Source: Planctomycetota bacterium (GTDB lineage: Bacteria > Planctomycetota > UBA8108 > UBA1146). From it: a stretch of DNA of 64,000 nucleotides. Position 1 is the stretch's first letter. The number at the start of each line of letters is the position of its first letter. Positions 1 to 64,000 of this stretch are shown here, one piece after another. The DNA is taken from the NCBI GenBank assembly GCA_018694835.1, contig JABHOG010000007.1, positions 5,525 to 69,524 of the forward strand, written 5' to 3'. Made by a program: the position numbers and the translations under genes. A model generated the notes under the pieces. That model ran no database searches and was not told where the DNA came from. It saw only the letters and a list, made by a program, of their open reading frames with translations.

Positions 1-226
1 TCGTCGCTTTGGAACTCTTCATGGATGGCCGTCCATTCTTCAATATGTGGTAGAGACACCGGCCGGCACCGTTATCGGACCAAGGAGCCCCAACCTCGTC
101 AATATCCGCCATTTCATCGGCAATTTCCACCAGTTCCATATCGAGGAGATGAGCAAATACGGTCATTCTGTACTTCTACTCTGGACGAATTAGGTCACTT
201 CTATATCATCTGACCTCCGGTGGTTC

Positions 227-1213
227 TTGTTGAGCAGAATTGCAAGAAGGGCAGATTTCCAGGTGTCGTCAGACCGTTTCTTCTCAGAATCGTCTCCTGT
301 CGGGGATCTGGGAGCTGAAGGTGCAAGCCTTGAGCGCCAGTCTCGCCTACGAAATTTGGCCCTCGTGATCGAGGGAAAGAACCCCGAACTCCAGTACGAT
401 CTGAAGCACCTCGAGTGGCTGGTCAGGCAGGGTGTCGGAACCCAAGGATCTCTGCTTTCCGCTGCTGAAATTTCATCTCTTTCTCTCGACCTCGATCGAA
501 TTCAGCAGCAACTGACGACCTATCTTGCCAGAGATCTGGATCGGAACAGTTTTCACAACTGGGTCTGCACCCTGATCAAGATCTCAGTCACGCTGGTACT
601 GGTGAAGGAACAGCCAGAGGGCCAGAAAATTGATTCAGCCCTGGGTTTGCTCGCCTTGCTCCTCGATGACGACTTTGCCTCTCCAGACAGTTCGAAGCGA
701 CTCTGTCGGCTACTGTTTGATCGGCTTCAATATCGACGCACGGTCCCCTGTCGTAGAGCGGTCTCCGAGATGCTGAGAGAACTGGGAGTGGCCCATCTGA
801 CCATGATGGCCAGAGAATCGGATGTTGTTCGCCCGCGCTGGGTCGATATCGCCCTGTTGCCCCGTCGGAAGAACTCCGGCGAAGCCCCTCAGCCGGGCAA
901 GTCTGGCTGGTTCCAACCACTTTCGATCAGTACCGCCAGGCTTTGGAGCCAGATCGCGCCTGACGATCGCTGGGCCAGTCCCGAAAATGATCGAATTCCG
1001 GCTCTGATTTGCCGTGAACCATGGCTGGAACCTGAGTTGGATGGCTTGCAAATTTTTCTCGATCCAGGAGGATTGACGGAGGCTGTGGTCGAAACTGAAG
1101 GTCTCCAGTCGCTAGATATGAGAAAAGCGGTGGCCGGATTCAGGGCATTGCATCAATTGAATCGGTGTTACCTCGATGGAATTCCCGTACACTCCCGCAA
1201 GGAGGACTTATGA
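227..1213 (+). CDS. hypothetical protein (328 aa, Leu-rich, likely helical)
   Basis: Long ORF. Its TGA stop overlaps the next ATG (ATGA at 1210-1213). No recognised motif; TTG start uncertain. Confidence 0.6.
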   Translation: MLSRIARRADFQVSSDRFFSESSPVGDLGAEGASLERQSRLRNLALVIEGKNPELQYDLKHLEWLVRQGVGTQGSLLSAAEISSLSLDLDRIQQQLTTYLARDLDRNSFHNWVCTLIKISVTLVLVKEQPEGQKIDSALGLLALLLDDDFASPDSSKRLCRLLFDRLQYRRTVPCRRAVSEMLRELGVAHLTMMARESDVVRPRWVDIALLPRRKNSGEAPQPGKSGWFQPLSISTARLWSQIAPDDRWASPENDRIPALICREPWLEPELDGLQIFLDPGGLTEAVVETEGLQSLDMRKAVAGFRALHQLNRCYLDGIPVHSRKEDL

Positions 1214-2049
1214 AGACCCAATCTCCAGACGAGCACGCCGGCAACGGCGATGATTTGTCAGACCTTCAGCAACAAATCGAACGCCTCGAATCGCAACTGA
1301 TCGATGAGCGTGAGAAGCACAACAGTGAGATGAAAAGAGGGCTAGATGCCTTCCAGAAGTTACAACAAGGAAGTGCTGGCGAGAAAAAAGATCGACACCT
1401 GATCTCAATCGATGGTCATGAGTTATCGCCCCATCAGCGCGTGGCTATCTTTGTCGATGTTCAAAACATGTACTATGCCGCAAGGAATATCTTCCAGTCC
1501 AAGCTTGAGTTCTCCAAGTTGCTGCGTCACCTGTTAAGAGGACGAGTACTGGGCAGGGCGATGGCATATATTGTTGAACGCCCGGGAATGAACCAGGACA
1601 AGTTCATCGAAGTCCTGCGCCGTAACGGATATGAAGTAAGAAAGCGAATCGTTGGTGAGCGAAATGACTCCACCAATCGAGGTGACTGGAACATCGGAAT
1701 CACACTCGATGTACTCTCTCTCTCCTCCAAGATTGACGTCGCGATTCTTGTCACTGGCGACGGGGATTTCGTACCCCTGGTCGACCGACTTGCAATGGAT
1801 GGCGTGAGAGTCGAGGTCGCATCTTTCCGTGAAACGACATCCTCGGAACTGTTCCATGCCGCAGATCAGATGCACTTCCTCGATGAACGAGTTCTTCTCC
1901 ACGGAACGCACTTCCAGCCTTCCGAAGAGGAGGAAGAGGAAGAAGAGGAACACGAGAAAGAGACGGTCCCTCCTCGGTCACGAAAGCCTCTACGTCGCGC
2001 TCGCGGCCCTGTGGAAGAGGACTTCGATGACGAGGACGACGAGGATTGA
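1210..2049 (+). CDS. NYN/LabA-DUF88 (PIN-fold) domain protein with N-terminal coiled coil and acidic tail
   Basis: Motifs IFVDVQNMY, GDWNIGITLD, VTGDGDF and GVRVEVASF. GGAGG RBS at 1201-1205 before ATG 1210. Confidence 0.85.
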   Translation: MKTQSPDEHAGNGDDLSDLQQQIERLESQLIDEREKHNSEMKRGLDAFQKLQQGSAGEKKDRHLISIDGHELSPHQRVAIFVDVQNMYYAARNIFQSKLEFSKLLRHLLRGRVLGRAMAYIVERPGMNQDKFIEVLRRNGYEVRKRIVGERNDSTNRGDWNIGITLDVLSLSSKIDVAILVTGDGDFVPLVDRLAMDGVRVEVASFRETTSSELFHAADQMHFLDERVLLHGTHFQPSEEEEEEEEEHEKETVPPRSRKPLRRARGPVEEDFDDEDDED

Positions 2050-3121
2050 CGGAGACGGCCTCCCCGATTCTCCCGGGGATGGCTCTCTGATCTCCAGTTA
2101 CCAGTTCGAGTTACCATCCCGGCTGATCGCTCAAGAACCGGCAATTGAACGATCCGCCTCTCGCTGCCTCTTCTGCTCGCAAAATTCAGACGATGTAATC
2201 GAAGCTCCTTTTCACACCCTCGTCGACCGCATGGTCGGAGATGAGATCCTGGTGGTCAATGACACCCGGGTTCTGCCCGCACGGATCCGTTGCCACCGAC
2301 AAAGTGGCGGAGCGATTGAAGCATTTCTGTTGAGACCTCTAGGGCAAGGCAGATGGCAATCATGGCTCTCCCCATCCCGGCGAATCCAAGCAGGCGAGAT
2401 TCTCGAGACGAGTGGTCCTCCGCTGAAGGTAATCGAGCGGCGAGGTTCGGGCTGGATCGTGGAACTCGGCTCCGAGCAAGTGCTCGAGCAAATTGGAGAA
2501 GTCCCTCTTCCACCCTACATCGAGAGAGACGAGCAGGATCAGCGCCTGCGAAATCTTGACCCACAACGCTATCAGACCATCTTCGCCCGCCAGGCGGGTG
2601 CCGTTGCGGCTCCCACTGCAGGTCTCCATTTCGATGATCTACTCAGATCGAGACTGGAGGAGAAGGGTGTTCAGATCGTTCCTATCACTCTTCATGTTGG
2701 GCCCGGTACCTTCAAGCCGATCGAGGTCGATCAGATCCACCAGCACAGGGTCGATCCCGAGTGGTACTTCGTCAGCGAGGAGAGCCGTAGCGCACTGGCG
2801 ATGGCAAGAGCTGATGGCCGCAAGATCATCGCAGTCGGTACCACCAGCCTCCGGGTTCTCGAGAGCATCGGTAAAATTGAAGAGGGCCCGGAACTTGAGG
2901 CAGAGACAACTCTGACCATCTTGCCAGGGCATCCGTTCGAACATGTCGACGGATTGATCACTAATTTCCATCTTCCTCGTTCATCATTGCTGGTACTGGT
3001 CTGCTCCTTCCTCGGGCACCGCCGCACCCTCTCCTACTACCAGCGAGCGATCGATCTCGGAATGCGTTTCTACTCCTATGGCGATTGCATGGCCATCTTG
3101 CCAGATGAGCACACTAGATGA
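2027..3121 (+). CDS. queA: S-adenosylmethionine:tRNA ribosyltransferase-isomerase
   Basis: Motifs YQFELP..LIAQEP, VVNDTRVLPAR, PLPPYI, YQTIFA, GAVAAPTAGLHF, LHVGPGTF, ITNFHLPRS and FYSYGD. Start moved to ATG 2027. Confidence 0.95.
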   Translation: MTRTTRIDGDGLPDSPGDGSLISSYQFELPSRLIAQEPAIERSASRCLFCSQNSDDVIEAPFHTLVDRMVGDEILVVNDTRVLPARIRCHRQSGGAIEAFLLRPLGQGRWQSWLSPSRRIQAGEILETSGPPLKVIERRGSGWIVELGSEQVLEQIGEVPLPPYIERDEQDQRLRNLDPQRYQTIFARQAGAVAAPTAGLHFDDLLRSRLEEKGVQIVPITLHVGPGTFKPIEVDQIHQHRVDPEWYFVSEESRSALAMARADGRKIIAVGTTSLRVLESIGKIEEGPELEAETTLTILPGHPFEHVDGLITNFHLPRSSLLVLVCSFLGHRRTLSYYQRAIDLGMRFYSYGDCMAILPDEHTR

Positions 3122-3792
3122 TCCAGTGCTGGGCATGCAGGGCTCCACTAGCAGCGGATCAAATCACCAGGGACGCAATCATACGAGGACGAACTCAGGA
3201 TTCAGGCGGCCCCTATCGGATCTACAACTGTCCCTCTTGCCGCAAGCAGAATCGCATCGAGAAGTTGACCAATGGTGCGACATACTGCTCTCCGGCCAAG
3301 GAGATCTCTCTGGTCGACTGGCTCTTTGGTTGGATAGAACCGCTCGCCCCCGAAGACTTCCTCGAGATCCAGAAATGGCACCACCAGCACGGGGATGAGC
3401 GGCGGGCTCTATTCGAAGGTGACGGAGACCAGAGATACTCTCATTCCCTGTGGAGTCGCATCGGTCAGTGGATGAAGCGGATCAGGCCTCTCGACTCCGC
3501 TGGTTCTGATTCGCAAGACAAGGAAGTCCCGGATGCCACCGAGCAAGACCCGACAATGGGCGCACGTCACCAAGACACCTCGAGAGAGGCTCTACCCCAT
3601 CCTTATCGTATCCTCGAACTTCCAGTGGACGCTACCGCAGAACAGATCCGCGTCCGATTCAAGCAACTGATACGAGCCAACCATCCCGACAAGTTACAGC
3701 ACGCCGATCCTGCCCAGGTAGATGAGGCTAGCCGGAAACTCCAGCACTTGATCGAGGCCTTCGAAGAACTCAAAAAAAAGGGCGAGGTGTGA
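3118..3792 (+). CDS. C-terminal J-domain (DnaJ-type co-chaperone) protein with N-terminal CxxC...CxxC putative Zn ribbon
   Basis: J-domain PYRILEL...FKQLIRANHPDK...IEAFEEL with the HPD motif. N-terminal CWAC and CPSC pairs. Confidence 0.8.
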   Translation: MIQCWACRAPLAADQITRDAIIRGRTQDSGGPYRIYNCPSCRKQNRIEKLTNGATYCSPAKEISLVDWLFGWIEPLAPEDFLEIQKWHHQHGDERRALFEGDGDQRYSHSLWSRIGQWMKRIRPLDSAGSDSQDKEVPDATEQDPTMGARHQDTSREALPHPYRILELPVDATAEQIRVRFKQLIRANHPDKLQHADPAQVDEASRKLQHLIEAFEELKKKGEV

Positions 3793-3806
3793 ATTGACAA
3801 AACTGC

Positions 3807-5321
3807 TCAGGTAGCACCGGGCATCCAATCCAAGGCCTGGGTGATCATGGTCACCAGCAGGACCACCAGGACCCCCACCAGATTCAACACCACACCACAG
3901 CGGATCATCGTTCGGATCTGCACCTTGCCGGTCGAAAACACGATGGCATTGGGTGCGGTAGCCACCGGTAGCATGAAGGCACAAGAGACAGAGAGTACTG
4001 CTGGCAGCATCATGTGAATCGGTGCGATTCCTCCCTCAAGTGCTGCTTCCTTCAGAATCGGCATCAAAACGTGCATCGATGCGGTGTTGGAGGTGACCTC
4101 AGTGAGAAATGTGGTCGCCATCGAGATCGTCACCACAATTCCTGCGAATGGGAGATCGACCCACTGGGCCATCCACTTGCCGAAGTGACTGGAGAGTTCA
4201 CTCTGTTGAAAAGCACCTCCGATGGCAAATCCTCCGCCGAACAGTAGCAGCATGCCCCACGGAACCTCCTTTGCCTGGTCCCAGTCCAGTAACGGTGCTC
4301 CCCCCCTCTTCCCGGGGATCAAGAACAGCGAAATGCCAGCCACCAGTGCCACGAAAGAATCGTTGAGATACTCGTGGGCAGATCCCTCAGCCATGCCCAT
4401 CCAACCTCCCACCACGCCGCTCCAACCCGAAAAACCCGCTCCGCCTCGGGTCATCCAGAGCAGTGCTGTGCAGATGAAGACCACCAGCACCCTGGCTTCC
4501 GCCGATGACATCTTGCCGAGAGATCTTCTCTCTTCTAGAAGTGATTCCCTGCCACTTGTGGAAGTCCCGGGGGCCAGAGGAAGCAAGAATCTCGTCATCA
4601 AGAACCCGATGATCGGTATGAAGATGATCACCATTGGAAGTCCGAACTGAAGCCAGTGAAGGAAGTCGATGTTCACTGGCGGAATCAACTCCTCCGCATT
4701 CTTGGTAAAGATCAGGTTAGGAGGAGTTCCGATGAGCGTGCCGATTCCTCCGACGTTTGCGCCATATGCAGTGCAAAGGAGCAAGCAAGTCGTGAATGCT
4801 GCTCCCCCACTTTTCATTTCTTTTGCTGTTCTCCTGGCCACGGAGATGGCGATCGGCATCAGCATCAGTGTCGTCGATGTGTTGGAGATCCACATCGACA
4901 GCATCGCCGACGTGATCAGAAACCCGAACGCCAGACGCCGAGGGGATGTGCCGACCGAGGTCAAGGTCGCCAGCGCAATTCGCCGATGGAGCCCGGAACA
5001 TTCGACCGCTTTCGCCAGAAAGAACCCTCCCAGCAACAACAAGATCAGATGATGTGAGTAAAACTTGGCCGCCACCGAAGCCTTACAAACTCCCATCAAC
5101 GGCAGCAGAACTGCAGGGAGTAACGAGGCGGCAGGGATAGGGATCGCTTCGGTAACCCACCAGGTAACGGTCCAGACCGTCACCAGAAGTGTTCCACGGG
5201 CCGCTTCGGAGAACTCCGCTGGAGCCGCCAGGTAGGCCGCAATGGCCAGGACCGGCCCCAGCAGGATAACCCCGATCCGAACCCTCCGGTTCTCCCCTTC
5301 TGCACTGCTCTGGTGGCTCAA
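3807..5321 (-). CDS. SLC13/DASS family sodium:dicarboxylate/sulfate symporter
   Basis: Motifs WVTEAIP, LSMWISNTST, GGIGTLIGTPPN, LTEVTSNTA and AFMLPVATAPNAIV; many TM segments. Confidence 0.92.
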   Translation of the reverse strand: MSHQSSAEGENRRVRIGVILLGPVLAIAAYLAAPAEFSEAARGTLLVTVWTVTWWVTEAIPIPAASLLPAVLLPLMGVCKASVAAKFYSHHLILLLLGGFFLAKAVECSGLHRRIALATLTSVGTSPRRLAFGFLITSAMLSMWISNTSTTLMLMPIAISVARRTAKEMKSGGAAFTTCLLLCTAYGANVGGIGTLIGTPPNLIFTKNAEELIPPVNIDFLHWLQFGLPMVIIFIPIIGFLMTRFLLPLAPGTSTSGRESLLEERRSLGKMSSAEARVLVVFICTALLWMTRGGAGFSGWSGVVGGWMGMAEGSAHEYLNDSFVALVAGISLFLIPGKRGGAPLLDWDQAKEVPWGMLLLFGGGFAIGGAFQQSELSSHFGKWMAQWVDLPFAGIVVTISMATTFLTEVTSNTASMHVLMPILKEAALEGGIAPIHMMLPAVLSVSCAFMLPVATAPNAIVFSTGKVQIRTMIRCGVVLNLVGVLVVLLVTMITQALDWMPGAT

Positions 5322-5479
5322 ACGTCCCCCCCCTCAAAATGATCCTGTCGAGAATCAGGATGGCCATTGGATTCGATCCGGCTGAAAACCCGTCCGTTCC
5401 TCGTCATGGTGTCGCCGTGGTAACATCGACGACACTAAACCCCAAGGAAACTCTTCGCGAACTTTTCTGGAGCCTGACC

Positions 5480-5983
5480 ATGAACTGGCCTGTGATCCCT
5501 TCTCGTCTCTTACAGAGATCGAATCTTCCGCGAAGTCATGGCGACTCTTCACGCGGACACTCAGGTCTCGTCGGGACTCGCAGTTTTCTCTCTCTCCCGT
5601 GGACAATTGTGGCGCTGCTGATTCTCACTGGCTGTTCAGCCACGTTGCTGCGGCCCCATGCGATCTCGGTCTCCGAGTTTTCTCGAGAAAAAGACGTGAT
5701 CCACTTCATGGTCTCCATCGAAGACTCTACTCAGGAGCAGGACTTTTATCGCTGGTCTCAGGATCACATCCTGGAGAATAACTTCCAGTACGAGAATCCC
5801 GATCATGAGGGGGTCCCCCTCTACGAACTTCACTACCACTTCAGAAAAAGAGGTGATCGGTTTCGTAGCCAAGGCATCGCCTATCTGATGTGGAGAAGAT
5901 CAGAGACATCCCCTCACCAGTTCGAACACAAGTTGACCTATATCGGTTCAGGAATGCCGTTGAGGAACAGGAGATCATGGTGA
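5480..5983 (+). CDS. hypothetical lipoprotein
   Basis: Hydrophobic stretch ending in the lipobox-like LILTGC. GGAG precedes ATG 5480; start uncertain. Confidence 0.6.
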   Translation: MNWPVIPSRLLQRSNLPRSHGDSSRGHSGLVGTRSFLSLPWTIVALLILTGCSATLLRPHAISVSEFSREKDVIHFMVSIEDSTQEQDFYRWSQDHILENNFQYENPDHEGVPLYELHYHFRKRGDRFRSQGIAYLMWRRSETSPHQFEHKLTYIGSGMPLRNRRSW

Positions 5984-7317
5984 GTTGGATCGCTGACACT
6001 CTTCGTGCCAGGACCGGAATCAGGACGCTCCTGACATTACTGATCGCGGTACTTCTTCTCGGTCAGTGCGGCTGTGGGCTCCTCTACAAGCATCGCGTGG
6101 AGACTGCGGTCGGCACCCTCTGGACCAATGCAAATCTTCAACTCGCTCACCAATATCAAGAGGATCTCAGCTGGATGAAGGAAGGACTACAACAGGTTCT
6201 CCCCAACAATTCGGAAGGAATAGGTTCCACATCGATTCTTCTGGTCCAGAACGATGACGATCGAATCATTCACGAAGACCAGATCAGAACCGCAGGCTGG
6301 TATAACCACACCTTATCGCTGATTCGATTCACTCCGACTCCTCCGGCAGAAAAATTGCTCCTGCAAAACCAACCCGATCCGGATGAACACCGCACACTTC
6401 TCCACGAACTCGCTCATCACTTTACAGCTGACGACCATCGGATTCGGTCGACCTGGTGGATGGCCGAGGCTATCGCCTGTTCTCTCGAAATTTCATACCT
6501 CGATCCGCAGGGCCAGTTCCAGGTCCCGCCCCTTCACCCGATGCAATATCAGATTGCGAGAAGTGCCCTTTCTGATCTGGGCAGGGCAAATTTCACCCAA
6601 CTGGCACGGCAGATCATCTCGGAGAACTGGCTTGGCTTTTACCGAGACGACGGCGACCTGGCCAAGCGGTACGCCATCTCCTGGGCCCTCTTCTGGACCC
6701 TCCAAGGTCAACAGCAAGGGACACTGGAACAACGCCTGGATGCTGTATTACAACTGGAAGACGGACAGATCATCGAGCAGATTCCGACGGTCATCCAAGC
6801 GATCACTCCTTCCCTTCAGAATCAACTGCAACAACACCTTGAACAGGACCATCACCGTCGCTGGGTCATCGATCAGGCGCTCAGCGGATACCGTATCCAA
6901 GGACGAAAATTGCTGGAAGCGATCGATCTGGAACTGGCGTCCGCCGATCCTGAATGCCAGGCATGGGCCTGGGCCCGTGCAACACGGATTCTCCTTCGCC
7001 CCCGATCCAGGCTAGACAGAGTCACTCGCAACGACTGGATCCAGCGAATCGAACAACAACTCATATCCGGCTCACTCGAAGTCAAGTTGGCGATCTGTAC
7101 CGATTTCCCTGAGTATCGCTGGGCTTCCACCCTGTTGCCTCGACTCATCGATTTGCTGGAGAGTTCCGACGGCAACCTCAGGAGTGCGGCGGCCGCAGCG
7201 CTATCCCGTGCCAGTCAGCATCCCACCATCATCAATCCCCACTTCTGGAAATTCGCTCCGGAGTCAAAGCGAGCAGTGGAAGTTTCCGACTGGCGAAGTT
7301 GGCAGAAAGATCAGTGA
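5977..7317 (+). CDS. putative exported Zn-metallopeptidase-like protein (HExxH) with C-terminal HEAT-like repeats
   Basis: Signal/lipobox-like LLGQCGC. LLHELAHHF followed by WWMAEAIA gives a gluzincin-like third ligand Glu. HEAT-like LIDLLESSDGNLRSAAAAAL. AGGAG RBS before ATG 5977. Confidence 0.65.
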   Translation: MVSWIADTLRARTGIRTLLTLLIAVLLLGQCGCGLLYKHRVETAVGTLWTNANLQLAHQYQEDLSWMKEGLQQVLPNNSEGIGSTSILLVQNDDDRIIHEDQIRTAGWYNHTLSLIRFTPTPPAEKLLLQNQPDPDEHRTLLHELAHHFTADDHRIRSTWWMAEAIACSLEISYLDPQGQFQVPPLHPMQYQIARSALSDLGRANFTQLARQIISENWLGFYRDDGDLAKRYAISWALFWTLQGQQQGTLEQRLDAVLQLEDGQIIEQIPTVIQAITPSLQNQLQQHLEQDHHRRWVIDQALSGYRIQGRKLLEAIDLELASADPECQAWAWARATRILLRPRSRLDRVTRNDWIQRIEQQLISGSLEVKLAICTDFPEYRWASTLLPRLIDLLESSDGNLRSAAAAALSRASQHPTIINPHFWKFAPESKRAVEVSDWRSWQKDQ

Positions 7318-7363
7318 CCTCGCCCACTTCGTCAAACGCCATCTTGTCCTCCGTGTGAGTCTC

Positions 7364-7392
7364 TTGACACCATCCCCACGACCGTCGATGCT
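7364..7392 (+). promoter_or_regulatory. putative sigma70-type promoter for moaDE
   Basis: TTGACA (7364-7369), 17-nt spacer, GATGCT (7387-7392), about 50 nt upstream of moaD. Confidence 0.5.
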
Positions 7393-7440
7393 GGTCATGA
7401 TGAGCAGAACTGGATGGTCGATAAACTTGCGGGGAGATGC

Positions 7441-7689
7441 ATGATGCAGATCGAAGTCCTTCTCTTTGCCTCACTGAGAGATCTCGCTCAGTCCGATAGC
7501 ATCGCTGTCGAATTGCCGGCAGATGCGTCGGTCAGTGACCTGGTCGAGGCGATCAGCGAGCAGTTCCCACCCCTTGCTGACCGTCTTCCGAACACTCGGG
7601 TAGCCGTCGATGATCGCTTCTGCTCCCCCGAAGATCGGATCTCCGCTGGCTCCGAGGTGGCCTTGATTCCTCCCGTCAGCGGCGGATAA
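7441..7689 (+). CDS. moaD: molybdopterin synthase sulfur carrier subunit
   Basis: IEVLLFASLRD and the C-terminal VALIPPVSGG di-glycine. Confidence 0.93.
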   Translation: MMQIEVLLFASLRDLAQSDSIAVELPADASVSDLVEAISEQFPPLADRLPNTRVAVDDRFCSPEDRISAGSEVALIPPVSGG

Positions 7690-7691
7690 AG

Positions 7692-8123
7692 ATGCCCGAT
7701 CCAGAGGATTGCCACCTGGCCCAACTGGTAAATGAGCCGATCCCGGTGGAGAAATACACCCGCTGGCTTGGCGAGCCCGGCTGTGGTGCGGTGCTACTCT
7801 TCTGCGGAAATGTCCGTGATACCAACCGAGGTCAGTCGGTGGTCCGCATCGATTACCACGCCCACGAATCGATGGCACGAAAACAACTCACTCGTATCAC
7901 CGCATCGTTGGTCGAAGCCGGAGCTCACCGCGCTTTGGCCATCCACCGGCTCGGCACTCTGGAAGTTGGCGAGACCAGTATCTTGCTAGGAGTTTCACTG
8001 GCCCATCGAAGGGACGGTTTTGGACTCCTCGAACAGGGCATGGAGCGGGTCAAAGCAGACGTCCCCATCTGGAAGCATGAACAGTATCAGGATGGAACCG
8101 TGGCCTGGATCGAAGGGTCTTGA
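7692..8123 (+). CDS. moaE: molybdopterin synthase catalytic subunit
   Basis: Motifs GAVLLFCGNVRD, HRLGTLEVGE, AHRR and VKADVPIWKHE; adjacent to moaD. Confidence 0.93.
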   Translation: MPDPEDCHLAQLVNEPIPVEKYTRWLGEPGCGAVLLFCGNVRDTNRGQSVVRIDYHAHESMARKQLTRITASLVEAGAHRALAIHRLGTLEVGETSILLGVSLAHRRDGFGLLEQGMERVKADVPIWKHEQYQDGTVAWIEGS

Positions 8124-8129
8124 CCTGTA

Positions 8130-9419
8130 CTAGACCGGATAATCTCGTAACTGGGCTCCGGTATAAATCTGTCTCGGACGGTGAATACGATCATCGGGAT
8201 CCTGTCGCATCTCGGTCCAGTGAGCGATCCAACCGGGCAACCTCCCCAGGGCAAACATCACGGTGAACATATCGTTCGGGATGCCGATGGCGCGGTACAT
8301 GATGCCCGAGTAGAAATCGACATTGGGATACAGGTTCCTGTCGATGAAGTACGAATCGTTGAGTGCCACTTCTTCCAGTTTCCTGGCGATCTCAAGCAGC
8401 GGATCCTGAACACCGAGATGGTCCAGCAGCCGATCACACGCTTCCTTGATGATCTTGGCTCTGGGATCGTAGTTCTTGTACACACGATGCCCGAAGCCCA
8501 TCAGTCGCACCGAAGAATTCTTGTCCTTGGCCAGTTTGACGAAGTGCGACACATCTCCACCATTCTCGTGAATGGTCGCCAGTTGCTCGAGAACCGCCTG
8601 ATTTGCGCCGCCATGTCGAGATCCCCAGAGTGCCGTGATCCCCGCAGCAATACACGCATAGAGATTTGTCATGGCGCTCCCGGCCATCCGAACCGTGGCA
8701 GTGGAACAGTTCTGCTCATGATCTGCATGAAGGATCAGCAACAAGTTGAGAGCACGTTCCACTTCTGGATCCACATGGTAGGGCTCTGCCGGTACCCGGA
8801 ACATCATGTGAAGAAAGTTACCGCAGTAGGAAAGCGAATTGTCCGGATAGACGAATGGCTGACCAATCGACTTCTTGAATGAGAAAGCAGCCAGCGTTCT
8901 GACCTTGGACAACAGCCGACAAACGGTCAGATCGATGTTGTCGTCTTGCTCGGGATCATCGTTTTCGGTGTAGAAGGTAGAAAGTCCCAGCACCATCGCA
9001 GAAAGGATCGCCATCGGATGCGCAGAGGATGGAAACCCCTCATAAAAGTGACGCATATCCTCATGGATCATCGAATGACGACGAAGGCTCTGGCGGAACC
9101 GCTCGTACTCCTCTGGATTGGGGAGTTCTCCGTGAATCAGCAGGTATGAAGTCTCGACAAAGTTCGAGTTCGCTGCCAGCTGTTCGATGGGGTATCCACG
9201 GTATCTGAGGATCCCCTCTTCTCCATCGATGAAGCAGATGGAACTTCGGGTCATCCCGGTATTCACGTAGCCGGGATCGAGAGTGATGTACCCACTCGTT
9301 TTCCGAAGGGCACTGATATCGATGCCTTTTTCTCCCTCGGACCCGGTGATCACCGGAAGTTCAATCTCTTGGCCATCGAGTTTGAGAATCGCTTTTTCGC
9401 TCGTCGTCTGCCCATCCAT
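8130..9419 (-). CDS. gltA: citrate synthase (type II)
   Basis: Motifs LDPGYVNT, GILRYRGYPIEQL, LHADHEQNCST, HGGAN, LMGFGHRVYKNYDPRA and YPNVDFYSG. Confidence 0.97.
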   Translation of the reverse strand: MDGQTTSEKAILKLDGQEIELPVITGSEGEKGIDISALRKTSGYITLDPGYVNTGMTRSSICFIDGEEGILRYRGYPIEQLAANSNFVETSYLLIHGELPNPEEYERFRQSLRRHSMIHEDMRHFYEGFPSSAHPMAILSAMVLGLSTFYTENDDPEQDDNIDLTVCRLLSKVRTLAAFSFKKSIGQPFVYPDNSLSYCGNFLHMMFRVPAEPYHVDPEVERALNLLLILHADHEQNCSTATVRMAGSAMTNLYACIAAGITALWGSRHGGANQAVLEQLATIHENGGDVSHFVKLAKDKNSSVRLMGFGHRVYKNYDPRAKIIKEACDRLLDHLGVQDPLLEIARKLEEVALNDSYFIDRNLYPNVDFYSGIMYRAIGIPNDMFTVMFALGRLPGWIAHWTEMRQDPDDRIHRPRQIYTGAQLRDYPV

Positions 9420-9465
9420 CGGGAGTTACATCCATCCATTCAACTGACCATCCATGCATCAGCTG

Positions 9466-9659
9466 AGACTTCATGAGTCTTCTGCCTCCGGGATCGAACC
9501 GATCCGGAGTTGCAACAGTCTGTCTATCCGAAGGACCCACGAGGCTTCGCGGTCCACACCTCAGGCGATACCTGAGGAGATCACACCGAGAGGCCCTGTG
9601 GGTCCGGAATGGATCATCGTTGTAAATTCAGCCCGGAGCAAGGGGTTCCAACCCGCTCC
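9466..9659. other. structured intergenic region with four inverted repeats between nadE and gltA
   Basis: Inverted repeats at 9466-9480, 9486-9509, 9533-9605 (GGACCCAC...CCTCAGG-cgata-CCTGAGG...GTGGGTCC) and 9635-9659. Confidence 0.55.
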
Positions 9660-9671
9660 CTCAAGGTCGCT

Positions 9672-11348
9672 TCAGGAGTTCCGCGCTGCGGATCCCGGCT
9701 CGATGCTCCGATTCAGGTCATCCAGTTGCCAACCGGACAGCGAACGAGCGATGGGAACTCGTCGGCCCAACCCGAATGCCCGCGGTGAGACCCGCAAGAT
9801 GGGAGCGGATTGGCGGCGCTTGTGCTCACTCGATTCGATCAGACCGATCACTCTGCGAACCATCTCGGCGTCGTGACCTTGCTGCTGAATCTGTCCCCCC
9901 GACTGACGTCCCTCGACCCACGCTTCGAGCACTTCATCGAGTTGCTGGTAGGGAGGAAGGGTGTCCTCATCTCGTTGATGGGGGGCCAGTTCAGCGGATG
10001 GAGCCTTGTCGATCGTCTCCTGCGGTACCCTTCCTCGGAAACGTTCCAGTTGGGCTATCGCATACACTTCGCGCTTTCTAACATCTCCCAGAGGGGCCAG
10101 CCCTCCACACATATCTCCATAGAGAGTGCAATATCCCACCGAAAGTTCCGACTTGTTTCCGGTCGCCAGCACCATCGCACCCTGGCGGTTGGCCACGGTC
10201 ATCAACACCGTGCCGCGGATCCTCGCCTGCAAGTTCTCCTGCGCCACTCCCCACTCTCCCTCACCGAGCAATGGCTCCATGACCGAGCGCAGGGCCCGAT
10301 AAGAGGAATTGACGGAAATCTCTTCCAACTGGATGCCGAGTTTTTGCGCCAGATCCTGCGAGTCCTCGAGACTTCCTCTGGAGGAGTACGGTCCGGGCAT
10401 CGTGATTCCCATCACCTGATCTGCGCCCAACGCTTCGACCGCCAGCAATGCGGTGACCGCCGAATCGATTCCACCGGAGAGTCCCAGCACCGCCCGATCG
10501 ATATGACACTTGTGGAAGTAGTCGCGGATGCCCAGCACCAACGCACTGGCGATCTCCTCCACCGGATCGAGATCGACCTCAACGGAAGGCTTCTGCCCGA
10601 CCACACCGACCTGTTCCTCAAACGAGGAGAACTGCTCGAAGGATCGATCGGGGTGAGCCATCATACTGGAGCCGTCAAAGATCAGTTCTGTATTTCCGCC
10701 GACCAGGTTTGCCAGGACGATCGGAACTCCATAGCGAGCCGCCTGGTCTCGAAACAGTTCCCTGCGGACCCCGCTCTTTCCTCGACGGTAGGGGCTGGCA
10801 GAAGGGCACAGGATGATCTCTGCTCCGGCATCGATCAATTCTTGCCCTGGGTCGCGGCGGTAACTGATCTGCCCCGGTACATCACCGGTCCAGAGGTCCT
10901 CACAGATGGCGATGCCGACAGCATGACCAGCGATCGAATGGACCTGTACCGGGCCCCCCGGCTCGAAGGTACGAGACTCGTCAAAAACATCATAGGTGGG
11001 AAGCAAGACCTTGTCGGAATGCGCCACCACTGCACCATTCTCGATGATGGCTGTACTGTTATGAACCGGCCGGGCAGCACCCTCATCACTGCGGCGCAGC
11101 GTCCCCACGACCACCGGAGGTTGCCCCTTCAACCGCTTCGCCAGGGAGTCGGTGGCGCGTTCGACCGCAGCCACGAAATCTTCTCTGGTGACCAGATCGA
11201 GCGGCGGATAGCCACAGATCGCCAGTTCCGGAAAGAGCACCAACTGCGCCCCGTCCGCGGAGGCACTCTCCACGGCAGTGACGATCCGGTCGCAGTTGCC
11301 GACCAGATCTCCCACGGTAGTGTTGATCTGTCCGATGGCGATGCGCAC
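9672..11348 (-). CDS. nadE: glutamine-dependent NAD+ synthetase
   Basis: Nitrilase-like domain (FPELAICGY, KVLLPTYDVFDE, ICEDLW) plus synthetase domain (GLSGGIDS, ENLQARIRG, TGNKSE, YCTLYGD, PSAEL). Confidence 0.96.
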   Translation of the reverse strand: MRIAIGQINTTVGDLVGNCDRIVTAVESASADGAQLVLFPELAICGYPPLDLVTREDFVAAVERATDSLAKRLKGQPPVVVGTLRRSDEGAARPVHNSTAIIENGAVVAHSDKVLLPTYDVFDESRTFEPGGPVQVHSIAGHAVGIAICEDLWTGDVPGQISYRRDPGQELIDAGAEIILCPSASPYRRGKSGVRRELFRDQAARYGVPIVLANLVGGNTELIFDGSSMMAHPDRSFEQFSSFEEQVGVVGQKPSVEVDLDPVEEIASALVLGIRDYFHKCHIDRAVLGLSGGIDSAVTALLAVEALGADQVMGITMPGPYSSRGSLEDSQDLAQKLGIQLEEISVNSSYRALRSVMEPLLGEGEWGVAQENLQARIRGTVLMTVANRQGAMVLATGNKSELSVGYCTLYGDMCGGLAPLGDVRKREVYAIAQLERFRGRVPQETIDKAPSAELAPHQRDEDTLPPYQQLDEVLEAWVEGRQSGGQIQQQGHDAEMVRRVIGLIESSEHKRRQSAPILRVSPRAFGLGRRVPIARSLSGWQLDDLNRSIEPGSAARNS

Positions 11349-11355
11349 GACCCGT

Positions 11356-12129
11356 TTATCCCATCATCCGAAAACCACCGTCGACGTAGATGACTTCCCC
11401 GGTGATTCCGCTGGCCAGCGGAGAGAGAAGGAAGGTCGCGGCATTTCCCACCTCTTCGGTGGTCACTCCTCGACCGAGTGCGGCTCTCTTCTCTACCTCA
11501 TCGAAGATCTCGGAGAACCCACTGATTCCCCGGGCTGCAAGAGTCTGGATCGGTCCGGCGCTGATGGCGTTGACCCGGATGTCTCGTTCTCCGAGATCCA
11601 TCGCCAGATATCTCATGCTCGCCTCGAGACTCGCCTTGGCCACTCCCATGACGTTGTATCCGCGCATCGCCCGCTGCGCCCCGAGATAACTGAGGGTGAT
11701 CATCGAGGACCCCGGTCCCATCCGGCTGGCGGCCTCTCGAGCCAGTCGAGTGAAGGACCATGCACTGATATCATGAGCCTTCAGCCAACCTTCACGGCTG
11801 GTGTCGATGTAGGAGCCCTCCAGATCCTCCTTGTCGGCGAATCCAATCGAGTGAACGAGGAAGTCGAGCCCGCCCCACTTCTCATCGACAGCAGCGAAGA
11901 GGGACTCGATCTGGGAGTCATCGCTGACATCACAGGGCAGTAGCAGTTCCGCATCGACGGTCTCTACCAGGGGCCGCACGCGGCGCTCGAGCCGATCTCC
12001 CTGGTAGGTAAAACCGAGCCGAGCCCCACCCTGATGAAGCACCTGGGCGATGCCCCAGGCGATGCTGCGATCGTTTGCGACGCCCAGGATCAATCCCCTA
12101 CGCCCTGAGACACAATCGGCAAAGGCCAT
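11356..12129 (-). CDS. fabI: enoyl-[acyl-carrier-protein] reductase (NADH)
   Basis: Motifs GVANDRSIAWGIA, VHSIGFA, YNVMGVAKASLE and VNAISAGPIQTLAA. Start set at ATG 12129. Confidence 0.96.
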   Translation of the reverse strand: MAFADCVSGRRGLILGVANDRSIAWGIAQVLHQGGARLGFTYQGDRLERRVRPLVETVDAELLLPCDVSDDSQIESLFAAVDEKWGGLDFLVHSIGFADKEDLEGSYIDTSREGWLKAHDISAWSFTRLAREAASRMGPGSSMITLSYLGAQRAMRGYNVMGVAKASLEASMRYLAMDLGERDIRVNAISAGPIQTLAARGISGFSEIFDEVEKRAALGRGVTTEEVGNAATFLLSPLASGITGEVIYVDGGFRMMG

Positions 12130-12211
12130 CGGGCCCCCTTTCTGGATCACCCTGATCCTACCCCTTGGAGCCATCTGAGGGGAGCGATCCGCTCCATCTC
12201 GGGTCCGATGG

Positions 12212-12253
12212 AAAACTGCCCCCAGCGACTTCCAAAGAAGTCGCTGGGGGCAG
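12212..12253 (-). terminator. intrinsic terminator after the 12301-14262 gene
   Basis: Perfect 17-bp stem CTGCCCCCAGCGACTTC/GAAGTCGCTGGGGGCAG with a 4-nt loop, followed by TTTT on the minus strand. Confidence 0.8.
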
Positions 12254-12300
12254 CAAAACAACCAGTTCTAGCCGCAGAACGCACCGGCTCTCACACCGAT

Positions 12301-14262
12301 CTACAGTTGAGACCCTTGTGCAGCCGGTTCCTTCTTCTCCTGCGAAGAATCCGCGGCTTCGGAAACCTGCTCCGAGAAGGTGTACATGCGCAATCCCCCC
12401 TCGACGATGGAAGTGCGTGATGCTTGCCATCCGAAGTACTTCCGGAACAGTTCAGATTCAGGAATATTCTCCGGATCAAACAGAAACAGCATATTTTCGT
12501 CGGAAGCAAGATCGGGAGCGATCAGTGGAAGAAGTCCCAGCAGCGGACGAAGAAGGTCTGCGGCCTGGCTCAAGTTCTCGCCGACATTGGACATGCTGAT
12601 ACCATTACCCTGAGTCGCCATCACCTTGGCAAAAGCGGCCGCAGTTCTTTTATCGGAACCAAAGGGAGCTCCTCCCTCCCCATCGATGAGGCGCAGCGCC
12701 GCCTGGACCTCCTCGGCCGCAGTGGAAAAGATCAACCAGTCTCCTTCGACACACCAGCTGGGCAGCACCGACGGGCCTTCACCGGCAAACTCGGGTGGCA
12801 CATCTCCAAGAGGATCAAAGCTCCACAGGTCGCGACCCATGAACTCATCCTTCTGCAGAGCGGCTCCCATCATCTCGGGTCGCCCGAGCGAGCCCATCAA
12901 CTTGTCAATGGCTCCGCGATTCGCAAGTTTCAATCCGAGCACGACGGGGAAACTGGGAGCTCCCCCCCCCATCATCATCGCCATCGGATCGATGGCGGGC
13001 TCCCCCGTTTTCCGCGGAGGTGTGAAGAAACAGAGGGTTCCTTCGATGGAGTCGATCAATTCCATCACATCGACGCCAGTGGTCATCTTGGCCATCTGGA
13101 GGCCAGCCTCCATCTCCGCGGCAATCTCTTCAGGATCGCTACCATCGAGCATGGCAGCGATGGAGATGCCGATGTCAAAGATGTTTGAAAGGTCATACTT
13201 CATCAGGGAGAGGCCTATTGTGCCTTCCGGGACAAATGCTGGAATGGTGATATCGGAGTTGGCTTGCGGAATCAGACCGGTGATTCCCGGACGCCCTTCC
13301 AGTCCCATAACGATATCGTTCCCGACCCCACCCTCCTCGATGTAACTAGAACTGGCAATGCCGCTGATGGCTTCGAGACCGAGGGCTGCGATGATCTTGG
13401 AGGGCTTCATCTCGGGTTCGCTGGGTGAAGGATCCTGCCCAGGTAAAGGAGGCAGATCCCCATCGACCGACGGCTCGCCAAATTCTGACGCCGAACCACC
13501 GATTGCCATGTCCAGCATCGGGGTCAGGTTCCACAAGGCATCCATGTTGACGAATCCGTGAGAGGTTCCTCTCTTCAGATGGGTTTGAGCCAGTTTGTAG
13601 ATCCGGGTCGAGTTGAATCTCTCTCCGACAGCGGTATCTCCCTCGGCGAGGTACTCTTCGAGCCCATTCTTGCTGGTGCCGATCAGATGGTGATCCTCGA
13701 ATTGACCGATATAGAGACCGACACCCGGCATCATCTCGATGCCGGAAAACTCGACATCTCCGATGCTGAACTTTCTCCTCGAAGCAGGCGCGCCTCCCGC
13801 TTCGATCATCGTCTGTATCTTTGTCAGCATTTCCTGGTGGACCACGCCGAACTCCGCCGGGCCGTGGAAGTCGACGATCATGTCGGGCATCGGCATTCCC
13901 ATATCCATCCGATAGCCGACTCCCAGCACGAACTCACCGGTCATCTGTTCTCCCAAGTTGGAAAGATGCTCCCAGATCATGGTGAGGTCATCCATCATCT
14001 CGGGCTGCTCCTCGAGACCACCGCTGACCAGTTCACCAATCCCCGAGATCAATCTCTCGGCGATCGCCTGGACACTCGGCTCATTGAAGAACCTGGCGTA
14101 GTCAGTATCTTGCCCCTGCTCTCGCTCCGCTTGCCAGTCATCGACGGTCCAGACCACCACCGAGTACTTTCCCAGACGATCTCCGTCGGCATCTGCTGGA
14201 GAGGATCCTGCGGTCAGCAAGAGGGACGCAAACAACATTCCATAGATGAACTTGGATACCAT
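12301..14262 (-). CDS. large exported hypothetical protein (acidic, Met/Gly-rich; possibly DUF3352-like)
   Basis: Signal peptide MVSKFIYGMLFASLLLTAGSSPADA, with a GGAG RBS before ATG 14262. Family call is tentative. Confidence 0.7.
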   Translation of the reverse strand: MVSKFIYGMLFASLLLTAGSSPADADGDRLGKYSVVVWTVDDWQAEREQGQDTDYARFFNEPSVQAIAERLISGIGELVSGGLEEQPEMMDDLTMIWEHLSNLGEQMTGEFVLGVGYRMDMGMPMPDMIVDFHGPAEFGVVHQEMLTKIQTMIEAGGAPASRRKFSIGDVEFSGIEMMPGVGLYIGQFEDHHLIGTSKNGLEEYLAEGDTAVGERFNSTRIYKLAQTHLKRGTSHGFVNMDALWNLTPMLDMAIGGSASEFGEPSVDGDLPPLPGQDPSPSEPEMKPSKIIAALGLEAISGIASSSYIEEGGVGNDIVMGLEGRPGITGLIPQANSDITIPAFVPEGTIGLSLMKYDLSNIFDIGISIAAMLDGSDPEEIAAEMEAGLQMAKMTTGVDVMELIDSIEGTLCFFTPPRKTGEPAIDPMAMMMGGGAPSFPVVLGLKLANRGAIDKLMGSLGRPEMMGAALQKDEFMGRDLWSFDPLGDVPPEFAGEGPSVLPSWCVEGDWLIFSTAAEEVQAALRLIDGEGGAPFGSDKRTAAAFAKVMATQGNGISMSNVGENLSQAADLLRPLLGLLPLIAPDLASDENMLFLFDPENIPESELFRKYFGWQASRTSIVEGGLRMYTFSEQVSEAADSSQEKKEPAAQGSQL

Positions 14263-14314
14263 TTCGGTATCTCCTTCCGCGGAGTTTCCCGCATCGGTTA
14301 CCGGAGTTTGCGGG

Positions 14315-15274
14315 TCAATCTCCGGGTTGGTTTTTTCTCGGTGGCGGCAAGTAACGCACACCCGTATTCGGTTGGCTCTCGTCAAAGAGAAACGCTTCCC
14401 TACGATCTATGAAAAACTTGACCTGATCGAGAGGAATTGCGAAATTTAGCCCCTCCGACTGGAGGATTTTCATATTCGTGACCCCGATCACCTCTCCCGC
14501 TTCATTGAAGAGTGCCCCGCCGGAATTGCCGGGATTGATCGGTGTGGTGGTCTGGATGTAGACCTGCCCCTCGAAGGACCGGTAAGGATCGGAAATGATG
14601 CCCTCGCTGACGGTCCTCTCGAATCCCCGAGGTGTGCCGACGGCAAACACCTTCTGGCTACGATCGAAGGATCCGGTCGCGGCGAACTTGACCGGTTTCA
14701 ACTGCAGATTCTTGGCATTCGGGATGCGCAGTAGAGCCAGATCGAGGAATGGATTGAGAGCGACGATCTCGACATCTTCAATCTGCTCCTTACGAGCACC
14801 TCCCTCGGCATCATCGAGATAGAGGGTCAGTTGAAGATCTCGTTCGCCTTCGACCACATGAACATTGGTGATCACCAAACCGTCATCATTGATGATGAAT
14901 CCGCTACCGAGGCCACCTCCGGCCATCACCCGGACCACTGAACCGCGGGCATGATTTTCCGCTTCCTGCAGTGGCAAGGGGATCCCAGGTCCGACCTGAT
15001 AGACACTCTGGGAATCGGAAGATTCGACCACTTCACCCGAATCGGTGAGCGCCCGTCTAGAAATCACCGAATTGAGTGGGATCTGGATGATGGTCGGACC
15101 GATATCGACAAACACCTTTTCTTCATCTTGTTTGATGACGGTACCTGAGAGGTGATTTCCTCCGACCAGTTCGATCCGTTCGCGCTGGACCTTGGAGACG
15201 GGTCCATCCACAGAAGAAGGCGGAGACTGCACCGCAACGAGGGAAGTGAGCAGGACGAGGATCCAGGAAATCAT
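14315..15274 (-). CDS. exported trypsin-like (S1C/HtrA-type) serine protease lacking PDZ domains
   Basis: Triad motifs GSGFII..GLVITNVHVV (His), LDLALLRI (Asp) and INPGNSGGAL (Ser). Signal peptide; AGAGGAG RBS. Confidence 0.9.
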   Translation of the reverse strand: MISWILVLLTSLVAVQSPPSSVDGPVSKVQRERIELVGGNHLSGTVIKQDEEKVFVDIGPTIIQIPLNSVISRRALTDSGEVVESSDSQSVYQVGPGIPLPLQEAENHARGSVVRVMAGGGLGSGFIINDDGLVITNVHVVEGERDLQLTLYLDDAEGGARKEQIEDVEIVALNPFLDLALLRIPNAKNLQLKPVKFAATGSFDRSQKVFAVGTPRGFERTVSEGIISDPYRSFEGQVYIQTTTPINPGNSGGALFNEAGEVIGVTNMKILQSEGLNFAIPLDQVKFFIDRREAFLFDESQPNTGVRYLPPPRKNQPGD

Positions 15275-15431
15275 GTGGTTTCTCCTCTAAATGTAATCCC
15301 TCAGGGGTTCTACTCATCACCGATAGTGACTACCATTCCGTGATCTGACATATTGATCTGCTGCGAGATGTTCTGCAAGGATCTACATGTCAACCCGGGA
15401 GTATTTCTGCACGCCAATCAGGAGGATTATC

Positions 15432-17639
15432 ATGGCCCAAGTTGAACCGATGACCCGATCGTGGCTTCAGATCTGCCTGGCTCTGGCCACCCTCTGGGCA
15501 CTTCCCTCCACTACTCTGGCTGCTGATGGGAGTTTTGGATTTTCCGATCTCCAGGTCTTCCGCCTCTCCTCCGCTGGAGGGCCATGGCACTCCGCAGATC
15601 TCGATGGCGATGGCGACATCGACCTGGTGGTGTGGGACGGCAACAGGGGAGAGTTGATCCAGTTGCTGCGCGATCCACAGGTGACCGGATTTATCCACCG
15701 AGAAGGAGGCAACACCCTCGTCGATCCCGATGGCTGGAGTCGAGCCGCGATTCCCGTTCGCGCCTCGGTCGAGGCGATTGGATCCGGCGATGTCGATGGC
15801 GATGGTCAGCTGGATCTGATCCTTTGCTGTCCCGATGCCAACCGGGTCGAAATTCGCTGGGGATCTGCAGATCCCAATCGGTTCCGATCCGATTTCCGGG
15901 TTCGACTTCGTGAGATTGCACGCGGCGACCGAAGTATCAACATCGAGGAGGGAGAGGAGGGGCAGACGGTGATCCGCATCCTCTCAAAGGAGGGTGTTCA
16001 TGAGATTCGAAATCTGACTCGCTCAGGCGTACCCGAGATCGAGACGATACCAGGAACCGCAATCAATCCGATCTCCTTACATCGCGCAGACATCGATGGG
16101 GATGGAATGACCGACTTGCTGACGGTCAGCAGTGCCGCCGCAGATCGACTGCACCCACTGAGGGTGCGCCCGGGATCTGCCGACGGTTGGAGTTCCGAGA
16201 TCCTACTGGAAGCGGAAGATTCTCGATTACTGGGGCTCGCCACGACCATCGCTGGAAACCTGCTGATGATGTCGGACAAACATCGCCCGGTTCTGCGGGG
16301 TCTTCGCATGGAAAGGGGCAGAGGAAGTCAAATTCTTCCCGCTCCCGAAGTCTTCCCTCTCTCCCCCAAGGGGATCGGAGCCGGCTCTCTGTCAGTCGGA
16401 GACATCGACGGCGATGGCGATGCGGATGTAGTGATCTCCGATGCACAGTCATCGGTGCTGAGACCCTTCTGGAACCGGAATGGGCAACTCACGCCAGGCT
16501 CATCCTCCGCCACGCTCAAGAAACCGAAATCGCTGCTGATCCATCATCAGGAGGTGATCATCACCAGCCCCGAGGAAGGAGGAGCCGGCAAGTCCATCGT
16601 CGACCAGAGCGGTTTTTCCTTCCCGTCACTGCTCGAGGGAGAGCAGATCTCGACACTGATCGCCATCGCCTCTGCCGGAGAACAGTTCCCGCTGGTCAGC
16701 CTCCATCGTGGGGATGAAAAGACTCGCACTTACCAGTTGCTCCAGTGGCCACTGGAGAGCGATGTCTCGACCACTTTCGAGTCCGATCGGGAACCGAGTG
16801 CCCTGCACCTCTTTCCCGGGCCGAACGGCGCTCAGATCACCGTGGTGGAGATTCCATTTGAAACTCCCAGGTTTTTCCGCCTCCAGTCCGATCGATTTGA
16901 TTCGATCCAGATCCCTGCGACCGTCGAATCGGGTGGCAACGTTCAGAGAGGTTCCGCTGACCAGTTGCTGATCGCCCGGGAGGGGCGCTGTCGCATCATC
17001 TCGATCGATGGACTGAAAGCACAGGTAGAGCATCAGATCGATGCTCCCGGAGGGTCCTCCAAGCTGGTAGCTGCAGTACCGATCCGGCTGGTCGATGATC
17101 GTGCCCAACTGGCTCTCATCGACGCCGGTCAAGGATTGATTCATCTGGCTGACGAATCAGCGGTGTATGCTTCGATCGAAGGGCCTTTCCAGAAGGTCAA
17201 GCAAGTGACTGCCGCAGATCTAGATGGAGATGGATTCGACGAGATCCTGATGCTGACCGATCGAGCCCTGCTGGTGGTTCGACCCTCCGATCCGGACTGG
17301 ATCCCCAGCGAAGCCTTCTCTCGCAGGAGTGAGCACGAAAATAGCCGCTCGACTGCAATGGCCAGTGGAGATCTCGATGGTGACGGAGTCGACGATCTGA
17401 TCGTGGTGGATGGGGTCCGAGCGGAACTGGAAATTCTCGCTGGAGGAGACGATCTCTTCAGCAGCGTGCTCCGTTTCCCGGTCTTCGAAAAGAAGCTATT
17501 TCGAGGCGGAGGACGAGGCATCGAGCCGCGCCGCGTGATGATCGAGGATTTCGACGGAGATGGGCTGCAAGATGTAGCCATTCTGGTCCACGACCGCCTG
17601 ATCATCTATCCACAAGACTCGAACGAGGGAGCCGATTGA
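15432..17639 (+). CDS. exported FG-GAP/VCBS repeat (beta-propeller) protein
   Basis: Repeated DxDGDGxxDL motifs (DLDGDGDIDL, DVDGDGQLDL, DIDGDGMTDL, DIDGDGDADV, DLDGDGFDEI, DLDGDGVDDL, DFDGDGLQDV). Signal peptide; GGAGG RBS. Confidence 0.88.
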   Translation: MAQVEPMTRSWLQICLALATLWALPSTTLAADGSFGFSDLQVFRLSSAGGPWHSADLDGDGDIDLVVWDGNRGELIQLLRDPQVTGFIHREGGNTLVDPDGWSRAAIPVRASVEAIGSGDVDGDGQLDLILCCPDANRVEIRWGSADPNRFRSDFRVRLREIARGDRSINIEEGEEGQTVIRILSKEGVHEIRNLTRSGVPEIETIPGTAINPISLHRADIDGDGMTDLLTVSSAAADRLHPLRVRPGSADGWSSEILLEAEDSRLLGLATTIAGNLLMMSDKHRPVLRGLRMERGRGSQILPAPEVFPLSPKGIGAGSLSVGDIDGDGDADVVISDAQSSVLRPFWNRNGQLTPGSSSATLKKPKSLLIHHQEVIITSPEEGGAGKSIVDQSGFSFPSLLEGEQISTLIAIASAGEQFPLVSLHRGDEKTRTYQLLQWPLESDVSTTFESDREPSALHLFPGPNGAQITVVEIPFETPRFFRLQSDRFDSIQIPATVESGGNVQRGSADQLLIAREGRCRIISIDGLKAQVEHQIDAPGGSSKLVAAVPIRLVDDRAQLALIDAGQGLIHLADESAVYASIEGPFQKVKQVTAADLDGDGFDEILMLTDRALLVVRPSDPDWIPSEAFSRRSEHENSRSTAMASGDLDGDGVDDLIVVDGVRAELEILAGGDDLFSSVLRFPVFEKKLFRGGGRGIEPRRVMIEDFDGDGLQDVAILVHDRLIIYPQDSNEGAD

Positions 17640-18940
17640 GGATGGAAGATTCCACTACCCCCCCGACCTGGATGCTCGAGGGAAACCTCGCCGAGGTTGG
17701 CGGGATCACCCGGTCACGACTTCGAATTTGTAATCGAACAGGCACCATCCTCGAACGGGGAGATCTGGACGGTCGACCCGATGTGGTTTGGCCTGAAGGA
17801 GTCATCGTCTGTCCAGGGTTCATCGATATTCATGTCCATTGCCGCGACGATCCCGGTGGATCTCAGAGACACAAGGAGGACTACCGAAGCGCCAGTGAAG
17901 CGGCGATTCATGGCGGGGTCGTACTGCTGGGAGATATGCCCAACAACCCCGATCCACCCTCCGATGCTGAATCCTATCAACGGAAACGACTTCTCGCCGA
18001 TGAGAAATCGCTGGTCGATGTGGTGCTCTACGGCCTGCTCTCCAGGGGCGGAACCCCGTTCCGCAATGACATCCCCTGGAAGTGTTACTTCGGCCCCAGC
18101 GTGGGAGATATCGACTCGTGGGGAGATTCTTCTGTCGCCGAGGTGCTCGAACCCTTCCGTGGCCAACTGGTGATGTTCCATGCCGAGGATCCTGCCATCC
18201 TGCAGCGTCACGCAGATCGCCCAACCCACGAGCAACGAAGACCTCCCGAGGCGGAGGTCGAGGCGATCCGTTCGATCCTGACCGTCTGCAAGGCACTGGA
18301 AATCCACCCACACATCGCACATCTTTCCACTGCAGACGGCCTCACACTGATCGAACAGGCTCGAGAAGAAGGTCAGAGCGTCAGTACCGAGGTCGCCCCT
18401 CACCACCTCTCTTTCGATGAAGAGAATCGTCACCAATTCGACCGCTCGGACTGGCTTCAGATGAATCCACCCCTGCGCAGTCCACGAGATCGCCATGCAC
18501 TTCTGGAGGGGCTCATCTCCGGTTCGATCGACTGCATCGCCACCGATCACGCTCCCCACTCCAGAGAAGAAAATGCCCGCGGAGTCTCGGGAGTTCCGCT
18601 ACTCGACACCTTCGGTGGATTCCTGTGTCAACTGGCCAAAGAGGGAGTCTCCTGGCCAGTGCTCGTCGAGCGAGCGTCAGTGACCCCAGCTCGAATCTTT
18701 TCCAATTTCTTTCCGGGAACGATGGGTGATCTCAAACCGGGATCGGTCGCCTCCCTGTCGATCCTCGATGTTCGGCAACCATGGGAGGTGAAGGGAAGCG
18801 AGATACGTAGCCGCGCCGGCTGGTCTCCCTACGAGGGTCGCCTGTTACCTGGAAAGGTCATCGAAACCGTACTGCGAGGAGTTCGTTGGGATGCGACCAC
18901 GATCGAAATCATCGCTCAGGATCGTGGTTCATGCGATTGA
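17636..18940 (+). CDS. pyrC: dihydroorotase / cyclic amidohydrolase
   Basis: Motifs PGFIDIHVHCRD, DMPNNPDP, FHAED, HIAHLST, TEVAPHHL, MNPPLRS and IATDHAPH. Confidence 0.85.
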   Translation: MRMEDSTTPPTWMLEGNLAEVGGITRSRLRICNRTGTILERGDLDGRPDVVWPEGVIVCPGFIDIHVHCRDDPGGSQRHKEDYRSASEAAIHGGVVLLGDMPNNPDPPSDAESYQRKRLLADEKSLVDVVLYGLLSRGGTPFRNDIPWKCYFGPSVGDIDSWGDSSVAEVLEPFRGQLVMFHAEDPAILQRHADRPTHEQRRPPEAEVEAIRSILTVCKALEIHPHIAHLSTADGLTLIEQAREEGQSVSTEVAPHHLSFDEENRHQFDRSDWLQMNPPLRSPRDRHALLEGLISGSIDCIATDHAPHSREENARGVSGVPLLDTFGGFLCQLAKEGVSWPVLVERASVTPARIFSNFFPGTMGDLKPGSVASLSILDVRQPWEVKGSEIRSRAGWSPYEGRLLPGKVIETVLRGVRWDATTIEIIAQDRGSCD

Positions 18941-20742
18941 CCGGGGAATTCATCGAGCGGAAGAGCGACCGAGGAGACCACTTCCGTCAGGGCCTGTAAC
19001 GAGTACGGCTTCTGGATGAAGGCCTGAAATGGCCCGGAATCCTGAATCAATTCACTCCCATAACCACTGGAGAGAATCAGTGGTAGCTGACTCCACTCCT
19101 GGTGGAGTTCACGCCCCACCTCAAGTCCATTCCGACCCGGCATCTCCATGTCGATGATCACCACATGATATCTTCCGTTGGCACGTTTCACCGCTTCGAC
19201 CCCGAGATCTCCATCATCTACAGAGTCGACCCGATAACCGGAACGCTCTAGCATTCGCACCACGATCTTCCTCACCATCGGATCGTCATCGATCACCAGC
19301 GCGCTGCGCCCTTCTCCCGAACTGCTCTGGAGTTCTACAGCAGTGGTTTCATTCTGCTCCACCCACTCACAGGTAGGGAGCAATGCCCTGAAACAAGTGC
19401 CCACTCCCAGTTCCGATTCCAGTTCCAACACTCCACCATGGGCACGAACAATACCCAGCACCGCAGCCAGGCCCAGGCCTCGCCCGGTGAACTTGGTCGA
19501 ATAGAAGGGTTCAAAACAGCGCGATTGAGACTCCTCAGACATCCCCGAACCACGGTCCTCGACCTGAAAAACGACGTACTCCCCGTCCTTCAACTCGGGG
19601 GCAACTCCTATCGATGGGTCCAGTTCATCTGCCCTGACCGATTTGAGATAGGTCTTCACTTCCACCGCATGATGGCTCTGAATCGAAGCTTCCGTAGCGT
19701 TGATGACCAGATTCATCACCACCTGCTGGATTTGAGTCTCATTACACCGAATGCTGCCTAAATTCGCATCTAGAGTGTAATTCACCACGATGGTTTTCGG
19801 TGTCGAAAGTCGAACCAGAGAAGTGATCTCTTCGACCAGTTTGTCGAACTGGACTACCTTCTCGCTCGGCCTTCCCTTCCCGGCATAGGCCAGCATCTGG
19901 CTCGTCAAATCAGAGGCCTTCATCGCACCGACCTCGATTTCCTTCACCTGGTCCCGAATCTGGTCCGGCAGGTCTTCCTCATGAAGGATGAGGCTTGCAT
20001 TCCCTGACACTGCCTGCAAAAGATTATTAAAGTCGTGTGCGATTCCTCCCGCCAGCACTCCCAGACTTTCCAGTTTTTGTGCCTCCTGGAATCGAGCCTC
20101 CAGTACTTTTTTCTCTATTTCAGTCTTTGCTTGCCAATGTCTGAGTAGCAAAAACAATGCAAAAGTAGTGGCCAACGTCACCAGCCAGACCACCAGGGTC
20201 AGTTGATGATTCCGAAAGTTCCTTAACGAAGATTCTTCCTGTTGAGTGCGAACAGTTCTCTCGATGAGCCTGGTGCTCTCAAGGACTTTCTTGTAGATGG
20301 AATCGAACGAGATATCACTCTCAGTTCCTGCAGCACTGATCGAACGAGCGCCGAGACGATCGTTGGCAGATTTCTCGAGATCGTTCAGAGTTGCCCGCAG
20401 AAGTGAGGTGCTTTCGAGAATGCTGACACCAAAAACGATCGAGTCCACCACTCCTCCACCCTTCTCGGGAAGTAGAGTTTCAAACTCAAGGGCTGCGTCA
20501 TGTGCATCTGCAAATCGACTCGTCACTTCTGAAATTTCCTGAGTGTCGTCCCCCGTGATCAGTTCTTCTGTCCACAGGTGGGCTTCCGCTACATTTTCAC
20601 GAATGCTGGAGAGTTTCGCAGTGATCTCTGCAAAATCGCGCCCCTCGATGAGCCACTGCTGATGGAAGTAAAGCAGCGGGCCCAGTGAAGCGATCGCCAG
20701 AAGAACAAAGACGATTCCGAGCCCCTGGAACGATTTGATCAT
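18916..20742 (-). CDS. membrane-bound hybrid sensor histidine kinase/response regulator
   Basis: Two TM helices, H-box LAGGIAHDFNNLL, N-box QVVMNLVINATEA, G-boxes VEDRGSGM / FYSTKFTGRGLGL and receiver VIDDD...IIDMEMP...FIQKP. Confidence 0.93.
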   Translation of the reverse strand: MIKSFQGLGIVFVLLAIASLGPLLYFHQQWLIEGRDFAEITAKLSSIRENVAEAHLWTEELITGDDTQEISEVTSRFADAHDAALEFETLLPEKGGGVVDSIVFGVSILESTSLLRATLNDLEKSANDRLGARSISAAGTESDISFDSIYKKVLESTRLIERTVRTQQEESSLRNFRNHQLTLVVWLVTLATTFALFLLLRHWQAKTEIEKKVLEARFQEAQKLESLGVLAGGIAHDFNNLLQAVSGNASLILHEEDLPDQIRDQVKEIEVGAMKASDLTSQMLAYAGKGRPSEKVVQFDKLVEEITSLVRLSTPKTIVVNYTLDANLGSIRCNETQIQQVVMNLVINATEASIQSHHAVEVKTYLKSVRADELDPSIGVAPELKDGEYVVFQVEDRGSGMSEESQSRCFEPFYSTKFTGRGLGLAAVLGIVRAHGGVLELESELGVGTCFRALLPTCEWVEQNETTAVELQSSSGEGRSALVIDDDPMVRKIVVRMLERSGYRVDSVDDGDLGVEAVKRANGRYHVVIIDMEMPGRNGLEVGRELHQEWSQLPLILSSGYGSELIQDSGPFQAFIQKPYSLQALTEVVSSVALPLDEFPGQSHEPRS

Positions 20743-20829
20743 CCTTGTTCCCTCCGGCATGCGCCCCTTGACGATTCTCCTGATAGGTTCTGGCCAATGG
20801 CCGACAAGAAAAGGATATCATCCTGCAAG

Positions 20830-20864
20830 AAAAAACAGCAGGCGGTCTTGAAGACCACCTGCTG
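20830..20864 (-). terminator. intrinsic terminator after the PQQ-dehydrogenase-like gene
   Basis: Minus-strand hairpin CAGCAGGTGGTCT-tca-AGACCGCCTGCTG followed by TTTTTT. Confidence 0.8.
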
Positions 20865-20894
20865 CAATCTCCTTGAATTCAAGACAGGCTTGAT

Positions 20895-22955
20895 TCAGGG
20901 ACAAGCATCGTAGGAAATGCAACTTATCGCATCGGGCGTGGGGTCCAGCCCACAGATCTCCCCCGGAGCCGCCAAGGCCGAGGATCCGAACAGGTATCCG
21001 AGCAATGCCACCGGATCGGAGATGTCGATGACCCCATCGTCGTTGCAATCCGTGGTCGAGAGACAGGACGGATCTGGTTGCCCACTGAACAGGAATCCGA
21101 GGGCTCTCACCACATCTGCAATATTCACCAGCCCATCTGCATTGGGGTCACCTCTGCGGAAAAAGGTCGATTCACAACTGTCAGGAATACCGTTGCCATC
21201 CGAATCGGCAACGGACCCATTCGCAATATCACAGCTGTCGGGTGAGTTGTTTGAATTACAGTCAGGCGTGGACCCGGCATCGATCTCGCAGTCGTCGATG
21301 GCACCATTTCCATTACAATCATCTGCAATGCCCAGATCGATCTCGCAGTTGTCGAGCAGCGTATTGCTGTTGCAATCTTCTGCAGTTCCAGCAGCCAGTT
21401 GACAAATATCGGGAACATTATCGAAGTCACAGTCCACCAGCACACCATTCTGGATTTCACAGACATCATGGACGCCACTGCTATCACAGTCGTTGGTCGC
21501 CAACTGACATGAGTCGAGAACACCGTCCCCGTCGCAATCCTCAGCACCCGCTTCGATGTCGCAGGAATCCTCGACACCGTTGGAGTCGCAATCCGTGTTG
21601 GGAGTCTGGCAGGAATCCGGAATCAAATCTCCATCGCAATCGACTTCGATCCCTGCAGCGATGTCGCAAGTGTCTGGTTCACCGTTATTGTTGCAATCAG
21701 TGGTGTTTCCAATGGCGCACTCACAAGAATCCACGATGTAGTTGCCATTGAGATCCAGGCTCGCGATGTTGGCCGGAACAATCTTGAAGATCTCTCCTCC
21801 AGACCAATCGCAGATGTATACCTCGCCATATGCATCCTGTCCGAATCCAGCAATCCCGGTGATGCTCTGGGAGCCGGGAGGATCCAGTTCGGAGGTCCGT
21901 GAGGTGTACTCGGACACGCTCGATCCAGTCCACCGGAAGGACCAGATCTGGTTGGAACACCAGTCTCCGTAGAAGTACAGACCTTGCATGTCGGGCATTG
22001 CGCAACCGCTGTAAACATTGCCCCCAGTGATGGAGCAACCACTTCCATGATTATAAACCTGCTTGGGATCGGTCAATGAAGCGGCGTTACAGGTGCAACC
22101 CGACAAGCCTGTGCAGGTATTGCCCTCCATGCAGCGCCAGCCGTAATTCTCTCCGCCGACCGAGGCGGCAGACTGGATGTTGATCTCTTCCCAGTTGTAT
22201 TGTCCAACATCAGCGATGTAGAAATCACCGGTGAGACGATCAAAGGAAAATCTCCACGGATTTCTCATGCCCGTCGCCCAGATCTCATCGAGCGGAGCTC
22301 CGGGGCCGGCAAATGGATTGTCGCCCGGAATCGAGTAGGGCGTGCCCCCATCGACATCGATCCGAAGAATCTTGCCCAGGCGCGTGTTGATATTCTGTCC
22401 ATTCCCCTGCGGGTCATTGGCACTTCCGCCATCACCAAGGCCGATATACAGGTAACCGTCGACTGGGCTGAACTCGATCATCCCGCCGTTGTGGTTCGAG
22501 TATGGCTGGTTCTGGGTCAGCACGATCTGGGCACTGGAGGGGTTCGCCACGTTGGGATTGGTCGTAGAGACCGAGTAGCGGGCGACCGTCGTGTTCGATG
22601 AGTTGTTGGTGTAGTAGACGTAGAAGTACCCGTTGCTGGCGTAATCGGGGTGGAATGCCAATCCCAGCAATCCTCTCTCATCCGCTCCTGAGGTCCCTCC
22701 CCCGACGATCGAATTGATGTCGAGAAAAGGTGTCGAGATCATCTGAGCACTGGTCATGTCGTAGATTCGGATCGTTCCCTGCTGTTGAACGATGAACAGT
22801 CGTTCGAAATCGGCAGTGGGAGCGGTCACCAAGACCGGACGGCTGACACCACTGGCCACCCTTCGAGTGGAGAGCGGAGTCCCTCCGGCATCGACTAGAA
22901 CCGGAAGAAATAGCAGGAACAGCAGCGCAAGCGGGTAAAATTTCATACGAAACAT
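20895..22955 (-). CDS. exported PQQ-dependent glucose/sorbosone dehydrogenase-family beta-propeller with 11 Cys/Asp repeats and a C-terminal dockerin-like domain
   Basis: Motifs ERGLLGLAFHPDY, NHNGG, LYIGLGDGG, GKILRIDVD, GMRNPWRFSFD and ADVGQYNWEEIN. DCxxxGxxDxC repeats. FRRGDPNADGLVNIAD...DCNDDGVIDISD double EF-hand-like tail. Confidence 0.88.
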   Translation of the reverse strand: MFRMKFYPLALLFLLFLPVLVDAGGTPLSTRRVASGVSRPVLVTAPTADFERLFIVQQQGTIRIYDMTSAQMISTPFLDINSIVGGGTSGADERGLLGLAFHPDYASNGYFYVYYTNNSSNTTVARYSVSTTNPNVANPSSAQIVLTQNQPYSNHNGGMIEFSPVDGYLYIGLGDGGSANDPQGNGQNINTRLGKILRIDVDGGTPYSIPGDNPFAGPGAPLDEIWATGMRNPWRFSFDRLTGDFYIADVGQYNWEEINIQSAASVGGENYGWRCMEGNTCTGLSGCTCNAASLTDPKQVYNHGSGCSITGGNVYSGCAMPDMQGLYFYGDWCSNQIWSFRWTGSSVSEYTSRTSELDPPGSQSITGIAGFGQDAYGEVYICDWSGGEIFKIVPANIASLDLNGNYIVDSCECAIGNTTDCNNNGEPDTCDIAAGIEVDCDGDLIPDSCQTPNTDCDSNGVEDSCDIEAGAEDCDGDGVLDSCQLATNDCDSSGVHDVCEIQNGVLVDCDFDNVPDICQLAAGTAEDCNSNTLLDNCEIDLGIADDCNGNGAIDDCEIDAGSTPDCNSNNSPDSCDIANGSVADSDGNGIPDSCESTFFRRGDPNADGLVNIADVVRALGFLFSGQPDPSCLSTTDCNDDGVIDISDPVALLGYLFGSSALAAPGEICGLDPTPDAISCISYDACP

Positions 22956-23125
22956 CTCAATAGCCTCTTGGTCTCTCATGCCCGAGCCCGTCTCATCGAC
23001 GCAGGCAAATAGCAGGATTACTCCTTAAAAGTGTACCCCACTCCGCCCCAGAATACTCCGGCGAATGGGGAAACTACTCGACCTCAATCGACTCTAGAGT
23101 GCAGGATTCAGGCCCAATGCGGCCA

Positions 23126-23971
23126 TCACTGCTGTCGAGAGATCTGGACCAACCTGGCATGTATTTGATCGATCACATCATGAGGGGTCGAAGTCCCGGC
23201 GGTGATCCCGACATGTTCCACCCCGACAAACCAGCCCGGCTCCAGTTGCTCATCGTTTTCGACATGATAGGCGGGAACCTCTTTTTCCCGACACACATTG
23301 AGCAACTTGTGGGTATTTGACGAATTGGTTCCACCCACCACGATCATCACATCGACCTGCTCGGAGAGTTCATCGACAGCATTTTGACGATCCTTGGTCG
23401 GCTTGCAGACGGTATCGATGAACTCGATAGCGATGTCGGGAAAGCGCTGACCGATCTGGAGTAGGATCTCCTTCGCCTGACGAATCCGGTAGGTGGTCTG
23501 GCAAACCACTCCAATCCGTTCTCGCCCCTCCAGCAGGTGCAGATCATCGAGGTCACCGATGACAGTGAAATCGACCAGATCGCCAACAATCCCCTTCACC
23601 TCGACATGCTCTCGCTGGCCGATCACCACCGGGTGCCACCCCTCCTTGACCAGCCTACGCACCGCCTGATGGACCCGCAGCACCAGTGGGCAAGTGGCGT
23701 CATACACGATGTGGCCCTGATCACTGAGCTGCTTCTTGAGGCTCGCGGGTGCACCGTGAGCGGTGATCATGACGTTCCTGGTGGTGATCTCGTCATCACT
23801 GGAACTGACCATCTTCACCCCAGCATCATGTAATCTCTGAACCGTCTGTGGGTTATGAACCAGTTGGCCGACGATGGTGAGATCGATGGAGATCTCGGGC
23901 GAAAGAGCCGCATCTATTGCGTCTCGCACCCCGAAGCAGGTGCCCAGCGCTCGTGCCCGGGTAATCCTCAT
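23126..23971 (-). CDS. ispH: 4-hydroxy-3-methylbut-2-enyl diphosphate reductase
   Basis: Motifs GTCFGVRDA, LVHNPQ, ITAHG, DATCPLV, HVEV, QTT, DTVCKPT, VGGTNSSNT and GITAGTSTP, including the three Fe-S cysteines. Start ATG 23971. Confidence 0.95.
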   Translation of the reverse strand: MRITRARALGTCFGVRDAIDAALSPEISIDLTIVGQLVHNPQTVQRLHDAGVKMVSSSDDEITTRNVMITAHGAPASLKKQLSDQGHIVYDATCPLVLRVHQAVRRLVKEGWHPVVIGQREHVEVKGIVGDLVDFTVIGDLDDLHLLEGRERIGVVCQTTYRIRQAKEILLQIGQRFPDIAIEFIDTVCKPTKDRQNAVDELSEQVDVMIVVGGTNSSNTHKLLNVCREKEVPAYHVENDEQLEPGWFVGVEHVGITAGTSTPHDVIDQIHARLVQISRQQ

Positions 23972-24190
23972 GTCCAGTATCTCCAATCCAAACCGCCGCC
24001 CCTCTATTTTACCCTGATCTGAGTCCACTTTCGAGCCGAAGCGACCACCGAACGGAACCCAATCAGAACCCTGTTTCGGTTGCATCCGGTGGCCGGATAG
24101 GGTGCCATCGGGATTCGACATCATCGAGAGTTTGGCGACGATCCTCAGAAGTGAGGGGCGGAAGCCATCCACCCTGGAGAGGGACAGCCT

Positions 24191-25950
<1,760 letters not shown>

Positions 25951-25954
<4 letters not shown>

Positions 25955-27216
25955 AAACCTCCGTCGACTTGCTGATCGAGAATGTCGAAAGACTACTTCC
26001 CGGTCATGAAGAAGCCCTCATGGGAGTCTCCGTTGCAGTGGATGCAGGACAGATTCAGGCGATCGGACCGGCGACAAAAATCGCCGGTCTTTTCGATGGT
26101 AGCCGAACACTCGATGGCACTGGGAAGTTGTTGACCGCTGGGTTTGTCGACTCACACACCCACCTGGTTTTCGGAGGAGAACGCTCGGGCGAGTTCGTCC
26201 AGCGCTGTGCAGGTGCCGACTACGAGAATATTGCCAGCAAAGGTGGCGGGATTCGAGCGTCTGTCCGAATGACTCGCGCCGCTGACCTTCAGCAACTGAT
26301 CGATTCAGCCAGACCAAGGCTACAGAGAATGATGGAATCCGGCTCCACCACCATCGAAATCAAGAGCGGATACGGACTCGATCTGGAGAGCGAACTGAAG
26401 ATGCTCCGGGCCATCCGCCAGTTGTCCGAGGAATTTCCAATCGAAATCGTCGCCACCTTCATGGGAGCTCACGAGATCCCCGACGAATGGCGGCAAGATC
26501 GGGCCGAATATATCCGTATCATCTGTGAGCAGATGATCCCTCAGGTAGCCCGCGAAGGATTGGCCGAATTCTGCGATGTCTTCTGCGAAAGAGGCGTGTT
26601 CGACACTCAGGAGAGCACCCAGATCCTTCAAGCGGGTCTGGATAATGGTCTCAAACCGAAGGTTCACGCCGACGAACTGGCTGCCTCGGGTGGATCCCTG
26701 GTCGCCGCCCAGGTCGGTGCCATCAGTGCCGACCACCTGATGGAAGTCACCGCGGAGGGCATCGAGGCGCTGAAAAGCGCTGGAGTCGTCCCCACCCTCC
26801 TTCCCGGGACTACTTTCTATCTGCGCAAATCAGGTTACGCTCCGGCTCGGTCCCTGATCGACGCAGGGCTCGAGATTGCGATTGCGACCGACCGGAATCC
26901 TGGGTCTTGCACCATCGAAAGCATGCTTTTCATCGCAGGCCTGTCAGTGATGCACATGGGCCTGACCCCGACAGAAGCGATCATCGCCGCCACTCGAGGT
27001 GGGGCTCATGCACTGGGTCGTGAGGCGCGGTGTGGAACGATTGAAACGGGAAAAAGAGCCGATCTGGTCCTCTGGGATGTACCCAATGAGGAAGTACTAA
27101 TTCACGAATTTGCTAACCAAGTTCCTCGCATAGTTTGCGCTGCAGGTCGAATCGTGTTCGATTCGCACATTGCCAGTATTGAAAGATCCGACCTGACGTC
27201 GGACCAGGGGGTTTGA
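25951..27216 (+). CDS. hutI: imidazolonepropionase
   Basis: Motifs [43 protein letters not shown] and [12 protein letters not shown] overlap with hutU. Confidence 0.96.
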
Positions 27217-29429
27217 ACCAGATGTCCAAGTTCACCGATCGACTCACCCAGACCATGAATGAACAATCCTGGGGCGAGTACGAGGAAGCGTGGCTCGACG
27301 CCATCGAGAGTGAAGATGTTCGCTTTACCGAATATCTGCTAGCGACCAAACAGGCGATCACCGCAGGCCATGGAGAACGAGCAGGTCAAATGCTCGAACT
27401 ACTTCTTCAATCGGGTCACACCGACGAACTGTCCCCCGATAAGAAAGTGGAATTCCACGAAGCACTTGCGTGCAGCCTTCCGCGAAACAAGGACGCTCGT
27501 GGATTGTTGCTCGAGATTTACAAGTCCCAGTTCGGGCACATCGATGGATTCGACAACTGTGTCGAAACCTCTGGCCTGATGGATGGAACCCGGCCCGCCG
27601 AAATCATCCCTCTCTTCAAGAGAATGGTCCATTATCAACCGGGCTCCTATGTCAAACATCGCTCCGGCTGGGGTGTCGGCGTTGTGACGGAACTGGACCC
27701 GGGGATCGGCACCGCCACTGTAGACTTCGAGAAAAAGGAGGGGCACTCGGTAAAGTTGGAGGCGCTTCCTCAAATCTGCGATCCTCTCGACGCCGATCAC
27801 TACCTTGTGATGGGTTGGAAGCGACCGGAAGAACTACGCTCGCTGGCGGACCAAGAGCCAGCGGAGCTGATCAAACTGGTGCTGAGGACCAACAGCAAGC
27901 CGATCCCCCTCTCGAGGATCAAGGACGCGCTGAGTGGAGTTGCGGTCCCTTCCTCCTCCTGGAGCAAGTGGTGGGCCCGTGCCAAAACCGCCATCAAGAA
28001 GGACTCGCTGATTGGTCAGTCCGGCGGCAAGAACAACGAGTTATATCTTCTCGATGGACCAGAGGCTCTCACCGCCAGCATCGATCGTCGCTTTGCCCAT
28101 CTGAGTCCCGACGACCGACTCAAGGTACTTCGCGAGTGCCTCGCCGAATTACAAGAAGACGAGCACCACCTGCTCGCTCCCCAGTTCAAGTTGCTGCGTC
28201 GCGACATCTTGCGTGGCGACCTGGCACCGGCACAGCAGATTTCCGCTCTGCTCTTACTCACAGATCACGCTCCCGATGGCGACGAGGTGATGGCCATCGG
28301 TGCCCTCATCATGAAGGCGGGCCATCCGTCAGACCTGCTCAACTTGCTGGGGCGCGAAGAAGACCAGAAGGAAACCCTTGCAGTGATCCGTGGACTCGAT
28401 CCCGATCGCTGGGATTCCCTACTCGAAGAATTGTTACTGAAATCGGACGATTCACTTCGCGAACTGATCATCCAGAACTACGAAGATGCCGACCAGTTAC
28501 ACCTGGTCGACCAGGTCGGTTCCAGCGTACTCCGCCGACCGGGGAAATCGCCCCTGCTATTCCTCCATCTGGTGCGCAGATCTGCTTCCGCGGATTTCCG
28601 ATACTTTCCCTGTCTCGAGGGAGTCTCCTCGCCCGACCTGTTCCGCCAGGCGGCGGCAAGTTTCGATCGACTCTCTCTTGAAAGCGAAGTGAACAAGGAC
28701 CCTGAAATCACCACTTCGGTGAAGCGCTATCGACAGCAGCTATCGGTCAAGCCTTTTGCTCTGCTCACAAAGGTCCTGGAACGCGGCGCCCTGACTGACG
28801 CACGAGAGATCTACATGCAATTGGCGGGTTCCCGCTCCATCAGTGATTCCAACCTGGAGAAGGCCAAGGCGATCATTCTTCGCAAGTTCCCCAAGGTTCT
28901 GGCCGGCCAAGCCAGTCGCGGCAGTGCTGTGGCCCAACAATCGGCGATCTACTCGACCCAGTTCGGCATGGACAAAGTTCAGAATCAACTGACTGAAATT
29001 CGCAACGAGAAACTACCGGCGATCTTCAAGGCCATCGGAGATGCCGCTGCACTGGGTGACCTGAGCGAAAATGCAGAGTTCACATCGGCGATCGAGGAGC
29101 GCGAAAACCTCAACCGCAAGGTCATGGAACTCCAGGGAGATCTCGACCGAGCTCGCCTCATCGACCCCGAGGAGGCCAGCACCGATCAGATCGGGCTCGG
29201 TAGTAAGATCAAGTTTCATAACATTTCGACCGACTCGACATTCGAGTACTGCCTGCTAGGACCGTGGGATGGGGGCCCCGATAATGGAGTGCTCTCCTAC
29301 CTCTCACCACTCGGCAAAGCGATGCTACAGAAGAAAGAGGGCGAAGAGTTCGATGTCGAACTGCCGACCGGTGTCCACAAGGTCAAGGTTCTTGAAATCA
29401 GTCGAGGTCAGGTTCCGCAGGAGCAGTAG
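27213..29429 (+). CDS. greA: transcription elongation factor GreA, long form with ~580-aa N-terminal extension
   Basis: C-terminal Gre domain (AAALGDLSENAEF, LLGPWD, LSYLSPLGKAML). N-terminal YVKHRSGWGVGVV and WSKWW motifs resemble the long PVC/spirochaete GreA. Confidence 0.88.
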   Translation: MNQMSKFTDRLTQTMNEQSWGEYEEAWLDAIESEDVRFTEYLLATKQAITAGHGERAGQMLELLLQSGHTDELSPDKKVEFHEALACSLPRNKDARGLLLEIYKSQFGHIDGFDNCVETSGLMDGTRPAEIIPLFKRMVHYQPGSYVKHRSGWGVGVVTELDPGIGTATVDFEKKEGHSVKLEALPQICDPLDADHYLVMGWKRPEELRSLADQEPAELIKLVLRTNSKPIPLSRIKDALSGVAVPSSSWSKWWARAKTAIKKDSLIGQSGGKNNELYLLDGPEALTASIDRRFAHLSPDDRLKVLRECLAELQEDEHHLLAPQFKLLRRDILRGDLAPAQQISALLLLTDHAPDGDEVMAIGALIMKAGHPSDLLNLLGREEDQKETLAVIRGLDPDRWDSLLEELLLKSDDSLRELIIQNYEDADQLHLVDQVGSSVLRRPGKSPLLFLHLVRRSASADFRYFPCLEGVSSPDLFRQAAASFDRLSLESEVNKDPEITTSVKRYRQQLSVKPFALLTKVLERGALTDAREIYMQLAGSRSISDSNLEKAKAIILRKFPKVLAGQASRGSAVAQQSAIYSTQFGMDKVQNQLTEIRNEKLPAIFKAIGDAAALGDLSENAEFTSAIEERENLNRKVMELQGDLDRARLIDPEEASTDQIGLGSKIKFHNISTDSTFEYCLLGPWDGGPDNGVLSYLSPLGKAMLQKKEGEEFDVELPTGVHKVKVLEISRGQVPQEQ

Positions 29430-30894
29430 AAGCGTCGGTGGAACTAGCGTCGGTGGAACTAGCGTCGGTGGAACTAGCGTCGGTGGAACTAACGTCGGTG
29501 GAACTAACGTCGGTGGAACTAGCGTCGGTGGAACTAACGTCGGTGGAACTGGCGTCCGTCGAATTGGAAGCCCCCATCAATTGCTCGAGGAATACCGTGG
29601 CGAAGGCCCCAGCAGGTAAACTGAAGGAGACCAGCAGACTCTGCTCCTCCTCCTCCCAGGCGACCTGAGGCTCCCCTACCTGGATCCTTAAAGGTCGCCG
29701 TGTACCATCGAGTTTCATGCCACGAACATGAGAGAGCCAGGAACCTGGACGCAGTCCCTCTGCGATCAACACCGCACTCTCAATCCGCCCTGCTTCCCCT
29801 TCAGGCAACTTCATCTTCTTGCCGAAGATCGGCCCCGTAGGAGAGACCTCCCCGTCCCTGGCGCGCTGCTGGTCTTCGAGCCAACCCGCCTCCTCCATCG
29901 AGACATGAAATCGAGACCGTTGTCCCTCCCACTGGCAAATATCTCCGGCCCATGGCAACCAGTACCCATCCTTCGATCTCTCGAGCCGTTCCATCAGAAC
30001 CCAGTTGAACAGTTCTGCTTGGTAGGCGGAGTAGTACATCCTCCGCAATGCATGAGGGATCCTACGAGCCGCCGCACGAAGATTTCCAGGGTGAGTCTTG
30101 AGGGATGTGAGAAGAGCGGCCTCGGTGGTTCTTCCCGGAGGGAGTAGTCGCCTCGCAGCATCGATATCCCCCGCCTCATATGCGCTTCGATAATCCTCTT
30201 CGACCCCCTCGCGTGGAGCCAGCAGCAATTCCAGTGCTTCTGAAATCTGTCTTCTCAACAGTGCCGCTCCGACGCGAGCGCCATCGCCGTGCATGCCGAA
30301 TCGTTGTGGGCCATAAAAATTCGGCAACCCACCGACCGAGATCTCCTCGATCCTTTGCCTGGCACTTTCGAGTACCCCCTTGTCCACCTCACGGATCCGG
30401 ATCTCGAACTGATTGCCGGCCAGATGTCCGGTTCGAATCTTGTTTTTGTGGCGAGACACCGAGAGCACTCGGATCCAGGGGGCATCGATGGAGACCACAT
30501 CTCGATCGGTCAGGATCGGCACCGAAAAAGTCTGGGTGGTGATCGCTCGCTTGTCCTTGAAACCGGCAAATCCGATCAGTTCCCGCTTCACACCCAGAGT
30601 CCTGGCGATGTGATCGCGAGCCTGAATGGTCGTACGATTACTCTTCTCGATGGTCAGATACAGGTGCTCGCCAGCGCCGCACGGGGTGTAGAGAGGCATC
30701 TCCGTGACCTTGAAGTCCTCCCAGCGCTGGCGGATCACTCCGCCGGTCACTGCGATTTCCTGGTTCATCCTGGGCGGCTGATAACCACTCTCTTTGCGGC
30801 ACTGGAGAACCTCCGCCGGATCGACATCGAGGATTTCCAGATCATCATCTTCGGGGACTTCGGAAAGGGATTCACTCGTCTCGGACTGATTCAT
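29398..30894 (-). CDS. truD: tRNA pseudouridine(13) synthase
   Basis: Motifs EDFKVTE, GEHLYL, GFAGFKDKRAITTQ (catalytic Asp), GHLAGNQF, PNFYGPQRFG and FSLPAGAFAT. Start ATG 30894. Confidence 0.93.
   Translation of the reverse strand: MNQSETSESLSEVPEDDDLEILDVDPAEVLQCRKESGYQPPRMNQEIAVTGGVIRQRWEDFKVTEMPLYTPCGAGEHLYLTIEKSNRTTIQARDHIARTLGVKRELIGFAGFKDKRAITTQTFSVPILTDRDVVSIDAPWIRVLSVSRHKNKIRTGHLAGNQFEIRIREVDKGVLESARQRIEEISVGGLPNFYGPQRFGMHGDGARVGAALLRRQISEALELLLAPREGVEEDYRSAYEAGDIDAARRLLPPGRTTEAALLTSLKTHPGNLRAAARRIPHALRRMYYSAYQAELFNWVLMERLERSKDGYWLPWAGDICQWEGQRSRFHVSMEEAGWLEDQQRARDGEVSPTGPIFGKKMKLPEGEAGRIESAVLIAEGLRPGSWLSHVRGMKLDGTRRPLRIQVGEPQVAWEEEEQSLLVSFSLPAGAFATVFLEQLMGASNSTDASSTDVSSTDASSTDVSSTDVSSTDASSTDASSTDASSTDASTAPAEPDLD
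29431..29550. repeat. 8 x 15-bp tandem repeat A(G/A)CGTCGGTGGAACT in the truD 3' end (SSTD[A/V] units)
   Basis: Read directly from the sequence; a degenerate ninth copy lies at 29551-29565. No spacers. Confidence 0.95.
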
Positions 30895-30914
30895 CGGTTT
30901 CTGATCTCCTGTCC

Positions 30915-31616
30915 CTAGAGGGACTGCAATGGCCGGGGGGGTCCATCTCCTTCGGAGAAGACCGAAGACTCCACCACCACGGCTGGAATCCCCGAGACGA
31001 TCGTACCCGGACCCACGTCCGAGGTGATAACGGATCCGGGGAGAACTACTGCTCCTCGACCGACGAAACACCCCGCCAGCACCCTGGATCCCGCCCCCAT
31101 GAACACCTGATCGCCGATCCTCGACAGGTCATCGAGAGATGTTCCTGCCTCCAGCACACAGGCATCTCCGCAACGAGCGCCAATTCCCAGGCGAACGCCA
31201 GGCAGAAGCAGAGAAGCGGTTCCCAGCGAAGCTTCCGATTCGACGCTGCAGCCCTGGTCGATCACGACTCCCGGACCCATCCTCACATCGGCCCCGATTT
31301 TGGCCTCGGGAGAGATGATTCCGACCACCTCTGCCGCCAGTTCCTGGCAGCATCGGAGTGCTTCCCACCGTTCTGCTGGGCGCGAGAAGGCGAAGCAGAC
31401 CGCGGTCGCCCGCTGATCGAGGATGGTCGCCAGTTGGTCGAAGGATCCGACGATTTGGTGGCGCTGGAGGCCACTCTCCTCATCCCATATGACGGGGCTG
31501 TCCGATCCACTCCAGGGGATCACACCGATCAAATCCATCGAAGAATGCTGCAGCAAGGCCAGGACCCTGCGCAACTCGATCCCGTAACCCAGGACCAATA
31601 CCTTTGGCTGAACCAT
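30915..31616 (-). CDS. NeuD/PglD-like hexapeptide-repeat (left-handed beta-helix) acetyltransferase
   Basis: N-terminal Rossmann-like VLVLGYG, hexapeptide repeats (AKIGADVRMGPGVVI, SRIGDQVFMGAGSRVL) and C-terminal VSGIPA. Confidence 0.75.
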   Translation of the reverse strand: MVQPKVLVLGYGIELRRVLALLQHSSMDLIGVIPWSGSDSPVIWDEESGLQRHQIVGSFDQLATILDQRATAVCFAFSRPAERWEALRCCQELAAEVVGIISPEAKIGADVRMGPGVVIDQGCSVESEASLGTASLLLPGVRLGIGARCGDACVLEAGTSLDDLSRIGDQVFMGAGSRVLAGCFVGRGAVVLPGSVITSDVGPGTIVSGIPAVVVESSVFSEGDGPPRPLQSL

Positions 31617-31883
31617 CTGAACTCTTCCTCGCTGCTCGGATGGGCCGATGAACCGCCGCAAGAAGCGGAATCCACCACCCACTGAGTCTCTTCCTGTACA
31701 GATGATACAAGTGACATCTCCGGTCGGCACCCGCTTGTTGCCCGGTAATCTCCGATTGTCGGGGTCACTGGCAGAGATTCGAGCAGATGGTGCTTCTTCC
31801 CTCCCCTCGGAGGGGTCGAGACGCTAGGATACGCTCTTCTGGAGCCGCTCCAGCGCTCCAAACCTGCGGAACAGGAGCCCCTC

Positions 31884-32255
31884 ATGTCGACTTCCCCGAG
31901 CCGCCAACTGGAGACTTTCGCCAATCCTCAGCCGGGACGTGATTACATCATCCAGTTCGACTGTCCCGAGTTCACCTGTTTGTGCCCGCTGACGGGCCAG
32001 CCCGATTTCGCCCACTTCGAGTTCGAATACATCCCCGATGTCAGTTGCCTCGAGACCAAATCGTTGAAGTTGTACCTCTGGTCCTACCGCAACGAGGGCG
32101 CATTTCACGAGGCGGTGACCAACCAGATCCTCGACGACCTGGTGGCCGCCTGTCAGCCGAGATGGATGAAGGTGACTGGTCGCTTCTTTGTCCGCGGGGG
32201 AATCACCCCGACCATCATCGTCGAACACCGCGCCCACGCCACTGAAGAGGCTTGA
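31884..32255 (+). CDS. queF: NADPH-dependent 7-cyano-7-deazaguanine (preQ0) reductase, short type
   Basis: Motifs [33 protein letters not shown] and RGGI. Confidence 0.96.
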
Positions 32256-32280
32256 CCCGCGAACATCTGTTCACCATCCT
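32252..32280 (+). promoter_or_regulatory. lexA promoter with SOS box CGAACATCTGTTCA between the -35 and -10 elements
   Basis: TTGACC (32252-32257), 17-nt spacer, CATCCT (32275-32280). GAAC-N4-GTTC at 32261-32272 lies in the spacer. Confidence 0.8.
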
Positions 32281-32333
32281 GATCCACGGCTCTGGACCCG
32301 AAGATCGGTTCCAGGTTCTCCTGTGGAGGTGAT

Positions 32334-33074
32334 TTGATTCCCCCGACCGCTGATTCGTCCGATCAGAATCGTACCGATCCCACTTCTGCGGGATCCCAAT
32401 CCGCCCATCCACCGCTCACTGGCAATCGCCTGCAGGTACTGGAATTGCTGCGCCAGAGCGTGCGCCAGAACCGTCCCGCCACGGTGCGAGAGATCGCCCG
32501 GCAACTGGGGCTCTCCTCCCCCGCTTCGGTGCATCGACATCTGCGTCGCCTCGAACAGATGGGGCTGATCGAGCGAGACCCAGCAGCCGGGTCTCGCAAC
32601 TGGCAACCGATCCAGCAGCAACAACACGCCACTTCCTCATCGATCCCGGTGGTGGGACGCATCGCCGCAGGAGAGCCGATCGAAAGTGCTGGTGACGCGA
32701 CATCGAGGGCGGATGCCACCATCCCGATCGACCCCAAGACCTTTGGATCCGCTGCCACCATCGTCGCACTCCAGATCGAAGGGATGAGCATGAGAGATGC
32801 CGGCATCTTGTCGGGAGATCTCGCCATCGTGAGAAGACAGCCGACGGTAGAAAATGGTGAGATCGCCGCGGTCTCCATCGACGGCGAGGGCACTCTCAAG
32901 ATCTGGCGCGGGCCACATGAGGGTGAAGGAGTCGGTCCACAGAAAACGGTCCGCTCGGTTCGACTTGAGGCTGCGAACTGCGGATTCGAGACGATGGAGA
33001 TCGATCCTGGCCAGCATCAGGTGGAAGTGTTTGGCAAGTTGGTCGGCATCATCCGTCGCTTCGAACGACACTGA
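32334..33074 (+). CDS. lexA: SOS-response repressor/autopeptidase LexA
   Basis: wHTH PATVREIARQLGLSSPASVHRHLRRLEQMGLIERD, cleavage site GRIAAG, Ser in GMSMRDAGI and Lys in TLK. Confidence 0.95.
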   Translation: MIPPTADSSDQNRTDPTSAGSQSAHPPLTGNRLQVLELLRQSVRQNRPATVREIARQLGLSSPASVHRHLRRLEQMGLIERDPAAGSRNWQPIQQQQHATSSSIPVVGRIAAGEPIESAGDATSRADATIPIDPKTFGSAATIVALQIEGMSMRDAGILSGDLAIVRRQPTVENGEIAAVSIDGEGTLKIWRGPHEGEGVGPQKTVRSVRLEAANCGFETMEIDPGQHQVEVFGKLVGIIRRFERH

Positions 33075-33087
33075 GCGGAGCCACAGA

Positions 33088-33348
33088 ATGGAAATTCGAG
33101 AAGAAGAGATTCACGAGGCCCTCGATGAAGTGGTGGCCGCCTTTCGCGGAGGAGCCATCGAGATCCGCTCGCTGGTATGGCGTGGCCGATCTTTTGCCGT
33201 CCAGCAGATGCACGCCAGTTGGATCGACCGCTCGATTCAGCCACCGGTCCACGGTTTCACCGTCACTCTGGAAACCGACGACCTGCTGGAACTGGCCTAC
33301 CAGGAGGGCGACCTGGTCTGGCGTGTCGAGCGCTTATTCCTGCAGTGA
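33088..33348 (+). CDS. small (86 aa) ImuB-C/DUF6504-like protein
   Basis: GGAG RBS, 13 nt after the lexA stop. The pattern LVWRGRSFAV......W.....FTV......ELAY.....WRV recalls DUF6504 and the ImuB C-terminal domain (by recognition, not searched). Confidence 0.65.
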   Translation: MEIREEEIHEALDEVVAAFRGGAIEIRSLVWRGRSFAVQQMHASWIDRSIQPPVHGFTVTLETDDLLELAYQEGDLVWRVERLFLQ

Positions 33349-33371
33349 CCCGCATCTCGCTCCAGTCGCAT

Positions 33372-35081
33372 CTAACGAGTGGCCCCTGCCCCTCGGAAAG
33401 ATGATTCCGCCTTACCAAAAGAATCGTCCAGGTCGTGAAACTGTCCTCCCCCATCGCGAGCCACCCCTTGCAGGAACTCGCGGTTTTTGCCGTGGATCTG
33501 GCCGACCGAGAGCACATGAATGCGCGCCTGTCCCCACCGATTCCAGCGTCGGATGTGCCAGCGAAGCCGATCCCCTTGCTGGACCCGCCCCTCGGTGGGA
33601 GCACCCTCGGTGAGTAACATCACCGTATCGGTGCCCGCTTCGAGAACTGCACGGCGCAGCGGCCCGTAAAGGTTTCCTCGCGCCTCCCCGCGCCCCGAGG
33701 GAACCTCCTGTGATCCGATCTTTTTCTCCAGTGCCTTGCGGCTGCGCACCAGCGGCTGAACTCTTGGCAGTGCCGGAATACTATGACTACCGAAGTGCAC
33801 GACCTGGACCATCGCCTCACGAGGTAACTCTCCCAGCACTCGCAGTAATTCGTTCCGCGCAACATCGATGCGCCTGGCACCATCCCCACCAAAACGACCA
33901 TCCACAGTTCGCGACATCCCACCGGAGACATCGGAAAGGAAGACGATTCGAGTCGAGTCGAGCGGCACACCGTGATATCGAATCACCCGGGTGCCCTGGG
34001 TCGGGTCATCGGTATCCTCCGCTCGATCGCCGGCTCCGGTCTGCTCCTCGGCAGCGCCCCCCTCCACCCAGCTCTTACGATGGGCCTTCCACCATGAATC
34101 CCACGAACTGAAACTCGAGCCGATGGGAGAACCCTGATCTGGCATCTCGGTGATGAGTTGCAAGGTCGGCCAGAGTCGTGCCAGGGTCGAGCCCTCCAAC
34201 GTGGAGGCCAAAGGGATCAGCCCGTCGATCAATTCCGCTCGACGACCACGAGGCAAAGCCCGCCCCTCCACTGCCAGGATCTCGAGGCCAGCCCGACGAA
34301 TCCGTTCGCCCCAGATCCCTTGCCGATCCTTCCAACGATCGGTCACCGCCTCATAGGCCGCGCGACATCCCCGTTCGAGGTCCACCACCACCAGTCCCTG
34401 CAGGGCGGCGATGCGCAGTGCTGGCAACTTCTTCTCGGTCAATCGCCGTTCCAGTAGTGCCCTGGCGGCCTCGCCATCGATGACCGCCAACGTGCGCAGC
34501 GCTTCTCCCTGGACAAACCATGGAGACCCCCTCTTCGCCTGCTGCGTCACCAACTCGATCATTTTCTTGTCGTGTGCTGAACTCGGTAGTGCTGCCAGTG
34601 CACCGAGGGCCATCTCCCGTGCATCGGCGGAGGAAGATCGGCGGACCACCGCCAGTAACTCGCTCTTCAACTCGGCATCGGGCTGCTGGAGGAAGATTTC
34701 CGCCAGGATCTCATCGAGCCCCAGCGCTGTTCGATCGTTCGGCTTCGTCTGACCAAAGCCTACTCTCAAGGCTCGGCGCTGCTCGACACTCCACTGCTCG
34801 ACGATCTGGCCAAAGACCTGATCGCGGACGGTTCCAGAAGGATCGCGCAGCAGTTCCAGCACCTGCTCCACGTCGCCGGGCCCCTGATCCACCCGAAGCC
34901 GTGCATCTCGAGCGGCATTTCGTTGTTTCTCGACCGATCGCTGGAGATCGACCCGTTCGGTCGGAGGTTGTGGAATCTGCGCTGCGACTGCGCTGGTCCA
35001 GCAGAGCGCCACGATCGTCAGAGCCGTCGACCATCTGGGGCTCCCCCCGAGGCACCCACCGAGGCACCCGCCGATGCCCAT
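33372..35081 (-). CDS. exported HEAT-repeat protein with C-terminal von Willebrand A domain
   Basis: HEAT-like helices (AREMALGALAAL, VQGEALRTLA, LRIAALQGL). vWA motifs IVFLSDVSGGM, VMLLTEGAPTEG and FLQGVARDGGGQF. Start uncertain (35081 or 35141). Confidence 0.75.
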   Translation of the reverse strand: MGIGGCLGGCLGGSPRWSTALTIVALCWTSAVAAQIPQPPTERVDLQRSVEKQRNAARDARLRVDQGPGDVEQVLELLRDPSGTVRDQVFGQIVEQWSVEQRRALRVGFGQTKPNDRTALGLDEILAEIFLQQPDAELKSELLAVVRRSSSADAREMALGALAALPSSAHDKKMIELVTQQAKRGSPWFVQGEALRTLAVIDGEAARALLERRLTEKKLPALRIAALQGLVVVDLERGCRAAYEAVTDRWKDRQGIWGERIRRAGLEILAVEGRALPRGRRAELIDGLIPLASTLEGSTLARLWPTLQLITEMPDQGSPIGSSFSSWDSWWKAHRKSWVEGGAAEEQTGAGDRAEDTDDPTQGTRVIRYHGVPLDSTRIVFLSDVSGGMSRTVDGRFGGDGARRIDVARNELLRVLGELPREAMVQVVHFGSHSIPALPRVQPLVRSRKALEKKIGSQEVPSGRGEARGNLYGPLRRAVLEAGTDTVMLLTEGAPTEGRVQQGDRLRWHIRRWNRWGQARIHVLSVGQIHGKNREFLQGVARDGGGQFHDLDDSFGKAESSFRGAGATR

Positions 35082-35108
35082 CCGGCGGATCCAGCACCAG
35101 AGTTGTGG

Positions 35109-35122
35109 CGAACATCTGCTCG
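35109..35122. promoter_or_regulatory. candidate third SOS box CGAACATCTGCTCG (one mismatch)
   Basis: Shares GCGAACATCTG with the lexA and dinB boxes; lies about 28 nt upstream of ATG 35081 of the HEAT-vWA gene. Confidence 0.45.
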
Positions 35123-35173
35123 AGAGAGGCTTGGTTACCATCGAGGGCACCCTTTCAATACAGACCCTGCAAA

Positions 35174-35243
35174 TCGACAAGGCTCGACAAGGCTCGACAA
35201 GGATCGACAAGGATCGACAAGGATCGACAAGGATCGACAAGGC
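35174..35243. repeat. 7 x 10-bp tandem repeat TCGACAAGG(C/A) in a divergent intergenic region
   Basis: Read directly from the sequence; copies start every 10 bp from 35174 to 35234. Confidence 0.95.
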
Positions 35244-35401
35244 ACTGCAATTCGTCGAGGAACTGCTCTACCGAACCGAATGATAAATGGATCTTGCGGC
35301 GGTGCCAGTACTACAGAATCCGTTACCGGACACCTTCAAGAGGAGGGCTCGATGGTCCATGCTGCAGCCATGGGTCGAAAGCGACCCGGAAGGAGCGGTC
35401 G

Positions 35402-36082
35402 ATGAGAGTCTGGTCGAATCGTTGCGCAATCGTCCTACTGGTACTGCTGAGCCTCCTGCCATGCGGCTGCACTGCTCTCGACCTGAGCGCCAGAATCGAC
35501 GATCTGACCGACACGGTGCGCGGTCGCGTCGGTGCCGGGTTGGGACTCTACGGCGAGATCGAAGCCACCTGCTGGTTGCACCCGGCGATCGGCTTCGTCG
35601 ATGCGAACCTTGCTCCACGTTTCACCATCGGCCACGACCCACGACCGGGACAGCCCGCCGGAGTGCTACGCTCGGCCTCTTTTCCGACGATGCTGTTCGC
35701 GTTCCCCTTCGCCAAGGCAGCGCCAGGAACGACCGACGACTCGGCCATCTCCGCTCCGCTCAAGGGCTGGCTCAACGCCTGCATCCTCAGAGGAGATCAC
35801 CATGTCGAGGGGGAATCGTGCTCACTGCTGCAGTGGCACCGAGAACTTCATCATGACTGGCTGATCCCGGCTCCCTCACTGGCTCAACTGTCGCAGGCTC
35901 AGCGCAGCAGCAGGAACACCTGGTTCGCCATTTCGGGTACACTGGGTGTGGTAACCATCGATGGAGGCATCAACCCGCTGGAACTGCTCGATGCCTTGCT
36001 CGGCTGGTTCGGAGTCGACCTGATGGAAGATGATCTGCGCCGCCTGGTGCCCTCACCCACCGCCAGAGAAGAGGAATCCTGA
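35402..36082 (+). CDS. hypothetical lipoprotein, translationally coupled to fadE
   Basis: Signal peptide/lipobox MRVWSNRCAIVLLVLLSLLPCGC with AGGAG RBS. C-terminal GINPLELLDALLGWFGVD. TGATG overlap with fadE. Confidence 0.7.
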   Translation: MRVWSNRCAIVLLVLLSLLPCGCTALDLSARIDDLTDTVRGRVGAGLGLYGEIEATCWLHPAIGFVDANLAPRFTIGHDPRPGQPAGVLRSASFPTMLFAFPFAKAAPGTTDDSAISAPLKGWLNACILRGDHHVEGESCSLLQWHRELHHDWLIPAPSLAQLSQAQRSSRNTWFAISGTLGVVTIDGGINPLELLDALLGWFGVDLMEDDLRRLVPSPTAREEES

Positions 36083-38547
36083 TGTTCGAAGATGTTCCAC
36101 TACCTCTCTTCTGCTTGCTGATCGGAGTCCCGGCGCTATGGCTACTGCTGGCGGGCAAGGTGCGCTGGGCCTGGACCGTCGCCGGAGCAATCTTATCTGC
36201 TCTCCCGTTACTCTCCCCCGAACCACCGACCATCACCGATCGGATCATCTGGATCGGCTTTGCCGTGTTGCTGGTGATCGGCTTCATCGCACCCCTGCGG
36301 CGCTGGTGGATCACCTCGATGGTGATGGGAATCGTCAAGAAAGTTCTCCCCGCCATCAGTGATACGGAGCGAGAGGCACTGGAGGGGGGCACGGTCTGGT
36401 GGGACGGTGAAATCTTCTCAGGAGCTCCGGACTGGAAGCACTGGTTTTCCCTCGGGCCGGCACAACTGACCGCAAGAGAACGAGAGTTCATCGATGGCCC
36501 GGTCGCAGAGTTGACTCAATTTGTCGATAACTGGAAGGATCGCCAGGACGGTTCCATCTCCGATGAAGCGTTCGACTTCCTCGCCTCGCGCGGATTCTTC
36601 GGCATGATCATCCCCGAGAGTTATGGCGGACTCGGATTCTCCGCGGCCGCCATGTCCGCAGTGATCTCTCACGTGGCCACACTGAGCAACGCACTGGCGA
36701 TCACCGTGATGGTTCCCAACTCCCTGGGGCCAGGCGAGTTGTTACTGCACTACGGAACCGACGCACAAAAAGATCGCCTGTTGCCACTGCTGGCGAACGG
36801 TCAGGAAATTCCCTGCTTCGCACTCACCGAACCGGGAGCCGGTTCGGATGCGGCAGGATCGATGACGAGTGATGGCGTGGTGGTCGAGCAAGAAGTCGAC
36901 GGACAGAAAGTACTCGGAATCCGACTCAACTGGGACAAGCGCTACATCACATTGGCGCCGCGCGCGACGCTGGTCGGAGTCGCTTTCCGCCTCCATGACC
37001 CCGATCATCTGCTCGGCCAGGTGGATGACCTGGGGATCACCTGTGCACTCGTCTCTGCAGACCTGGATGGAGTCGAGATCGGCGAACGACACGACCCCCT
37101 CGGAGTTCCCTTCCTCAACGGCCCGACCCGCGGTCGTGATGTGTGGGTTCCCATCGATGCGGTGATCGGCGGCGAAGGGGGCTGTGGCAAGGGCTGGCGG
37201 ATGTTGATGCAATGCCTCTCGGCAGGACGCGGCATCTCGCTGCCCTCCAGTTCTGCGGGCGGTTGCCAGTTATGCCTGCGAGTCGCCGCGACTCACGCCT
37301 CGGTGCGAGAGCAGTTTGGTCTACCGATCGGACGCTTCGAAGGAGTCCAGGAACCGCTGGTCCGATGCGCCTCCAGCAGTTACGCCCTCGATGCACTCCG
37401 AGGTATCACCACCCTGGCGGTCGACCGTGGCGAAAAGCCCGCAGTCATCAGTGCCATCGCCAAGGCGTTCGCCACCGAACGATTGCGTGAGGTGGTCAAT
37501 GACTCGATGGACATCGTCGCTGGAAATGCCATCTGCCGCGGTCCCCGAAACGAGCTCGCCAATGCCTACTCGGCAGTTCCGGTCGGAATCACCGTCGAGG
37601 GCGCCAATATCCTGACTCGCACCATGATCATCTTTGGCCAGGGCGCAGTTCGCTGCCATCCTTTCGTCACCGCCGAACTGGAAGCGGTGGAAAAGGCAGA
37701 CCTGGCCGCCTTCGATCGTGCCTTCTGGGGACATGTCGGTTTCGTCGTGTCCAATGGAACCCGCTCACTGTTCCACAGAATCAGCGGCTACCGCCTGACC
37801 GGGCGCGACTTCGACGGAATCATCGGTCGCTGCCAGCAGCGGCTGACCGGCTTGTCGGCTCACTTCGCACTCAGTTCCGACATTGCGATGGCCAGTCTCG
37901 GCGGATCGCTCAAGCGCAAGGAACACCTGACCGGTCGACTCGCCGATGCCCTCTCCTGGATCGCCGTCGGCTCGGCAGCGCTGAAGAAGTTTCACGACGA
38001 CGGTCGTCCCGATCGAGATGCTGAGCTGGTCCAGTACCTGATGGAAACCTGTGTTCTACGGACCGAGGAAGCACTGGCGGGGTTCGTCCAGAATCTTCCA
38101 CACCGTCCAGCGGCGTGGGCTCTTCGTTTGCTGGGAGTACCCGGTCGAGCGATCACGCTCGGTCCCTCCGATCGGCTGGCGGATCGGATCGCATCCGACC
38201 TGCTCGATGGATCGGCGCTGATCCGAAGCCTCACCGAGGATGTGATCTCACGGCCCGCCGGCAGCCCTGGCCTGGCGACCCTCGAAGCCGCTCTGGAAAA
38301 GATCGTCGCGTCCCGTGGCGACACGGAAGCGTTGAAGGATGCCATCCGGGCCAAGCGTCTAGAAAAGCATCCGGCCTCGACGCTGGTCGAGAGAGGGCGC
38401 GCAGCAGGAGTCATCGATGAAGAGGGTGAGCGGCGCCTCCGCGAGGCGGATCTGGCCCGTCGCGAGGCGATTACCGTCGATTCCTTTGCCGCAGGAAGTT
38501 GCCCTGCGACCGAGCAATACCCGACCGATTCTACTGCGACTCAGTGA
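36082..38547 (+). CDS. fadE: large membrane-anchored acyl-CoA dehydrogenase (E. coli FadE type)
   Basis: Motifs LPAISDTEREALEGGTVWWDGE, VMVPNSLGPGELLLHYGT, PCFALTEPGAGSDA, WDKRYITLAP, REQFGLPIGRFEGV and ITVEGANILTR. Confidence 0.93.
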   Translation: MFEDVPLPLFCLLIGVPALWLLLAGKVRWAWTVAGAILSALPLLSPEPPTITDRIIWIGFAVLLVIGFIAPLRRWWITSMVMGIVKKVLPAISDTEREALEGGTVWWDGEIFSGAPDWKHWFSLGPAQLTAREREFIDGPVAELTQFVDNWKDRQDGSISDEAFDFLASRGFFGMIIPESYGGLGFSAAAMSAVISHVATLSNALAITVMVPNSLGPGELLLHYGTDAQKDRLLPLLANGQEIPCFALTEPGAGSDAAGSMTSDGVVVEQEVDGQKVLGIRLNWDKRYITLAPRATLVGVAFRLHDPDHLLGQVDDLGITCALVSADLDGVEIGERHDPLGVPFLNGPTRGRDVWVPIDAVIGGEGGCGKGWRMLMQCLSAGRGISLPSSSAGGCQLCLRVAATHASVREQFGLPIGRFEGVQEPLVRCASSSYALDALRGITTLAVDRGEKPAVISAIAKAFATERLREVVNDSMDIVAGNAICRGPRNELANAYSAVPVGITVEGANILTRTMIIFGQGAVRCHPFVTAELEAVEKADLAAFDRAFWGHVGFVVSNGTRSLFHRISGYRLTGRDFDGIIGRCQQRLTGLSAHFALSSDIAMASLGGSLKRKEHLTGRLADALSWIAVGSAALKKFHDDGRPDRDAELVQYLMETCVLRTEEALAGFVQNLPHRPAAWALRLLGVPGRAITLGPSDRLADRIASDLLDGSALIRSLTEDVISRPAGSPGLATLEAALEKIVASRGDTEALKDAIRAKRLEKHPASTLVERGRAAGVIDEEGERRLREADLARREAITVDSFAAGSCPATEQYPTDSTATQ

Positions 38548-38645
38548 TGCCTGAGGGTCACGAAGAGTCCACCGCCTGACCCGGAAACGGCGCTACGGCA
38601 CGACAGCCAGAATCACTGCATCCAGAATCACTACACTGAAGCGGA

Positions 38646-40976
38646 TTACTCCTTGGCGGCACTCTTCGCGGCACCGTCTCCTCCTCCGGGGAGGACCCTC
38701 TGCAGTGCCGGCAATAGCACCAGCGCTCCAATCATGTTTCCGGCAAACATGAAGCAAAGCAACAATCCCATGTCCGCCTGCAATTTCAGGTCGGAGTAGA
38801 TCCAGGTGGCGACTCCCAGGGCCAGCGTCAACCCGGTCACCAGAACCGCATTGCCGGTGCGCTTCAGAGAGACCAGATAGGCCTTCTCCAGATCCGCTCC
38901 AGCGCGCCGTGACCGCATCAACTGGGTGGTGATGTAGATGCCGTAATCGACTCCGATTCCGACCCCCAGTGCGGCCACCGGCAAGGTCGAGACCTTCAAG
39001 CCGATGTCGAAGATCACCATCAGGGCGTAGCACAGAATACTCACCAGGATCAACGGCAAGATCACACACAGCGTCGCCCGGATGCTGCGAAATGCCAGCA
39101 GTCCCAGGGCGATCACGACCAGGTAGATGGTGACGAGCATCTCCATCTGGGCGGCGGCCACCACCTGATTGGTAGCGGCCATCACACCGACATTTCCAGT
39201 CGCCAGGCGAAAATTGACCTTCTCTGAGTTCAGTTCTGCACCGTATTTCTCGACTGCCGCGGTCACTCGATTGATCGTCTCCGCCTTGTGATCCTCGGTG
39301 AAGATCAACACCGGTAACACGCTCGCATCCGAGTTCAACAAGCCGGTGGAGGTCTCGATACTGCTCAGTGCTTGCGCCAGGATCTCGCTATTTCTTGGCA
39401 GCTCCCGCCACTTGGGCGATCCTTCGCTCCAGGCGGCGGCAAGAATCCTGGCGGCCATCGGCAAGGAGATGGCCGAGCGGACTCCATCGATGTTGGAGAT
39501 CCTCCAGTGGAACTCGTCGATCCGGTCCATCACGTCATGATCGATACTGGCGTTGGGGACCGTTTCGACGATCACGGTGATCAGGTCGACCCCGATGGAA
39601 AATGAGTGTGCGATGTTGCGGGTATCGACGTTGTAGCGCGATTGGGAGTGCAACTCCGGTAAACCTTCGTTGGCATCGCCAATGATGACCTCATCGGCAC
39701 GGCTCCAGCCCCAGTACACCGCAGCGATGGAGACCAATACCAGTACCACCGCCACCGGTCCTCGAGTGCAAGCAGCCAGTCGTTGCCACAGGGAATCTCG
39801 TAACGGCGTCGGTTTTGCCATCCGCTCGGCGAAGGAGTTCTCTACCTTCATCCCGCCCAGCAATAACGGAAGCAGCACGAAGCCGGTGGCAAAGATCAGC
39901 ACCACCCCCACCGCGGACATCACCGCCAGGTGCTGGATCACACCGATCTCGATGAAGAGCAGGGTCAGAAACCCGACGGAATCACTACAAAGCGCCACGC
40001 CGCCAGGAAGGAGTAATTGACGAAAGGCGACCCGTGCGGCGGTCCTTGCATCGGCGCCCTCGACGATGGCTCCGGAGAAAGCACCTGTCATCTGCACCCC
40101 GTGGGACATTCCGATGGCAAAGATGAGGAATGGCACCAGGATCGACATCGGATCGAGTCCGTAACCGAGGGTCGTGATGGTTCCAAGGGTCCAGATCACT
40201 GCCAGCAAGGAGCAGGCCATCGGGAGCAGTGTCAATCGCCAGGAACCGGAGAAGGAGCGCACCAGGAATGCCGTCACCAGCAAGGCGATGGCAAAGAACC
40301 CGACCACCAGAACCGCGCCGCCGGCGATATCTGAAATCGCTTTCGCGAAACCGATGATGTGAATAGCGATGACGTCGTCTTCGTGGGGTAAACGGACCAT
40401 CTCCTCGAGCAGGTTCCCCACCACGATGGGATCCGGTTTCAGCTTGGTGATGGGATCCTGCTCGACCAGCGTTGCGGTGACCATCGCTGCCGAGAAATCG
40501 TTGGCCACCAGTCTGCCCACCTGGCCCGAGTAGAGAACATTCTCCCTGACCTGCTCGGCCATCTCTGCAGTCGGTTGCCATTCCGCAGGCACCACATTAC
40601 CGCCCTCGAATCCACCCTCGACGATGCGCACGAATCGAACGTTGGGAGTGAAGATGGATTTGACCGAGGTGCGATCGACGCCAGGAACTTCCATCAGAGC
40701 GTAGGTCACTTCACGGACCCGCTCCAGCGCAGCAGGATCGAACAGGTCTCCGTCCTTGGCCCGAACCGAGATCAACAATCGATTCGCCCCGCCGAATTGC
40801 TCTCGATGCTTGACGAAGGTCTCCATGTAAGGGTGGCTGAGCGGAAGTTGCTTCTCGAATCCCGCGTCGATGGCCAACCGACCGGCCTGTACCGTCAGCA
40901 GTACAGATACGACCGCGAGCAGCCACAGCATCCTTCGTCGGTGATCGAAGATCAGTTTTTCAAGCCAAGTTGTCAT
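38646..40976 (-). CDS. MMPL/RND-superfamily transporter
   Basis: Two repeats of TM + large loop + 5 TM; motifs AIGMSHGVQ and GVGIGVDYGIY; found with DUF1302, DUF1329 and YCF48 genes. Confidence 0.9.
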   Translation of the reverse strand: MTTWLEKLIFDHRRRMLWLLAVVSVLLTVQAGRLAIDAGFEKQLPLSHPYMETFVKHREQFGGANRLLISVRAKDGDLFDPAALERVREVTYALMEVPGVDRTSVKSIFTPNVRFVRIVEGGFEGGNVVPAEWQPTAEMAEQVRENVLYSGQVGRLVANDFSAAMVTATLVEQDPITKLKPDPIVVGNLLEEMVRLPHEDDVIAIHIIGFAKAISDIAGGAVLVVGFFAIALLVTAFLVRSFSGSWRLTLLPMACSLLAVIWTLGTITTLGYGLDPMSILVPFLIFAIGMSHGVQMTGAFSGAIVEGADARTAARVAFRQLLLPGGVALCSDSVGFLTLLFIEIGVIQHLAVMSAVGVVLIFATGFVLLPLLLGGMKVENSFAERMAKPTPLRDSLWQRLAACTRGPVAVVLVLVSIAAVYWGWSRADEVIIGDANEGLPELHSQSRYNVDTRNIAHSFSIGVDLITVIVETVPNASIDHDVMDRIDEFHWRISNIDGVRSAISLPMAARILAAAWSEGSPKWRELPRNSEILAQALSSIETSTGLLNSDASVLPVLIFTEDHKAETINRVTAAVEKYGAELNSEKVNFRLATGNVGVMAATNQVVAAAQMEMLVTIYLVVIALGLLAFRSIRATLCVILPLILVSILCYALMVIFDIGLKVSTLPVAALGVGIGVDYGIYITTQLMRSRRAGADLEKAYLVSLKRTGNAVLVTGLTLALGVATWIYSDLKLQADMGLLLCFMFAGNMIGALVLLPALQRVLPGGGDGAAKSAAKE

Positions 40977-41998
40977 TGGCCAGCCTTCCCCGAGCCTTGC
41001 GACTTCACGGGAGAGGGCCGATCGAAGTTGCGGTATCCCTTATCGCCTAGAAACTGGAGATTCCCATCCGGTAAAAGGATGGCAGTGCTGATGATTCTTC
41101 GCTCCTCTGGTGAGACATCGGACCAGTTTCCGTCCGCTGAACGATGAAGGGCGCGCCCCTCATCACCAACCACGATCACTTCATCCGTGCCGACCCTGCA
41201 GCCGCCGAAGAGTGCCGCCTCCGATCCGGAATCGATACGCTTCCAGCGACCAGGATGTCCCTCCCACAGGTTGCCACGCAAACCCATCACGATGATGGAA
41301 TCGGGGCTGTCGATCATCACGTGGAAGAAAGTGCCGTCGTAAGGGCTCTCCAGTACAGTCCACTCGTCTCCTCCATCTCGACTCTCGAAGATGGAACCAA
41401 ACTCTCCGGTGACGACCAGCCGTTCAGCGGATTTCTGAAGTGAATAGAGGTGCGGGCCATCTTCCGAGATCAGCTCTTGCTTCCAGTGATCCCCGCCATC
41501 ATCGCTGATCAGCAGCGTGCCGAAAGCGCCCACCGCAACTACACGTGAATCCCCGATGGCCTGAATCGAGAAGAGCCCCAGATCCGCTTCGGGATCGCAG
41601 TACACCGATTGCCAGCTGAGACCGGAGTCGCGCGATCGCAACACGGTGGTGTCGTGGCCCACGGCAAAGGCGGTCCCCTGAGAATCGAGGATAATCGCCG
41701 TCAGCATGCGCCGAGTCGGAGCTTCGATCTGCTGATACGTTTTGCCACCATCGGCGGAACGGAGAATCAAACCGTGATTCCCCGAAACCAGCACCACATC
41801 ACCGACGCAGGTCGCTCCGACCAGCAAGGCAGATTCCGCCTTGTCCGCCATATGCGAGCGATCAGCGACGGTGGGATCATCCTCTACCCTCGCTTCAGCC
41901 GGGTCGATGCAGAAGGAGAGGAGGAAAGCTCCTACCAGTGCCAGAGACAGCACCAGCGTGCGCCAATCAGTCAGGATCACCACCACCGCTCGATTCAT
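40973..41998 (-). CDS. YCF48/BNR (Asp-box) beta-propeller protein
   Basis: Repeated SxDGGxxW Asp-boxes (SADGGKTY, SRDSGLSW, SDDGGDHW, SRDGGDEW) and AVG..G motifs; N-terminal signal. Confidence 0.88.
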   Translation of the reverse strand: MNRAVVVILTDWRTLVLSLALVGAFLLSFCIDPAEARVEDDPTVADRSHMADKAESALLVGATCVGDVVLVSGNHGLILRSADGGKTYQQIEAPTRRMLTAIILDSQGTAFAVGHDTTVLRSRDSGLSWQSVYCDPEADLGLFSIQAIGDSRVVAVGAFGTLLISDDGGDHWKQELISEDGPHLYSLQKSAERLVVTGEFGSIFESRDGGDEWTVLESPYDGTFFHVMIDSPDSIIVMGLRGNLWEGHPGRWKRIDSGSEAALFGGCRVGTDEVIVVGDEGRALHRSADGNWSDVSPEERRIISTAILLPDGNLQFLGDKGYRNFDRPSPVKSQGSGKAGQ

Positions 41999-42015
41999 GA
42001 TGCACCTTCCATGAT

Positions 42016-42059
42016 GAAAAGAAGCCGGGCGGGTGGGGTCTGTTCCCCGCCCGCCCGGC
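42016..42059 (-). terminator. intra-operon terminator-like hairpin between the DUF1329 and YCF48 genes
   Basis: 15-bp GC stem (14/15 paired) with a 6-nt loop, followed by TTCTTTTC on the minus strand, immediately before the YCF48 RBS. Confidence 0.65.
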
Positions 42060-42089
42060 AGCTGATCTGCACCTGGGGGTCAGATGCGA

Positions 42090-43457
42090 CTATCTTCGTC
42101 CACGTCGCGAAAGTGCTGCAGGAGAAAAGTCCTTGTCTCGTAGGGTCACATCAAATCGTTCCACCTGACCGGGAGCATTGAATCCAATGGCGAGATAGCG
42201 GCCATTCTGCAGATCATAGTGCGCCAGCAGGGAATCGTAGAGGATGGGAATGTCGTAATAGACGATGGGATACGCCTCGGACACTCGCCAGATCTTGCCT
42301 GAGTTGTCGTACTGATCGACCACCAGCGGCTGCCATGAATCTTCATCGAAGTGCATGACGCGCTTGGCGTAGAGATGACTGGTGCCCGACTTGACCGTGG
42401 CCTCCACCTTCCAGACCCGGTGATGCTCATAGCGAAGCAGATCCGGGTTCAGGTGTCCTGCCCGGATCATCTGATCCGGATCGACCTCGGCATTGTGAGA
42501 CTTGTAGCAGTTGTAGGGGACGATCATCTCCTGGCGACCGATCAACTTCCAGTCGTAGCGCTCGGGACTGCCATTGAACATGTCGAACTGGTCATTGGTC
42601 CGCTGACCATCGCTGGCGGTTCCAGGATTGTCGAAGGCCACCTGTGGCGCACGGCGTACGCGTCGCAGTCCAGCGCTGTAAACCCAGGCCTTACGAGGTT
42701 CCTGAGCCTGATCCAGCGACTCGTGGACATGCAACTTGGTGCCCGCCAGTCGCGGTGGGGAAATCACTCCCTGGTAGAACTTGGCCAGAATATTGTCCGA
42801 ATTCGCCGAACTCATTCCCTCACGGTTGTAACGCCACATCACCTGCTCTTCGATGCGCACCATCACGAAACTCCCATCGGGAGTGGGAGCCACCTGACCG
42901 ATGGTGCGGGCCATCACTTCGCCGCGGTAGCGCAGCATGTGATTCCACAGCACTTCCAGTCCACTCTTGGGCATCGGGAAGGGAGAGGTACGGCGGCAGT
43001 CCTTGACGCCATTGCCGTCGGCGGTCAATGAAGCAGTTTCTGCGTTCTCGAGGGCAGCCTTGTAGATGTCTTCCGGATAACAAGCACTGCGTCGCGAAGG
43101 GTACACATTCATGTACCAGCTGTCGGGGTAGCGCTCGAACATCGCGACCTGCCCGGCAGAGAGGAACTTGGAGTATTTCTGGTAGTTCTCACCATCGATC
43201 TTGTACAGCGGTTTGTCGCTGGCAAACGGATCGACATAGTGATCCCCAGGCTTCCAGCCGGCAGGAATGGTGTTGTATCCGCCGGTCCAGGGAGGAATCG
43301 TTCCCGCCTTAGATCCGCTTCCATTGCCCGCCTGGATGGCGCCCATTGCGGTGAGTTCCTTGCCCAGTTCAGGGCCGTCCGCCGCAGATGGTACCGTTGC
43401 AACCAGGCCAATGGCTCCCAGTAGCAACAAGCCGAGGACGATCTTTCGATTCAACAT
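42090..43457 (-). CDS. DUF1329 domain protein (periplasmic, LolA-like fold)
   Basis: Motifs LTAMGAIQAGN, GTIPPWTGG, PFPMPKSGLEVLWNH, RKAWVYSAGLRRVRRAP, RYDWKLIG, RYEHHRVWKVEAT and HLYAKR..FDEDSW. Confidence 0.9.
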   Translation of the reverse strand: MLNRKIVLGLLLLGAIGLVATVPSAADGPELGKELTAMGAIQAGNGSGSKAGTIPPWTGGYNTIPAGWKPGDHYVDPFASDKPLYKIDGENYQKYSKFLSAGQVAMFERYPDSWYMNVYPSRRSACYPEDIYKAALENAETASLTADGNGVKDCRRTSPFPMPKSGLEVLWNHMLRYRGEVMARTIGQVAPTPDGSFVMVRIEEQVMWRYNREGMSSANSDNILAKFYQGVISPPRLAGTKLHVHESLDQAQEPRKAWVYSAGLRRVRRAPQVAFDNPGTASDGQRTNDQFDMFNGSPERYDWKLIGRQEMIVPYNCYKSHNAEVDPDQMIRAGHLNPDLLRYEHHRVWKVEATVKSGTSHLYAKRVMHFDEDSWQPLVVDQYDNSGKIWRVSEAYPIVYYDIPILYDSLLAHYDLQNGRYLAIGFNAPGQVERFDVTLRDKDFSPAALSRRGRR

Positions 43458-43469
43458 TGAGGTCTCCTC

Positions 43470-45284
43470 CTAGAATGAGTAACTGGCGGTGAGGGACATG
43501 AAATCTCGGTCGTTACGCAGGTTGTATCGACTACCGCCGAACGAGTTGGTGTAACCGAGTTTGACATCCCACAATCCGAGGGCTCCGACCGCTACCGAGG
43601 TGCTGAGGCCCTTGCGCCCCTCGATGAAGTTCGCCACGGGTACCGGTGAGGTCCCCTCGACGTCATGAGAAAATGCGACGATTGGCGAGACCGCCAGCGA
43701 ACCGATGGCGTTGTAATAGGTCAACTTGATCAGCGCCTTGTACCCCATCGAAAGGGCGTCCGGGAACGCAGACAGCGGCTCAGTTCCAGGCTGGATTCCC
43801 AGGCCGGTGAAGAGGTCGGTTCCACTGGTGTAGGTTCCTGTCGCCTCGTAGCGGAAGTTCGCCTGGTCTTCCATTTCGTTGACGTAGGTCGCTGCGAATT
43901 CACCGACCATTGCAGCCTGGTCGGCACCGAGCAGACCCGCCATCACCTTGGTCAGACTGAACTGAGCCTGGGCGACATCCTTGCGATTGAAACCATGAAT
44001 CGTCTCACCGTAATCAAATGCACCGATGGTGCTCTGACCGAACACCCCATTGAGGGGGGACAGTGCAGCAAAGAGGATCTCCACATCATCGACCTGCAAC
44101 GGCTGGTCGATGTGAAGGGAGGCTTCCCCCTGCAGAGCGATCCCGGTATTTCCAAGGTCAGAGTTGAAACTGATCCCGAAGGTATCGATATCTTCAGGGT
44201 ACTCGAGGAAGTACTCGGCAGAGCCGCCGTAGTCGCCGGCTGCGACCCCTGCTGGAGTTCCGGTGATGGCACTGATGATGGGCAGTCGACTGTGTAGATG
44301 AGTGTAGAACAGGCCGACCTCGGTACCGCCCAGTTCCTCGATGAACCAGCGAGCGGAGAGACCGTACTGGCCGAGGTCATCGGGAGTCCTGTCGCCGGTG
44401 CGATGTACTCCCACTCCTATCGGTGAGTTGTAAGTGGGATTGGTACCAATCGGTCCTGGAACCGGAGTATCGACGATCTGGTCGTCGACACCGAAGCCCA
44501 GCAACACGTGGTTTCCACCCGGACTGGCGATATCAGTGACCGAGAAGTAGGTGCCGAGCGGTTCGAGTCGAGTCGGGCGCCAGCCGAGCTGGTAAAAGCC
44601 CTGCAACACGACGGTATCGGAGAGATCGTAGTCGAACTTGGCAGCCGGAATCGGTACCAGTGCTTCCTTGATCTCTGAACCGGCGGCTCGCAGTTTCGAC
44701 AGATCGACCGGGTTGATGGTGTTGAGACCATTCTGGATGAAGGTACTCTCCCCCCAGTTGATCACCTGGCTTCCCAGGGTCACCGTCAACGGATTGTCGA
44801 TGTTGCCAAAATCTCCGCGGATCCACGCATCGAGCAGGATCGCATTCTGGCCCGCAAACCGCTCTGCAGTGCCATTCAATGCGGGGCGGCCTTCAGCGAG
44901 AACATCGCCTTCACGGACGGCAAAGTCGGTGAAGTAAAATCCTCTCACAAAAACAAAGTAATCGTCGACATCGAAGGAGATCTCGTGCAGCACCTTGAGG
45001 TTTTGCGAGAAGATATCCCCTACATCGTAATTGAGGTTTCCGTCATCCCCGTTGAGGGAGTGTCCGGTACCGCCATTGGTGGTTCCGACGATACTGGGAT
45101 CTCGATCCGAGACTCTCCAGGAAAGCCCAGCGGAGACGGTGGTATCGAAGTGTCCCGTGACCTTTCCATGGATCAGGTCGAACTCGATGGCTCCGGCGAT
45201 GACTGGTGCCAGGGTAAAGATGGTCACGAAGAGAGCGGCTTGTAACCGTGCTCGTGATCCAAGCGGGGAACGAGATCCTCGCAT
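43470..45284 (-). CDS. DUF1302 domain outer-membrane beta-barrel protein
   Basis: Motifs FDTTVSAGLSWRV, NGDDGNLNY, GSQVINWGESTF, HSRLP and EYPEDI; C-terminal DRDFMSLTASYSF BamA-type signal. Confidence 0.9.
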   Translation of the reverse strand: MRGSRSPLGSRARLQAALFVTIFTLAPVIAGAIEFDLIHGKVTGHFDTTVSAGLSWRVSDRDPSIVGTTNGGTGHSLNGDDGNLNYDVGDIFSQNLKVLHEISFDVDDYFVFVRGFYFTDFAVREGDVLAEGRPALNGTAERFAGQNAILLDAWIRGDFGNIDNPLTVTLGSQVINWGESTFIQNGLNTINPVDLSKLRAAGSEIKEALVPIPAAKFDYDLSDTVVLQGFYQLGWRPTRLEPLGTYFSVTDIASPGGNHVLLGFGVDDQIVDTPVPGPIGTNPTYNSPIGVGVHRTGDRTPDDLGQYGLSARWFIEELGGTEVGLFYTHLHSRLPIISAITGTPAGVAAGDYGGSAEYFLEYPEDIDTFGISFNSDLGNTGIALQGEASLHIDQPLQVDDVEILFAALSPLNGVFGQSTIGAFDYGETIHGFNRKDVAQAQFSLTKVMAGLLGADQAAMVGEFAATYVNEMEDQANFRYEATGTYTSGTDLFTGLGIQPGTEPLSAFPDALSMGYKALIKLTYYNAIGSLAVSPIVAFSHDVEGTSPVPVANFIEGRKGLSTSVAVGALGLWDVKLGYTNSFGGSRYNLRNDRDFMSLTASYSF

Positions 45285-45640
45285 GCTGGTGTACCTCCTT
45301 GCTGAGATGAACGCTTCGATGACTCCCGGGGAGTGGTGCCAGACATCCGGCGGGCCTCCGACGAGATCATCCGGACTCTCGAGAGATGAGTTTGATAGGT
45401 GTCGTCATGACAGAGTGGTCATAACCGCAAGAGAAAGGTCCCACCTCTCCCTCATCACACACACACCTCGACTGCTCACTTCTCGCCATTTCCTCCGGAA
45501 CAAAGCGTCTACGAGCAGGGAAGATACGGGATTGACAGGGCATCAGACAAGCATCATCTGCTCTGGCAATCTCAACTCTTCTGGTTCAAAGTGTCCGGGA
45601 AGTGCAAATAGACTGCAAATCTGCCGACAGGGAGCCCAAG

Positions 45641-46087
45641 ATGACCGATGGAAATCACCAAAATCAGCCAACTGCGCAAGATTACTGGCCCTTACAACTT
45701 CCCATCGTGGTGGCCTGGGGTGACATGGATGCCCTCGGCCATGTCAATAACACCCGATTCTTGCGCTGGTTCGAGGATGCCCGTTTCGAGGTGTTTCAGC
45801 GCATCGGATCGAGAGAACTGGGTCCTCACACCGGCAGCGGGCCGATCCTCGCCCGGGTCGAGTGCATCTTTCGCAGCCCGGTCCAGCATCCCGACACCGT
45901 CACCTCGATGATCCGGGCCTCCGACATCGGCACCGATCGGTACACCCTGGAACATCGCCTCGAGTCGCAACAACAGGGCAAGGTGGTCGCTCTGGGCACT
46001 TCCCGCATCGTCGAGATCGATTATCGAACAGGCGAAAAGGTCGCCCTCAGTGATGAGGTGCGGGCCCAACTCGCAGAACTGCGCTGA
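45641..46087 (+). CDS. acyl-CoA thioesterase (4HBT/YbgC-FadM hot-dog family)
   Basis: Motif VAWGDMDALGHVNNTRFLRWFEDAR; GGGAG RBS before ATG 45641. Confidence 0.9.
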   Translation: MTDGNHQNQPTAQDYWPLQLPIVVAWGDMDALGHVNNTRFLRWFEDARFEVFQRIGSRELGPHTGSGPILARVECIFRSPVQHPDTVTSMIRASDIGTDRYTLEHRLESQQQGKVVALGTSRIVEIDYRTGEKVALSDEVRAQLAELR

Positions 46088-46951
46088 TCAACAGTCCGGG
46101 AACATCGATCCGGGACCATCCAAGAATAGATCTGGCAGTGGTGCGACCCCCTCGACAGTGGCATAGGAATCGGGATCGACTCCCCGCTCTCGCAGCACAT
46201 CCTCGTCGATGAAGAAGTTACCGGTGACCTCTGCTGGATCTCGCTCGACGATGGCGTGCAGGGCATCGGCGACGATTTCGGGCCTGCGCGTCGCTCTGCG
46301 ATCCATTCCCGGAATCAACCGTAGTGCTTCGGTGTCGATGACGGTACGGGGCCAAAGACCGTTGACCGCGATACCGAGCGGTTTCAGTTCTTCACTCATC
46401 CCGAGCACGCACAGACTCATCCCATACTTGGAGATGGTGTAGGCGGTATGCCGCGCAAACCAGACCGGTCGCAGCGAGAGCGGCGGCGAGAGATTCACCA
46501 CGTGTGCTCCATCGCCATGACTCATCGCTTCGATGGCGGCCCGGGTGAAGGTGTAGGTTCCTCTCACATTGACATCGAACATCAGATCGACTCGCTTCAT
46601 CGGAGTCTGGCTCACCGGAGTCAGGGAGATGGCGCTGGCATTGTTGACCAGGATGTCGATTCTGCCGAAGCGATCCACCGCCGCGGCGACCGCTGCCTCG
46701 ACCAGTTCATCGTCGCGAATATCCATCTTGACGGCGAGCGCTTCACCGCCAGCATCCTCGACCATCTTCGCCGTCTCGTGAATCGTTCCAGGCAGTTGTG
46801 GATGAGGCTGGTCCGTCTTCGCCGCGATCACCACCTTGGCCCCGTCTCGCGCGGCACGCAGGGCGATCGCACGGCCGATTCCACGACTTCCTCCCGAGAT
46901 CATCATCACCTTGCCCGCCAGCGGCGTGGCTGGAGAAGATTGAGGATTCAA
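46088..46951 (-). CDS. SDR family oxidoreductase (HSDL2-like)
   Basis: Motifs ISGGSRGIGRAIA, AAKT..PHPQLPGTI, LVNNASAI, YTISKYGMS and VNGLWPRTVI. The TTG start overlaps the upstream TGA; GGAGG RBS. Confidence 0.9.
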   Translation of the reverse strand: MNPQSSPATPLAGKVMMISGGSRGIGRAIALRAARDGAKVVIAAKTDQPHPQLPGTIHETAKMVEDAGGEALAVKMDIRDDELVEAAVAAAVDRFGRIDILVNNASAISLTPVSQTPMKRVDLMFDVNVRGTYTFTRAAIEAMSHGDGAHVVNLSPPLSLRPVWFARHTAYTISKYGMSLCVLGMSEELKPLGIAVNGLWPRTVIDTEALRLIPGMDRRATRRPEIVADALHAIVERDPAEVTGNFFIDEDVLRERGVDPDSYATVEGVAPLPDLFLDGPGSMFPDC

Positions 46952-47766
46952 GACGCACCTCCTGTCGCTGATCTGTAATTGGGCGGTCGCTTCTCGATGA
47001 AAGCCTGTACCCCCTCGGAAAACTCGGTTCCTGCGGCACATTCTCCGAAGGAGAGTGCCTCCGCTTCCAGTACTTGCTCCAGCGTACCGCTGTCGTCACG
47101 AAGAAGCTTGCGCGTACGACCGAGAGCCTCTGTCGGTCCATTGGCCAGTTGCGTGCAAACTCGCATCGTTTCTTCCTCCAGTTGGTCCCGATCGACCGCA
47201 CGAGCGAAGAGTCCCCAGGAACAGGCGGTGTCTCCATCGATGCGCTCGTTGAGCAGTGCCAGTTGCATCGCTCGCTGACGACCGATCAAGCGCTGCAGTT
47301 GATAGGTCGATCCTCCGTCGGGACTGGTGCCGATGCCGGTGTAGGCGAGGGTGATCTTGCTGTCGCTGGCGCAGATCACCAGGTCGCACGCCAGCGCCAG
47401 ACTCAAGCCGAATCCAGCACACGCACCGTGTACCTGAGCCACCACCGGAATCGCCAGCCGATCGATGGCGAGGATGGTGCGATGTACCGAGCGAATCTCC
47501 TCGGCGACCACCTCACGCCGCTGATCCGGATCGGTACAACTGGCAAACATGCCGGCAAACCATCGTAGATCGCCGCCAGCCATGAAGCCGCGCCCCGCTC
47601 CCGTCAGTCGAAGCACCCGGATCGCCCGATTCTCAGCGGCCTCGGTGAGCACTGCCTCCAGTTCCTCGACCATCGTCCCGTCGAGGGAGTTCAAATGACC
47701 GGGCCGTTGCAGTGTCAGGGTGGCCAGGCCGCTGGCGTCTGGGCCTTCCCACTGGAGCGTTTCCAT
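46948..47766 (-). CDS. enoyl-CoA hydratase/isomerase (crotonase family)
   Basis: Motifs LTGAGRGFMAGGDL, VHGACAGFGLSLALACDL, IGTSPDGG and EGVQAFIEKRPP. Confidence 0.92.
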   Translation of the reverse strand: METLQWEGPDASGLATLTLQRPGHLNSLDGTMVEELEAVLTEAAENRAIRVLRLTGAGRGFMAGGDLRWFAGMFASCTDPDQRREVVAEEIRSVHRTILAIDRLAIPVVAQVHGACAGFGLSLALACDLVICASDSKITLAYTGIGTSPDGGSTYQLQRLIGRQRAMQLALLNERIDGDTACSWGLFARAVDRDQLEEETMRVCTQLANGPTEALGRTRKLLRDDSGTLEQVLEAEALSFGECAAGTEFSEGVQAFIEKRPPNYRSATGGAS

Positions 47767-47886
47767 CTATTTCTTCCTCTCACCGGTGCACTTCATCCGA
47801 CTTCAAAGCTCCTCATCGGACCTCATCCGCCTCATGGGGGCGCATGGTGCTGTCCAGGATCCCACAGCACAAGACAAGGGTAGATG

Positions 47887-47908
47887 GCGAACAGATGTTC
47901 GCTATCCT
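47887..47908 (+). promoter_or_regulatory. SOS box GCGAACAGATGTTCGC abutting a TATCCT -10 element upstream of the Y-family polymerase
   Basis: Perfect 6-bp arms GCGAAC-N4-GTTCGC at 47887-47902 and TATCCT at 47903-47908; same box-to--10 geometry as at lexA. Confidence 0.82.
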
Positions 47909-47962
47909 GTCCCACCCCGCTTGTCGCCCAGAAAGAAAAGAGCAAGAAAAGAAAGGACGCCC

Positions 47963-49288
47963 GTGTCGACCCCGTTCTCTCCCTCCATCTCTCCCTCCAT
48001 CTCTCCCTCGATGACTCCTCGCCCGCTGATCCTCCACCTCGACATCGATGCCTTCTTCGCCTCGGTCGAACAGTTGCGGAATCCGCGACTCGCCGGACAG
48101 CCGGTGGCCGTCGGCAGTGGAGTCATCGCTTCCTGTTCGTACGAAGCGAGGGAGCACGGGTTGAAGGCGGGGATGCCACTCGGCCAGGCGCTCCGAAAAT
48201 GTCCACCACTGGTGATCGTACGTGGTCACGAATCGATCTACCGCTGTTACGCCACTCGAATGTTCGAGATCTGCCACAACTGGTCGCCACTGGTGGAAGA
48301 GCACCTCGACGAAGCGTACTGCGATCTGACTGGAACCGAACGAATCTATCCGGACCCCGCCAAAGAAATCGCCCGGCTACGCGCCCAGATTCATTCCACG
48401 ACCGGACTGACCGTCACGGCGGGACTCGGTCGTAACCGGATGTTCGCTCGACTCATCGGCAAGTTTCATAAACCGGACGGGCTCGGCTATCTGGAGCCGG
48501 AACAAGAGGAAGCCTTGCTCCTACGATTACCGGTGGAGAACTTACCCGGGGTGGGTCCTCGTACCGTAGAGATCCTCGCGAATCTCGGCATCGAGAAGGT
48601 TGAACAATTGCGCGAGCTCTCGCGCTCGGCTCTCGCCGGACTCCTCGGGCGAAACGGTGAGGCCCTGTACGAGCGCTGCCGAGGCGAAGATCATCGGCCC
48701 CTCGGTGGTCGCGAGATTCCACGATCGATCCAGCGTGGGACCTCCTTCGACGAGGACGTCTCCTGCCCTCGCACTCTCGATGCGATGATCGAATATCTGG
48801 CAGAACGAGCCGCCAGGAACCTGCGTCAGAGAGGCCTGGAAGCGGGAGGGATTTCGCTCCAGATTGCTCATAGTGATCACCGCCGCGATCGTCGCCGCAT
48901 CGTGCTGTCCCCTCCCACCGCCCTCGACCCTTCCATCATCCGGACCGCTCTGGCACTGCGCCGCTCGATGGAGGGGCGTCGCACCGCCATCCGCTTCGTC
49001 GGGATCCAGCTCGACCGCATCCGCCTCGCCGCCACATTTCAGCAGGGAGACCTGTTCGCCACCGATCTCGACACCCCACAGACAGATCCACAGACAAATC
49101 AGCGCTGGAAACGGATCCTCGAGCAAGTCGATCAAATCCGCATGCGCCACGGCCATGGAGCCTTACTTCGAGGCAGCGCCCTGGCGCTACAGTGCGGCGA
49201 CAACAGTGACGCCGAGAAAAGGGGCCGTGTCGGTCTCGAACGAGATCGACACGGACTCATCCTGCGCACCTCGTGCCTGACCCGCTGA
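47963..49288 (+). CDS. dinB: Y-family translesion DNA polymerase (Pol IV/DinB-like) with clamp motif and RecA-NT-like tail
   Basis: Motifs LHLDIDAFFASVE, SYEAR..G.KAGM, HLDEAYCD, HKPDG, LPGVG and QQGDLF. Start GTG 47963 (AAAGGA RBS) or ATG 48011. Confidence 0.9.
   Translation: MSTPFSPSISPSISPSMTPRPLILHLDIDAFFASVEQLRNPRLAGQPVAVGSGVIASCSYEAREHGLKAGMPLGQALRKCPPLVIVRGHESIYRCYATRMFEICHNWSPLVEEHLDEAYCDLTGTERIYPDPAKEIARLRAQIHSTTGLTVTAGLGRNRMFARLIGKFHKPDGLGYLEPEQEEALLLRLPVENLPGVGPRTVEILANLGIEKVEQLRELSRSALAGLLGRNGEALYERCRGEDHRPLGGREIPRSIQRGTSFDEDVSCPRTLDAMIEYLAERAARNLRQRGLEAGGISLQIAHSDHRRDRRRIVLSPPTALDPSIIRTALALRRSMEGRRTAIRFVGIQLDRIRLAATFQQGDLFATDLDTPQTDPQTNQRWKRILEQVDQIRMRHGHGALLRGSALALQCGDNSDAEKRGRVGLERDRHGLILRTSCLTR
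47977..48012 (+). repeat. 3 x 12-bp tandem repeat CTCTCCCTC(C/G)AT at the dinB 5' end
   Basis: Read directly from the sequence; encodes SPSI-SPSI-SPSM if the start is 47963. Confidence 0.85.
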
Positions 49289-49305
49289 CAACGGTTACCA
49301 TGCGG

Positions 49306-49326
49306 CACTCGACACTCGACACTCGA
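49306..49326. repeat. 3 x 7-bp tandem repeat CACTCGA just after the dinB stop
   Basis: Read directly from the sequence. Confidence 0.75.
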
Positions 49327-49418
49327 ACCATCTTCGCTGGAACCCACTGCGCTGCGACCATCGGGCTCCAGCAGCATCGGACTCCAGCAGTAGGAGTACC
49401 CGTCACCGGAGGAACTCG

Positions 49419-50438
49419 ATGACCTACTATGCTGCGTGCTGCCAGACCGATCAGCCAAACCCGCGCGATCGGGAACAGATGGCCGACAACACGACTCGTA
49501 TCATCGAGCAACTGGAACAGGCCGTGATCGGCTACCGCCCCTTTCATGATGTGAAACTGGTGGTCTTTCCCGAGTTCGCTCATGCGGCACCGATCTACGA
49601 GAGTGCCGAGGAGTTGAGCGAGAAGTTAGCGGTCGAGTTCCCCAATCGCCACACCGATCGTCTCGCCGACGCTGCCCGCAAGCATGGCGTGTGGATCCAG
49701 AGCGGTTCCTTCCTCGAGGTCGATCCGCGCTGGACCGATGCCCTCTTCAACTCCACCGTACTGATCTCGCCCGAGGGTGAAATCGTCAGTCGCTATCGAA
49801 AGGTCAATCCGTGGATCCCGTGGGAGGTTCACACCAGCCCCCACGACATCGAGGGATACGATGAGGATCTCTTTCCCGTCACCGAGACGGAGATCGGAAA
49901 ACTCGGTGTCGCCACCTGCTACGACTGGCTCTTTCCAGAGACCTGCAGAGAACTGACCCTCGGCGGTGCCGAGGTACTGATTCGCATCAGCGCCTACATG
50001 GATCCGTGGGGAGCTTCCGAGCCGATGGACTGGTGGACGGTGATCAATCGTTGCCGTGCCATCGAAAACCTGGCAGCGGTGGTCGCCTGTAACCAGGGAG
50101 CCTCAGCGAGTCATTACCCACCTTTCTCCTGGCCCGGTGCCAGCATGATCATCGATCCAGACGGTCGAATCCTGGCCCAGGCTCCCACCGGACCGGGACA
50201 GGCGACGGTGGTCGCTCCCGTTTCCCTCGACAACATCCGGCAACAGCGGCGGAGACGCTCCGGCCATGCGATGCCTGCACATCTGAGGTCCTCGGCCTAC
50301 CCGCTCCAGCGGCAGGAAATCTTCCCACCGCAGATCTTCCCACCGCAGATCTTCCCCCCGCAATCTTCCCATCGATCTCCCTCGATCGAATCTCTCGAGC
50401 AAAGTATCGAGGAGGCGAAGAAGCGGATCGGCTGGTAG
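49419..50438 (+). CDS. nitrilase-superfamily carbon-nitrogen hydrolase (amidase-like)
   Basis: Glu-Lys-Cys triad motifs VVFPEF, YRKVNP and ATCYDWLFPE; GGAGG RBS. Confidence 0.9.
   Translation: MTYYAACCQTDQPNPRDREQMADNTTRIIEQLEQAVIGYRPFHDVKLVVFPEFAHAAPIYESAEELSEKLAVEFPNRHTDRLADAARKHGVWIQSGSFLEVDPRWTDALFNSTVLISPEGEIVSRYRKVNPWIPWEVHTSPHDIEGYDEDLFPVTETEIGKLGVATCYDWLFPETCRELTLGGAEVLIRISAYMDPWGASEPMDWWTVINRCRAIENLAAVVACNQGASASHYPPFSWPGASMIIDPDGRILAQAPTGPGQATVVAPVSLDNIRQQRRRRSGHAMPAHLRSSAYPLQRQEIFPPQIFPPQIFPPQSSHRSPSIESLEQSIEEAKKRIGW
50319..50363 (+). repeat. 3 x 15-bp tandem repeat encoding IFPPQ near the hydrolase C-terminus
   Basis: Two copies of ATCTTCCCACCGCAG followed by ATCTTCCCCCCGCAA. Confidence 0.85.
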
Positions 50439-50513
50439 AAATGCTGGAAAGTGCTCCTCGCTCTGGCATCCTGCCCCTTCATTCTCCAGTCCCCCTCACA
50501 CTATGAGGTTGTG

Positions 50514-51716
50514 ATGACCGACCCTGACACCACACCCGCCGCCGGCGGTGAATCACCCAGGCATGATCTTTCTCGACTGAAGATCGATCGAACCCCCCGT
50601 ACCCCAAGTTCTCGCTGGCCGATCCTGCTGCCGTTGATGCTGATCGTCGGTTACATCGCCTGGAAAGAGATCCCTTCCCGCGTCCCATCACAGGACCCGG
50701 AGGTGATCACCAGTCGAGTGCAACGACGAGGTGGAGCCAGCGACCGCACGGGAGTCGCATCGAATGGTTACATCGTGCCGCGAAGGCGAGCATCCCTCTC
50801 CACCGATATTCCCGGCAGACTCATCGAGATGAATGTCGAGGAGGGTACCCGGGTCCAGCGAGGAGATGTTGTGGCGCGCCTCGACAGTCGAGAGTTGCAG
50901 GCTTCGCTGGCCCGGCTCGAGGCAGAGCGCGACGGCGGCCTGGCCGAGGAGGAGCGGGCTCGCCTCGCTCTCGAGCGGCAGCAGTCTCTCTCCAGTACCG
51001 ATGATCTGTCGCGCTCTGAACTCGATACGGCCCGGGCCACCGCACGAGCCGCCAGTGCGAGGGTCGCTTCACTGGAGGCTTCCATCTCCGAGATCGAGAC
51101 CCGCATCGACAAGTCGACCGTCTATGCACCCTTCTCCGGGGTGGTGGTCGAAAAGAACGCCGAGGTGGGTGAGGTGGTTTCCTCCATCGGCGGAGGGGCC
51201 AACGCACGTGGCTCGGTCGCCACGCTGGTCGATTTCGACACTCTCGAGGTACAGATCGAACTGGCCCAGACCACCCTCGATGCCGCTCGTATCGGTGCGC
51301 CGGTTCTGATCTACCTCGACGCCTATCCTCAACAGGGATACCGCGGTCGAATTCGTCAGGTCTGGCCCACTGCGAACCGCTCGAAGGCGACGGTCGAACT
51401 GCGGGCAGAGTTCATCGATCGGGATGAAAAACTGATCCCAGAACTGGGAGTTCGAGTCGTCTTCGTTCCAGAATCGGAAGCGAACCCGACCCCACCACAG
51501 GTACTGCTCCCGAAGAAAGCGCTGCTCCAGTCGGAGTCACCTACTGTCATGGTCGTTCGCAATGGAATCATCGAAGTCCGGACCATCACATTGAGGGATG
51601 ATCTCGGAGATGACCTCATCGAGGTGGGATCTGGCCTCATCGGAGGCGAAACGGTGGTGATCGATCCCGATCCCACACTGAAATCTGGCGACCGCGTTCA
51701 GGTGAGGAGACCCTAG
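50514..51716 (+). CDS. periplasmic adaptor (membrane fusion) subunit, MacA-like
   Basis: N-terminal TM, lipoyl halves VEEGTRVQRGDVVARLD and VYAPFSGVV, coiled-coil hairpin, and LKSGDRV at the end. Confidence 0.9.
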   Translation: MTDPDTTPAAGGESPRHDLSRLKIDRTPRTPSSRWPILLPLMLIVGYIAWKEIPSRVPSQDPEVITSRVQRRGGASDRTGVASNGYIVPRRRASLSTDIPGRLIEMNVEEGTRVQRGDVVARLDSRELQASLARLEAERDGGLAEEERARLALERQQSLSSTDDLSRSELDTARATARAASARVASLEASISEIETRIDKSTVYAPFSGVVVEKNAEVGEVVSSIGGGANARGSVATLVDFDTLEVQIELAQTTLDAARIGAPVLIYLDAYPQQGYRGRIRQVWPTANRSKATVELRAEFIDRDEKLIPELGVRVVFVPESEANPTPPQVLLPKKALLQSESPTVMVVRNGIIEVRTITLRDDLGDDLIEVGSGLIGGETVVIDPDPTLKSGDRVQVRRP

Positions 51717-52412
51717 ATGCCCGACAAATTCATCACCCTGAACAATGTCAGCAAGAGTTACACCCGTGGAGGAGAAACCCTCAAGGTTCTCGATCAACTC
51801 CAGCTGTCGATCGCTCGTGGCGATTTCGTGGCCCTGATGGGACCCAGCGGTTCGGGCAAGACCACCATCTTGAACCTGGTCGGAGGCCTCGATTCCTGCG
51901 ACTCCGGATCGGTCCATGTCGCCGACTCGGAGGTCAGTGCGATGTCTCGCAGTGAACTCCCAGCCTGGCGATCTCGCCATGTCGGTTTCGTCTTCCAGTC
52001 CTTCAACTTGCTGCCGGTCCTGACCGCCCTCGAAAATGTCATGCTACCGCTACAACTGACCCCACTGTCCGCCGCCGAGCGGAAGAAACAGGCCGCATTT
52101 GCCCTCGACATCGTCGGCCTCTCGGATCGAGCATCGCATCGCCCCACTCAACTCTCCGGTGGGCAGGAGCAAAGGGTCGCCATCGCCAGGGCGATCGCCA
52201 CCGACCCCGCCGTGATCATCGCCGATGAACCGACAGGAGATCTCGATCGCAGTAGTGCGGATGAAGTGCTGCAGATTCTCAGCCGTCTCAACAGTGAACT
52301 GGACAAGACCATCCTGATGGTGACCCACGACCTGGTAGCGGCGAAGAAGGCCAAGAGATTGCTCGAACTGGACAAGGGGCTGCTGGTGGAAGACCAGCAG
52401 CAGGAGGCCTGA
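51717..52412 (+). CDS. ABC transporter ATP-binding protein (MacB/LolD type)
   Basis: Walker A GPSGSGKT, GFVFQSFNL, LSGGQEQRVAIARA, ADEPTG and MVTHD. Confidence 0.95.
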   Translation: MPDKFITLNNVSKSYTRGGETLKVLDQLQLSIARGDFVALMGPSGSGKTTILNLVGGLDSCDSGSVHVADSEVSAMSRSELPAWRSRHVGFVFQSFNLLPVLTALENVMLPLQLTPLSAAERKKQAAFALDIVGLSDRASHRPTQLSGGQEQRVAIARAIATDPAVIIADEPTGDLDRSSADEVLQILSRLNSELDKTILMVTHDLVAAKKAKRLLELDKGLLVEDQQQEA

Positions 52413-53630
52413 GTGCAATTCCCCTTCCGACTGGCGATGCGCCACCTGATGGCGAGAAAGGCGCGAAATGGCCTGACCGTCCTGGCCATCTCCATCGCCG
52501 TGTTCTTGCTTTGCTTCCTCATCGCCGTGGTGCAAGGGATGGAGGAGGGTATTCGGAGCGCGTCATCCCATCGCCTGGTGACCCAGTCTGCAGTCAGTCT
52601 ATTTGTCGATCTTCCGACCTCATACCAGCAAAAGATCGACACCATCGATGGCGTGCACCTGACCACGAAGTTTCGCTGGTTTGGCGCCTACTACCAGGAA
52701 CGGAAGAACTTCTTCGCCCAGTTCGCGGTAGATCATCCACGATTCCTCGACATGTACACCAAGGACATCGAGATCATCGAAGCCGTGGGAGGAACGACCG
52801 GTCCGGCGGCAAGGGCTGCGGTACAGAAGGCGTTCTCCAGCGATCGCCGGGCGGCGATCATCGGGGTTGGCCTGCGAGATGGTGAACGATTCGGATTCCA
52901 GCTGGGAGACACGGTTCCATTGATTCCTTCCATCTACCCCCGTGCAGATGGAAACGCCTGGGAGTTCGTCATCGTCGGCATCTATCGGCCGCTCAAAGCT
53001 CGAATCCCCGACACCACGATGTACATCCGTGCGGACTACATCAACGAGGCTTTTGATAGCGGCGAGGCCCTCGGAAGTCGCGGAGCCGGAGTCTACTACG
53101 TCAACACTGAAGAGAGTGTCCCCATCGACCAGGTCGCCAAGGATATCGACGCGCTCTTTGCCAATGGTCCCCAGCGAACCCAGACCATCACCGAGGCTGC
53201 CTTTGCTTCTTTCTTTGTCTCCGCCATCGGCAACTTGCCGCTCTTTCTCGGCACCATCGGGGGAGCCGTTCTCTTCTCCATCTTCTTCTCGGTGGTCAAC
53301 ACCATGATGATCAGTGGAAGACAACGTCTCCAGGAATCTGGAATCTTGCAGGCTCTCGGATTCCGTCCCATCGTCAGCACCATGTTGCTGATCTGGGAAG
53401 GGTTGCTCATCTCCCTGCTCGGAGGAGGCATCGGCATCCTGCTGGCGTTGGCCACCGAAGGGAGTCTGATCCGGATCTTCGCCCAGAACATCCAGAACTA
53501 TCAGATCTCGGTACCGCTGATGTTGCTGGCGCTGGGCATCTCTGCGCTGCTGGGCATCGTTGCTGGATTAGCGGCGGGAATTCCGTTCCTCAGGTCGAGT
53601 CCGACCGATGCGTTGAGGAGTAGCGGATAA
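52413..53630 (+). CDS. ABC transporter permease (MacB/FtsX type)
   Basis: TM1, large periplasmic domain, then 3 TM; motif NTMMISGRQRLQESGILQALGF. Confidence 0.88.
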   Translation: MQFPFRLAMRHLMARKARNGLTVLAISIAVFLLCFLIAVVQGMEEGIRSASSHRLVTQSAVSLFVDLPTSYQQKIDTIDGVHLTTKFRWFGAYYQERKNFFAQFAVDHPRFLDMYTKDIEIIEAVGGTTGPAARAAVQKAFSSDRRAAIIGVGLRDGERFGFQLGDTVPLIPSIYPRADGNAWEFVIVGIYRPLKARIPDTTMYIRADYINEAFDSGEALGSRGAGVYYVNTEESVPIDQVAKDIDALFANGPQRTQTITEAAFASFFVSAIGNLPLFLGTIGGAVLFSIFFSVVNTMMISGRQRLQESGILQALGFRPIVSTMLLIWEGLLISLLGGGIGILLALATEGSLIRIFAQNIQNYQISVPLMLLALGISALLGIVAGLAAGIPFLRSSPTDALRSSG

Positions 53631-53631
53631 G

Positions 53632-54795
53632 ATGGCTTTACCCACCGGATACACGACCAGGAACCTGATGAGACGCCGTTCCCAGGTGCTCTTCACCGCC
53701 CTCGGCATCGCCTTCACCACTGCAGTGCTGTGCGGGATTCTGTCACTTCGAAATGGCTTCGAGCAGTTGTTCAGACCTCTCGGAGCGGAAGAAGTGGCGG
53801 TCTACCTGAGGATCGGGGCCACCTCCGAGGGAGACTCTGGCATCCCGCGAGAGTCCGCCCGCATCATCATCAAGGAACGCCCCGAGATCTTGCGAGATGA
53901 TCAGGGGAATCCACTGGCAGCCGCCGAGTGTTTCCTCGCCTTGTACATGGAGAAGATGAATGGTGGCCTGGTCAATGCTCCCCTGCGAGGCATCGAAGAA
54001 GCATCGCTGAAGCTCCACCCGACACCACCTCGATTACTCGAAGGACGATGGCCCGACTGGGGCAGCGACGAGGTCGTGGTCGGTAGACCACTGGTCTCGC
54101 GATTGAAGAACTGCTCGCTCGGAGACACCCTGACCCTCAACACCACGCCCTTCGCTGTCGTTGGTGTCTACGAGTTCGACAACTCCCAGGGGAGCGAGAT
54201 CTGGGGACCGGTCGAACGGATGCTCGAAGCTCTCGATCGCCCGGTCTACAACCGGGTCATCGCACGAGTCCACCCCGACCTCGATTTCGCAATGGCGACC
54301 GAGCAATTGGAGGAGGATCCCCGCCTCAGTTTCTCCATCACACGCCAGAGTGAATACCTCGCCGCCCAGACCACCGGACTCAGCACCTCACTACTGTTGC
54401 TGTCGATCTTTCTCACCATCATCATGGGGTCCGCTGCGGTGATCGGAACGATGAATACGATGCTGGCCACCGTCGCCTCCCGTACTCACGAGATCGGAAT
54501 CTTGCTGGCCATCGGCTACAGTCGGATCGAGGTGTTCCTCGCATTCTTGCTAGAATCTGCCCAGGTGGGTCTGATCGGCGGCATGATCGGCCTGCTGATG
54601 GTCGCACCCTTTCACGGCATCGAGACGGGCGCGGCCAATTTCAACACCTTCACCGACATCAGTTTTTCATTCCAGTTGTCCCCGACCATCGCCCTCACCT
54701 CGGTGCTACTCTCTTTCCTGCTCGGACTGATCGGTGGAGCGATTCCTGCGTGGATCGCCGCCAATCGCTCGGTCGTCGATGCCATCCGTCGCTAA
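53632..54795 (+). CDS. ABC transporter permease (MacB/FtsX type)
   Basis: Same topology; motif NTMLATVASRTHEIGILLAIGY. Confidence 0.88.
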   Translation: MALPTGYTTRNLMRRRSQVLFTALGIAFTTAVLCGILSLRNGFEQLFRPLGAEEVAVYLRIGATSEGDSGIPRESARIIIKERPEILRDDQGNPLAAAECFLALYMEKMNGGLVNAPLRGIEEASLKLHPTPPRLLEGRWPDWGSDEVVVGRPLVSRLKNCSLGDTLTLNTTPFAVVGVYEFDNSQGSEIWGPVERMLEALDRPVYNRVIARVHPDLDFAMATEQLEEDPRLSFSITRQSEYLAAQTTGLSTSLLLLSIFLTIIMGSAAVIGTMNTMLATVASRTHEIGILLAIGYSRIEVFLAFLLESAQVGLIGGMIGLLMVAPFHGIETGAANFNTFTDISFSFQLSPTIALTSVLLSFLLGLIGGAIPAWIAANRSVVDAIRR

Positions 54796-54897
54796 CCCTC
54801 TCCTTTTTCGGTTCCATTGCAGCCATCGACGCATCTTCTACAATGGTCCGCGTACCCAGGATCCGTTGAACGCGACTCATTACCCACCGGGGGCTGC

Positions 54898-55665
54898 TTG
54901 ACCGCCAACCATGCTGACGATCGATCTTCATCGCCAGACCCACTGATCTCAGTGGTGATTCCTGCGTACAACGAAGAGGAAGCACTGGGCCCACTGCTCG
55001 AGGAAGTCTTCGCCAGTCTCAGTGAACTGAGTGGAAGCCAGGAATTGAGTGGCGGGCAAGAGGTGATCGTCGTCAACGATGGTTCGACCGATGGCACCGA
55101 AGCGTTGCTGCGAAGGTACAAGGAAACTCAACCCACCTTGCGGATCCTCAATCTGATCCCCAACAGTGGACAGAGCGCCGCCTTCGAGGCTGGATTCAGA
55201 GCTGCGCGTGGCGAACTGATCATCACCATGGATGCCGACGGTCAAAATGATCCTGCCGACATGGGGTTGCTGATCGAAGCGAGCCCGGGTCTGGATGCAG
55301 TTCTGGGAGTGCGCGCAGATCGGCAGGACCCGTGGATCCGCAAGTTTGCCCAGCGCATCGCCAACTCGGTACGCAACACCTTGCTCGGCACTCGATTCCA
55401 GGATGTAGGTTGTTCACTGAAACTGTTCCGCCGCGAGATCATCCAGGACCTCACCCTCTATAACGGACTCCATCGCTTCTTCCCCTATCTCGTCGAGATG
55501 CGAGGAGGTCGAACGGTGGAGGTCAATGTCAGTCATCGAGCGCGTCAGTTGGGTACCAGCAAGTACTCTCCCCTCGGCCGTGGCATTCCGGCATTCCTCG
55601 ACCTGATGATGGTGCGACGGATGAAGAAGCGAGCGCTGCGCTACCATGTAGACGAGGTGCAATGA
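54898..55665 (+). CDS. GT2 polyprenyl-phosphate glycosyltransferase (ArnC/DPM1-like)
   Basis: Motifs ISVVIPAYNEE, VNDGSTDGT, GQSAA..AG, TMDADGQNDP, DVGCSLKLFRR and HRF. Start uncertain (TTG 54898; ORF open from 54817). Confidence 0.9.
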   Translation: MTANHADDRSSSPDPLISVVIPAYNEEEALGPLLEEVFASLSELSGSQELSGGQEVIVVNDGSTDGTEALLRRYKETQPTLRILNLIPNSGQSAAFEAGFRAARGELIITMDADGQNDPADMGLLIEASPGLDAVLGVRADRQDPWIRKFAQRIANSVRNTLLGTRFQDVGCSLKLFRREIIQDLTLYNGLHRFFPYLVEMRGGRTVEVNVSHRARQLGTSKYSPLGRGIPAFLDLMMVRRMKKRALRYHVDEVQ

Positions 55666-56066
55666 TGGAACTATCGGATCTCGCCCTGACGATATCACTG
55701 CTGGGGTCGATGGTGGCAGATGGATGGTGCGGGATCCTCGACCTGCTGGCACTCCACGATCCTCAGTCCGGCCGCGATTTCTTCGAGGAGTTCTGGCACA
55801 AGCTGAGCACTGATCGCTGGGTACTGGTCGGATACGGCGGGCAGGCGATCTTCTTCATGCGCTGGATCGTCCAGTGGTGGATCAGCGAAAAGGCCGGAAA
55901 GTCGGAGATCCCCGTCGCCTTCTGGTGGATCAGTATCACCGGCGGCTGCATCACCTTTGCCTATGCCATCGCCAGGATCGAACCGGTGCTCTTGCTGGGT
56001 CAATCACTGGCTCTGGTGATGTATTCGAGAAACCTGGCCCTCGTCTACCGGGAGAAATCGAAGTAG
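55662..56066 (+). CDS. lipid A biosynthesis N-terminal (LAB_N) domain small membrane protein
   Basis: Motif GYGGQAIFFMRWIVQWWISEKAGKSEIPVAFWWISITGG...YSRNL. Confidence 0.85.
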   Translation: MMELSDLALTISLLGSMVADGWCGILDLLALHDPQSGRDFFEEFWHKLSTDRWVLVGYGGQAIFFMRWIVQWWISEKAGKSEIPVAFWWISITGGCITFAYAIARIEPVLLLGQSLALVMYSRNLALVYREKSK

Positions 56067-56109
56067 TCAGTTCTACGGATGCTGTCGCGGCCGAATACTC
56101 GAGCGGACG

Positions 56110-57021
56110 TCAGAAGTTCCAACCGGTCGGTTGCATCAGGATCGCCACCCCCACGATGGCCAGAACCATCCCCAGAAATGCTGTCATCGAGATCTTTTTC
56201 CGCAGGAAGATCCCGACCAATAGCACCATGAAGATGGGTGTTGTCGACATCTGGGTGGTGGCGATGGCGAGGGAGTAATACTCGGCAGAAATGTGACTGA
56301 GCCAGATGCCGATGTAGGTTCCCAACACACTGGCGACGAAGATGCGCCCAGGAACTCCTCTCTGCATCAGTTTATTCTTCCAGCCGGGTAACGCACCACT
56401 GACTACTGCCACCAATAATCCTCCAACTACCGCGACTCCGATCCGAACCGCGGAGACCTCGAGGGCGGGAAACGACGACTTCATCACCACCTTCGACAGC
56501 GCGATCCCCAGCGACTGGCACGAGGCGGCAAAGATGCCCAGCAAGATTCCATCGCGAAGCGTTCCCTGGTGATGGCCCGATCGATCGCTCGCCAGATTGC
56601 GATCACGGATCACCATACTGATCCCTGCCAGTGTCACACCCATCGCCAGCAGGTGGACCGTCTCCAGCGATTCCGCCAGCCAGAACCAACCCAGCAGAGC
56701 AGAGATGGGAGGAGTCAGGGTGGTCAGCACCAGCGCCTTGCGCGGTCCGAGGATCTGGATGCTGCGGAAATAGGCGGAATCTCCGATGAGGATCCCCACC
56801 AATCCGCTCAGAATCAGCCACAGGTAATCGCTCCAGGGAGCCAGCGCCCAGACCTCCAGGCCGGCTCCGAAGAAGGGCACGCTGACCAGTAACAGAACTC
56901 CTGCGATGACATTTTTCCCCAGGTTCAGCGCTGCTGCCGGGGCATCAAGACGGCTGTAGATGAAACTTCCGCTGGCCCAGCAGGCCGCCGCAGTCAATCC
57001 CGCGATTTCTTCGAATTGCAT
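56110..57021 (-). CDS. DMT/EamA family transporter
   Basis: About 10 TM in two repeats; motif GILIGDSAYFRSIQILGPRKA. Confidence 0.88.
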   Translation of the reverse strand: MQFEEIAGLTAAACWASGSFIYSRLDAPAAALNLGKNVIAGVLLLVSVPFFGAGLEVWALAPWSDYLWLILSGLVGILIGDSAYFRSIQILGPRKALVLTTLTPPISALLGWFWLAESLETVHLLAMGVTLAGISMVIRDRNLASDRSGHHQGTLRDGILLGIFAASCQSLGIALSKVVMKSSFPALEVSAVRIGVAVVGGLLVAVVSGALPGWKNKLMQRGVPGRIFVASVLGTYIGIWLSHISAEYYSLAIATTQMSTTPIFMVLLVGIFLRKKISMTAFLGMVLAIVGVAILMQPTGWNF

Positions 57022-57221
57022 CCGTTGGCCCCCCGTCTCCCCTGCCAAGGCTACCTGTCGCCGACAGGGGGAGCGAGCCGCTTTGGTACTTTGCTTAGAA
57101 TTGAGCTAGACCTCCCACGACACACTCACGGTAGTCGCTTCCAACGGTGGACACCCGCACCTGTGCGTGCCATCTTCTGGCGGTGGAATCGTCAGTTGGT
57201 CGGGGTATCGGGGGAAATCGG

Positions 57222-57737
57222 TTGCGTTCTTTCTGGCTATTTCTGGCGTTGTTCGGTTTCTGGCTGCTCCTCTCCGGACAGTTCGAATCCCCATTCCTGA
57301 TCGGCTCCGGCATGGTGGCCAGTGCCGTGACGGTGCTGATCTGCCAACGACTCGATCTGATCAGCCCCCAATTCCAGCCACTGAGCTCGTTTCTGCGCTT
57401 CCTCCTCTACCTGCCATGGCTACTGCTGCAGATCGTGCGGGCCAGTTTCGATGTGATCATCCTGGCATGGTCTCCTCGCCCCAACATCTCCCCCAGGCTG
57501 GTCGAGGTCAGAACTCACCTCACTCATCCCCTCGCCCTGACACTGCTGGCCAACTCCATCACCCTGACTCCGGGAACGGTGACGGTCGACATCGACGACA
57601 AATCACTGCTGGTCCACGCCCTCGGCGAGAAGTCTGCCCGGGGCGTGCTCGACGGCTCGATGGAGAAGAGGATCAGCCCGATGATTCCACAGCGATGGGA
57701 CGGCGACGATGAGAGAGAAGAGGAGGTCTCCCGGTGA
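57222..57737 (+). CDS. mrpE: Mrp/Mnh Na+/H+ antiporter subunit E
   Basis: Motifs FWLLLSG, ISPRLV and LANSITLTPGTVTVD...LLVHAL. Start set to TTG 57222. Confidence 0.92.
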   Translation: MRSFWLFLALFGFWLLLSGQFESPFLIGSGMVASAVTVLICQRLDLISPQFQPLSSFLRFLLYLPWLLLQIVRASFDVIILAWSPRPNISPRLVEVRTHLTHPLALTLLANSITLTPGTVTVDIDDKSLLVHALGEKSARGVLDGSMEKRISPMIPQRWDGDDEREEEVSR

Positions 57738-57997
57738 ATGCGGAACTTCTGGCAGCACTGCTAGTACTCGGAGGAGCACTCCTCGCCGGCATCCGATCGG
57801 TGCTCGGGCCGACCTTCTACGACCGGGTACTGGCGGTTAACGTATTCGGAACCAAGGCCGTGATGTTGCTGGCCATCATCGGATTCATCGGAGACCGCAG
57901 CGGGTTCCTCGACATCGCCATCCTTTACGGATTGATCAATTTCATCGCCACCGTAGCCCTGCTGCGATTCGTTGAATCAGGGAGGTACAGTTCCTGA
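57734..57997 (+). CDS. mrpF: Mrp antiporter subunit F
   Basis: Motifs GPTFYDRVLAVN and LDIAILYGLINFIAT. Confidence 0.92.
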   Translation: MNAELLAALLVLGGALLAGIRSVLGPTFYDRVLAVNVFGTKAVMLLAIIGFIGDRSGFLDIAILYGLINFIATVALLRFVESGRYSS

Positions 57998-58338
57998 TGG
58001 AGATGATCAGTGATGGGCTGCTCCTACTCGGTGGATTCGTCGCCTTCAGCGGTGCACTCGGTGTGCTACGAATGCCAGACTTCTACTCGCGGCTCCATCC
58101 TGCAGGGACAGCGGACACGCTGGCTCAACTGCTCGTGATTGGTGGCCTGGTACTACGACATCTCGATAGCACCGGGGATAGCCTGCTGGTGGTGGGAAAA
58201 CTGATCGCCATCTCGGTGCTGCTGATGGTGACCACCCCCACCGCAACACACGCCATCTCGCGGGCCGCTCACCTGAGCGGGCTGGCTCCTTGGACCCGAA
58301 GATCTACCGATCTCGAAGAACAAGAGGAGAGCCCCTGA
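57997..58338 (+). CDS. mrpG: Mrp antiporter subunit G
   Basis: Motifs GVLRMPDFYSRLH and TPTATHAISRAA. Confidence 0.92.
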   Translation: MEMISDGLLLLGGFVAFSGALGVLRMPDFYSRLHPAGTADTLAQLLVIGGLVLRHLDSTGDSLLVVGKLIAISVLLMVTTPTATHAISRAAHLSGLAPWTRRSTDLEEQEESP

Positions 58339-59390
58339 TGGACCCGGTGCTGCTCCTCGATGTTCTGTTATTGATCCTGGCGGTGCTCGCTGCGGTCGCC
58401 GCCATGCTGCAGCGCGATCTGCTCGGATCGGTGATGCTGATGGGGATATACAGCCTGTTGATGGCGGTGATCTGGGCCAACCTCTTCGCCATGGATGTTT
58501 CCTTTACCGAGGCCAGCGTCGGAGCGGGCGCAGCGACGGTGCTGCTGCTGATGGCACTGACCCGGATCGGCACCCGAGAGCGTTCCGGTGGAGATCATTC
58601 ACTGCCGGCACTGGTACTGGTGGTGCTCACCGGGGTGGTATTGCTGTACGGCACCTCGGAGTTACCCCGCTTCGGCGACCCACAGGCACCCGCCCAGCTT
58701 CACATCGCTCCACACTACCTCGCCCAGGACATCGGAAAGGTGTCCGACAGCGCAACGCCGCCGAACTCGCCTCACGGGGAAGGCGACTTTGGCCACCACG
58801 TTCCCAACACCGTCACCGCAGTACTCGCCTCCTACCGTGGCTACGACACGATGTTCGAGACCGCGGTGATCTTTTCGGCGGGGATGTGTCTGTTGTTGCT
58901 GCTCCGTCCCATCCCGCGCCGTTCGCCCGAGACAGTGACCATCGATGAGTCTGGCAGTACCTCCCACCAGAAGAGTGAGAGCGTGGTGCTTCGCACCATC
59001 GGCGGAATGCTGATCCCTTACATCCTGGTCTTTGGCTTCTACGTGCAGATGCACGGCGAGATCGGACCGGGGGGTGGATTCCAGGCGGGTGTGCTGGTGG
59101 CTGCGGCCTTCATCCTGCACAGCCTCCTCTTCGGTCGCACCGCAACTGATCGCTGGCTACCGCGCTGGCTGGTCGACCTCGCGATGAGCCTCGGGGTGTT
59201 GCTCTATGCCGGCACCGGAGTGGCGTGCATGGCGATGGGAGGACACTTCCTCGATTACTCCGCCCTCGATCGGGTCCACCCTGCCGAAGCAGAAGCGCTT
59301 GGCATGACGCTGGTCGAGGCGGGTGTCGGACTCACCGTCGCCTCGGTGGTGCTGACCATCGTCCGCAAGGTTCAGGGAGGTACCCGATGA
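58338..59390 (+). CDS. mrpB: Mrp antiporter subunit B (DUF4040 + MnhB fusion)
   Basis: Motifs DVSFTEASVGAG, NTVTAVLASYRGYDTMFET and HGEIGPGGGFQAG. Confidence 0.88.
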   Translation: MDPVLLLDVLLLILAVLAAVAAMLQRDLLGSVMLMGIYSLLMAVIWANLFAMDVSFTEASVGAGAATVLLLMALTRIGTRERSGGDHSLPALVLVVLTGVVLLYGTSELPRFGDPQAPAQLHIAPHYLAQDIGKVSDSATPPNSPHGEGDFGHHVPNTVTAVLASYRGYDTMFETAVIFSAGMCLLLLLRPIPRRSPETVTIDESGSTSHQKSESVVLRTIGGMLIPYILVFGFYVQMHGEIGPGGGFQAGVLVAAAFILHSLLFGRTATDRWLPRWLVDLAMSLGVLLYAGTGVACMAMGGHFLDYSALDRVHPAEAEALGMTLVEAGVGLTVASVVLTIVRKVQGGTR

Positions 59391-59758
59391 CCTTGCTGGG
59401 ACTCTTCAACCACTGGGCCTTCGTGATCATCATGATGGTCGGTCTCTATGCCATCATCGCTCGCAACAACATGGTCAAGAAGATACTCGGGCTGGGATTG
59501 TTCCAGACCGGCATCTTTCTGATGTACATCACCTTGGGGGTCCGTGATGGCGCGGCCGCTCCGATCCTGCAAGATGACCCTGCAGTCATCTATGCCAACC
59601 CTCTGCCCCACGTGCTGATCCTCACCGCCATCGTCGTCTCGGTCAGCACCATGGCGGTGGCTCTGGCTCTCGCCATCGGAATCCGCGAGAGTTACGGCAC
59701 CGTCGAGGCGGATGAAGTGGCCGCGCTCGACCAACAGTCGCAGGAGGTCGGATGCTGA
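59387..59758 (+). CDS. mrpC: Mrp antiporter subunit C
   Basis: Motifs NMVKKILGL and NPLPHVLILTAIVV. Confidence 0.93.
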   Translation: MTLLGLFNHWAFVIIMMVGLYAIIARNNMVKKILGLGLFQTGIFLMYITLGVRDGAAAPILQDDPAVIYANPLPHVLILTAIVVSVSTMAVALALAIGIRESYGTVEADEVAALDQQSQEVGC

Positions 59759-61257
59759 ACTTCCTCCAACCCTGGGCCAACCACTTCCCGGTGCTACTGG
59801 TGCTGATCCCGCTGCTGGGTGGCGTGCTGGCGCCGATCTTTGGTCGTGGATCGAGGGGCTGGGCGTGGGCGGTACTGACCACCGGAATCGCCACCATCAT
59901 CTCCATCGAGATGCTGCTGGTGGTCCGATCCGGGGGCGCGATCTCCTATCCACTGGGAGGATGGCCCGCCCCCTTCGGCATCGAACTGAAGGTCGACCTG
60001 CTCAGCGCCATCGTGGCACTGGTGGTCACCTCGGTCGGCTGGATCGTCACCATCCATTCGCGCCGTAGCGTCCAGGTGGAGATCCCAGCGGATCGACTCG
60101 GTCCCTTCTGGTCGGTGTGGTTGCTCGCCATCACTGGACTGCTCGGCATCATCGTCACCGGCGACGCCTTCAACATGTACGTGTTGCTGGAGATCTCTGC
60201 ACTGACCATCTATGGGCTGATCGCCATGGGTCGATCGCGCGATCGAAAAGCGCTCGTTTCCGCCTTCAACTACCTGATCCTGGGATCGATCGGCGCATCT
60301 TTCATCCTCATCGCCATCGGACTGCTGTACGCCCACACCGGCACCCTCAACATGAGTGATCTACACCAGCGCCTCCAGGCGAGTGACGGCGGAGCGACCG
60401 TCATGACCGCTCGCGCCTTCCTGCTGGTCGGACTCTCGCTCAAGATGGCACTCTTTCCCCTGCACTTCTGGATGCCAGCGGCCTACTCCACTGCGCCATC
60501 TGCGGTGGCGAGTCTGCTCTCTGCTACCGCCACCAAGGTCGGGATCTACATGGCGATGCGCTTCCTCTACACGGTCCTTCCGACCGAGGGAGGAGTCCTC
60601 ACCGATCCCAACGTCTGGTTATTGGGAGGGTGTGCGGGGGCGGCTATTTTCTACGGTTCGATCCAGGCGAGCCGACAGCCTTCGCTGTCGTTGCTACTGG
60701 CCTATTCGAGCGTCGCCCAGGTCGGCTACATCGTCATGGGACTGGCAGTGGGTCACATCGATGCCATGACCGGCTCGATCCTCCACCTGATGTTCCACGC
60801 CCTGATGAAGGGTGGATTGTTTCTCTGTGCTGGAATCTTCATCTACAGACTCGGCAGCAATGACTTCACCCAGTTGGCGGGAATCGGCCGACGGATGCCA
60901 TGGACCAGTGCGGCGGTGGTTCTCGGTGGACTGGGAATGATCGGCGTCCCGGGCACCGCCGGATTCATCAGCAAACTACACCTGCTGCGGGGACTGTTGC
61001 TGGCGGACCATCCCATCCTGGCGATGCTGGTGCTGCTCGGTTCGGCGATGGCGGCGATCTACACCTGGAAGTTTGTCGAGATCGCCTATCTGAAACCGGC
61101 CGCTGAAGATGCCGAGGAAATTCGCGAGGCACCCTTCGAAATGCTGTGGCCAGTGTGGCTGCTGATCGGCTCGAGCATCTGGCTCGGACTGAATCCCGCC
61201 CCGGTGGTGGAACTCGCCACCGACGCTGCACGAGCCTTGCTGGGAGGCGGCGGATGA
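59752..61257 (+). CDS. mrpD: Mrp antiporter subunit D (first paralog)
   Basis: Motifs GDAFNMYVLLEI, LKMALFPLHFWMP, AYSSVAQVGYI and HALMKGGLF. Confidence 0.92.
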   Translation: MLNFLQPWANHFPVLLVLIPLLGGVLAPIFGRGSRGWAWAVLTTGIATIISIEMLLVVRSGGAISYPLGGWPAPFGIELKVDLLSAIVALVVTSVGWIVTIHSRRSVQVEIPADRLGPFWSVWLLAITGLLGIIVTGDAFNMYVLLEISALTIYGLIAMGRSRDRKALVSAFNYLILGSIGASFILIAIGLLYAHTGTLNMSDLHQRLQASDGGATVMTARAFLLVGLSLKMALFPLHFWMPAAYSTAPSAVASLLSATATKVGIYMAMRFLYTVLPTEGGVLTDPNVWLLGGCAGAAIFYGSIQASRQPSLSLLLAYSSVAQVGYIVMGLAVGHIDAMTGSILHLMFHALMKGGLFLCAGIFIYRLGSNDFTQLAGIGRRMPWTSAAVVLGGLGMIGVPGTAGFISKLHLLRGLLLADHPILAMLVLLGSAMAAIYTWKFVEIAYLKPAAEDAEEIREAPFEMLWPVWLLIGSSIWLGLNPAPVVELATDAARALLGGGG

Positions 61258-62747
61258 TCCCCCTCGAGATTCTGGCACTGACTCTTCCGCTGCTCGGGGC
61301 GGTGCTTCCGTGGCTACTGCGACGGCAACATACCCTGCGCAACGGCTGCACCGTGCTGCTGTCGATGGCACTGCTGGCCACCGTCATCCAGTTGCTACCG
61401 GCGGCGCTCCAGGGTGAATCTTCCACCGAAGATAACTCCGTGGTGTTGGGATCGATCGCCCCGGGGCTCGATTTCATGCTGGAGGTCGATGCACTCGGGC
61501 TCATCTTTGCCCTGGTCGCTTCGAGCCTGTGGATCCTCAACAGCATCTACTCGGTAGGGTACATGTATCGACTCTACGGAGCCGACTTCGAGGGGCAAGA
61601 ACGCTACTGGTCCTGCTTTGCCCTGGCCATCCTGGCAGCGATGGGGATCGCATTCAGTGGTAACTTGCTGACACTGTTTCTCTTCTACGAGTTGATGACC
61701 TTCAGTACCTGGCCTCTCATCACTCACCATCGATCCGCCGCATCGAAACGCTCCGGGCGGATCTATCTGTTCATCCTGGTCGGCTCGTCGACACTTCTGC
61801 TACTGACCGCCATCGTGTGGACCTGGGTACTCACCGGCACGGTTCGATTCGAGGCCGGCGGCATCCTCGCCGACTCCGCATCCCCGACGCAGATCTCACT
61901 GCTGATCCTGCTCTTCTTCTTCGGAACCGCCAAAACTGCCATCTTCCCGTTTCACCAGTGGTTGCCCAACGCGATGGTCGCCCCGACCCCGGTCAGCGCC
62001 CTGTTGCATGCGGTGGCGGTGGTCAAGGCGGGCGTCTTCACGGTGCTGAAACTTTCGACGATGGTCATCGGCCCGGCGGCGATGCAAGCGAGTTGGGGCG
62101 CCGAAGTGGTCGCATGGTTTGCCGCAGGCACCATCCTGCTGACATCGGTGATCGCATTGTCAAAACCGGAGTTAAAGGCGCGCCTCGCCTACTCGACCAT
62201 CGGCCAGTTGAACTACATCGTGCTCGGAGCTGCGGTCGCTTTCCCCGCCGCCCTCCAGGGCGGGGCACTCCACATCGCCATGCACGCCTACGGCAAGATC
62301 ACCCTCTTCTTCGCCGCTGGAGCGATCTATGTCGTCAGCCAGAAGACCCGGGTCGACCAACTCGATGGCATCGGCCGGCGCATGCCGTGGACGATGACTG
62401 CGTTTTTCATCGGCACCATCAGTACCCTGGGGCTGCCCCCGATGGGCGGAACCTGGAGCAAGTGGCTGCTGTGCGTTGGCATGATCGAGGCGCACCAGTG
62501 GGCCTTCCTCGGCACCCTGCTCATCTCCACCCTGCTCGGCCTCGGCTACCTGTTACCGATCCCGATCCGCGCCTTCTTCGCCAAGGAGAATGCGGCGGCC
62601 GCAGTCAAGGGATATGAGGATCACGGCGAGGCGCCGTGGGCCTGTCGCATCCCGTTGATCATCAGCGCCCTCGCCTGCCTGGTGCTCTTCTTCTGGCCCG
62701 GTATCTACGCCCAGCTGGCAGCGATGGTCGAAGGGAGTGCGCCGTGA
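61254..62747 (+). CDS. Mrp antiporter MrpD/MrpA-like subunit (second paralog)
   Basis: Motifs NLLTLFLFYELM, FHQWLPNAMVAPTPVSALLHA, RLAYSTIGQL and HAYGKITLFF. Confidence 0.88.
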   Translation: MIPLEILALTLPLLGAVLPWLLRRQHTLRNGCTVLLSMALLATVIQLLPAALQGESSTEDNSVVLGSIAPGLDFMLEVDALGLIFALVASSLWILNSIYSVGYMYRLYGADFEGQERYWSCFALAILAAMGIAFSGNLLTLFLFYELMTFSTWPLITHHRSAASKRSGRIYLFILVGSSTLLLLTAIVWTWVLTGTVRFEAGGILADSASPTQISLLILLFFFGTAKTAIFPFHQWLPNAMVAPTPVSALLHAVAVVKAGVFTVLKLSTMVIGPAAMQASWGAEVVAWFAAGTILLTSVIALSKPELKARLAYSTIGQLNYIVLGAAVAFPAALQGGALHIAMHAYGKITLFFAAGAIYVVSQKTRVDQLDGIGRRMPWTMTAFFIGTISTLGLPPMGGTWSKWLLCVGMIEAHQWAFLGTLLISTLLGLGYLLPIPIRAFFAKENAAAAVKGYEDHGEAPWACRIPLIISALACLVLFFWPGIYAQLAAMVEGSAP

Positions 62748-62983
62748 GCGATCCCGACCACTCCTCTCCCTCTCGTATTCACTGGTGGCTGGTGATCGCC
62801 TGCGCCATCGTCTTTGCCGCCGATTTCTTCTACCACCGCCACCTCGAACCGGCGGTAGAACAGGTCGAAGGGATCCCCGGCTTCTATCCCATCTACGGTT
62901 TCCTCGGAATCGTACTGCTGGTGATGTTGTCTCGTGGCCTGCGGGCGGCGGTGTCGCGCAAGGAAGGGTACTACGATGATTGA
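62744..62983 (+). CDS. small two-TM membrane protein within the mrp operon
   Basis: GTG start overlapping the upstream TGA; IPGFYPIYGFLG and C-terminal RKEGYYDD. Confidence 0.7.
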   Translation: MSDPDHSSPSRIHWWLVIACAIVFAADFFYHRHLEPAVEQVEGIPGFYPIYGFLGIVLLVMLSRGLRAAVSRKEGYYDD

Positions 62984-64000
62984 GGGGCTCTATCCAGTCC
63001 TGCCCTTCATCGTGGGGGCCATCCTCTGTTCGATCTTGCGCGGGATCCCTCGTAAGATCATCGCTCTGGCGACCCCCGTCGTCGGCTTGCTCGGGTTGCT
63101 CGGCCTGCCCGACGGAGCCTCCTTCACCATCTCCTTCCTCGGCTTCGAACTGATCCTCGCCCAGGTCGACCGGCTCTCCTTCCTCTTTGCACTGCTCTTT
63201 CATATCGCCGGACTGATCGGCGTCATCTACGCCCTCCATGTCAAGAACCGGCTGGAGATCGGCTCGGCACTGCTCTATGTCGGCAGTGCCATCGGCACGG
63301 TGCTGGCCGGCGATCTGGTGACGCTGTTTGTCGGCTGGGAACTGCTGGCGCTGACCTCTGCGTTCATCGTCTGGTCCCGAAACGATGATCGCTCGCGGGC
63401 GACCGGTTCGCGGTACCTCATCTTCCAGGTGCTGTCGGGACTGTCGCTGCTGGTCGGCATCCTGATCCACCACCAGGCGGGCGGCTCGCTGACCATCGCC
63501 GAGTTGGGTGTGCTCGATCTCTCATCACCAGGGGTGCCGTGGATCTTTCTCGCCTTCGGTATCAAGGCGGGCTTCCCGCTGCTCCATACCTGGATCATCG
63601 ATACCTATCCGGCAGCGAGTGCCACCGGCACCGTGTTCCTGTCGGCGTTCACCACCAAGACGGCGGTCTACGCACTGGCGCGCTTCTTCCCCGGCACCGA
63701 AGAACTGATCCTCATCGGTGCGGCGATGACCATCTTTCCCATCTTCTATGCAGTGATCGAGAATGATCTGCGCAAGGTGCTCTCTTACAGCATGATCAAC
63801 CAGATCGGTTTCATGGTGGTCGGCATCGGGATCGGTACCGAACTGGCGATCAATGGTGCGATCTCTCACGCCTTCAACGACGTGCTGTTCAAGGGACTGC
63901 TGTTCATGTCGATGGGGGCGGTGCTGCATGTCACCGGCACGACCCGAGGCACCGACCTCGGGGGCCTGTGGAAGAAGATGCCGATCACCACGGTGTTGTG
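62976..64000 (+). CDS. Mrp antiporter MrpD/MrpA-like subunit (third paralog), truncated by the window end
   Basis: Own translation (not in the ORF track): MIEGLYPVLPFIVGA...AGDLVTLFVGWELL...IKAGFPLLHTWIIDTYP...AFTTKTAVY...LSYSMINQIGF...HAFNDVLFKGLLFM. Confidence 0.88.
   Translation, partial: MIEGLYPVLPFIVGAILCSILRGIPRKIIALATPVVGLLGLLGLPDGASFTISFLGFELILAQVDRLSFLFALLFHIAGLIGVIYALHVKNRLEIGSALLYVGSAIGTVLAGDLVTLFVGWELLALTSAFIVWSRNDDRSRATGSRYLIFQVLSGLSLLVGILIHHQAGGSLTIAELGVLDLSSPGVPWIFLAFGIKAGFPLLHTWIIDTYPAASATGTVFLSAFTTKTAVYALARFFPGTEELILIGAAMTIFPIFYAVIENDLRKVLSYSMINQIGFMVVGIGIGTELAINGAISHAFNDVLFKGLLFMSMGAVLHVTGTTRGTDLGGLWKKMPITTVL

Follow-up and report, generated by a model that had tools for sequence, protein, structure and literature searches.

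A predicted LexA box of the GAAC-N4-GTTC type in the three promoters of a split mutagenesis cassette in Planctomycetota

A palindrome of the form GAAC-N4-GTTC lies in the promoters of lexA and of a Y-family DNA polymerase gene in a 64,000-nucleotide stretch of a Planctomycetota draft genome (hereafter the window), and again before a gene for a DnaE2-like polymerase. Judged from sequence, it is very probable that these palindromes are where a DNA-damage repressor docks, one that regulates just its own gene and two error-prone polymerases. We consider it likely that they are operators of the LexA encoded in the window (LexA1) and that together they define a three-unit, damage-induced mutagenesis circuit whose cassette has been split in this family. 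The promoter elements in the window are as follows.

32252..32257, + strand: lexA promoter, -35-like hexamer TTGACC, separated from CATCCT by a 17-nt spacer
32259..32274, no strand assigned: predicted LexA box 1, GCGAACATCTGTTCAC, within the lexA promoter spacer, matrix score 22.4
32275..32280, + strand: -10-like hexamer CATCCT of the lexA promoter
47880..47885, + strand: polymerase promoter, -35 position (GTAGAT), located solely from the 17-nt spacing and poorly matched
47887..47902, no strand assigned: predicted LexA box 2, GCGAACAGATGTTCGC, before polY, matrix score 26.0
47903..47908, + strand: -10-like hexamer TATCCT of the polymerase promoter, directly 3' of box 2

Both 16-mers were found where an earlier, sequence-only reading of this DNA had placed them, and its description of them was borne out: the genes 3' of the boxes encode a LexA (TIGR00498) and a Y-family polymerase (IMS, IMS_C and IMS_HHH_1 domains), the spacers are related such that the 12-mer of either site is the exact reverse complement of the other, and at both sites the GTTC ends 2 nt before a -10-like hexamer. 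Box 2 is a perfect 16-nt palindrome except for its central 2 nt, and each box occupies the 17-nt gap between the -35-like and -10-like hexamers. A strict sigma-70 promoter scan called neither the lexA nor the polymerase promoter, and the lexA -10 agrees with the consensus at only three of six positions. Four copies of GAAC-N4-GTTC occur in the window against 1.2 expected, a number that none of 100 shuffles reached; the remaining two (at 22794 and 36478) are inside long open reading frames. The longer word CGAACANNTGTTC, expected 0.04 times, matches only the two named sites in the window. An Rfam search of positions 31800-48400 matched no family.

Comparison with relatives supports the palindrome as a genuine conserved operator-like element of the lexA promoter and of two translesion-polymerase promoters. 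All 21 family loci have an exact GAAC-N4-GTTC 5' of their lexA orthologue, and a box precedes the polY orthologue at 20 of 20 family loci with 400 nt of upstream sequence (two further, truncated loci are left out) and the dnaE2 orthologue at all 20 judgeable family loci (three more, without upstream sequence, are left out), counts that overstate the statistical support because the relatives are not independent. Outside the family, the lexA-promoter box was found at 4 of 9 loci of the wider order or class and the polY box at one same-order locus. The GAAC and GTTC half-sites are constant in the family while the central N4 varies, as expected of a site bound by a protein and not of an RNA helix. 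In the relatives, the lexA box is followed, with its register unchanged, by CCA or CTA, and the polY box by TATCCT, TATGCT, TACCCT or TACGAT. A search of named genomes for related loci gave four close MAGs, labelled Planctomycetota or Planctomycetes, and otherwise only weak partial matches.

The genes under these promoters, and the one behind the third box, are:

32334..33074, + strand: lexA (LexA1, the cassette-linked paralogue), TTG start behind GGAGGTGA, TIGR00498
33088..33348, + strand: 86-aa gene, 13 nt past the lexA stop, all-beta, DUF6504-like
47963..49288, + strand: Y-family DNA polymerase (polY), Pol IV-like, with IMS, IMS_C and IMS_HHH_1 domains
G000:C94:83845-86994 (contig C94 of the source genome, outside the window): DnaE2-like error-prone polymerase, PRK05672 match

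LexA1 scores 147.1 bits against TIGR00498 (cut-off 110.95) and combines a LexA_DNA_bind (PF01726) with a Peptidase_S24 (PF00717) domain. Its AAGEP, GMSM and TLK motifs align to the cleavage site, serine and lysine of E. coli LexA, and by this alignment the predicted cleavage apparatus (Ala-Gly site and Ser/Lys dyad) is intact; the full-length PDB matches aligned were E. coli-type sequences. The best NCBIfam rows for polY are Pol IV models, all under their cut-offs. Its DIDAFF and LDEAY motifs align to active-site motifs of solved Pol IV structures; polY keeps the acidic catalytic residues and looks catalytically active. The DnaE2-like protein matches PRK05672 (error-prone polymerase) over its full length, with a score of 546 bits where the cut-off is 939. 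Another Y-family protein, 32% identical to polY, is encoded at C32, and another Pol III alpha, 33% identical to the DnaE2-like protein, at C147.

The 86-aa gene lies directly 3' of lexA at 20 of 21 family loci and at three class-level or order-level loci. PF20114 (DUF6504) matches 10 of 19 members of its family, with a best E-value of 2.8e-6. The window's own protein reaches 17.4 bits, below the 24.2 cut-off, and a genome-wide DUF6504 search of the source genome gave no match at E <=0.01, 17.4 bits being too weak at genome scale; among 14 control genomes, only Caulobacter had matches. The AlphaFold model (pLDDT 93.2) has seven strands and is all-beta, agreeing with the prediction made for ImuB-C, and a Foldseek comparison of this model with the PDB returned no usable match (best E-value 0.24). 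The protein is probably a standalone ImuB-C-like protein.

The distribution of the box across the genome was determined with a 16-mer matrix derived from relatives, namely from 20 distinct sites upstream of their lexA genes. Across the 3.13 Mb of the genome, a 95%-complete draft of 149 contigs, only three hits reached 20 bits or more: lexA (22.4), polY (26.0) and dnaE2 (26.0). The last of these is a third, identical box outside the window on the same contig (C94:83788-83803), before the DnaE2-like polymerase, and the polY and dnaE2 promoters have 25 identical bases in common (TGGCGAACAGATGTTCGCTATCCTG). The extended 14-mer CGAAC-N4-GTTCG is exact at two of the three sites and has one mismatch at the third. 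Below these, the next-best hit scored 16.3, inside a 758-aa open frame, and only 9 hits in all reached 12 bits or more. recA is encoded in the genome, and no box was found before recA, uvrA or recN. The sequence-only reading had taken the sites for an SOS regulon, with recA, uvrA, recN and dnaE2 as the genes to look at; of these, dnaE2 alone has a box, and the circuit readable from the sequence is one of three mutagenesis units and no general SOS regulon.

On a rival reading, the box serves a complete SOS regulon of the classical kind, with recA, uvrA, recN and other repair genes under degenerate boxes that were missed. The matrix is rigid in its GAAC and GTTC core, since its sites were picked by exact GAAC-N4-GTTC, so that divergent sites are penalised and weak regulon members could be missed; about 5% of the genome is missing; and CGAAC-N4-GTTCG with up to two mismatches is over-represented in the window (66 against 38.8 expected). 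However, true sites with one core mismatch still reach 16-20 bits, whereas nothing in the 500 nt upstream of recA, uvrA and recN scores as high as 0. Upstream of recA at 30 loci the best score was 3.0, with no box, and neither GTTC-N7-GTTC nor GAAC-N7-GAAC occurred there. The matches of 12-17 bits, moreover, all lie inside at least one open frame of at least 120 aa, four of them in frames of 530-1187 aa. We regard the full-regulon alternative as unlikely.

In the source genome the three boxed units are separate, with distances of 15 kb and 30 kb between them on contig C94. In a same-class relative (G039:C180), lexA (799-1668), a small gene (1988-2149), polY (2466-3704) and dnaE2 (3925-7035) follow one another, and GAAC-type boxes precede lexA. 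Since the three boxed genes are contiguous in this relative, the window contains a split mutagenesis cassette, predicted to be under LexA control, and not a classical SOS regulon. At two other loci (L190 and L191) orf86 and polY are contiguous and the locus edge holds a short piece of dnaE2, lexA being adjacent only in L190. The ImuA model NF033429 matched only recA in the genome, and has little power, as none of the 14 control genomes gave a score above its cut-off.

A second LexA paralogue (LexA2; G000:C46:40-762, minus strand) has about the same TIGR00498 score, 147 bits, and both paralogues occur in most relatives, so the box might instead be bound by LexA2, or by both LexAs, with LexA1 having another target. 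We give this little credence. The promoter of the LexA2 operon has its own conserved element, the direct repeat TTGATGTTnGG-N4-TGTTnGG (20 of 21 sequences), and GAAC-N4-GTTC in none of the 21, whereas the box precedes lexA1 throughout the family. The third helices also differ (SPASVHRHL in LexA1, SRVTIHEHI in LexA2), and in a tree without a named outgroup the box-linked LexAs form a clade of their own with support of 100/99. A wider LexA2 regulon was sought with a 22-mer matrix and looser direct repeats. Apart from the divergent promoter region of LexA2 itself, these matched the genome only in a tRNA-like sequence and inside long open frames. It is highly improbable that the palindrome is a promoter-intrinsic or mobile element copied among three promoters, for example by gene conversion, which the shared bases of the polY and dnaE2 promoters would fit, but against which stand the differences between the three promoters outside the box, the retention of the box across genera while flanks and N4 change, the lack of further genomic copies and of an Rfam match, and the union of the boxed genes in one LexA-linked cassette in a relative.

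Our preferred reading therefore remains that the boxes are LexA1 operators. We infer that LexA1 binds them and thereby represses, with induction following on damage. The box in the lexA promoter implies autoregulation, and because each box fills the promoter spacer, a LexA1 dimer bound between the -35 and -10 positions would block RNA polymerase. DNA damage would give rise to RecA filaments and these to LexA self-cleavage, which would release three transcription units: lexA with the 86-aa ImuB-C-like gene, polY, and the DnaE2-like polymerase gene. recA and the excision-repair genes would lie outside the LexA1 circuit. The cassette, contiguous in the same-class relative, has split into three in this family, each unit retaining its predicted operator.

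By its sequence, the motif is a Cheo-type operator, here of a single LexA lineage that appears dedicated to the cassette. GAAC-N4-GTTC is described as the Gram-positive (Cheo-type) LexA operator of Bacillus subtilis and Mycobacterium tuberculosis (PMC3323433). The planctomycete box shares with it the 12-nt palindrome, the CGAAC...GTTCG extension and the location in the lexA promoter and before error-prone polymerase genes. The core Gram-positive regulon has the operator also before recA and excision-repair genes (PMC7739468), whereas here those genes are without the box, and the planctomycete host encodes a second LexA.

Closer in logic are mutagenesis cassettes with a LexA of their own. Pseudomonas putida is described as having a lexA2-imuA-imuB-imuC(dnaE2) operon under a second, dedicated LexA (PMC5261740); both organisms have two lexA genes per genome, one of them linked to a DnaE2 mutagenesis cassette, which it regulates there and is predicted to regulate here. 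In contrast to that operon, the low-power ImuA model matched only recA in our genome, the Y-family member looks catalytically active and the cassette is in three units, each with its own operator. The Deinococcus cassette likewise places LexA beside a standalone ImuB-C of ~80 aa, a Y-family protein and DnaE2, is without ImuA, and leaves recA and repair genes to something other than the cassette LexA; unlike the split cassette here it is a single operon, and its ImuY is predicted to lack activity, in contrast to the polymerase here with its retained acidic residues. A paper on the GeoPolY-like group gives no operator for Planctomycetes, and in the present circuit DnaE2 is also included. In the related Verrucomicrobia, of the same superphylum, the LexA motif of Erill and colleagues (2016) reportedly consists of the same two words, GAAC and GTTC, in inverted order (TGTTC-N4-GAACA).

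The motif does not extend to the whole phylum. In other Planctomycetota the cassettes have CAAC-N4-GTTG, CACAC-N4-GTGTG or direct repeats, and the second LexA of this genome has a different conserved promoter element. The proposal that GAAC-N4-GTTC defines the LexA motif of this genome and lineage thus has to be narrowed to the cassette-linked LexA, which the box accompanies, and to its one cassette-dedicated lineage. Judged by eye at 8 cassette loci from other families and a class-level clade, operators and recognition helices vary together: GAAC-type boxes are paired with S[SP]A[ST]V.[RK]HL-like third helices, CACAC-N4-GTGTG with STGSVRDYL and CAAC-N4-GTTG with SRRAAFEHL. A tentative joint reading, which we put forward as possible, is that Planctomycetota run two separate LexA circuits with recA under neither. 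The first would be a mutasome lineage (lexA, imuB-C-like gene, polY, dnaE2) whose palindrome, with GAAC, CAAC or CACAC half-sites, diversified in step with the helix; the second would use a direct repeat of TGTTnGG with an 11-nt period and be co-transcribed with a conserved tail-anchored membrane protein. If this is true, the first lineage offers a natural series for reading the LexA helix-to-half-site code, and the membrane protein beside LexA2 could be a damage-induced effector.

A literature search found no paper describing a LexA box for Planctomycetota, and the only statement found is that LexA in Planctomycetes makes no use of the E. coli motif (PMC3108266). The switch is of a known kind, without a published description found for this phylum, to which it brings concrete, testable operator sequences. 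Besides the lexA unit, the readable LexA circuit would govern only error-prone polymerases; such a narrow damage circuit fits the published view of translesion synthesis as the conserved core of the SOS response (PMC7739468). The findings further indicate that a mutagenesis cassette can break up with its operator retained by each piece, and the two LexAs, together with the operator variants across the phylum, provide material for the evolution of repressor specificity.

Both 16-mers that the sequence-only reading had picked out as LexA boxes lie where it placed them, one in the promoter of lexA and one before polY, and their GAAC-N4-GTTC 12-mers are reverse complements of one another. The elements and genes that matter here are listed below; C94 is the contig that holds the window, at positions 5525-69524, and C46 is another contig of the studied genome, G000.

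32252-32257: TTGACC, -35-like hexamer of the lexA promoter, with a 17-nt spacer to CATCCT
32259-32274: box 1, GCGAACATCTGTTCAC, within the 17-nt spacer of the lexA promoter
32275-32280: CATCCT, -10-like hexamer of the lexA promoter
32334-33074: gene for LexA1 (TIGR00498, 147.1 bits, cut-off 110.95; LexA_DNA_bind and Peptidase_S24 domains)
33088-33348: small gene, an 86-aa ORF starting 13 nt past the lexA stop
47887-47902: box 2, GCGAACAGATGTTCGC, upstream of polY
47903-47908: TATCCT, -10-like hexamer of the polY promoter, directly 3' of box 2
47963-49288: polY, Y-family polymerase gene (top NCBIfam rows Pol IV, all under cut-off)
C94:83845-86994, outside the window: dnaE2, full-length match to the error-prone polymerase model PRK05672, below cut-off
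C46:40-762, minus strand: gene for LexA2, a second LexA (TIGR00498, 147 bits; 34% identical to LexA1)

The window contains four copies of GAAC-N4-GTTC where 1.2 would be expected, a count that none of 100 shuffles gave; the other two copies lie within long ORFs, and the longer word CGAACANNTGTTC matches only the two promoter sites in the window, with 0.04 matches expected. The relaxed pattern CGAAC-N4-GTTCG with up to two mismatches is also over-represented across the window (66 versus 38.8 expected), an excess that is possibly compositional. The -10-like hexamers of both promoters are weak by E. coli standards, the -35 position of polY is poor, and a strict sigma-70 scan called neither promoter. 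An Rfam search of the box region matched no families, and GAAC and GTTC are invariant across sites with the central four bases varying, a pattern of constant half-sites around a variable centre that is in keeping with protein binding and not with an RNA helix. The 5' end of the polY ORF carries a repeated CTCTCCCTCCAT (47975-48010).

The G000 assembly is a 3.13 Mb draft (149 contigs, GC 57.4%, completeness 95%), and MAGs labelled either Planctomycetota or Planctomycetes contain LexA loci of 74-96% identity. A whole-genome scan found a third box at C94:83788-83803, upstream of dnaE2, where the sequence-only reading had proposed looking. The other genes it had named, recA, uvrA and recN, were located by their family models and have no box-like site in the 500 nt upstream, with best matrix scores below 0. 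When the genome was scanned with a 16-mer matrix derived from 20 distinct sites upstream of lexA in relatives, only the sites before lexA, polY and dnaE2 scored at least 20 bits; the next match scored 16.3 bits, nine matches in all reached at least 12 bits, and each of the lower-scoring ones lies within at least one open frame of at least 120 aa, four of them within frames of 530-1187 aa. The sequence-only interpretation is partly supported: the element is a predicted Cheo-type LexA operator, but its LexA is dedicated to a cassette and has a predicted regulon of three units, and the element is not the SOS motif of the whole lineage. The dnaE2 promoter has TTGGCT at the -35 position before its box and shares 25 identical bases with the polY promoter (TGGCGAACAGATGTTCGCTATCCTG). 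Just upstream of it is a short tandem repeat in which the 15-nt unit CCTCGTTCTTTCCGC is present six times (1650-1735 of the fetched locus L001; C94 ~83650-83735). Elsewhere in the genome, a single 1917-aa frame (contig C3, 89179-94767) contains two full-length UvrA matches head to tail (1192 and 1110 bits), an arrangement explained either by tandem duplication or by a fused double UvrA.

Conservation was followed in 40 relatives ranging from the same genus to the same class. An exact GAAC-N4-GTTC lies within 350 nt upstream of the lexA orthologue in all 21 family loci and in four of nine more distant ones. For polY, a box of at least 19.8 bits precedes the gene in 20/20 family loci with 400 nt of upstream sequence (two more are too short upstream) and also in one same-order locus, and for dnaE2 a box of at least 22.9 bits is found in 20/20 family loci, a count that leaves out three loci lacking upstream sequence. 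In class-level relatives the sites upstream of polY and dnaE2 are weaker variants (12-21.6 bits), and none of 30 loci has a box upstream of recA (best score 3.0). Since these relatives are not independent, all of these box counts describe conservation and not probabilities.

The paralogue LexA2 appears tied to a different promoter element. It is present in 20/20 fetched relatives, in each of which its gene directly follows that of a conserved tail-anchored protein (C46:40-2950 in G000; fetched loci L047-L066 and L127-L146). This protein has a QLEIFPL(H/Q)PG(T/S)NPARP motif and ends in a membrane helix at the C-terminus. The promoter of this operon reads TTGATGTTnGG-N4-TGTTnGG followed by a -10-like hexamer (conserved in 20/21 sequences); its spacer is occupied by TGTTnGG repeated directly with a period of 11 nt and has no GAAC-N4-GTTC. 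An inverted copy of the repeat (CCCTAACA) lies downstream, and no TGTTnGG-type repeat was found in G000 beyond the single divergent promoter region of this operon. The gene upstream of lexA2 encodes PLPLQ repeats.

A search across the phylum with the small-gene alignment as query covered a sample of 301 Planctomycetota genomes, 49 of which have homologues of the small gene; among the 191 high-quality genomes, 35 do. For comparison, 30 of these loci were fetched. Several other families have cassettes in which lexA, the small gene and polY are contiguous, some of them running on into dnaE2, and the lexA promoters of such cassettes (L190, L197, L199, L202, L203 and L205) carry variant elements at the position of the box, at or just past the promoter spacer: ACTCAAC-TTTT-GTTGAGT, GGTGAAC-ATGT-GTTCACC, CCACAC-N4-GTGTGG (two genomes) or a direct repeat. 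In four cassettes that lack a neighboring lexA, (T/A)AAC-N7-TAAC-type direct repeats are present instead. Judged by eye in a few loci, the palindrome and the third helix of the LexA encoded next to it vary together, and this joint change supports the neighboring LexA as the binder of the palindrome. Maximum-likelihood analysis of 57 LexA sequences (one partial row dropped, no named outgroup) gave two clades, each with 100/99 support: a LexA1-like clade confined to the window's class, which includes the cassette LexA of the same-class relative G039, and a clade in which LexA2 groups with cassette LexAs from other families.

In LexA1, the segments AAGEP, GMSM and TLK align with the site of cleavage and the catalytic residues in E. 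coli LexA. The polY product looks catalytically active, because alignment to solved Pol IV structures shows that its acidic motifs DIDAFF and LDEAY are retained; a second Y-family gene on contig C32 is 32% identical to polY, and a separate replicative-type Pol III alpha is encoded on C147. In all but one of the 21 family loci the small gene comes directly after lexA (the remaining locus ends too early), and it also occurs in three more distant box-bearing loci. Pfam DUF6504 is matched by 10 of 19 aligned homologues (best E-value 2.8e-6), the window's own protein scores 17.4 bits, under the 24.2 cut-off, and an Atlas look-up again returned DUF6504, as a high-confidence lead; among 14 control genomes the family appeared in Caulobacter only. 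The AlphaFold model of the small protein is a confident seven-strand all-beta fold (pLDDT 93.2) with no Foldseek match in the PDB. Standalone ImuB-C is described in PMC6511836 as small, predicted all-beta and lacking a known structural relative, with its gene adjoining lexA and a Y-family polymerase gene, Planctomycetes included, and the Deinococcus version has 80 residues (PMC8072749). The small gene product fits this description and is a candidate standalone ImuB-C, and DUF6504 may be the same domain as ImuB-C.

Both mechanism and architecture are of known kinds, given published precedents: LexA of B. subtilis and M. tuberculosis also has GAAC-N4-GTTC as its operator (PMC3323433), P. putida dedicates a second LexA to its DnaE2 cassette (PMC5261740), and Geobacter has a lexA, imuB-C, polY operon whose polymerase has noted relatives in Planctomycetes (PMC6511836). 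Planctomycetes LexA is stated not to recognize the E. coli motif (PMC3108266), and a literature search with partial coverage of the field's key papers found no Planctomycetes or Planctomycetota LexA operator, so an earlier description may exist.

In G039, contig C180 carries lexA (799-1668), the small gene (1988-2149), a Y-family polymerase gene (2466-3704) and dnaE2 (3925-7035) in one row, with GAAC-type boxes upstream of lexA. We infer that the window holds two of three pieces of a predicted LexA-controlled mutagenesis cassette that was split in the window's family, with each piece keeping its own operator. LexA binding, repression and damage induction are predicted at these boxes: LexA on a box that fills the promoter spacer would block the promoter, and the three units would all be released once RecA stimulated LexA to cleave itself.

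Follow-up and report, generated by a model that had tools for sequence, protein, structure and literature searches.

A likely stand-alone ImuB-C protein encoded behind lexA in a planctomycete, a probable subunit of a dispersed LexA-controlled translesion module

Here, the 86-aa product of an open reading frame (ORF) directly behind lexA in a 64,000-nt stretch of planctomycete DNA (the window) is reported as, probably, a stand-alone ImuB-C protein that acts as the non-catalytic subunit of a LexA-controlled translesion module together with PolY and DnaE2. ImuB-C is a known kind of accessory protein, and the locus therefore adds an instance to a system already described rather than revealing a novel one. 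Its novelty is modest and lies in a planctomycete set of PolY, ImuB-C and DnaE2 that is spread over three LexA-box units, with a second LexA paralogue in the genome. The picture of SOS mutagenesis is unchanged and a known class is filled in.

The imuB-C gene, its family and its fold

The ORF opens with an ATG at 33088 and extends over 86 codons to a TGA at 33346-33348, and the stop codon of lexA (33072-33074) leaves a 13-nt gap that holds a putative GGAG ribosome-binding site (Table 1). Both the coordinates and the spacing agree with the sequence-only reading of this DNA, and the ORF is conserved in 76 of the 401 phylum genomes sampled. Chance ORFs are plentiful in this G+C-rich DNA (70 ORFs of at least 40 aa in 6.5 kb). 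The 86-aa ORF is regarded as a true gene because 59 cluster representatives match it at E <= 1e-3 in a library of 1.84 billion proteins, nearly all of them 80-130 aa long, because of its recurrence in those 76 genomes, because its structure model reaches a mean pLDDT of 96.2, and because its differences from a 95%-alike RNA-library contig are biased towards third codon positions (10 of 12, the other two being I/V exchanges). Eight close homologues have lengths of 66-87 aa, one of them from a source record labelled Planctomycetota bacterium. The phylum genomes were searched with the profile of a 57-sequence alignment, made up of the query and 56 representatives after removal of a fragment (P0009) and of two long repetitive proteins with short partial matches only (P0042 and P0055), and the same search found imuB-C in 11/11 other genomes of the window's own family.

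Table 1. Coordinates of the lexA-imuB-C, polY and dnaE2 units and their operators (window positions unless a contig or locus is named)
Feature	Position	Strand	Remarks
LexA-type operator GAACATCTGTTC	32261..32272	.	62 nt upstream of lexA start; exact GAAC-N4-GTTC
lexA, apparent cassette-type LexA paralogue	32334..33074	+	246 aa, TTG start
GGAG, putative ribosome-binding site	33077..33080	+	7 nt ahead of imuB-C ATG; read off the sequence
imuB-C, likely stand-alone ImuB-C/DUF6504 protein	33088..33348	+	86 aa, ATG start, all-beta model
LexA-type operator GAACAGATGTTC	47889..47900	.	63 nt upstream of polY; exact reverse complement of lexA box
polY, apparently active Y-family polymerase	47963..49288	+	441 aa, GTG start
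LexA-type operator, identical 12 nt	L006:588-599	.	43 nt upstream of dnaE2 start (GTG at 643)
dnaE2	G000:C94:83845-86994, outside window		45 kb downstream of imuB-C, same contig; 1049 aa, GTG behind GAGG

The upstream gene is assigned to LexA by profile TIGR00498 (147 bits, cut-off 111; E 4.9e-43), and its product has the domains LexA_DNA_bind and Peptidase_S24. Parts of the stretch are present among RNA-library contigs of four runs, and the lexA/imuB-C junction is spanned by two of these contigs, which come from two studies and measure 782 nt (32619-33344, about 95% alike) and 193 nt (32954-33146); this is a hint of expression and no proof of a transcript.

The WRGR...W...F.V...EL...W pattern that had been read off the translation is present as W31-R32-G33-R34, W45, F57, E68-L69 and W78. 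W45 and W78 are near-invariant among the 57 aligned sequences, and R32 and R34 are invariant in close relatives. The protein itself matches the Pfam family DUF6504 (PF20114) below the cut-off (E 0.0053, 17.4 bits against 24.2) over residues 27-49 only, i.e. 23 residues, and an NCBIfam search gave no match. Among its relatives the best DUF6504 match reaches E 6.3e-8 (threshold E <= 0.01), and a neighbour cluster named DUF6504 ranked third in a protein atlas with a score of 0.90.

A canonical ImuB from an imuA-imuB-dnaE2 cassette on a Paracoccus plasmid served as reference; this 502-aa protein has IMS and IMS_C domains and matches DUF6504 at 425-499, in its last 75 residues, again under the cut-off (E 2.7e-4). 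PF20114 appears in the precomputed annotation of 6 of the 120 ImuB-type proteins listed, one of which its source names ImuB, and the name is also carried by four further proteins of the 120. The last 105 residues of those at least 490 aa long (76 proteins) were aligned with the ImuB-C family in hhalign, and the two profiles match over 72 columns up to the C-terminus in a register that makes the W-R-G, W and final W positions coincide. Meanwhile, hmmsearch with the family HMM against the 120 alpha-proteobacterial ImuB proteins gave one weak match (7.4 bits), and the family profile found no longer fused form at E <= 0.001 among 7999 scored candidates, which is weak evidence. Seeming 'fused' matches in frames of 419-452 aa in another family were set aside after the one opened proved to be the C-terminus of a SLAC1/TehA-type channel and not ImuB.

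Since the direct matches are weak and no fused form was found, homology with ImuB-C depends on transitive profile matches and on the literature, where the link drawn by Aravind et al. was likewise of marginal significance (1e-4 to 1e-5; PMC3765255). According to the same paper, ImuB-C domains are small and mainly beta and conserve both a tryptophan near the C-terminus and several basic residues; the window protein fits these traits with seven strands, the near-invariant W78, and R32 and R34, which are invariant in close relatives. By sequence criteria the 86-aa protein is likely a member of the ImuB-C superfamily, and the earlier assignment to an ImuB-C/DUF6504 kind is supported by the DUF6504 matches in 43 of the 57 aligned relatives and by the hhalign result (E 4.4e-4, probability 33%).

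The AlphaFold2 model, built from the 57-sequence alignment, has a pTM of 0.84 and consists of seven beta strands. When the family profile was run against the sequences of solved structures, nothing credible emerged (best E 0.069); Foldseek found no match in the PDB at E <= 0.001, and comparison with 48,161 chains in VIA-align returned at best a Z of 5.9, to cystatin-like and generic sheets, in a range considered common. An SH3-like barrel was not recovered in the VIA-align comparison, and neither this nor Foldseek returned a DNA-binding fold. The model is assigned to no known fold. The absence of a PDB neighbour accords with the description of ImuB-C as a beta-barrel of novel fold in PMC12926913, and a literature search (ImuB, DnaE2, cryo-EM) found no solved structure of ImuB. 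The kinship with ImuB C-termini proposed from the sequence is supported in part, with no structural match in the PDB and a profile link that is weak but congruent.

Three units behind one LexA-type operator

The genome (3.13 Mb in 149 contigs, 95% complete) places lexA-imuB-C, polY and dnaE2 in three separate units that each have the same LexA-type box at the start (Table 1). The box upstream of lexA backs the earlier proposal that the ORF is probably SOS-induced; the Y-family polymerase that had been named as co-regulated has the same box, and the DnaE2 suspected to be encoded elsewhere was found behind the same box on the same contig. The motif GAAC-N4-GTTC occurs four times in the window against 1.2 expected, and polY and dnaE2 have in common a 25-nt stretch around the box. 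In the whole genome there are five exact copies of the 12-nt box; those at C79:69586 and C118:2592 were rejected as operators and taken as chance because they lie within long frames (702 and 526 aa). A GAAC-N4-GTTC about 400 nt upstream of recA (C97:72660) was also rejected, being unlike the operator at less than 14 bits.

The box is retained across the window's family. With the window's own genome included, it precedes lexA in 11 of 12 loci (the twelfth, L023, ends at a contig end), polY at about -60 in 12 of 14 (the other two have less than 60 nt of upstream DNA) and dnaE2 in 15 of 19 (three of the remainder are without upstream DNA and one is a partial gene). A position weight matrix (PWM) from 35 sites in relatives, the own genome excluded, finds six sites of at least 14 bits in the 3.13-Mb genome, and the top three are those of polY (35.8), dnaE2 (33.7) and lexA (19.7). 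Further, more degenerate LexA sites may exist in the genome, because the matrix was trained on the lexA, polY and dnaE2 classes only. Neither the lexA nor the polY operator showed a sigma-70-like promoter in a simple scan, and scans for promoters and terminators at these operators and after the imuB-C ORF gave nothing relevant. The arrangement amounts to a naturally 'split operon', whose three separate promoters allow co-regulation through a single conserved operator to be tested.

The product of polY is a Y-family polymerase by its IMS domain (E 1.6e-38), scores about 250 bits with DNA polymerase IV models, all below their cut-offs, and is 40-51% identical to the polY products encoded 3' of imuB-C in other families. 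It carries the motifs DIDAFF and LDEAY, with D27, D29 and D116 invariant in 28 sequences and E117 present; by comparison with Dpo4/DinB these four residues are taken to be catalytic, and judged by motif the active site is apparently intact. Towards its C-terminus a QGDLF clamp motif is followed by a conserved block (D390/R393/G397) that, aligned by eye with the N-terminus of the genome's own RecA, agrees with it at 4 of 22 residues and is similar at 5 more, a resemblance of motifs and no statistical result. A conserved C-terminal tail (...ILRTSCLTR) is present in 21 of the 28 aligned PolY sequences; the remaining 7, a subgroup at about 30% identity, lack it or have another ending.

The gene lies about 14.6 kb beyond imuB-C on the window's contig. 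The products of the interval (14.4 kb) are a VWA/HEAT protein, an acyl-CoA dehydrogenase, an MMPL transporter, DUF1329 and DUF1302 proteins, a short-chain dehydrogenase and an enoyl-CoA hydratase, none of them SOS-related. In seven genomes of the family the two genes share a contig at a distance of 9-15 kb. Orthologues of PolY (56-97% identity) and of DnaE2 (54-96%) are each found in 18 of the 20 other genomes of the family.

The genome has two DnaE genes, one in a 1306-aa frame on C147 and the dnaE2 on the window's contig. The product of the latter aligns end to end with the 'error-prone DNA polymerase' model NF004225 at 546 bits, below the cut-off of 939, and locally with the DnaE1 model at 562 bits; among its best plasmid matches, 11 of the 12 listed are annotated as error-prone polymerase. 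Beyond polY, which keeps the catalytic motifs, the only other IMS-domain gene is a paralogue in a 428-aa frame on contig C32, and no gene was recognised as imuB. A search of the 95%-complete assembly for ImuA with NF033429, a model that stayed under its cut-off in 14/14 control genomes, returned RecA only and a 14-bit match. All S24 matches of the genome above the cut-off of the LexA model are LexA-type; with ImuA and ImuB also not found, this agrees with the proposal of a module without umuD or imuA.

A second LexA (C46:28-756, 242 aa, TIGR00498 147 bits) is 28% identical to that of the window. Two LexA proteins are encoded in 17 of the 20 other genomes of the window's family, and among five operon-bearing genomes of other families three have two and two have one; of five ImuB-C-negative genomes, three encode a single LexA and two encode none. 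In Pseudomonas putida, the paralogue LexA2 is tied to a mutagenesis cassette. Given the copy-number pattern, the window LexA looks, on sequence grounds, like a cassette-type paralogue.

Operons elsewhere in the phylum and the partners of ImuB-C

The 30 best imuB-C loci were scanned by tblastn with the window's LexA and PolY over flanks of 1.5 kb. Outside the window's family, polY lies 3' of imuB-C on the same strand in 18/18 loci and lexA lies 5' of it in 10. In the other loci of the window's family, lexA is directly 5' of imuB-C in 10 of 11 (L023 is cut by the contig end) and polY is 3' of it in none of the 11. Such surroundings, in which lexA and a Y-family polymerase gene and/or dnaE2 adjoin the gene, match the context of the ImuB-C superfamily. 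That imuB-C has remained right behind lexA in the family while polY has moved elsewhere would be explained if ImuB-C acted on LexA, for instance by modulating its cleavage or its binding to DNA. This role is hardly credible, since imuB-C-polY occurs without a lexA match in 8 of the 18 outside loci (within at most 1.5 kb of upstream DNA, just 447 nt for L030), since lexA is likewise missing from the 2.2 kb upstream of L074, and since the complex model described below favours PolY as the partner.

DnaE2 was searched for with the window genome's second DnaE as query. At E <= 1e-130, a DnaE2-like gene is present in 63 of the 401 phylum genomes, with a match in 27/76 ImuB-C-positive against 36/325 ImuB-C-negative genomes, counts in which related genomes are non-independent samples. 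DnaE2 was found in only these 27 of the 76 ImuB-C-positive genomes and in G014, whose dnaE2 the search had missed, and is therefore not a universal partner. Canonical ImuB was also sought beside the DnaE2-like genes of ImuB-C-negative genomes of the phylum; one such locus has polY-dnaE2 without ImuB-C, and in another dnaE2 adjoins the gene of an RRM protein.

Eight dnaE2 loci were fetched, seven of them chosen for a dnaE2 on the imuB-C contig, plus G014. In 8/8 of these, seven being preselected for a same-contig dnaE2, the order is imuB-C-polY-dnaE2 in one direction; lexA leads the operon in 6 of the 7 preselected loci, all except L074, and none was found upstream of the G014 operon. The association of homologues with lexA, polY and dnaE2, on which the sequence-only reading depended, is therefore observed: polY in 18/18 and lexA in 10/18 loci outside the family, and dnaE2 in the eight fetched loci. 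In genomes outside the family whose PolY bears the C-terminal tail, DnaE2 is present in 11/11 and on the same contig as polY in 9, while among the seven genomes with tail-less PolY only G013 has a DnaE2-like gene, on a different contig. This co-occurrence of tail and DnaE2 may simply be common ancestry.

ImuB-C might instead serve PolY alone, as in the Geobacter-type lexA-imuB-C-polY operon, with DnaE2 as a separate LexA-controlled polymerase outside the complex. The 49 of 76 ImuB-C-positive genomes without a DnaE2-like match at E <= 1e-130 are in line with such an arrangement, as are three fetched loci of the second PolY subgroup in which the operon stops after polY, and PolY is the sole contact that was tested and supported in the models. 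It is nonetheless improbable: in the eight fetched loci polY and dnaE2 are immediate neighbours in one orientation, with dnaE2 second, the 25-nt operator stretch is common to polY and dnaE2 here, the tail-bearing PolY subgroup is the one that occurs with DnaE2, and published models set ImuB-C against the PHP domain of DnaE2, according to the text of PMC12926913.

A two-chain model of PolY with ImuB-C scored 0.74, 0.75 and 0.74 against 0.00 in all three controls. The score passes a mark that 116 of 157 solved complexes but just 2 of 215 mismatched pairs attain, counts that are only rough here because custom alignments were used. At least 85% of contacts recur between runs, with a partner pLDDT of at least 88, and the score is unlikely to reflect a memorised structure because no solved complex of such a kind was found. 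On ImuB-C the predicted interface comprises residues 1-3, 5, 40, 42-43, 45-49, 58, 60, 66, 68, 84 and 86 and covers the most conserved block; on PolY it comprises residues 35, 38-43, 83-87, 91-92, 94-96 and 98-99, presumably the fingers side by homology to Dpo4. The C-terminal tail of PolY lies outside the named interface. The modelling supports binding of ImuB-C to PolY, and the partnership with the Y-family polymerase that had been guessed from the sequence gains from it as well as from the single operon seen in other genomes of the phylum. The interface is testable, namely the ImuB-C block around W45 against PolY residues 38-43 and 91-99.

Following Aravind et al., ImuB-C could also be mainly a sensor of DNA lesions or DNA structure that recruits repair proteins and is no fixed polymerase subunit. 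Their text places stand-alone ImuB-C also beside genes for Ku/ligase, SplB photolyase and SRAP and points to conserved basic residues (PMC3765255), and the invariance of R32 and R34 in close relatives fits this. Such a role is quite unlikely for the window protein, given that polY is paired with imuB-C in all 18 outside loci, that the conserved block M41-R48 sits in a predicted protein-protein interface, and that the structure comparisons found no DNA-binding fold. The roles of sensor and of polymerase subunit are mutually compatible.

The preferred reading remains that of a PolY, ImuB-C and DnaE2 module, for which the following course is proposed. DNA damage leads to activation of RecA and to self-cleavage of LexA. 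In the planctomycete, damage would activate RecA and the LexA would cleave itself, upon which the lexA-imuB-C, polY and dnaE2 units, with their observed common operator, would be derepressed. The conserved block M41-R48 of ImuB-C (around W45) would dock on the fingers side of PolY at predicted residues 35-43 and 83-99. PolY would recruit the beta-clamp via QGDLF and RecA via the RecA-NT-like motif, as its motifs and the literature suggest, and DnaE2 would join, to judge from the operon-encoded modules of other planctomycetes. The phylum ancestor would have had a single operon, [lexA]-imuB-C-polY-dnaE2, which in the window's family would have been broken into three pieces, the operator being retained by each.

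A more specific proposal, which is considered doubtful, is that one of the LexA paralogues is dedicated to a very small regulon consisting of the dispersed mutasome only, with ImuB-C on the PolY fingers, the PolY tail docking DnaE2, and two active polymerases. If true, it would be the first such composition outside the Actinobacteria and a snapshot of operon scattering in which the operator is kept.

Relation to described systems

The sequence-only reading had offered the locus as its best candidate for an undescribed system, a claim that falls before reports from 2013 (PMC3765255), 2019 (PMC6511836), 2021 (PMC8072749) and 2026 (PMC12926913). Stand-alone ImuB-C linked to lexA, a DinB-type PolY and DnaE2 was reported by Aravind in 2013; Timinskas and Venclovas in 2019 described lexA-imuB-C-polY in Geobacter and a PolY group that is shared with Planctomycetes; the 2021 paper described lexA-imuY-imuB-C-dnaE2 in Deinococcus; and in 2026 Timinskas and Venclovas set out eleven module types including DnaE2-[ImuB-C]-PolY-RecA. 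The role of stand-alone ImuB-C is put as an open question in PMC8072749. A literature search returned no paper with the word DUF6504, nor any account of the four-gene operon of planctomycetes, whether intact or dispersed; the supplement of PMC12926913, searched by term only, may list planctomycete partners.

The operator of Geobacter LexA differs from the GAAC-N4-GTTC operator found here. The lexA-imuB-C(GSU0042-like)-polY locus of Geobacter sulfurreducens ('GeoPolY-like') has much in common with the one here: according to PMC6511836 it has a small stand-alone ImuB-C right behind lexA and a PolY that is apparently active and carries a RecA-NT-like motif, without ImuA, and the hosts of the 'GeoPolY-like' group include Planctomycetes. 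Geobacter also has two lexA genes, by a title cited in the same paper, as does the window genome. The window genome differs in that polY lies 14.6 kb off in a LexA-box unit of its own and in that the set also includes a dnaE2 behind a LexA box.

The canonical ImuA-ImuB-DnaE2 mutasome of mycobacteria, Caulobacter and Pseudomonas is likewise under LexA control and includes DnaE2 and a Y-family scaffold with clamp and RecA-NT motifs. That mutasome depends on ImuA and carries its ImuB-C domain as part of a catalytically dead polymerase, whereas here ImuB-C is a separate protein, PolY is apparently active and ImuA was not found.

By composition, the locus is likened to the DnaE2B-[ImuB-C]-PolY-RecA module of, for example, Tessaracoccus lapidicaptus, which has an active PolY with RecA-NT, a stand-alone ImuB-C and DnaE2 (PMC12926913). 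Genomes with the Tessaracoccus-type module have no ImuA or ImuB, and the search of the 95%-complete assembly found neither. The host phylum is Actinobacteria there and Planctomycetota here; the main text of PMC12926913 gives DnaE2-[ImuB-C]-PolY-RecA for Actinobacteria only, and the composition of active PolY, ImuB-C and DnaE2 now extends to a second phylum.

The Deinococcus system shares LexA control, a stand-alone ImuB-C (80 residues there), a Y-family protein and DnaE2, without ImuA (PMC8072749), and it is the only variant for which experimental SOS-mutagenesis data are known. Its ImuY is predicted there to be catalytically dead, whereas PolY here keeps D27, D29, D116 and E117. The gene order differs as well, being lexA-imuY-imuB-C-dnaE2 in Deinococcus as that paper gives it and lexA-imuB-C-polY-dnaE2 in planctomycetes, with the genes dispersed in the window's family.

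PolY LDE-motif variation and a possible further dnaE2 cassette

An alignment of 28 Y-family polymerases linked to ImuB-C (A3) revealed substitution in the LDE motif, where the second residue is Asp instead of Glu in five sequences (from loci L074, L009, L008, L031 and L015), and each of these five variants comes from an operon that also carries dnaE2. With this Glu to Asp exchange, these polymerases could be on the way to the dead state of ImuB/ImuY. Among plasmids, the best match to the DnaE2 of the window's genome is on NZ_AP021877.1 of Desulfosarcina ovata (locus L085), within an array annotated as lexA, a DUF72 protein, a 376-aa hypothetical protein and 'DNA polymerase III subunit alpha', which may be another DnaE2 cassette without ImuA.

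LexA paralogues and a further operator-like site

The window's genome encodes a second LexA paralogue of 242 aa on contig C46, sharing 28% identity with the window's LexA, and no GAAC-N4-GTTC box was found in the approximately 200 nt upstream of it. Among the 20 other genomes of the same taxonomic family, 17 likewise have two LexAs. Within that family, G401 (82% complete) is the sole genome in which a search for a PolY ortholog, a DnaE2 ortholog and any LexA found none of the three, reflecting either assembly gaps or loss of the whole module.

Scanning with the position weight matrix placed a further operator-like site, at window positions 35105-35126, fourth in the genome (16.3 bits, core with one mismatch). 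The site falls inside the first 45 codons of a long minus-strand frame for a VWA/HEAT protein (33372-35240); it would instead be just upstream of this gene if translation starts at a later Met, which precedes a signal-peptide-like stretch.

ImuB-C-like sequence on other proteins

At locus L079, a SLAC1/TehA-type anion channel ends in ~60 residues that match the ImuB-C family profile over positions 32-92 (E ~1e-4 to 1e-5), and matches of the same kind occur in about eight genomes, all belonging to a different family from that of the window. For the end of the channel, this is either a chance resemblance or a sign that a membrane protein carries a remote copy of the ImuB-C domain. Separately, P0013, a member of the ImuB-C family, is fused at its N-terminus to an ArsR-type HTH domain (HTH_5, E 2.3e-12), and its ImuB-C part starts mid-domain.

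Repeats

Coordinates of the paralogue, the channel and three short tandem DNA repeats
Feature	Location	Strand	Remarks
Second LexA paralogue	G000:C46:28-756 (= L092:28-756), outside window	minus	TIGR00498, 147 bits
SLAC1/TehA-type anion channel	L079:6220-7476	minus	Pfam, residues 14-336 of 418
15-nt unit x3	L006:480-530		Upstream of dnaE2 operator, before promoter region
Repeated SPSIS coding unit	window 47975-48010		PolY N-terminus, polY start
Unit reading QGSTRIDKDR	window ~35170-35260		Spacer before acyl-CoA dehydrogenase gene

Repetition is also seen at the protein level in the window, where the frame for a TruD pseudouridine synthase (29398-31071, minus strand) ends in approximately ten tandem Ser/Thr/Asp-rich units of five residues (SSTDA/SSTDV).
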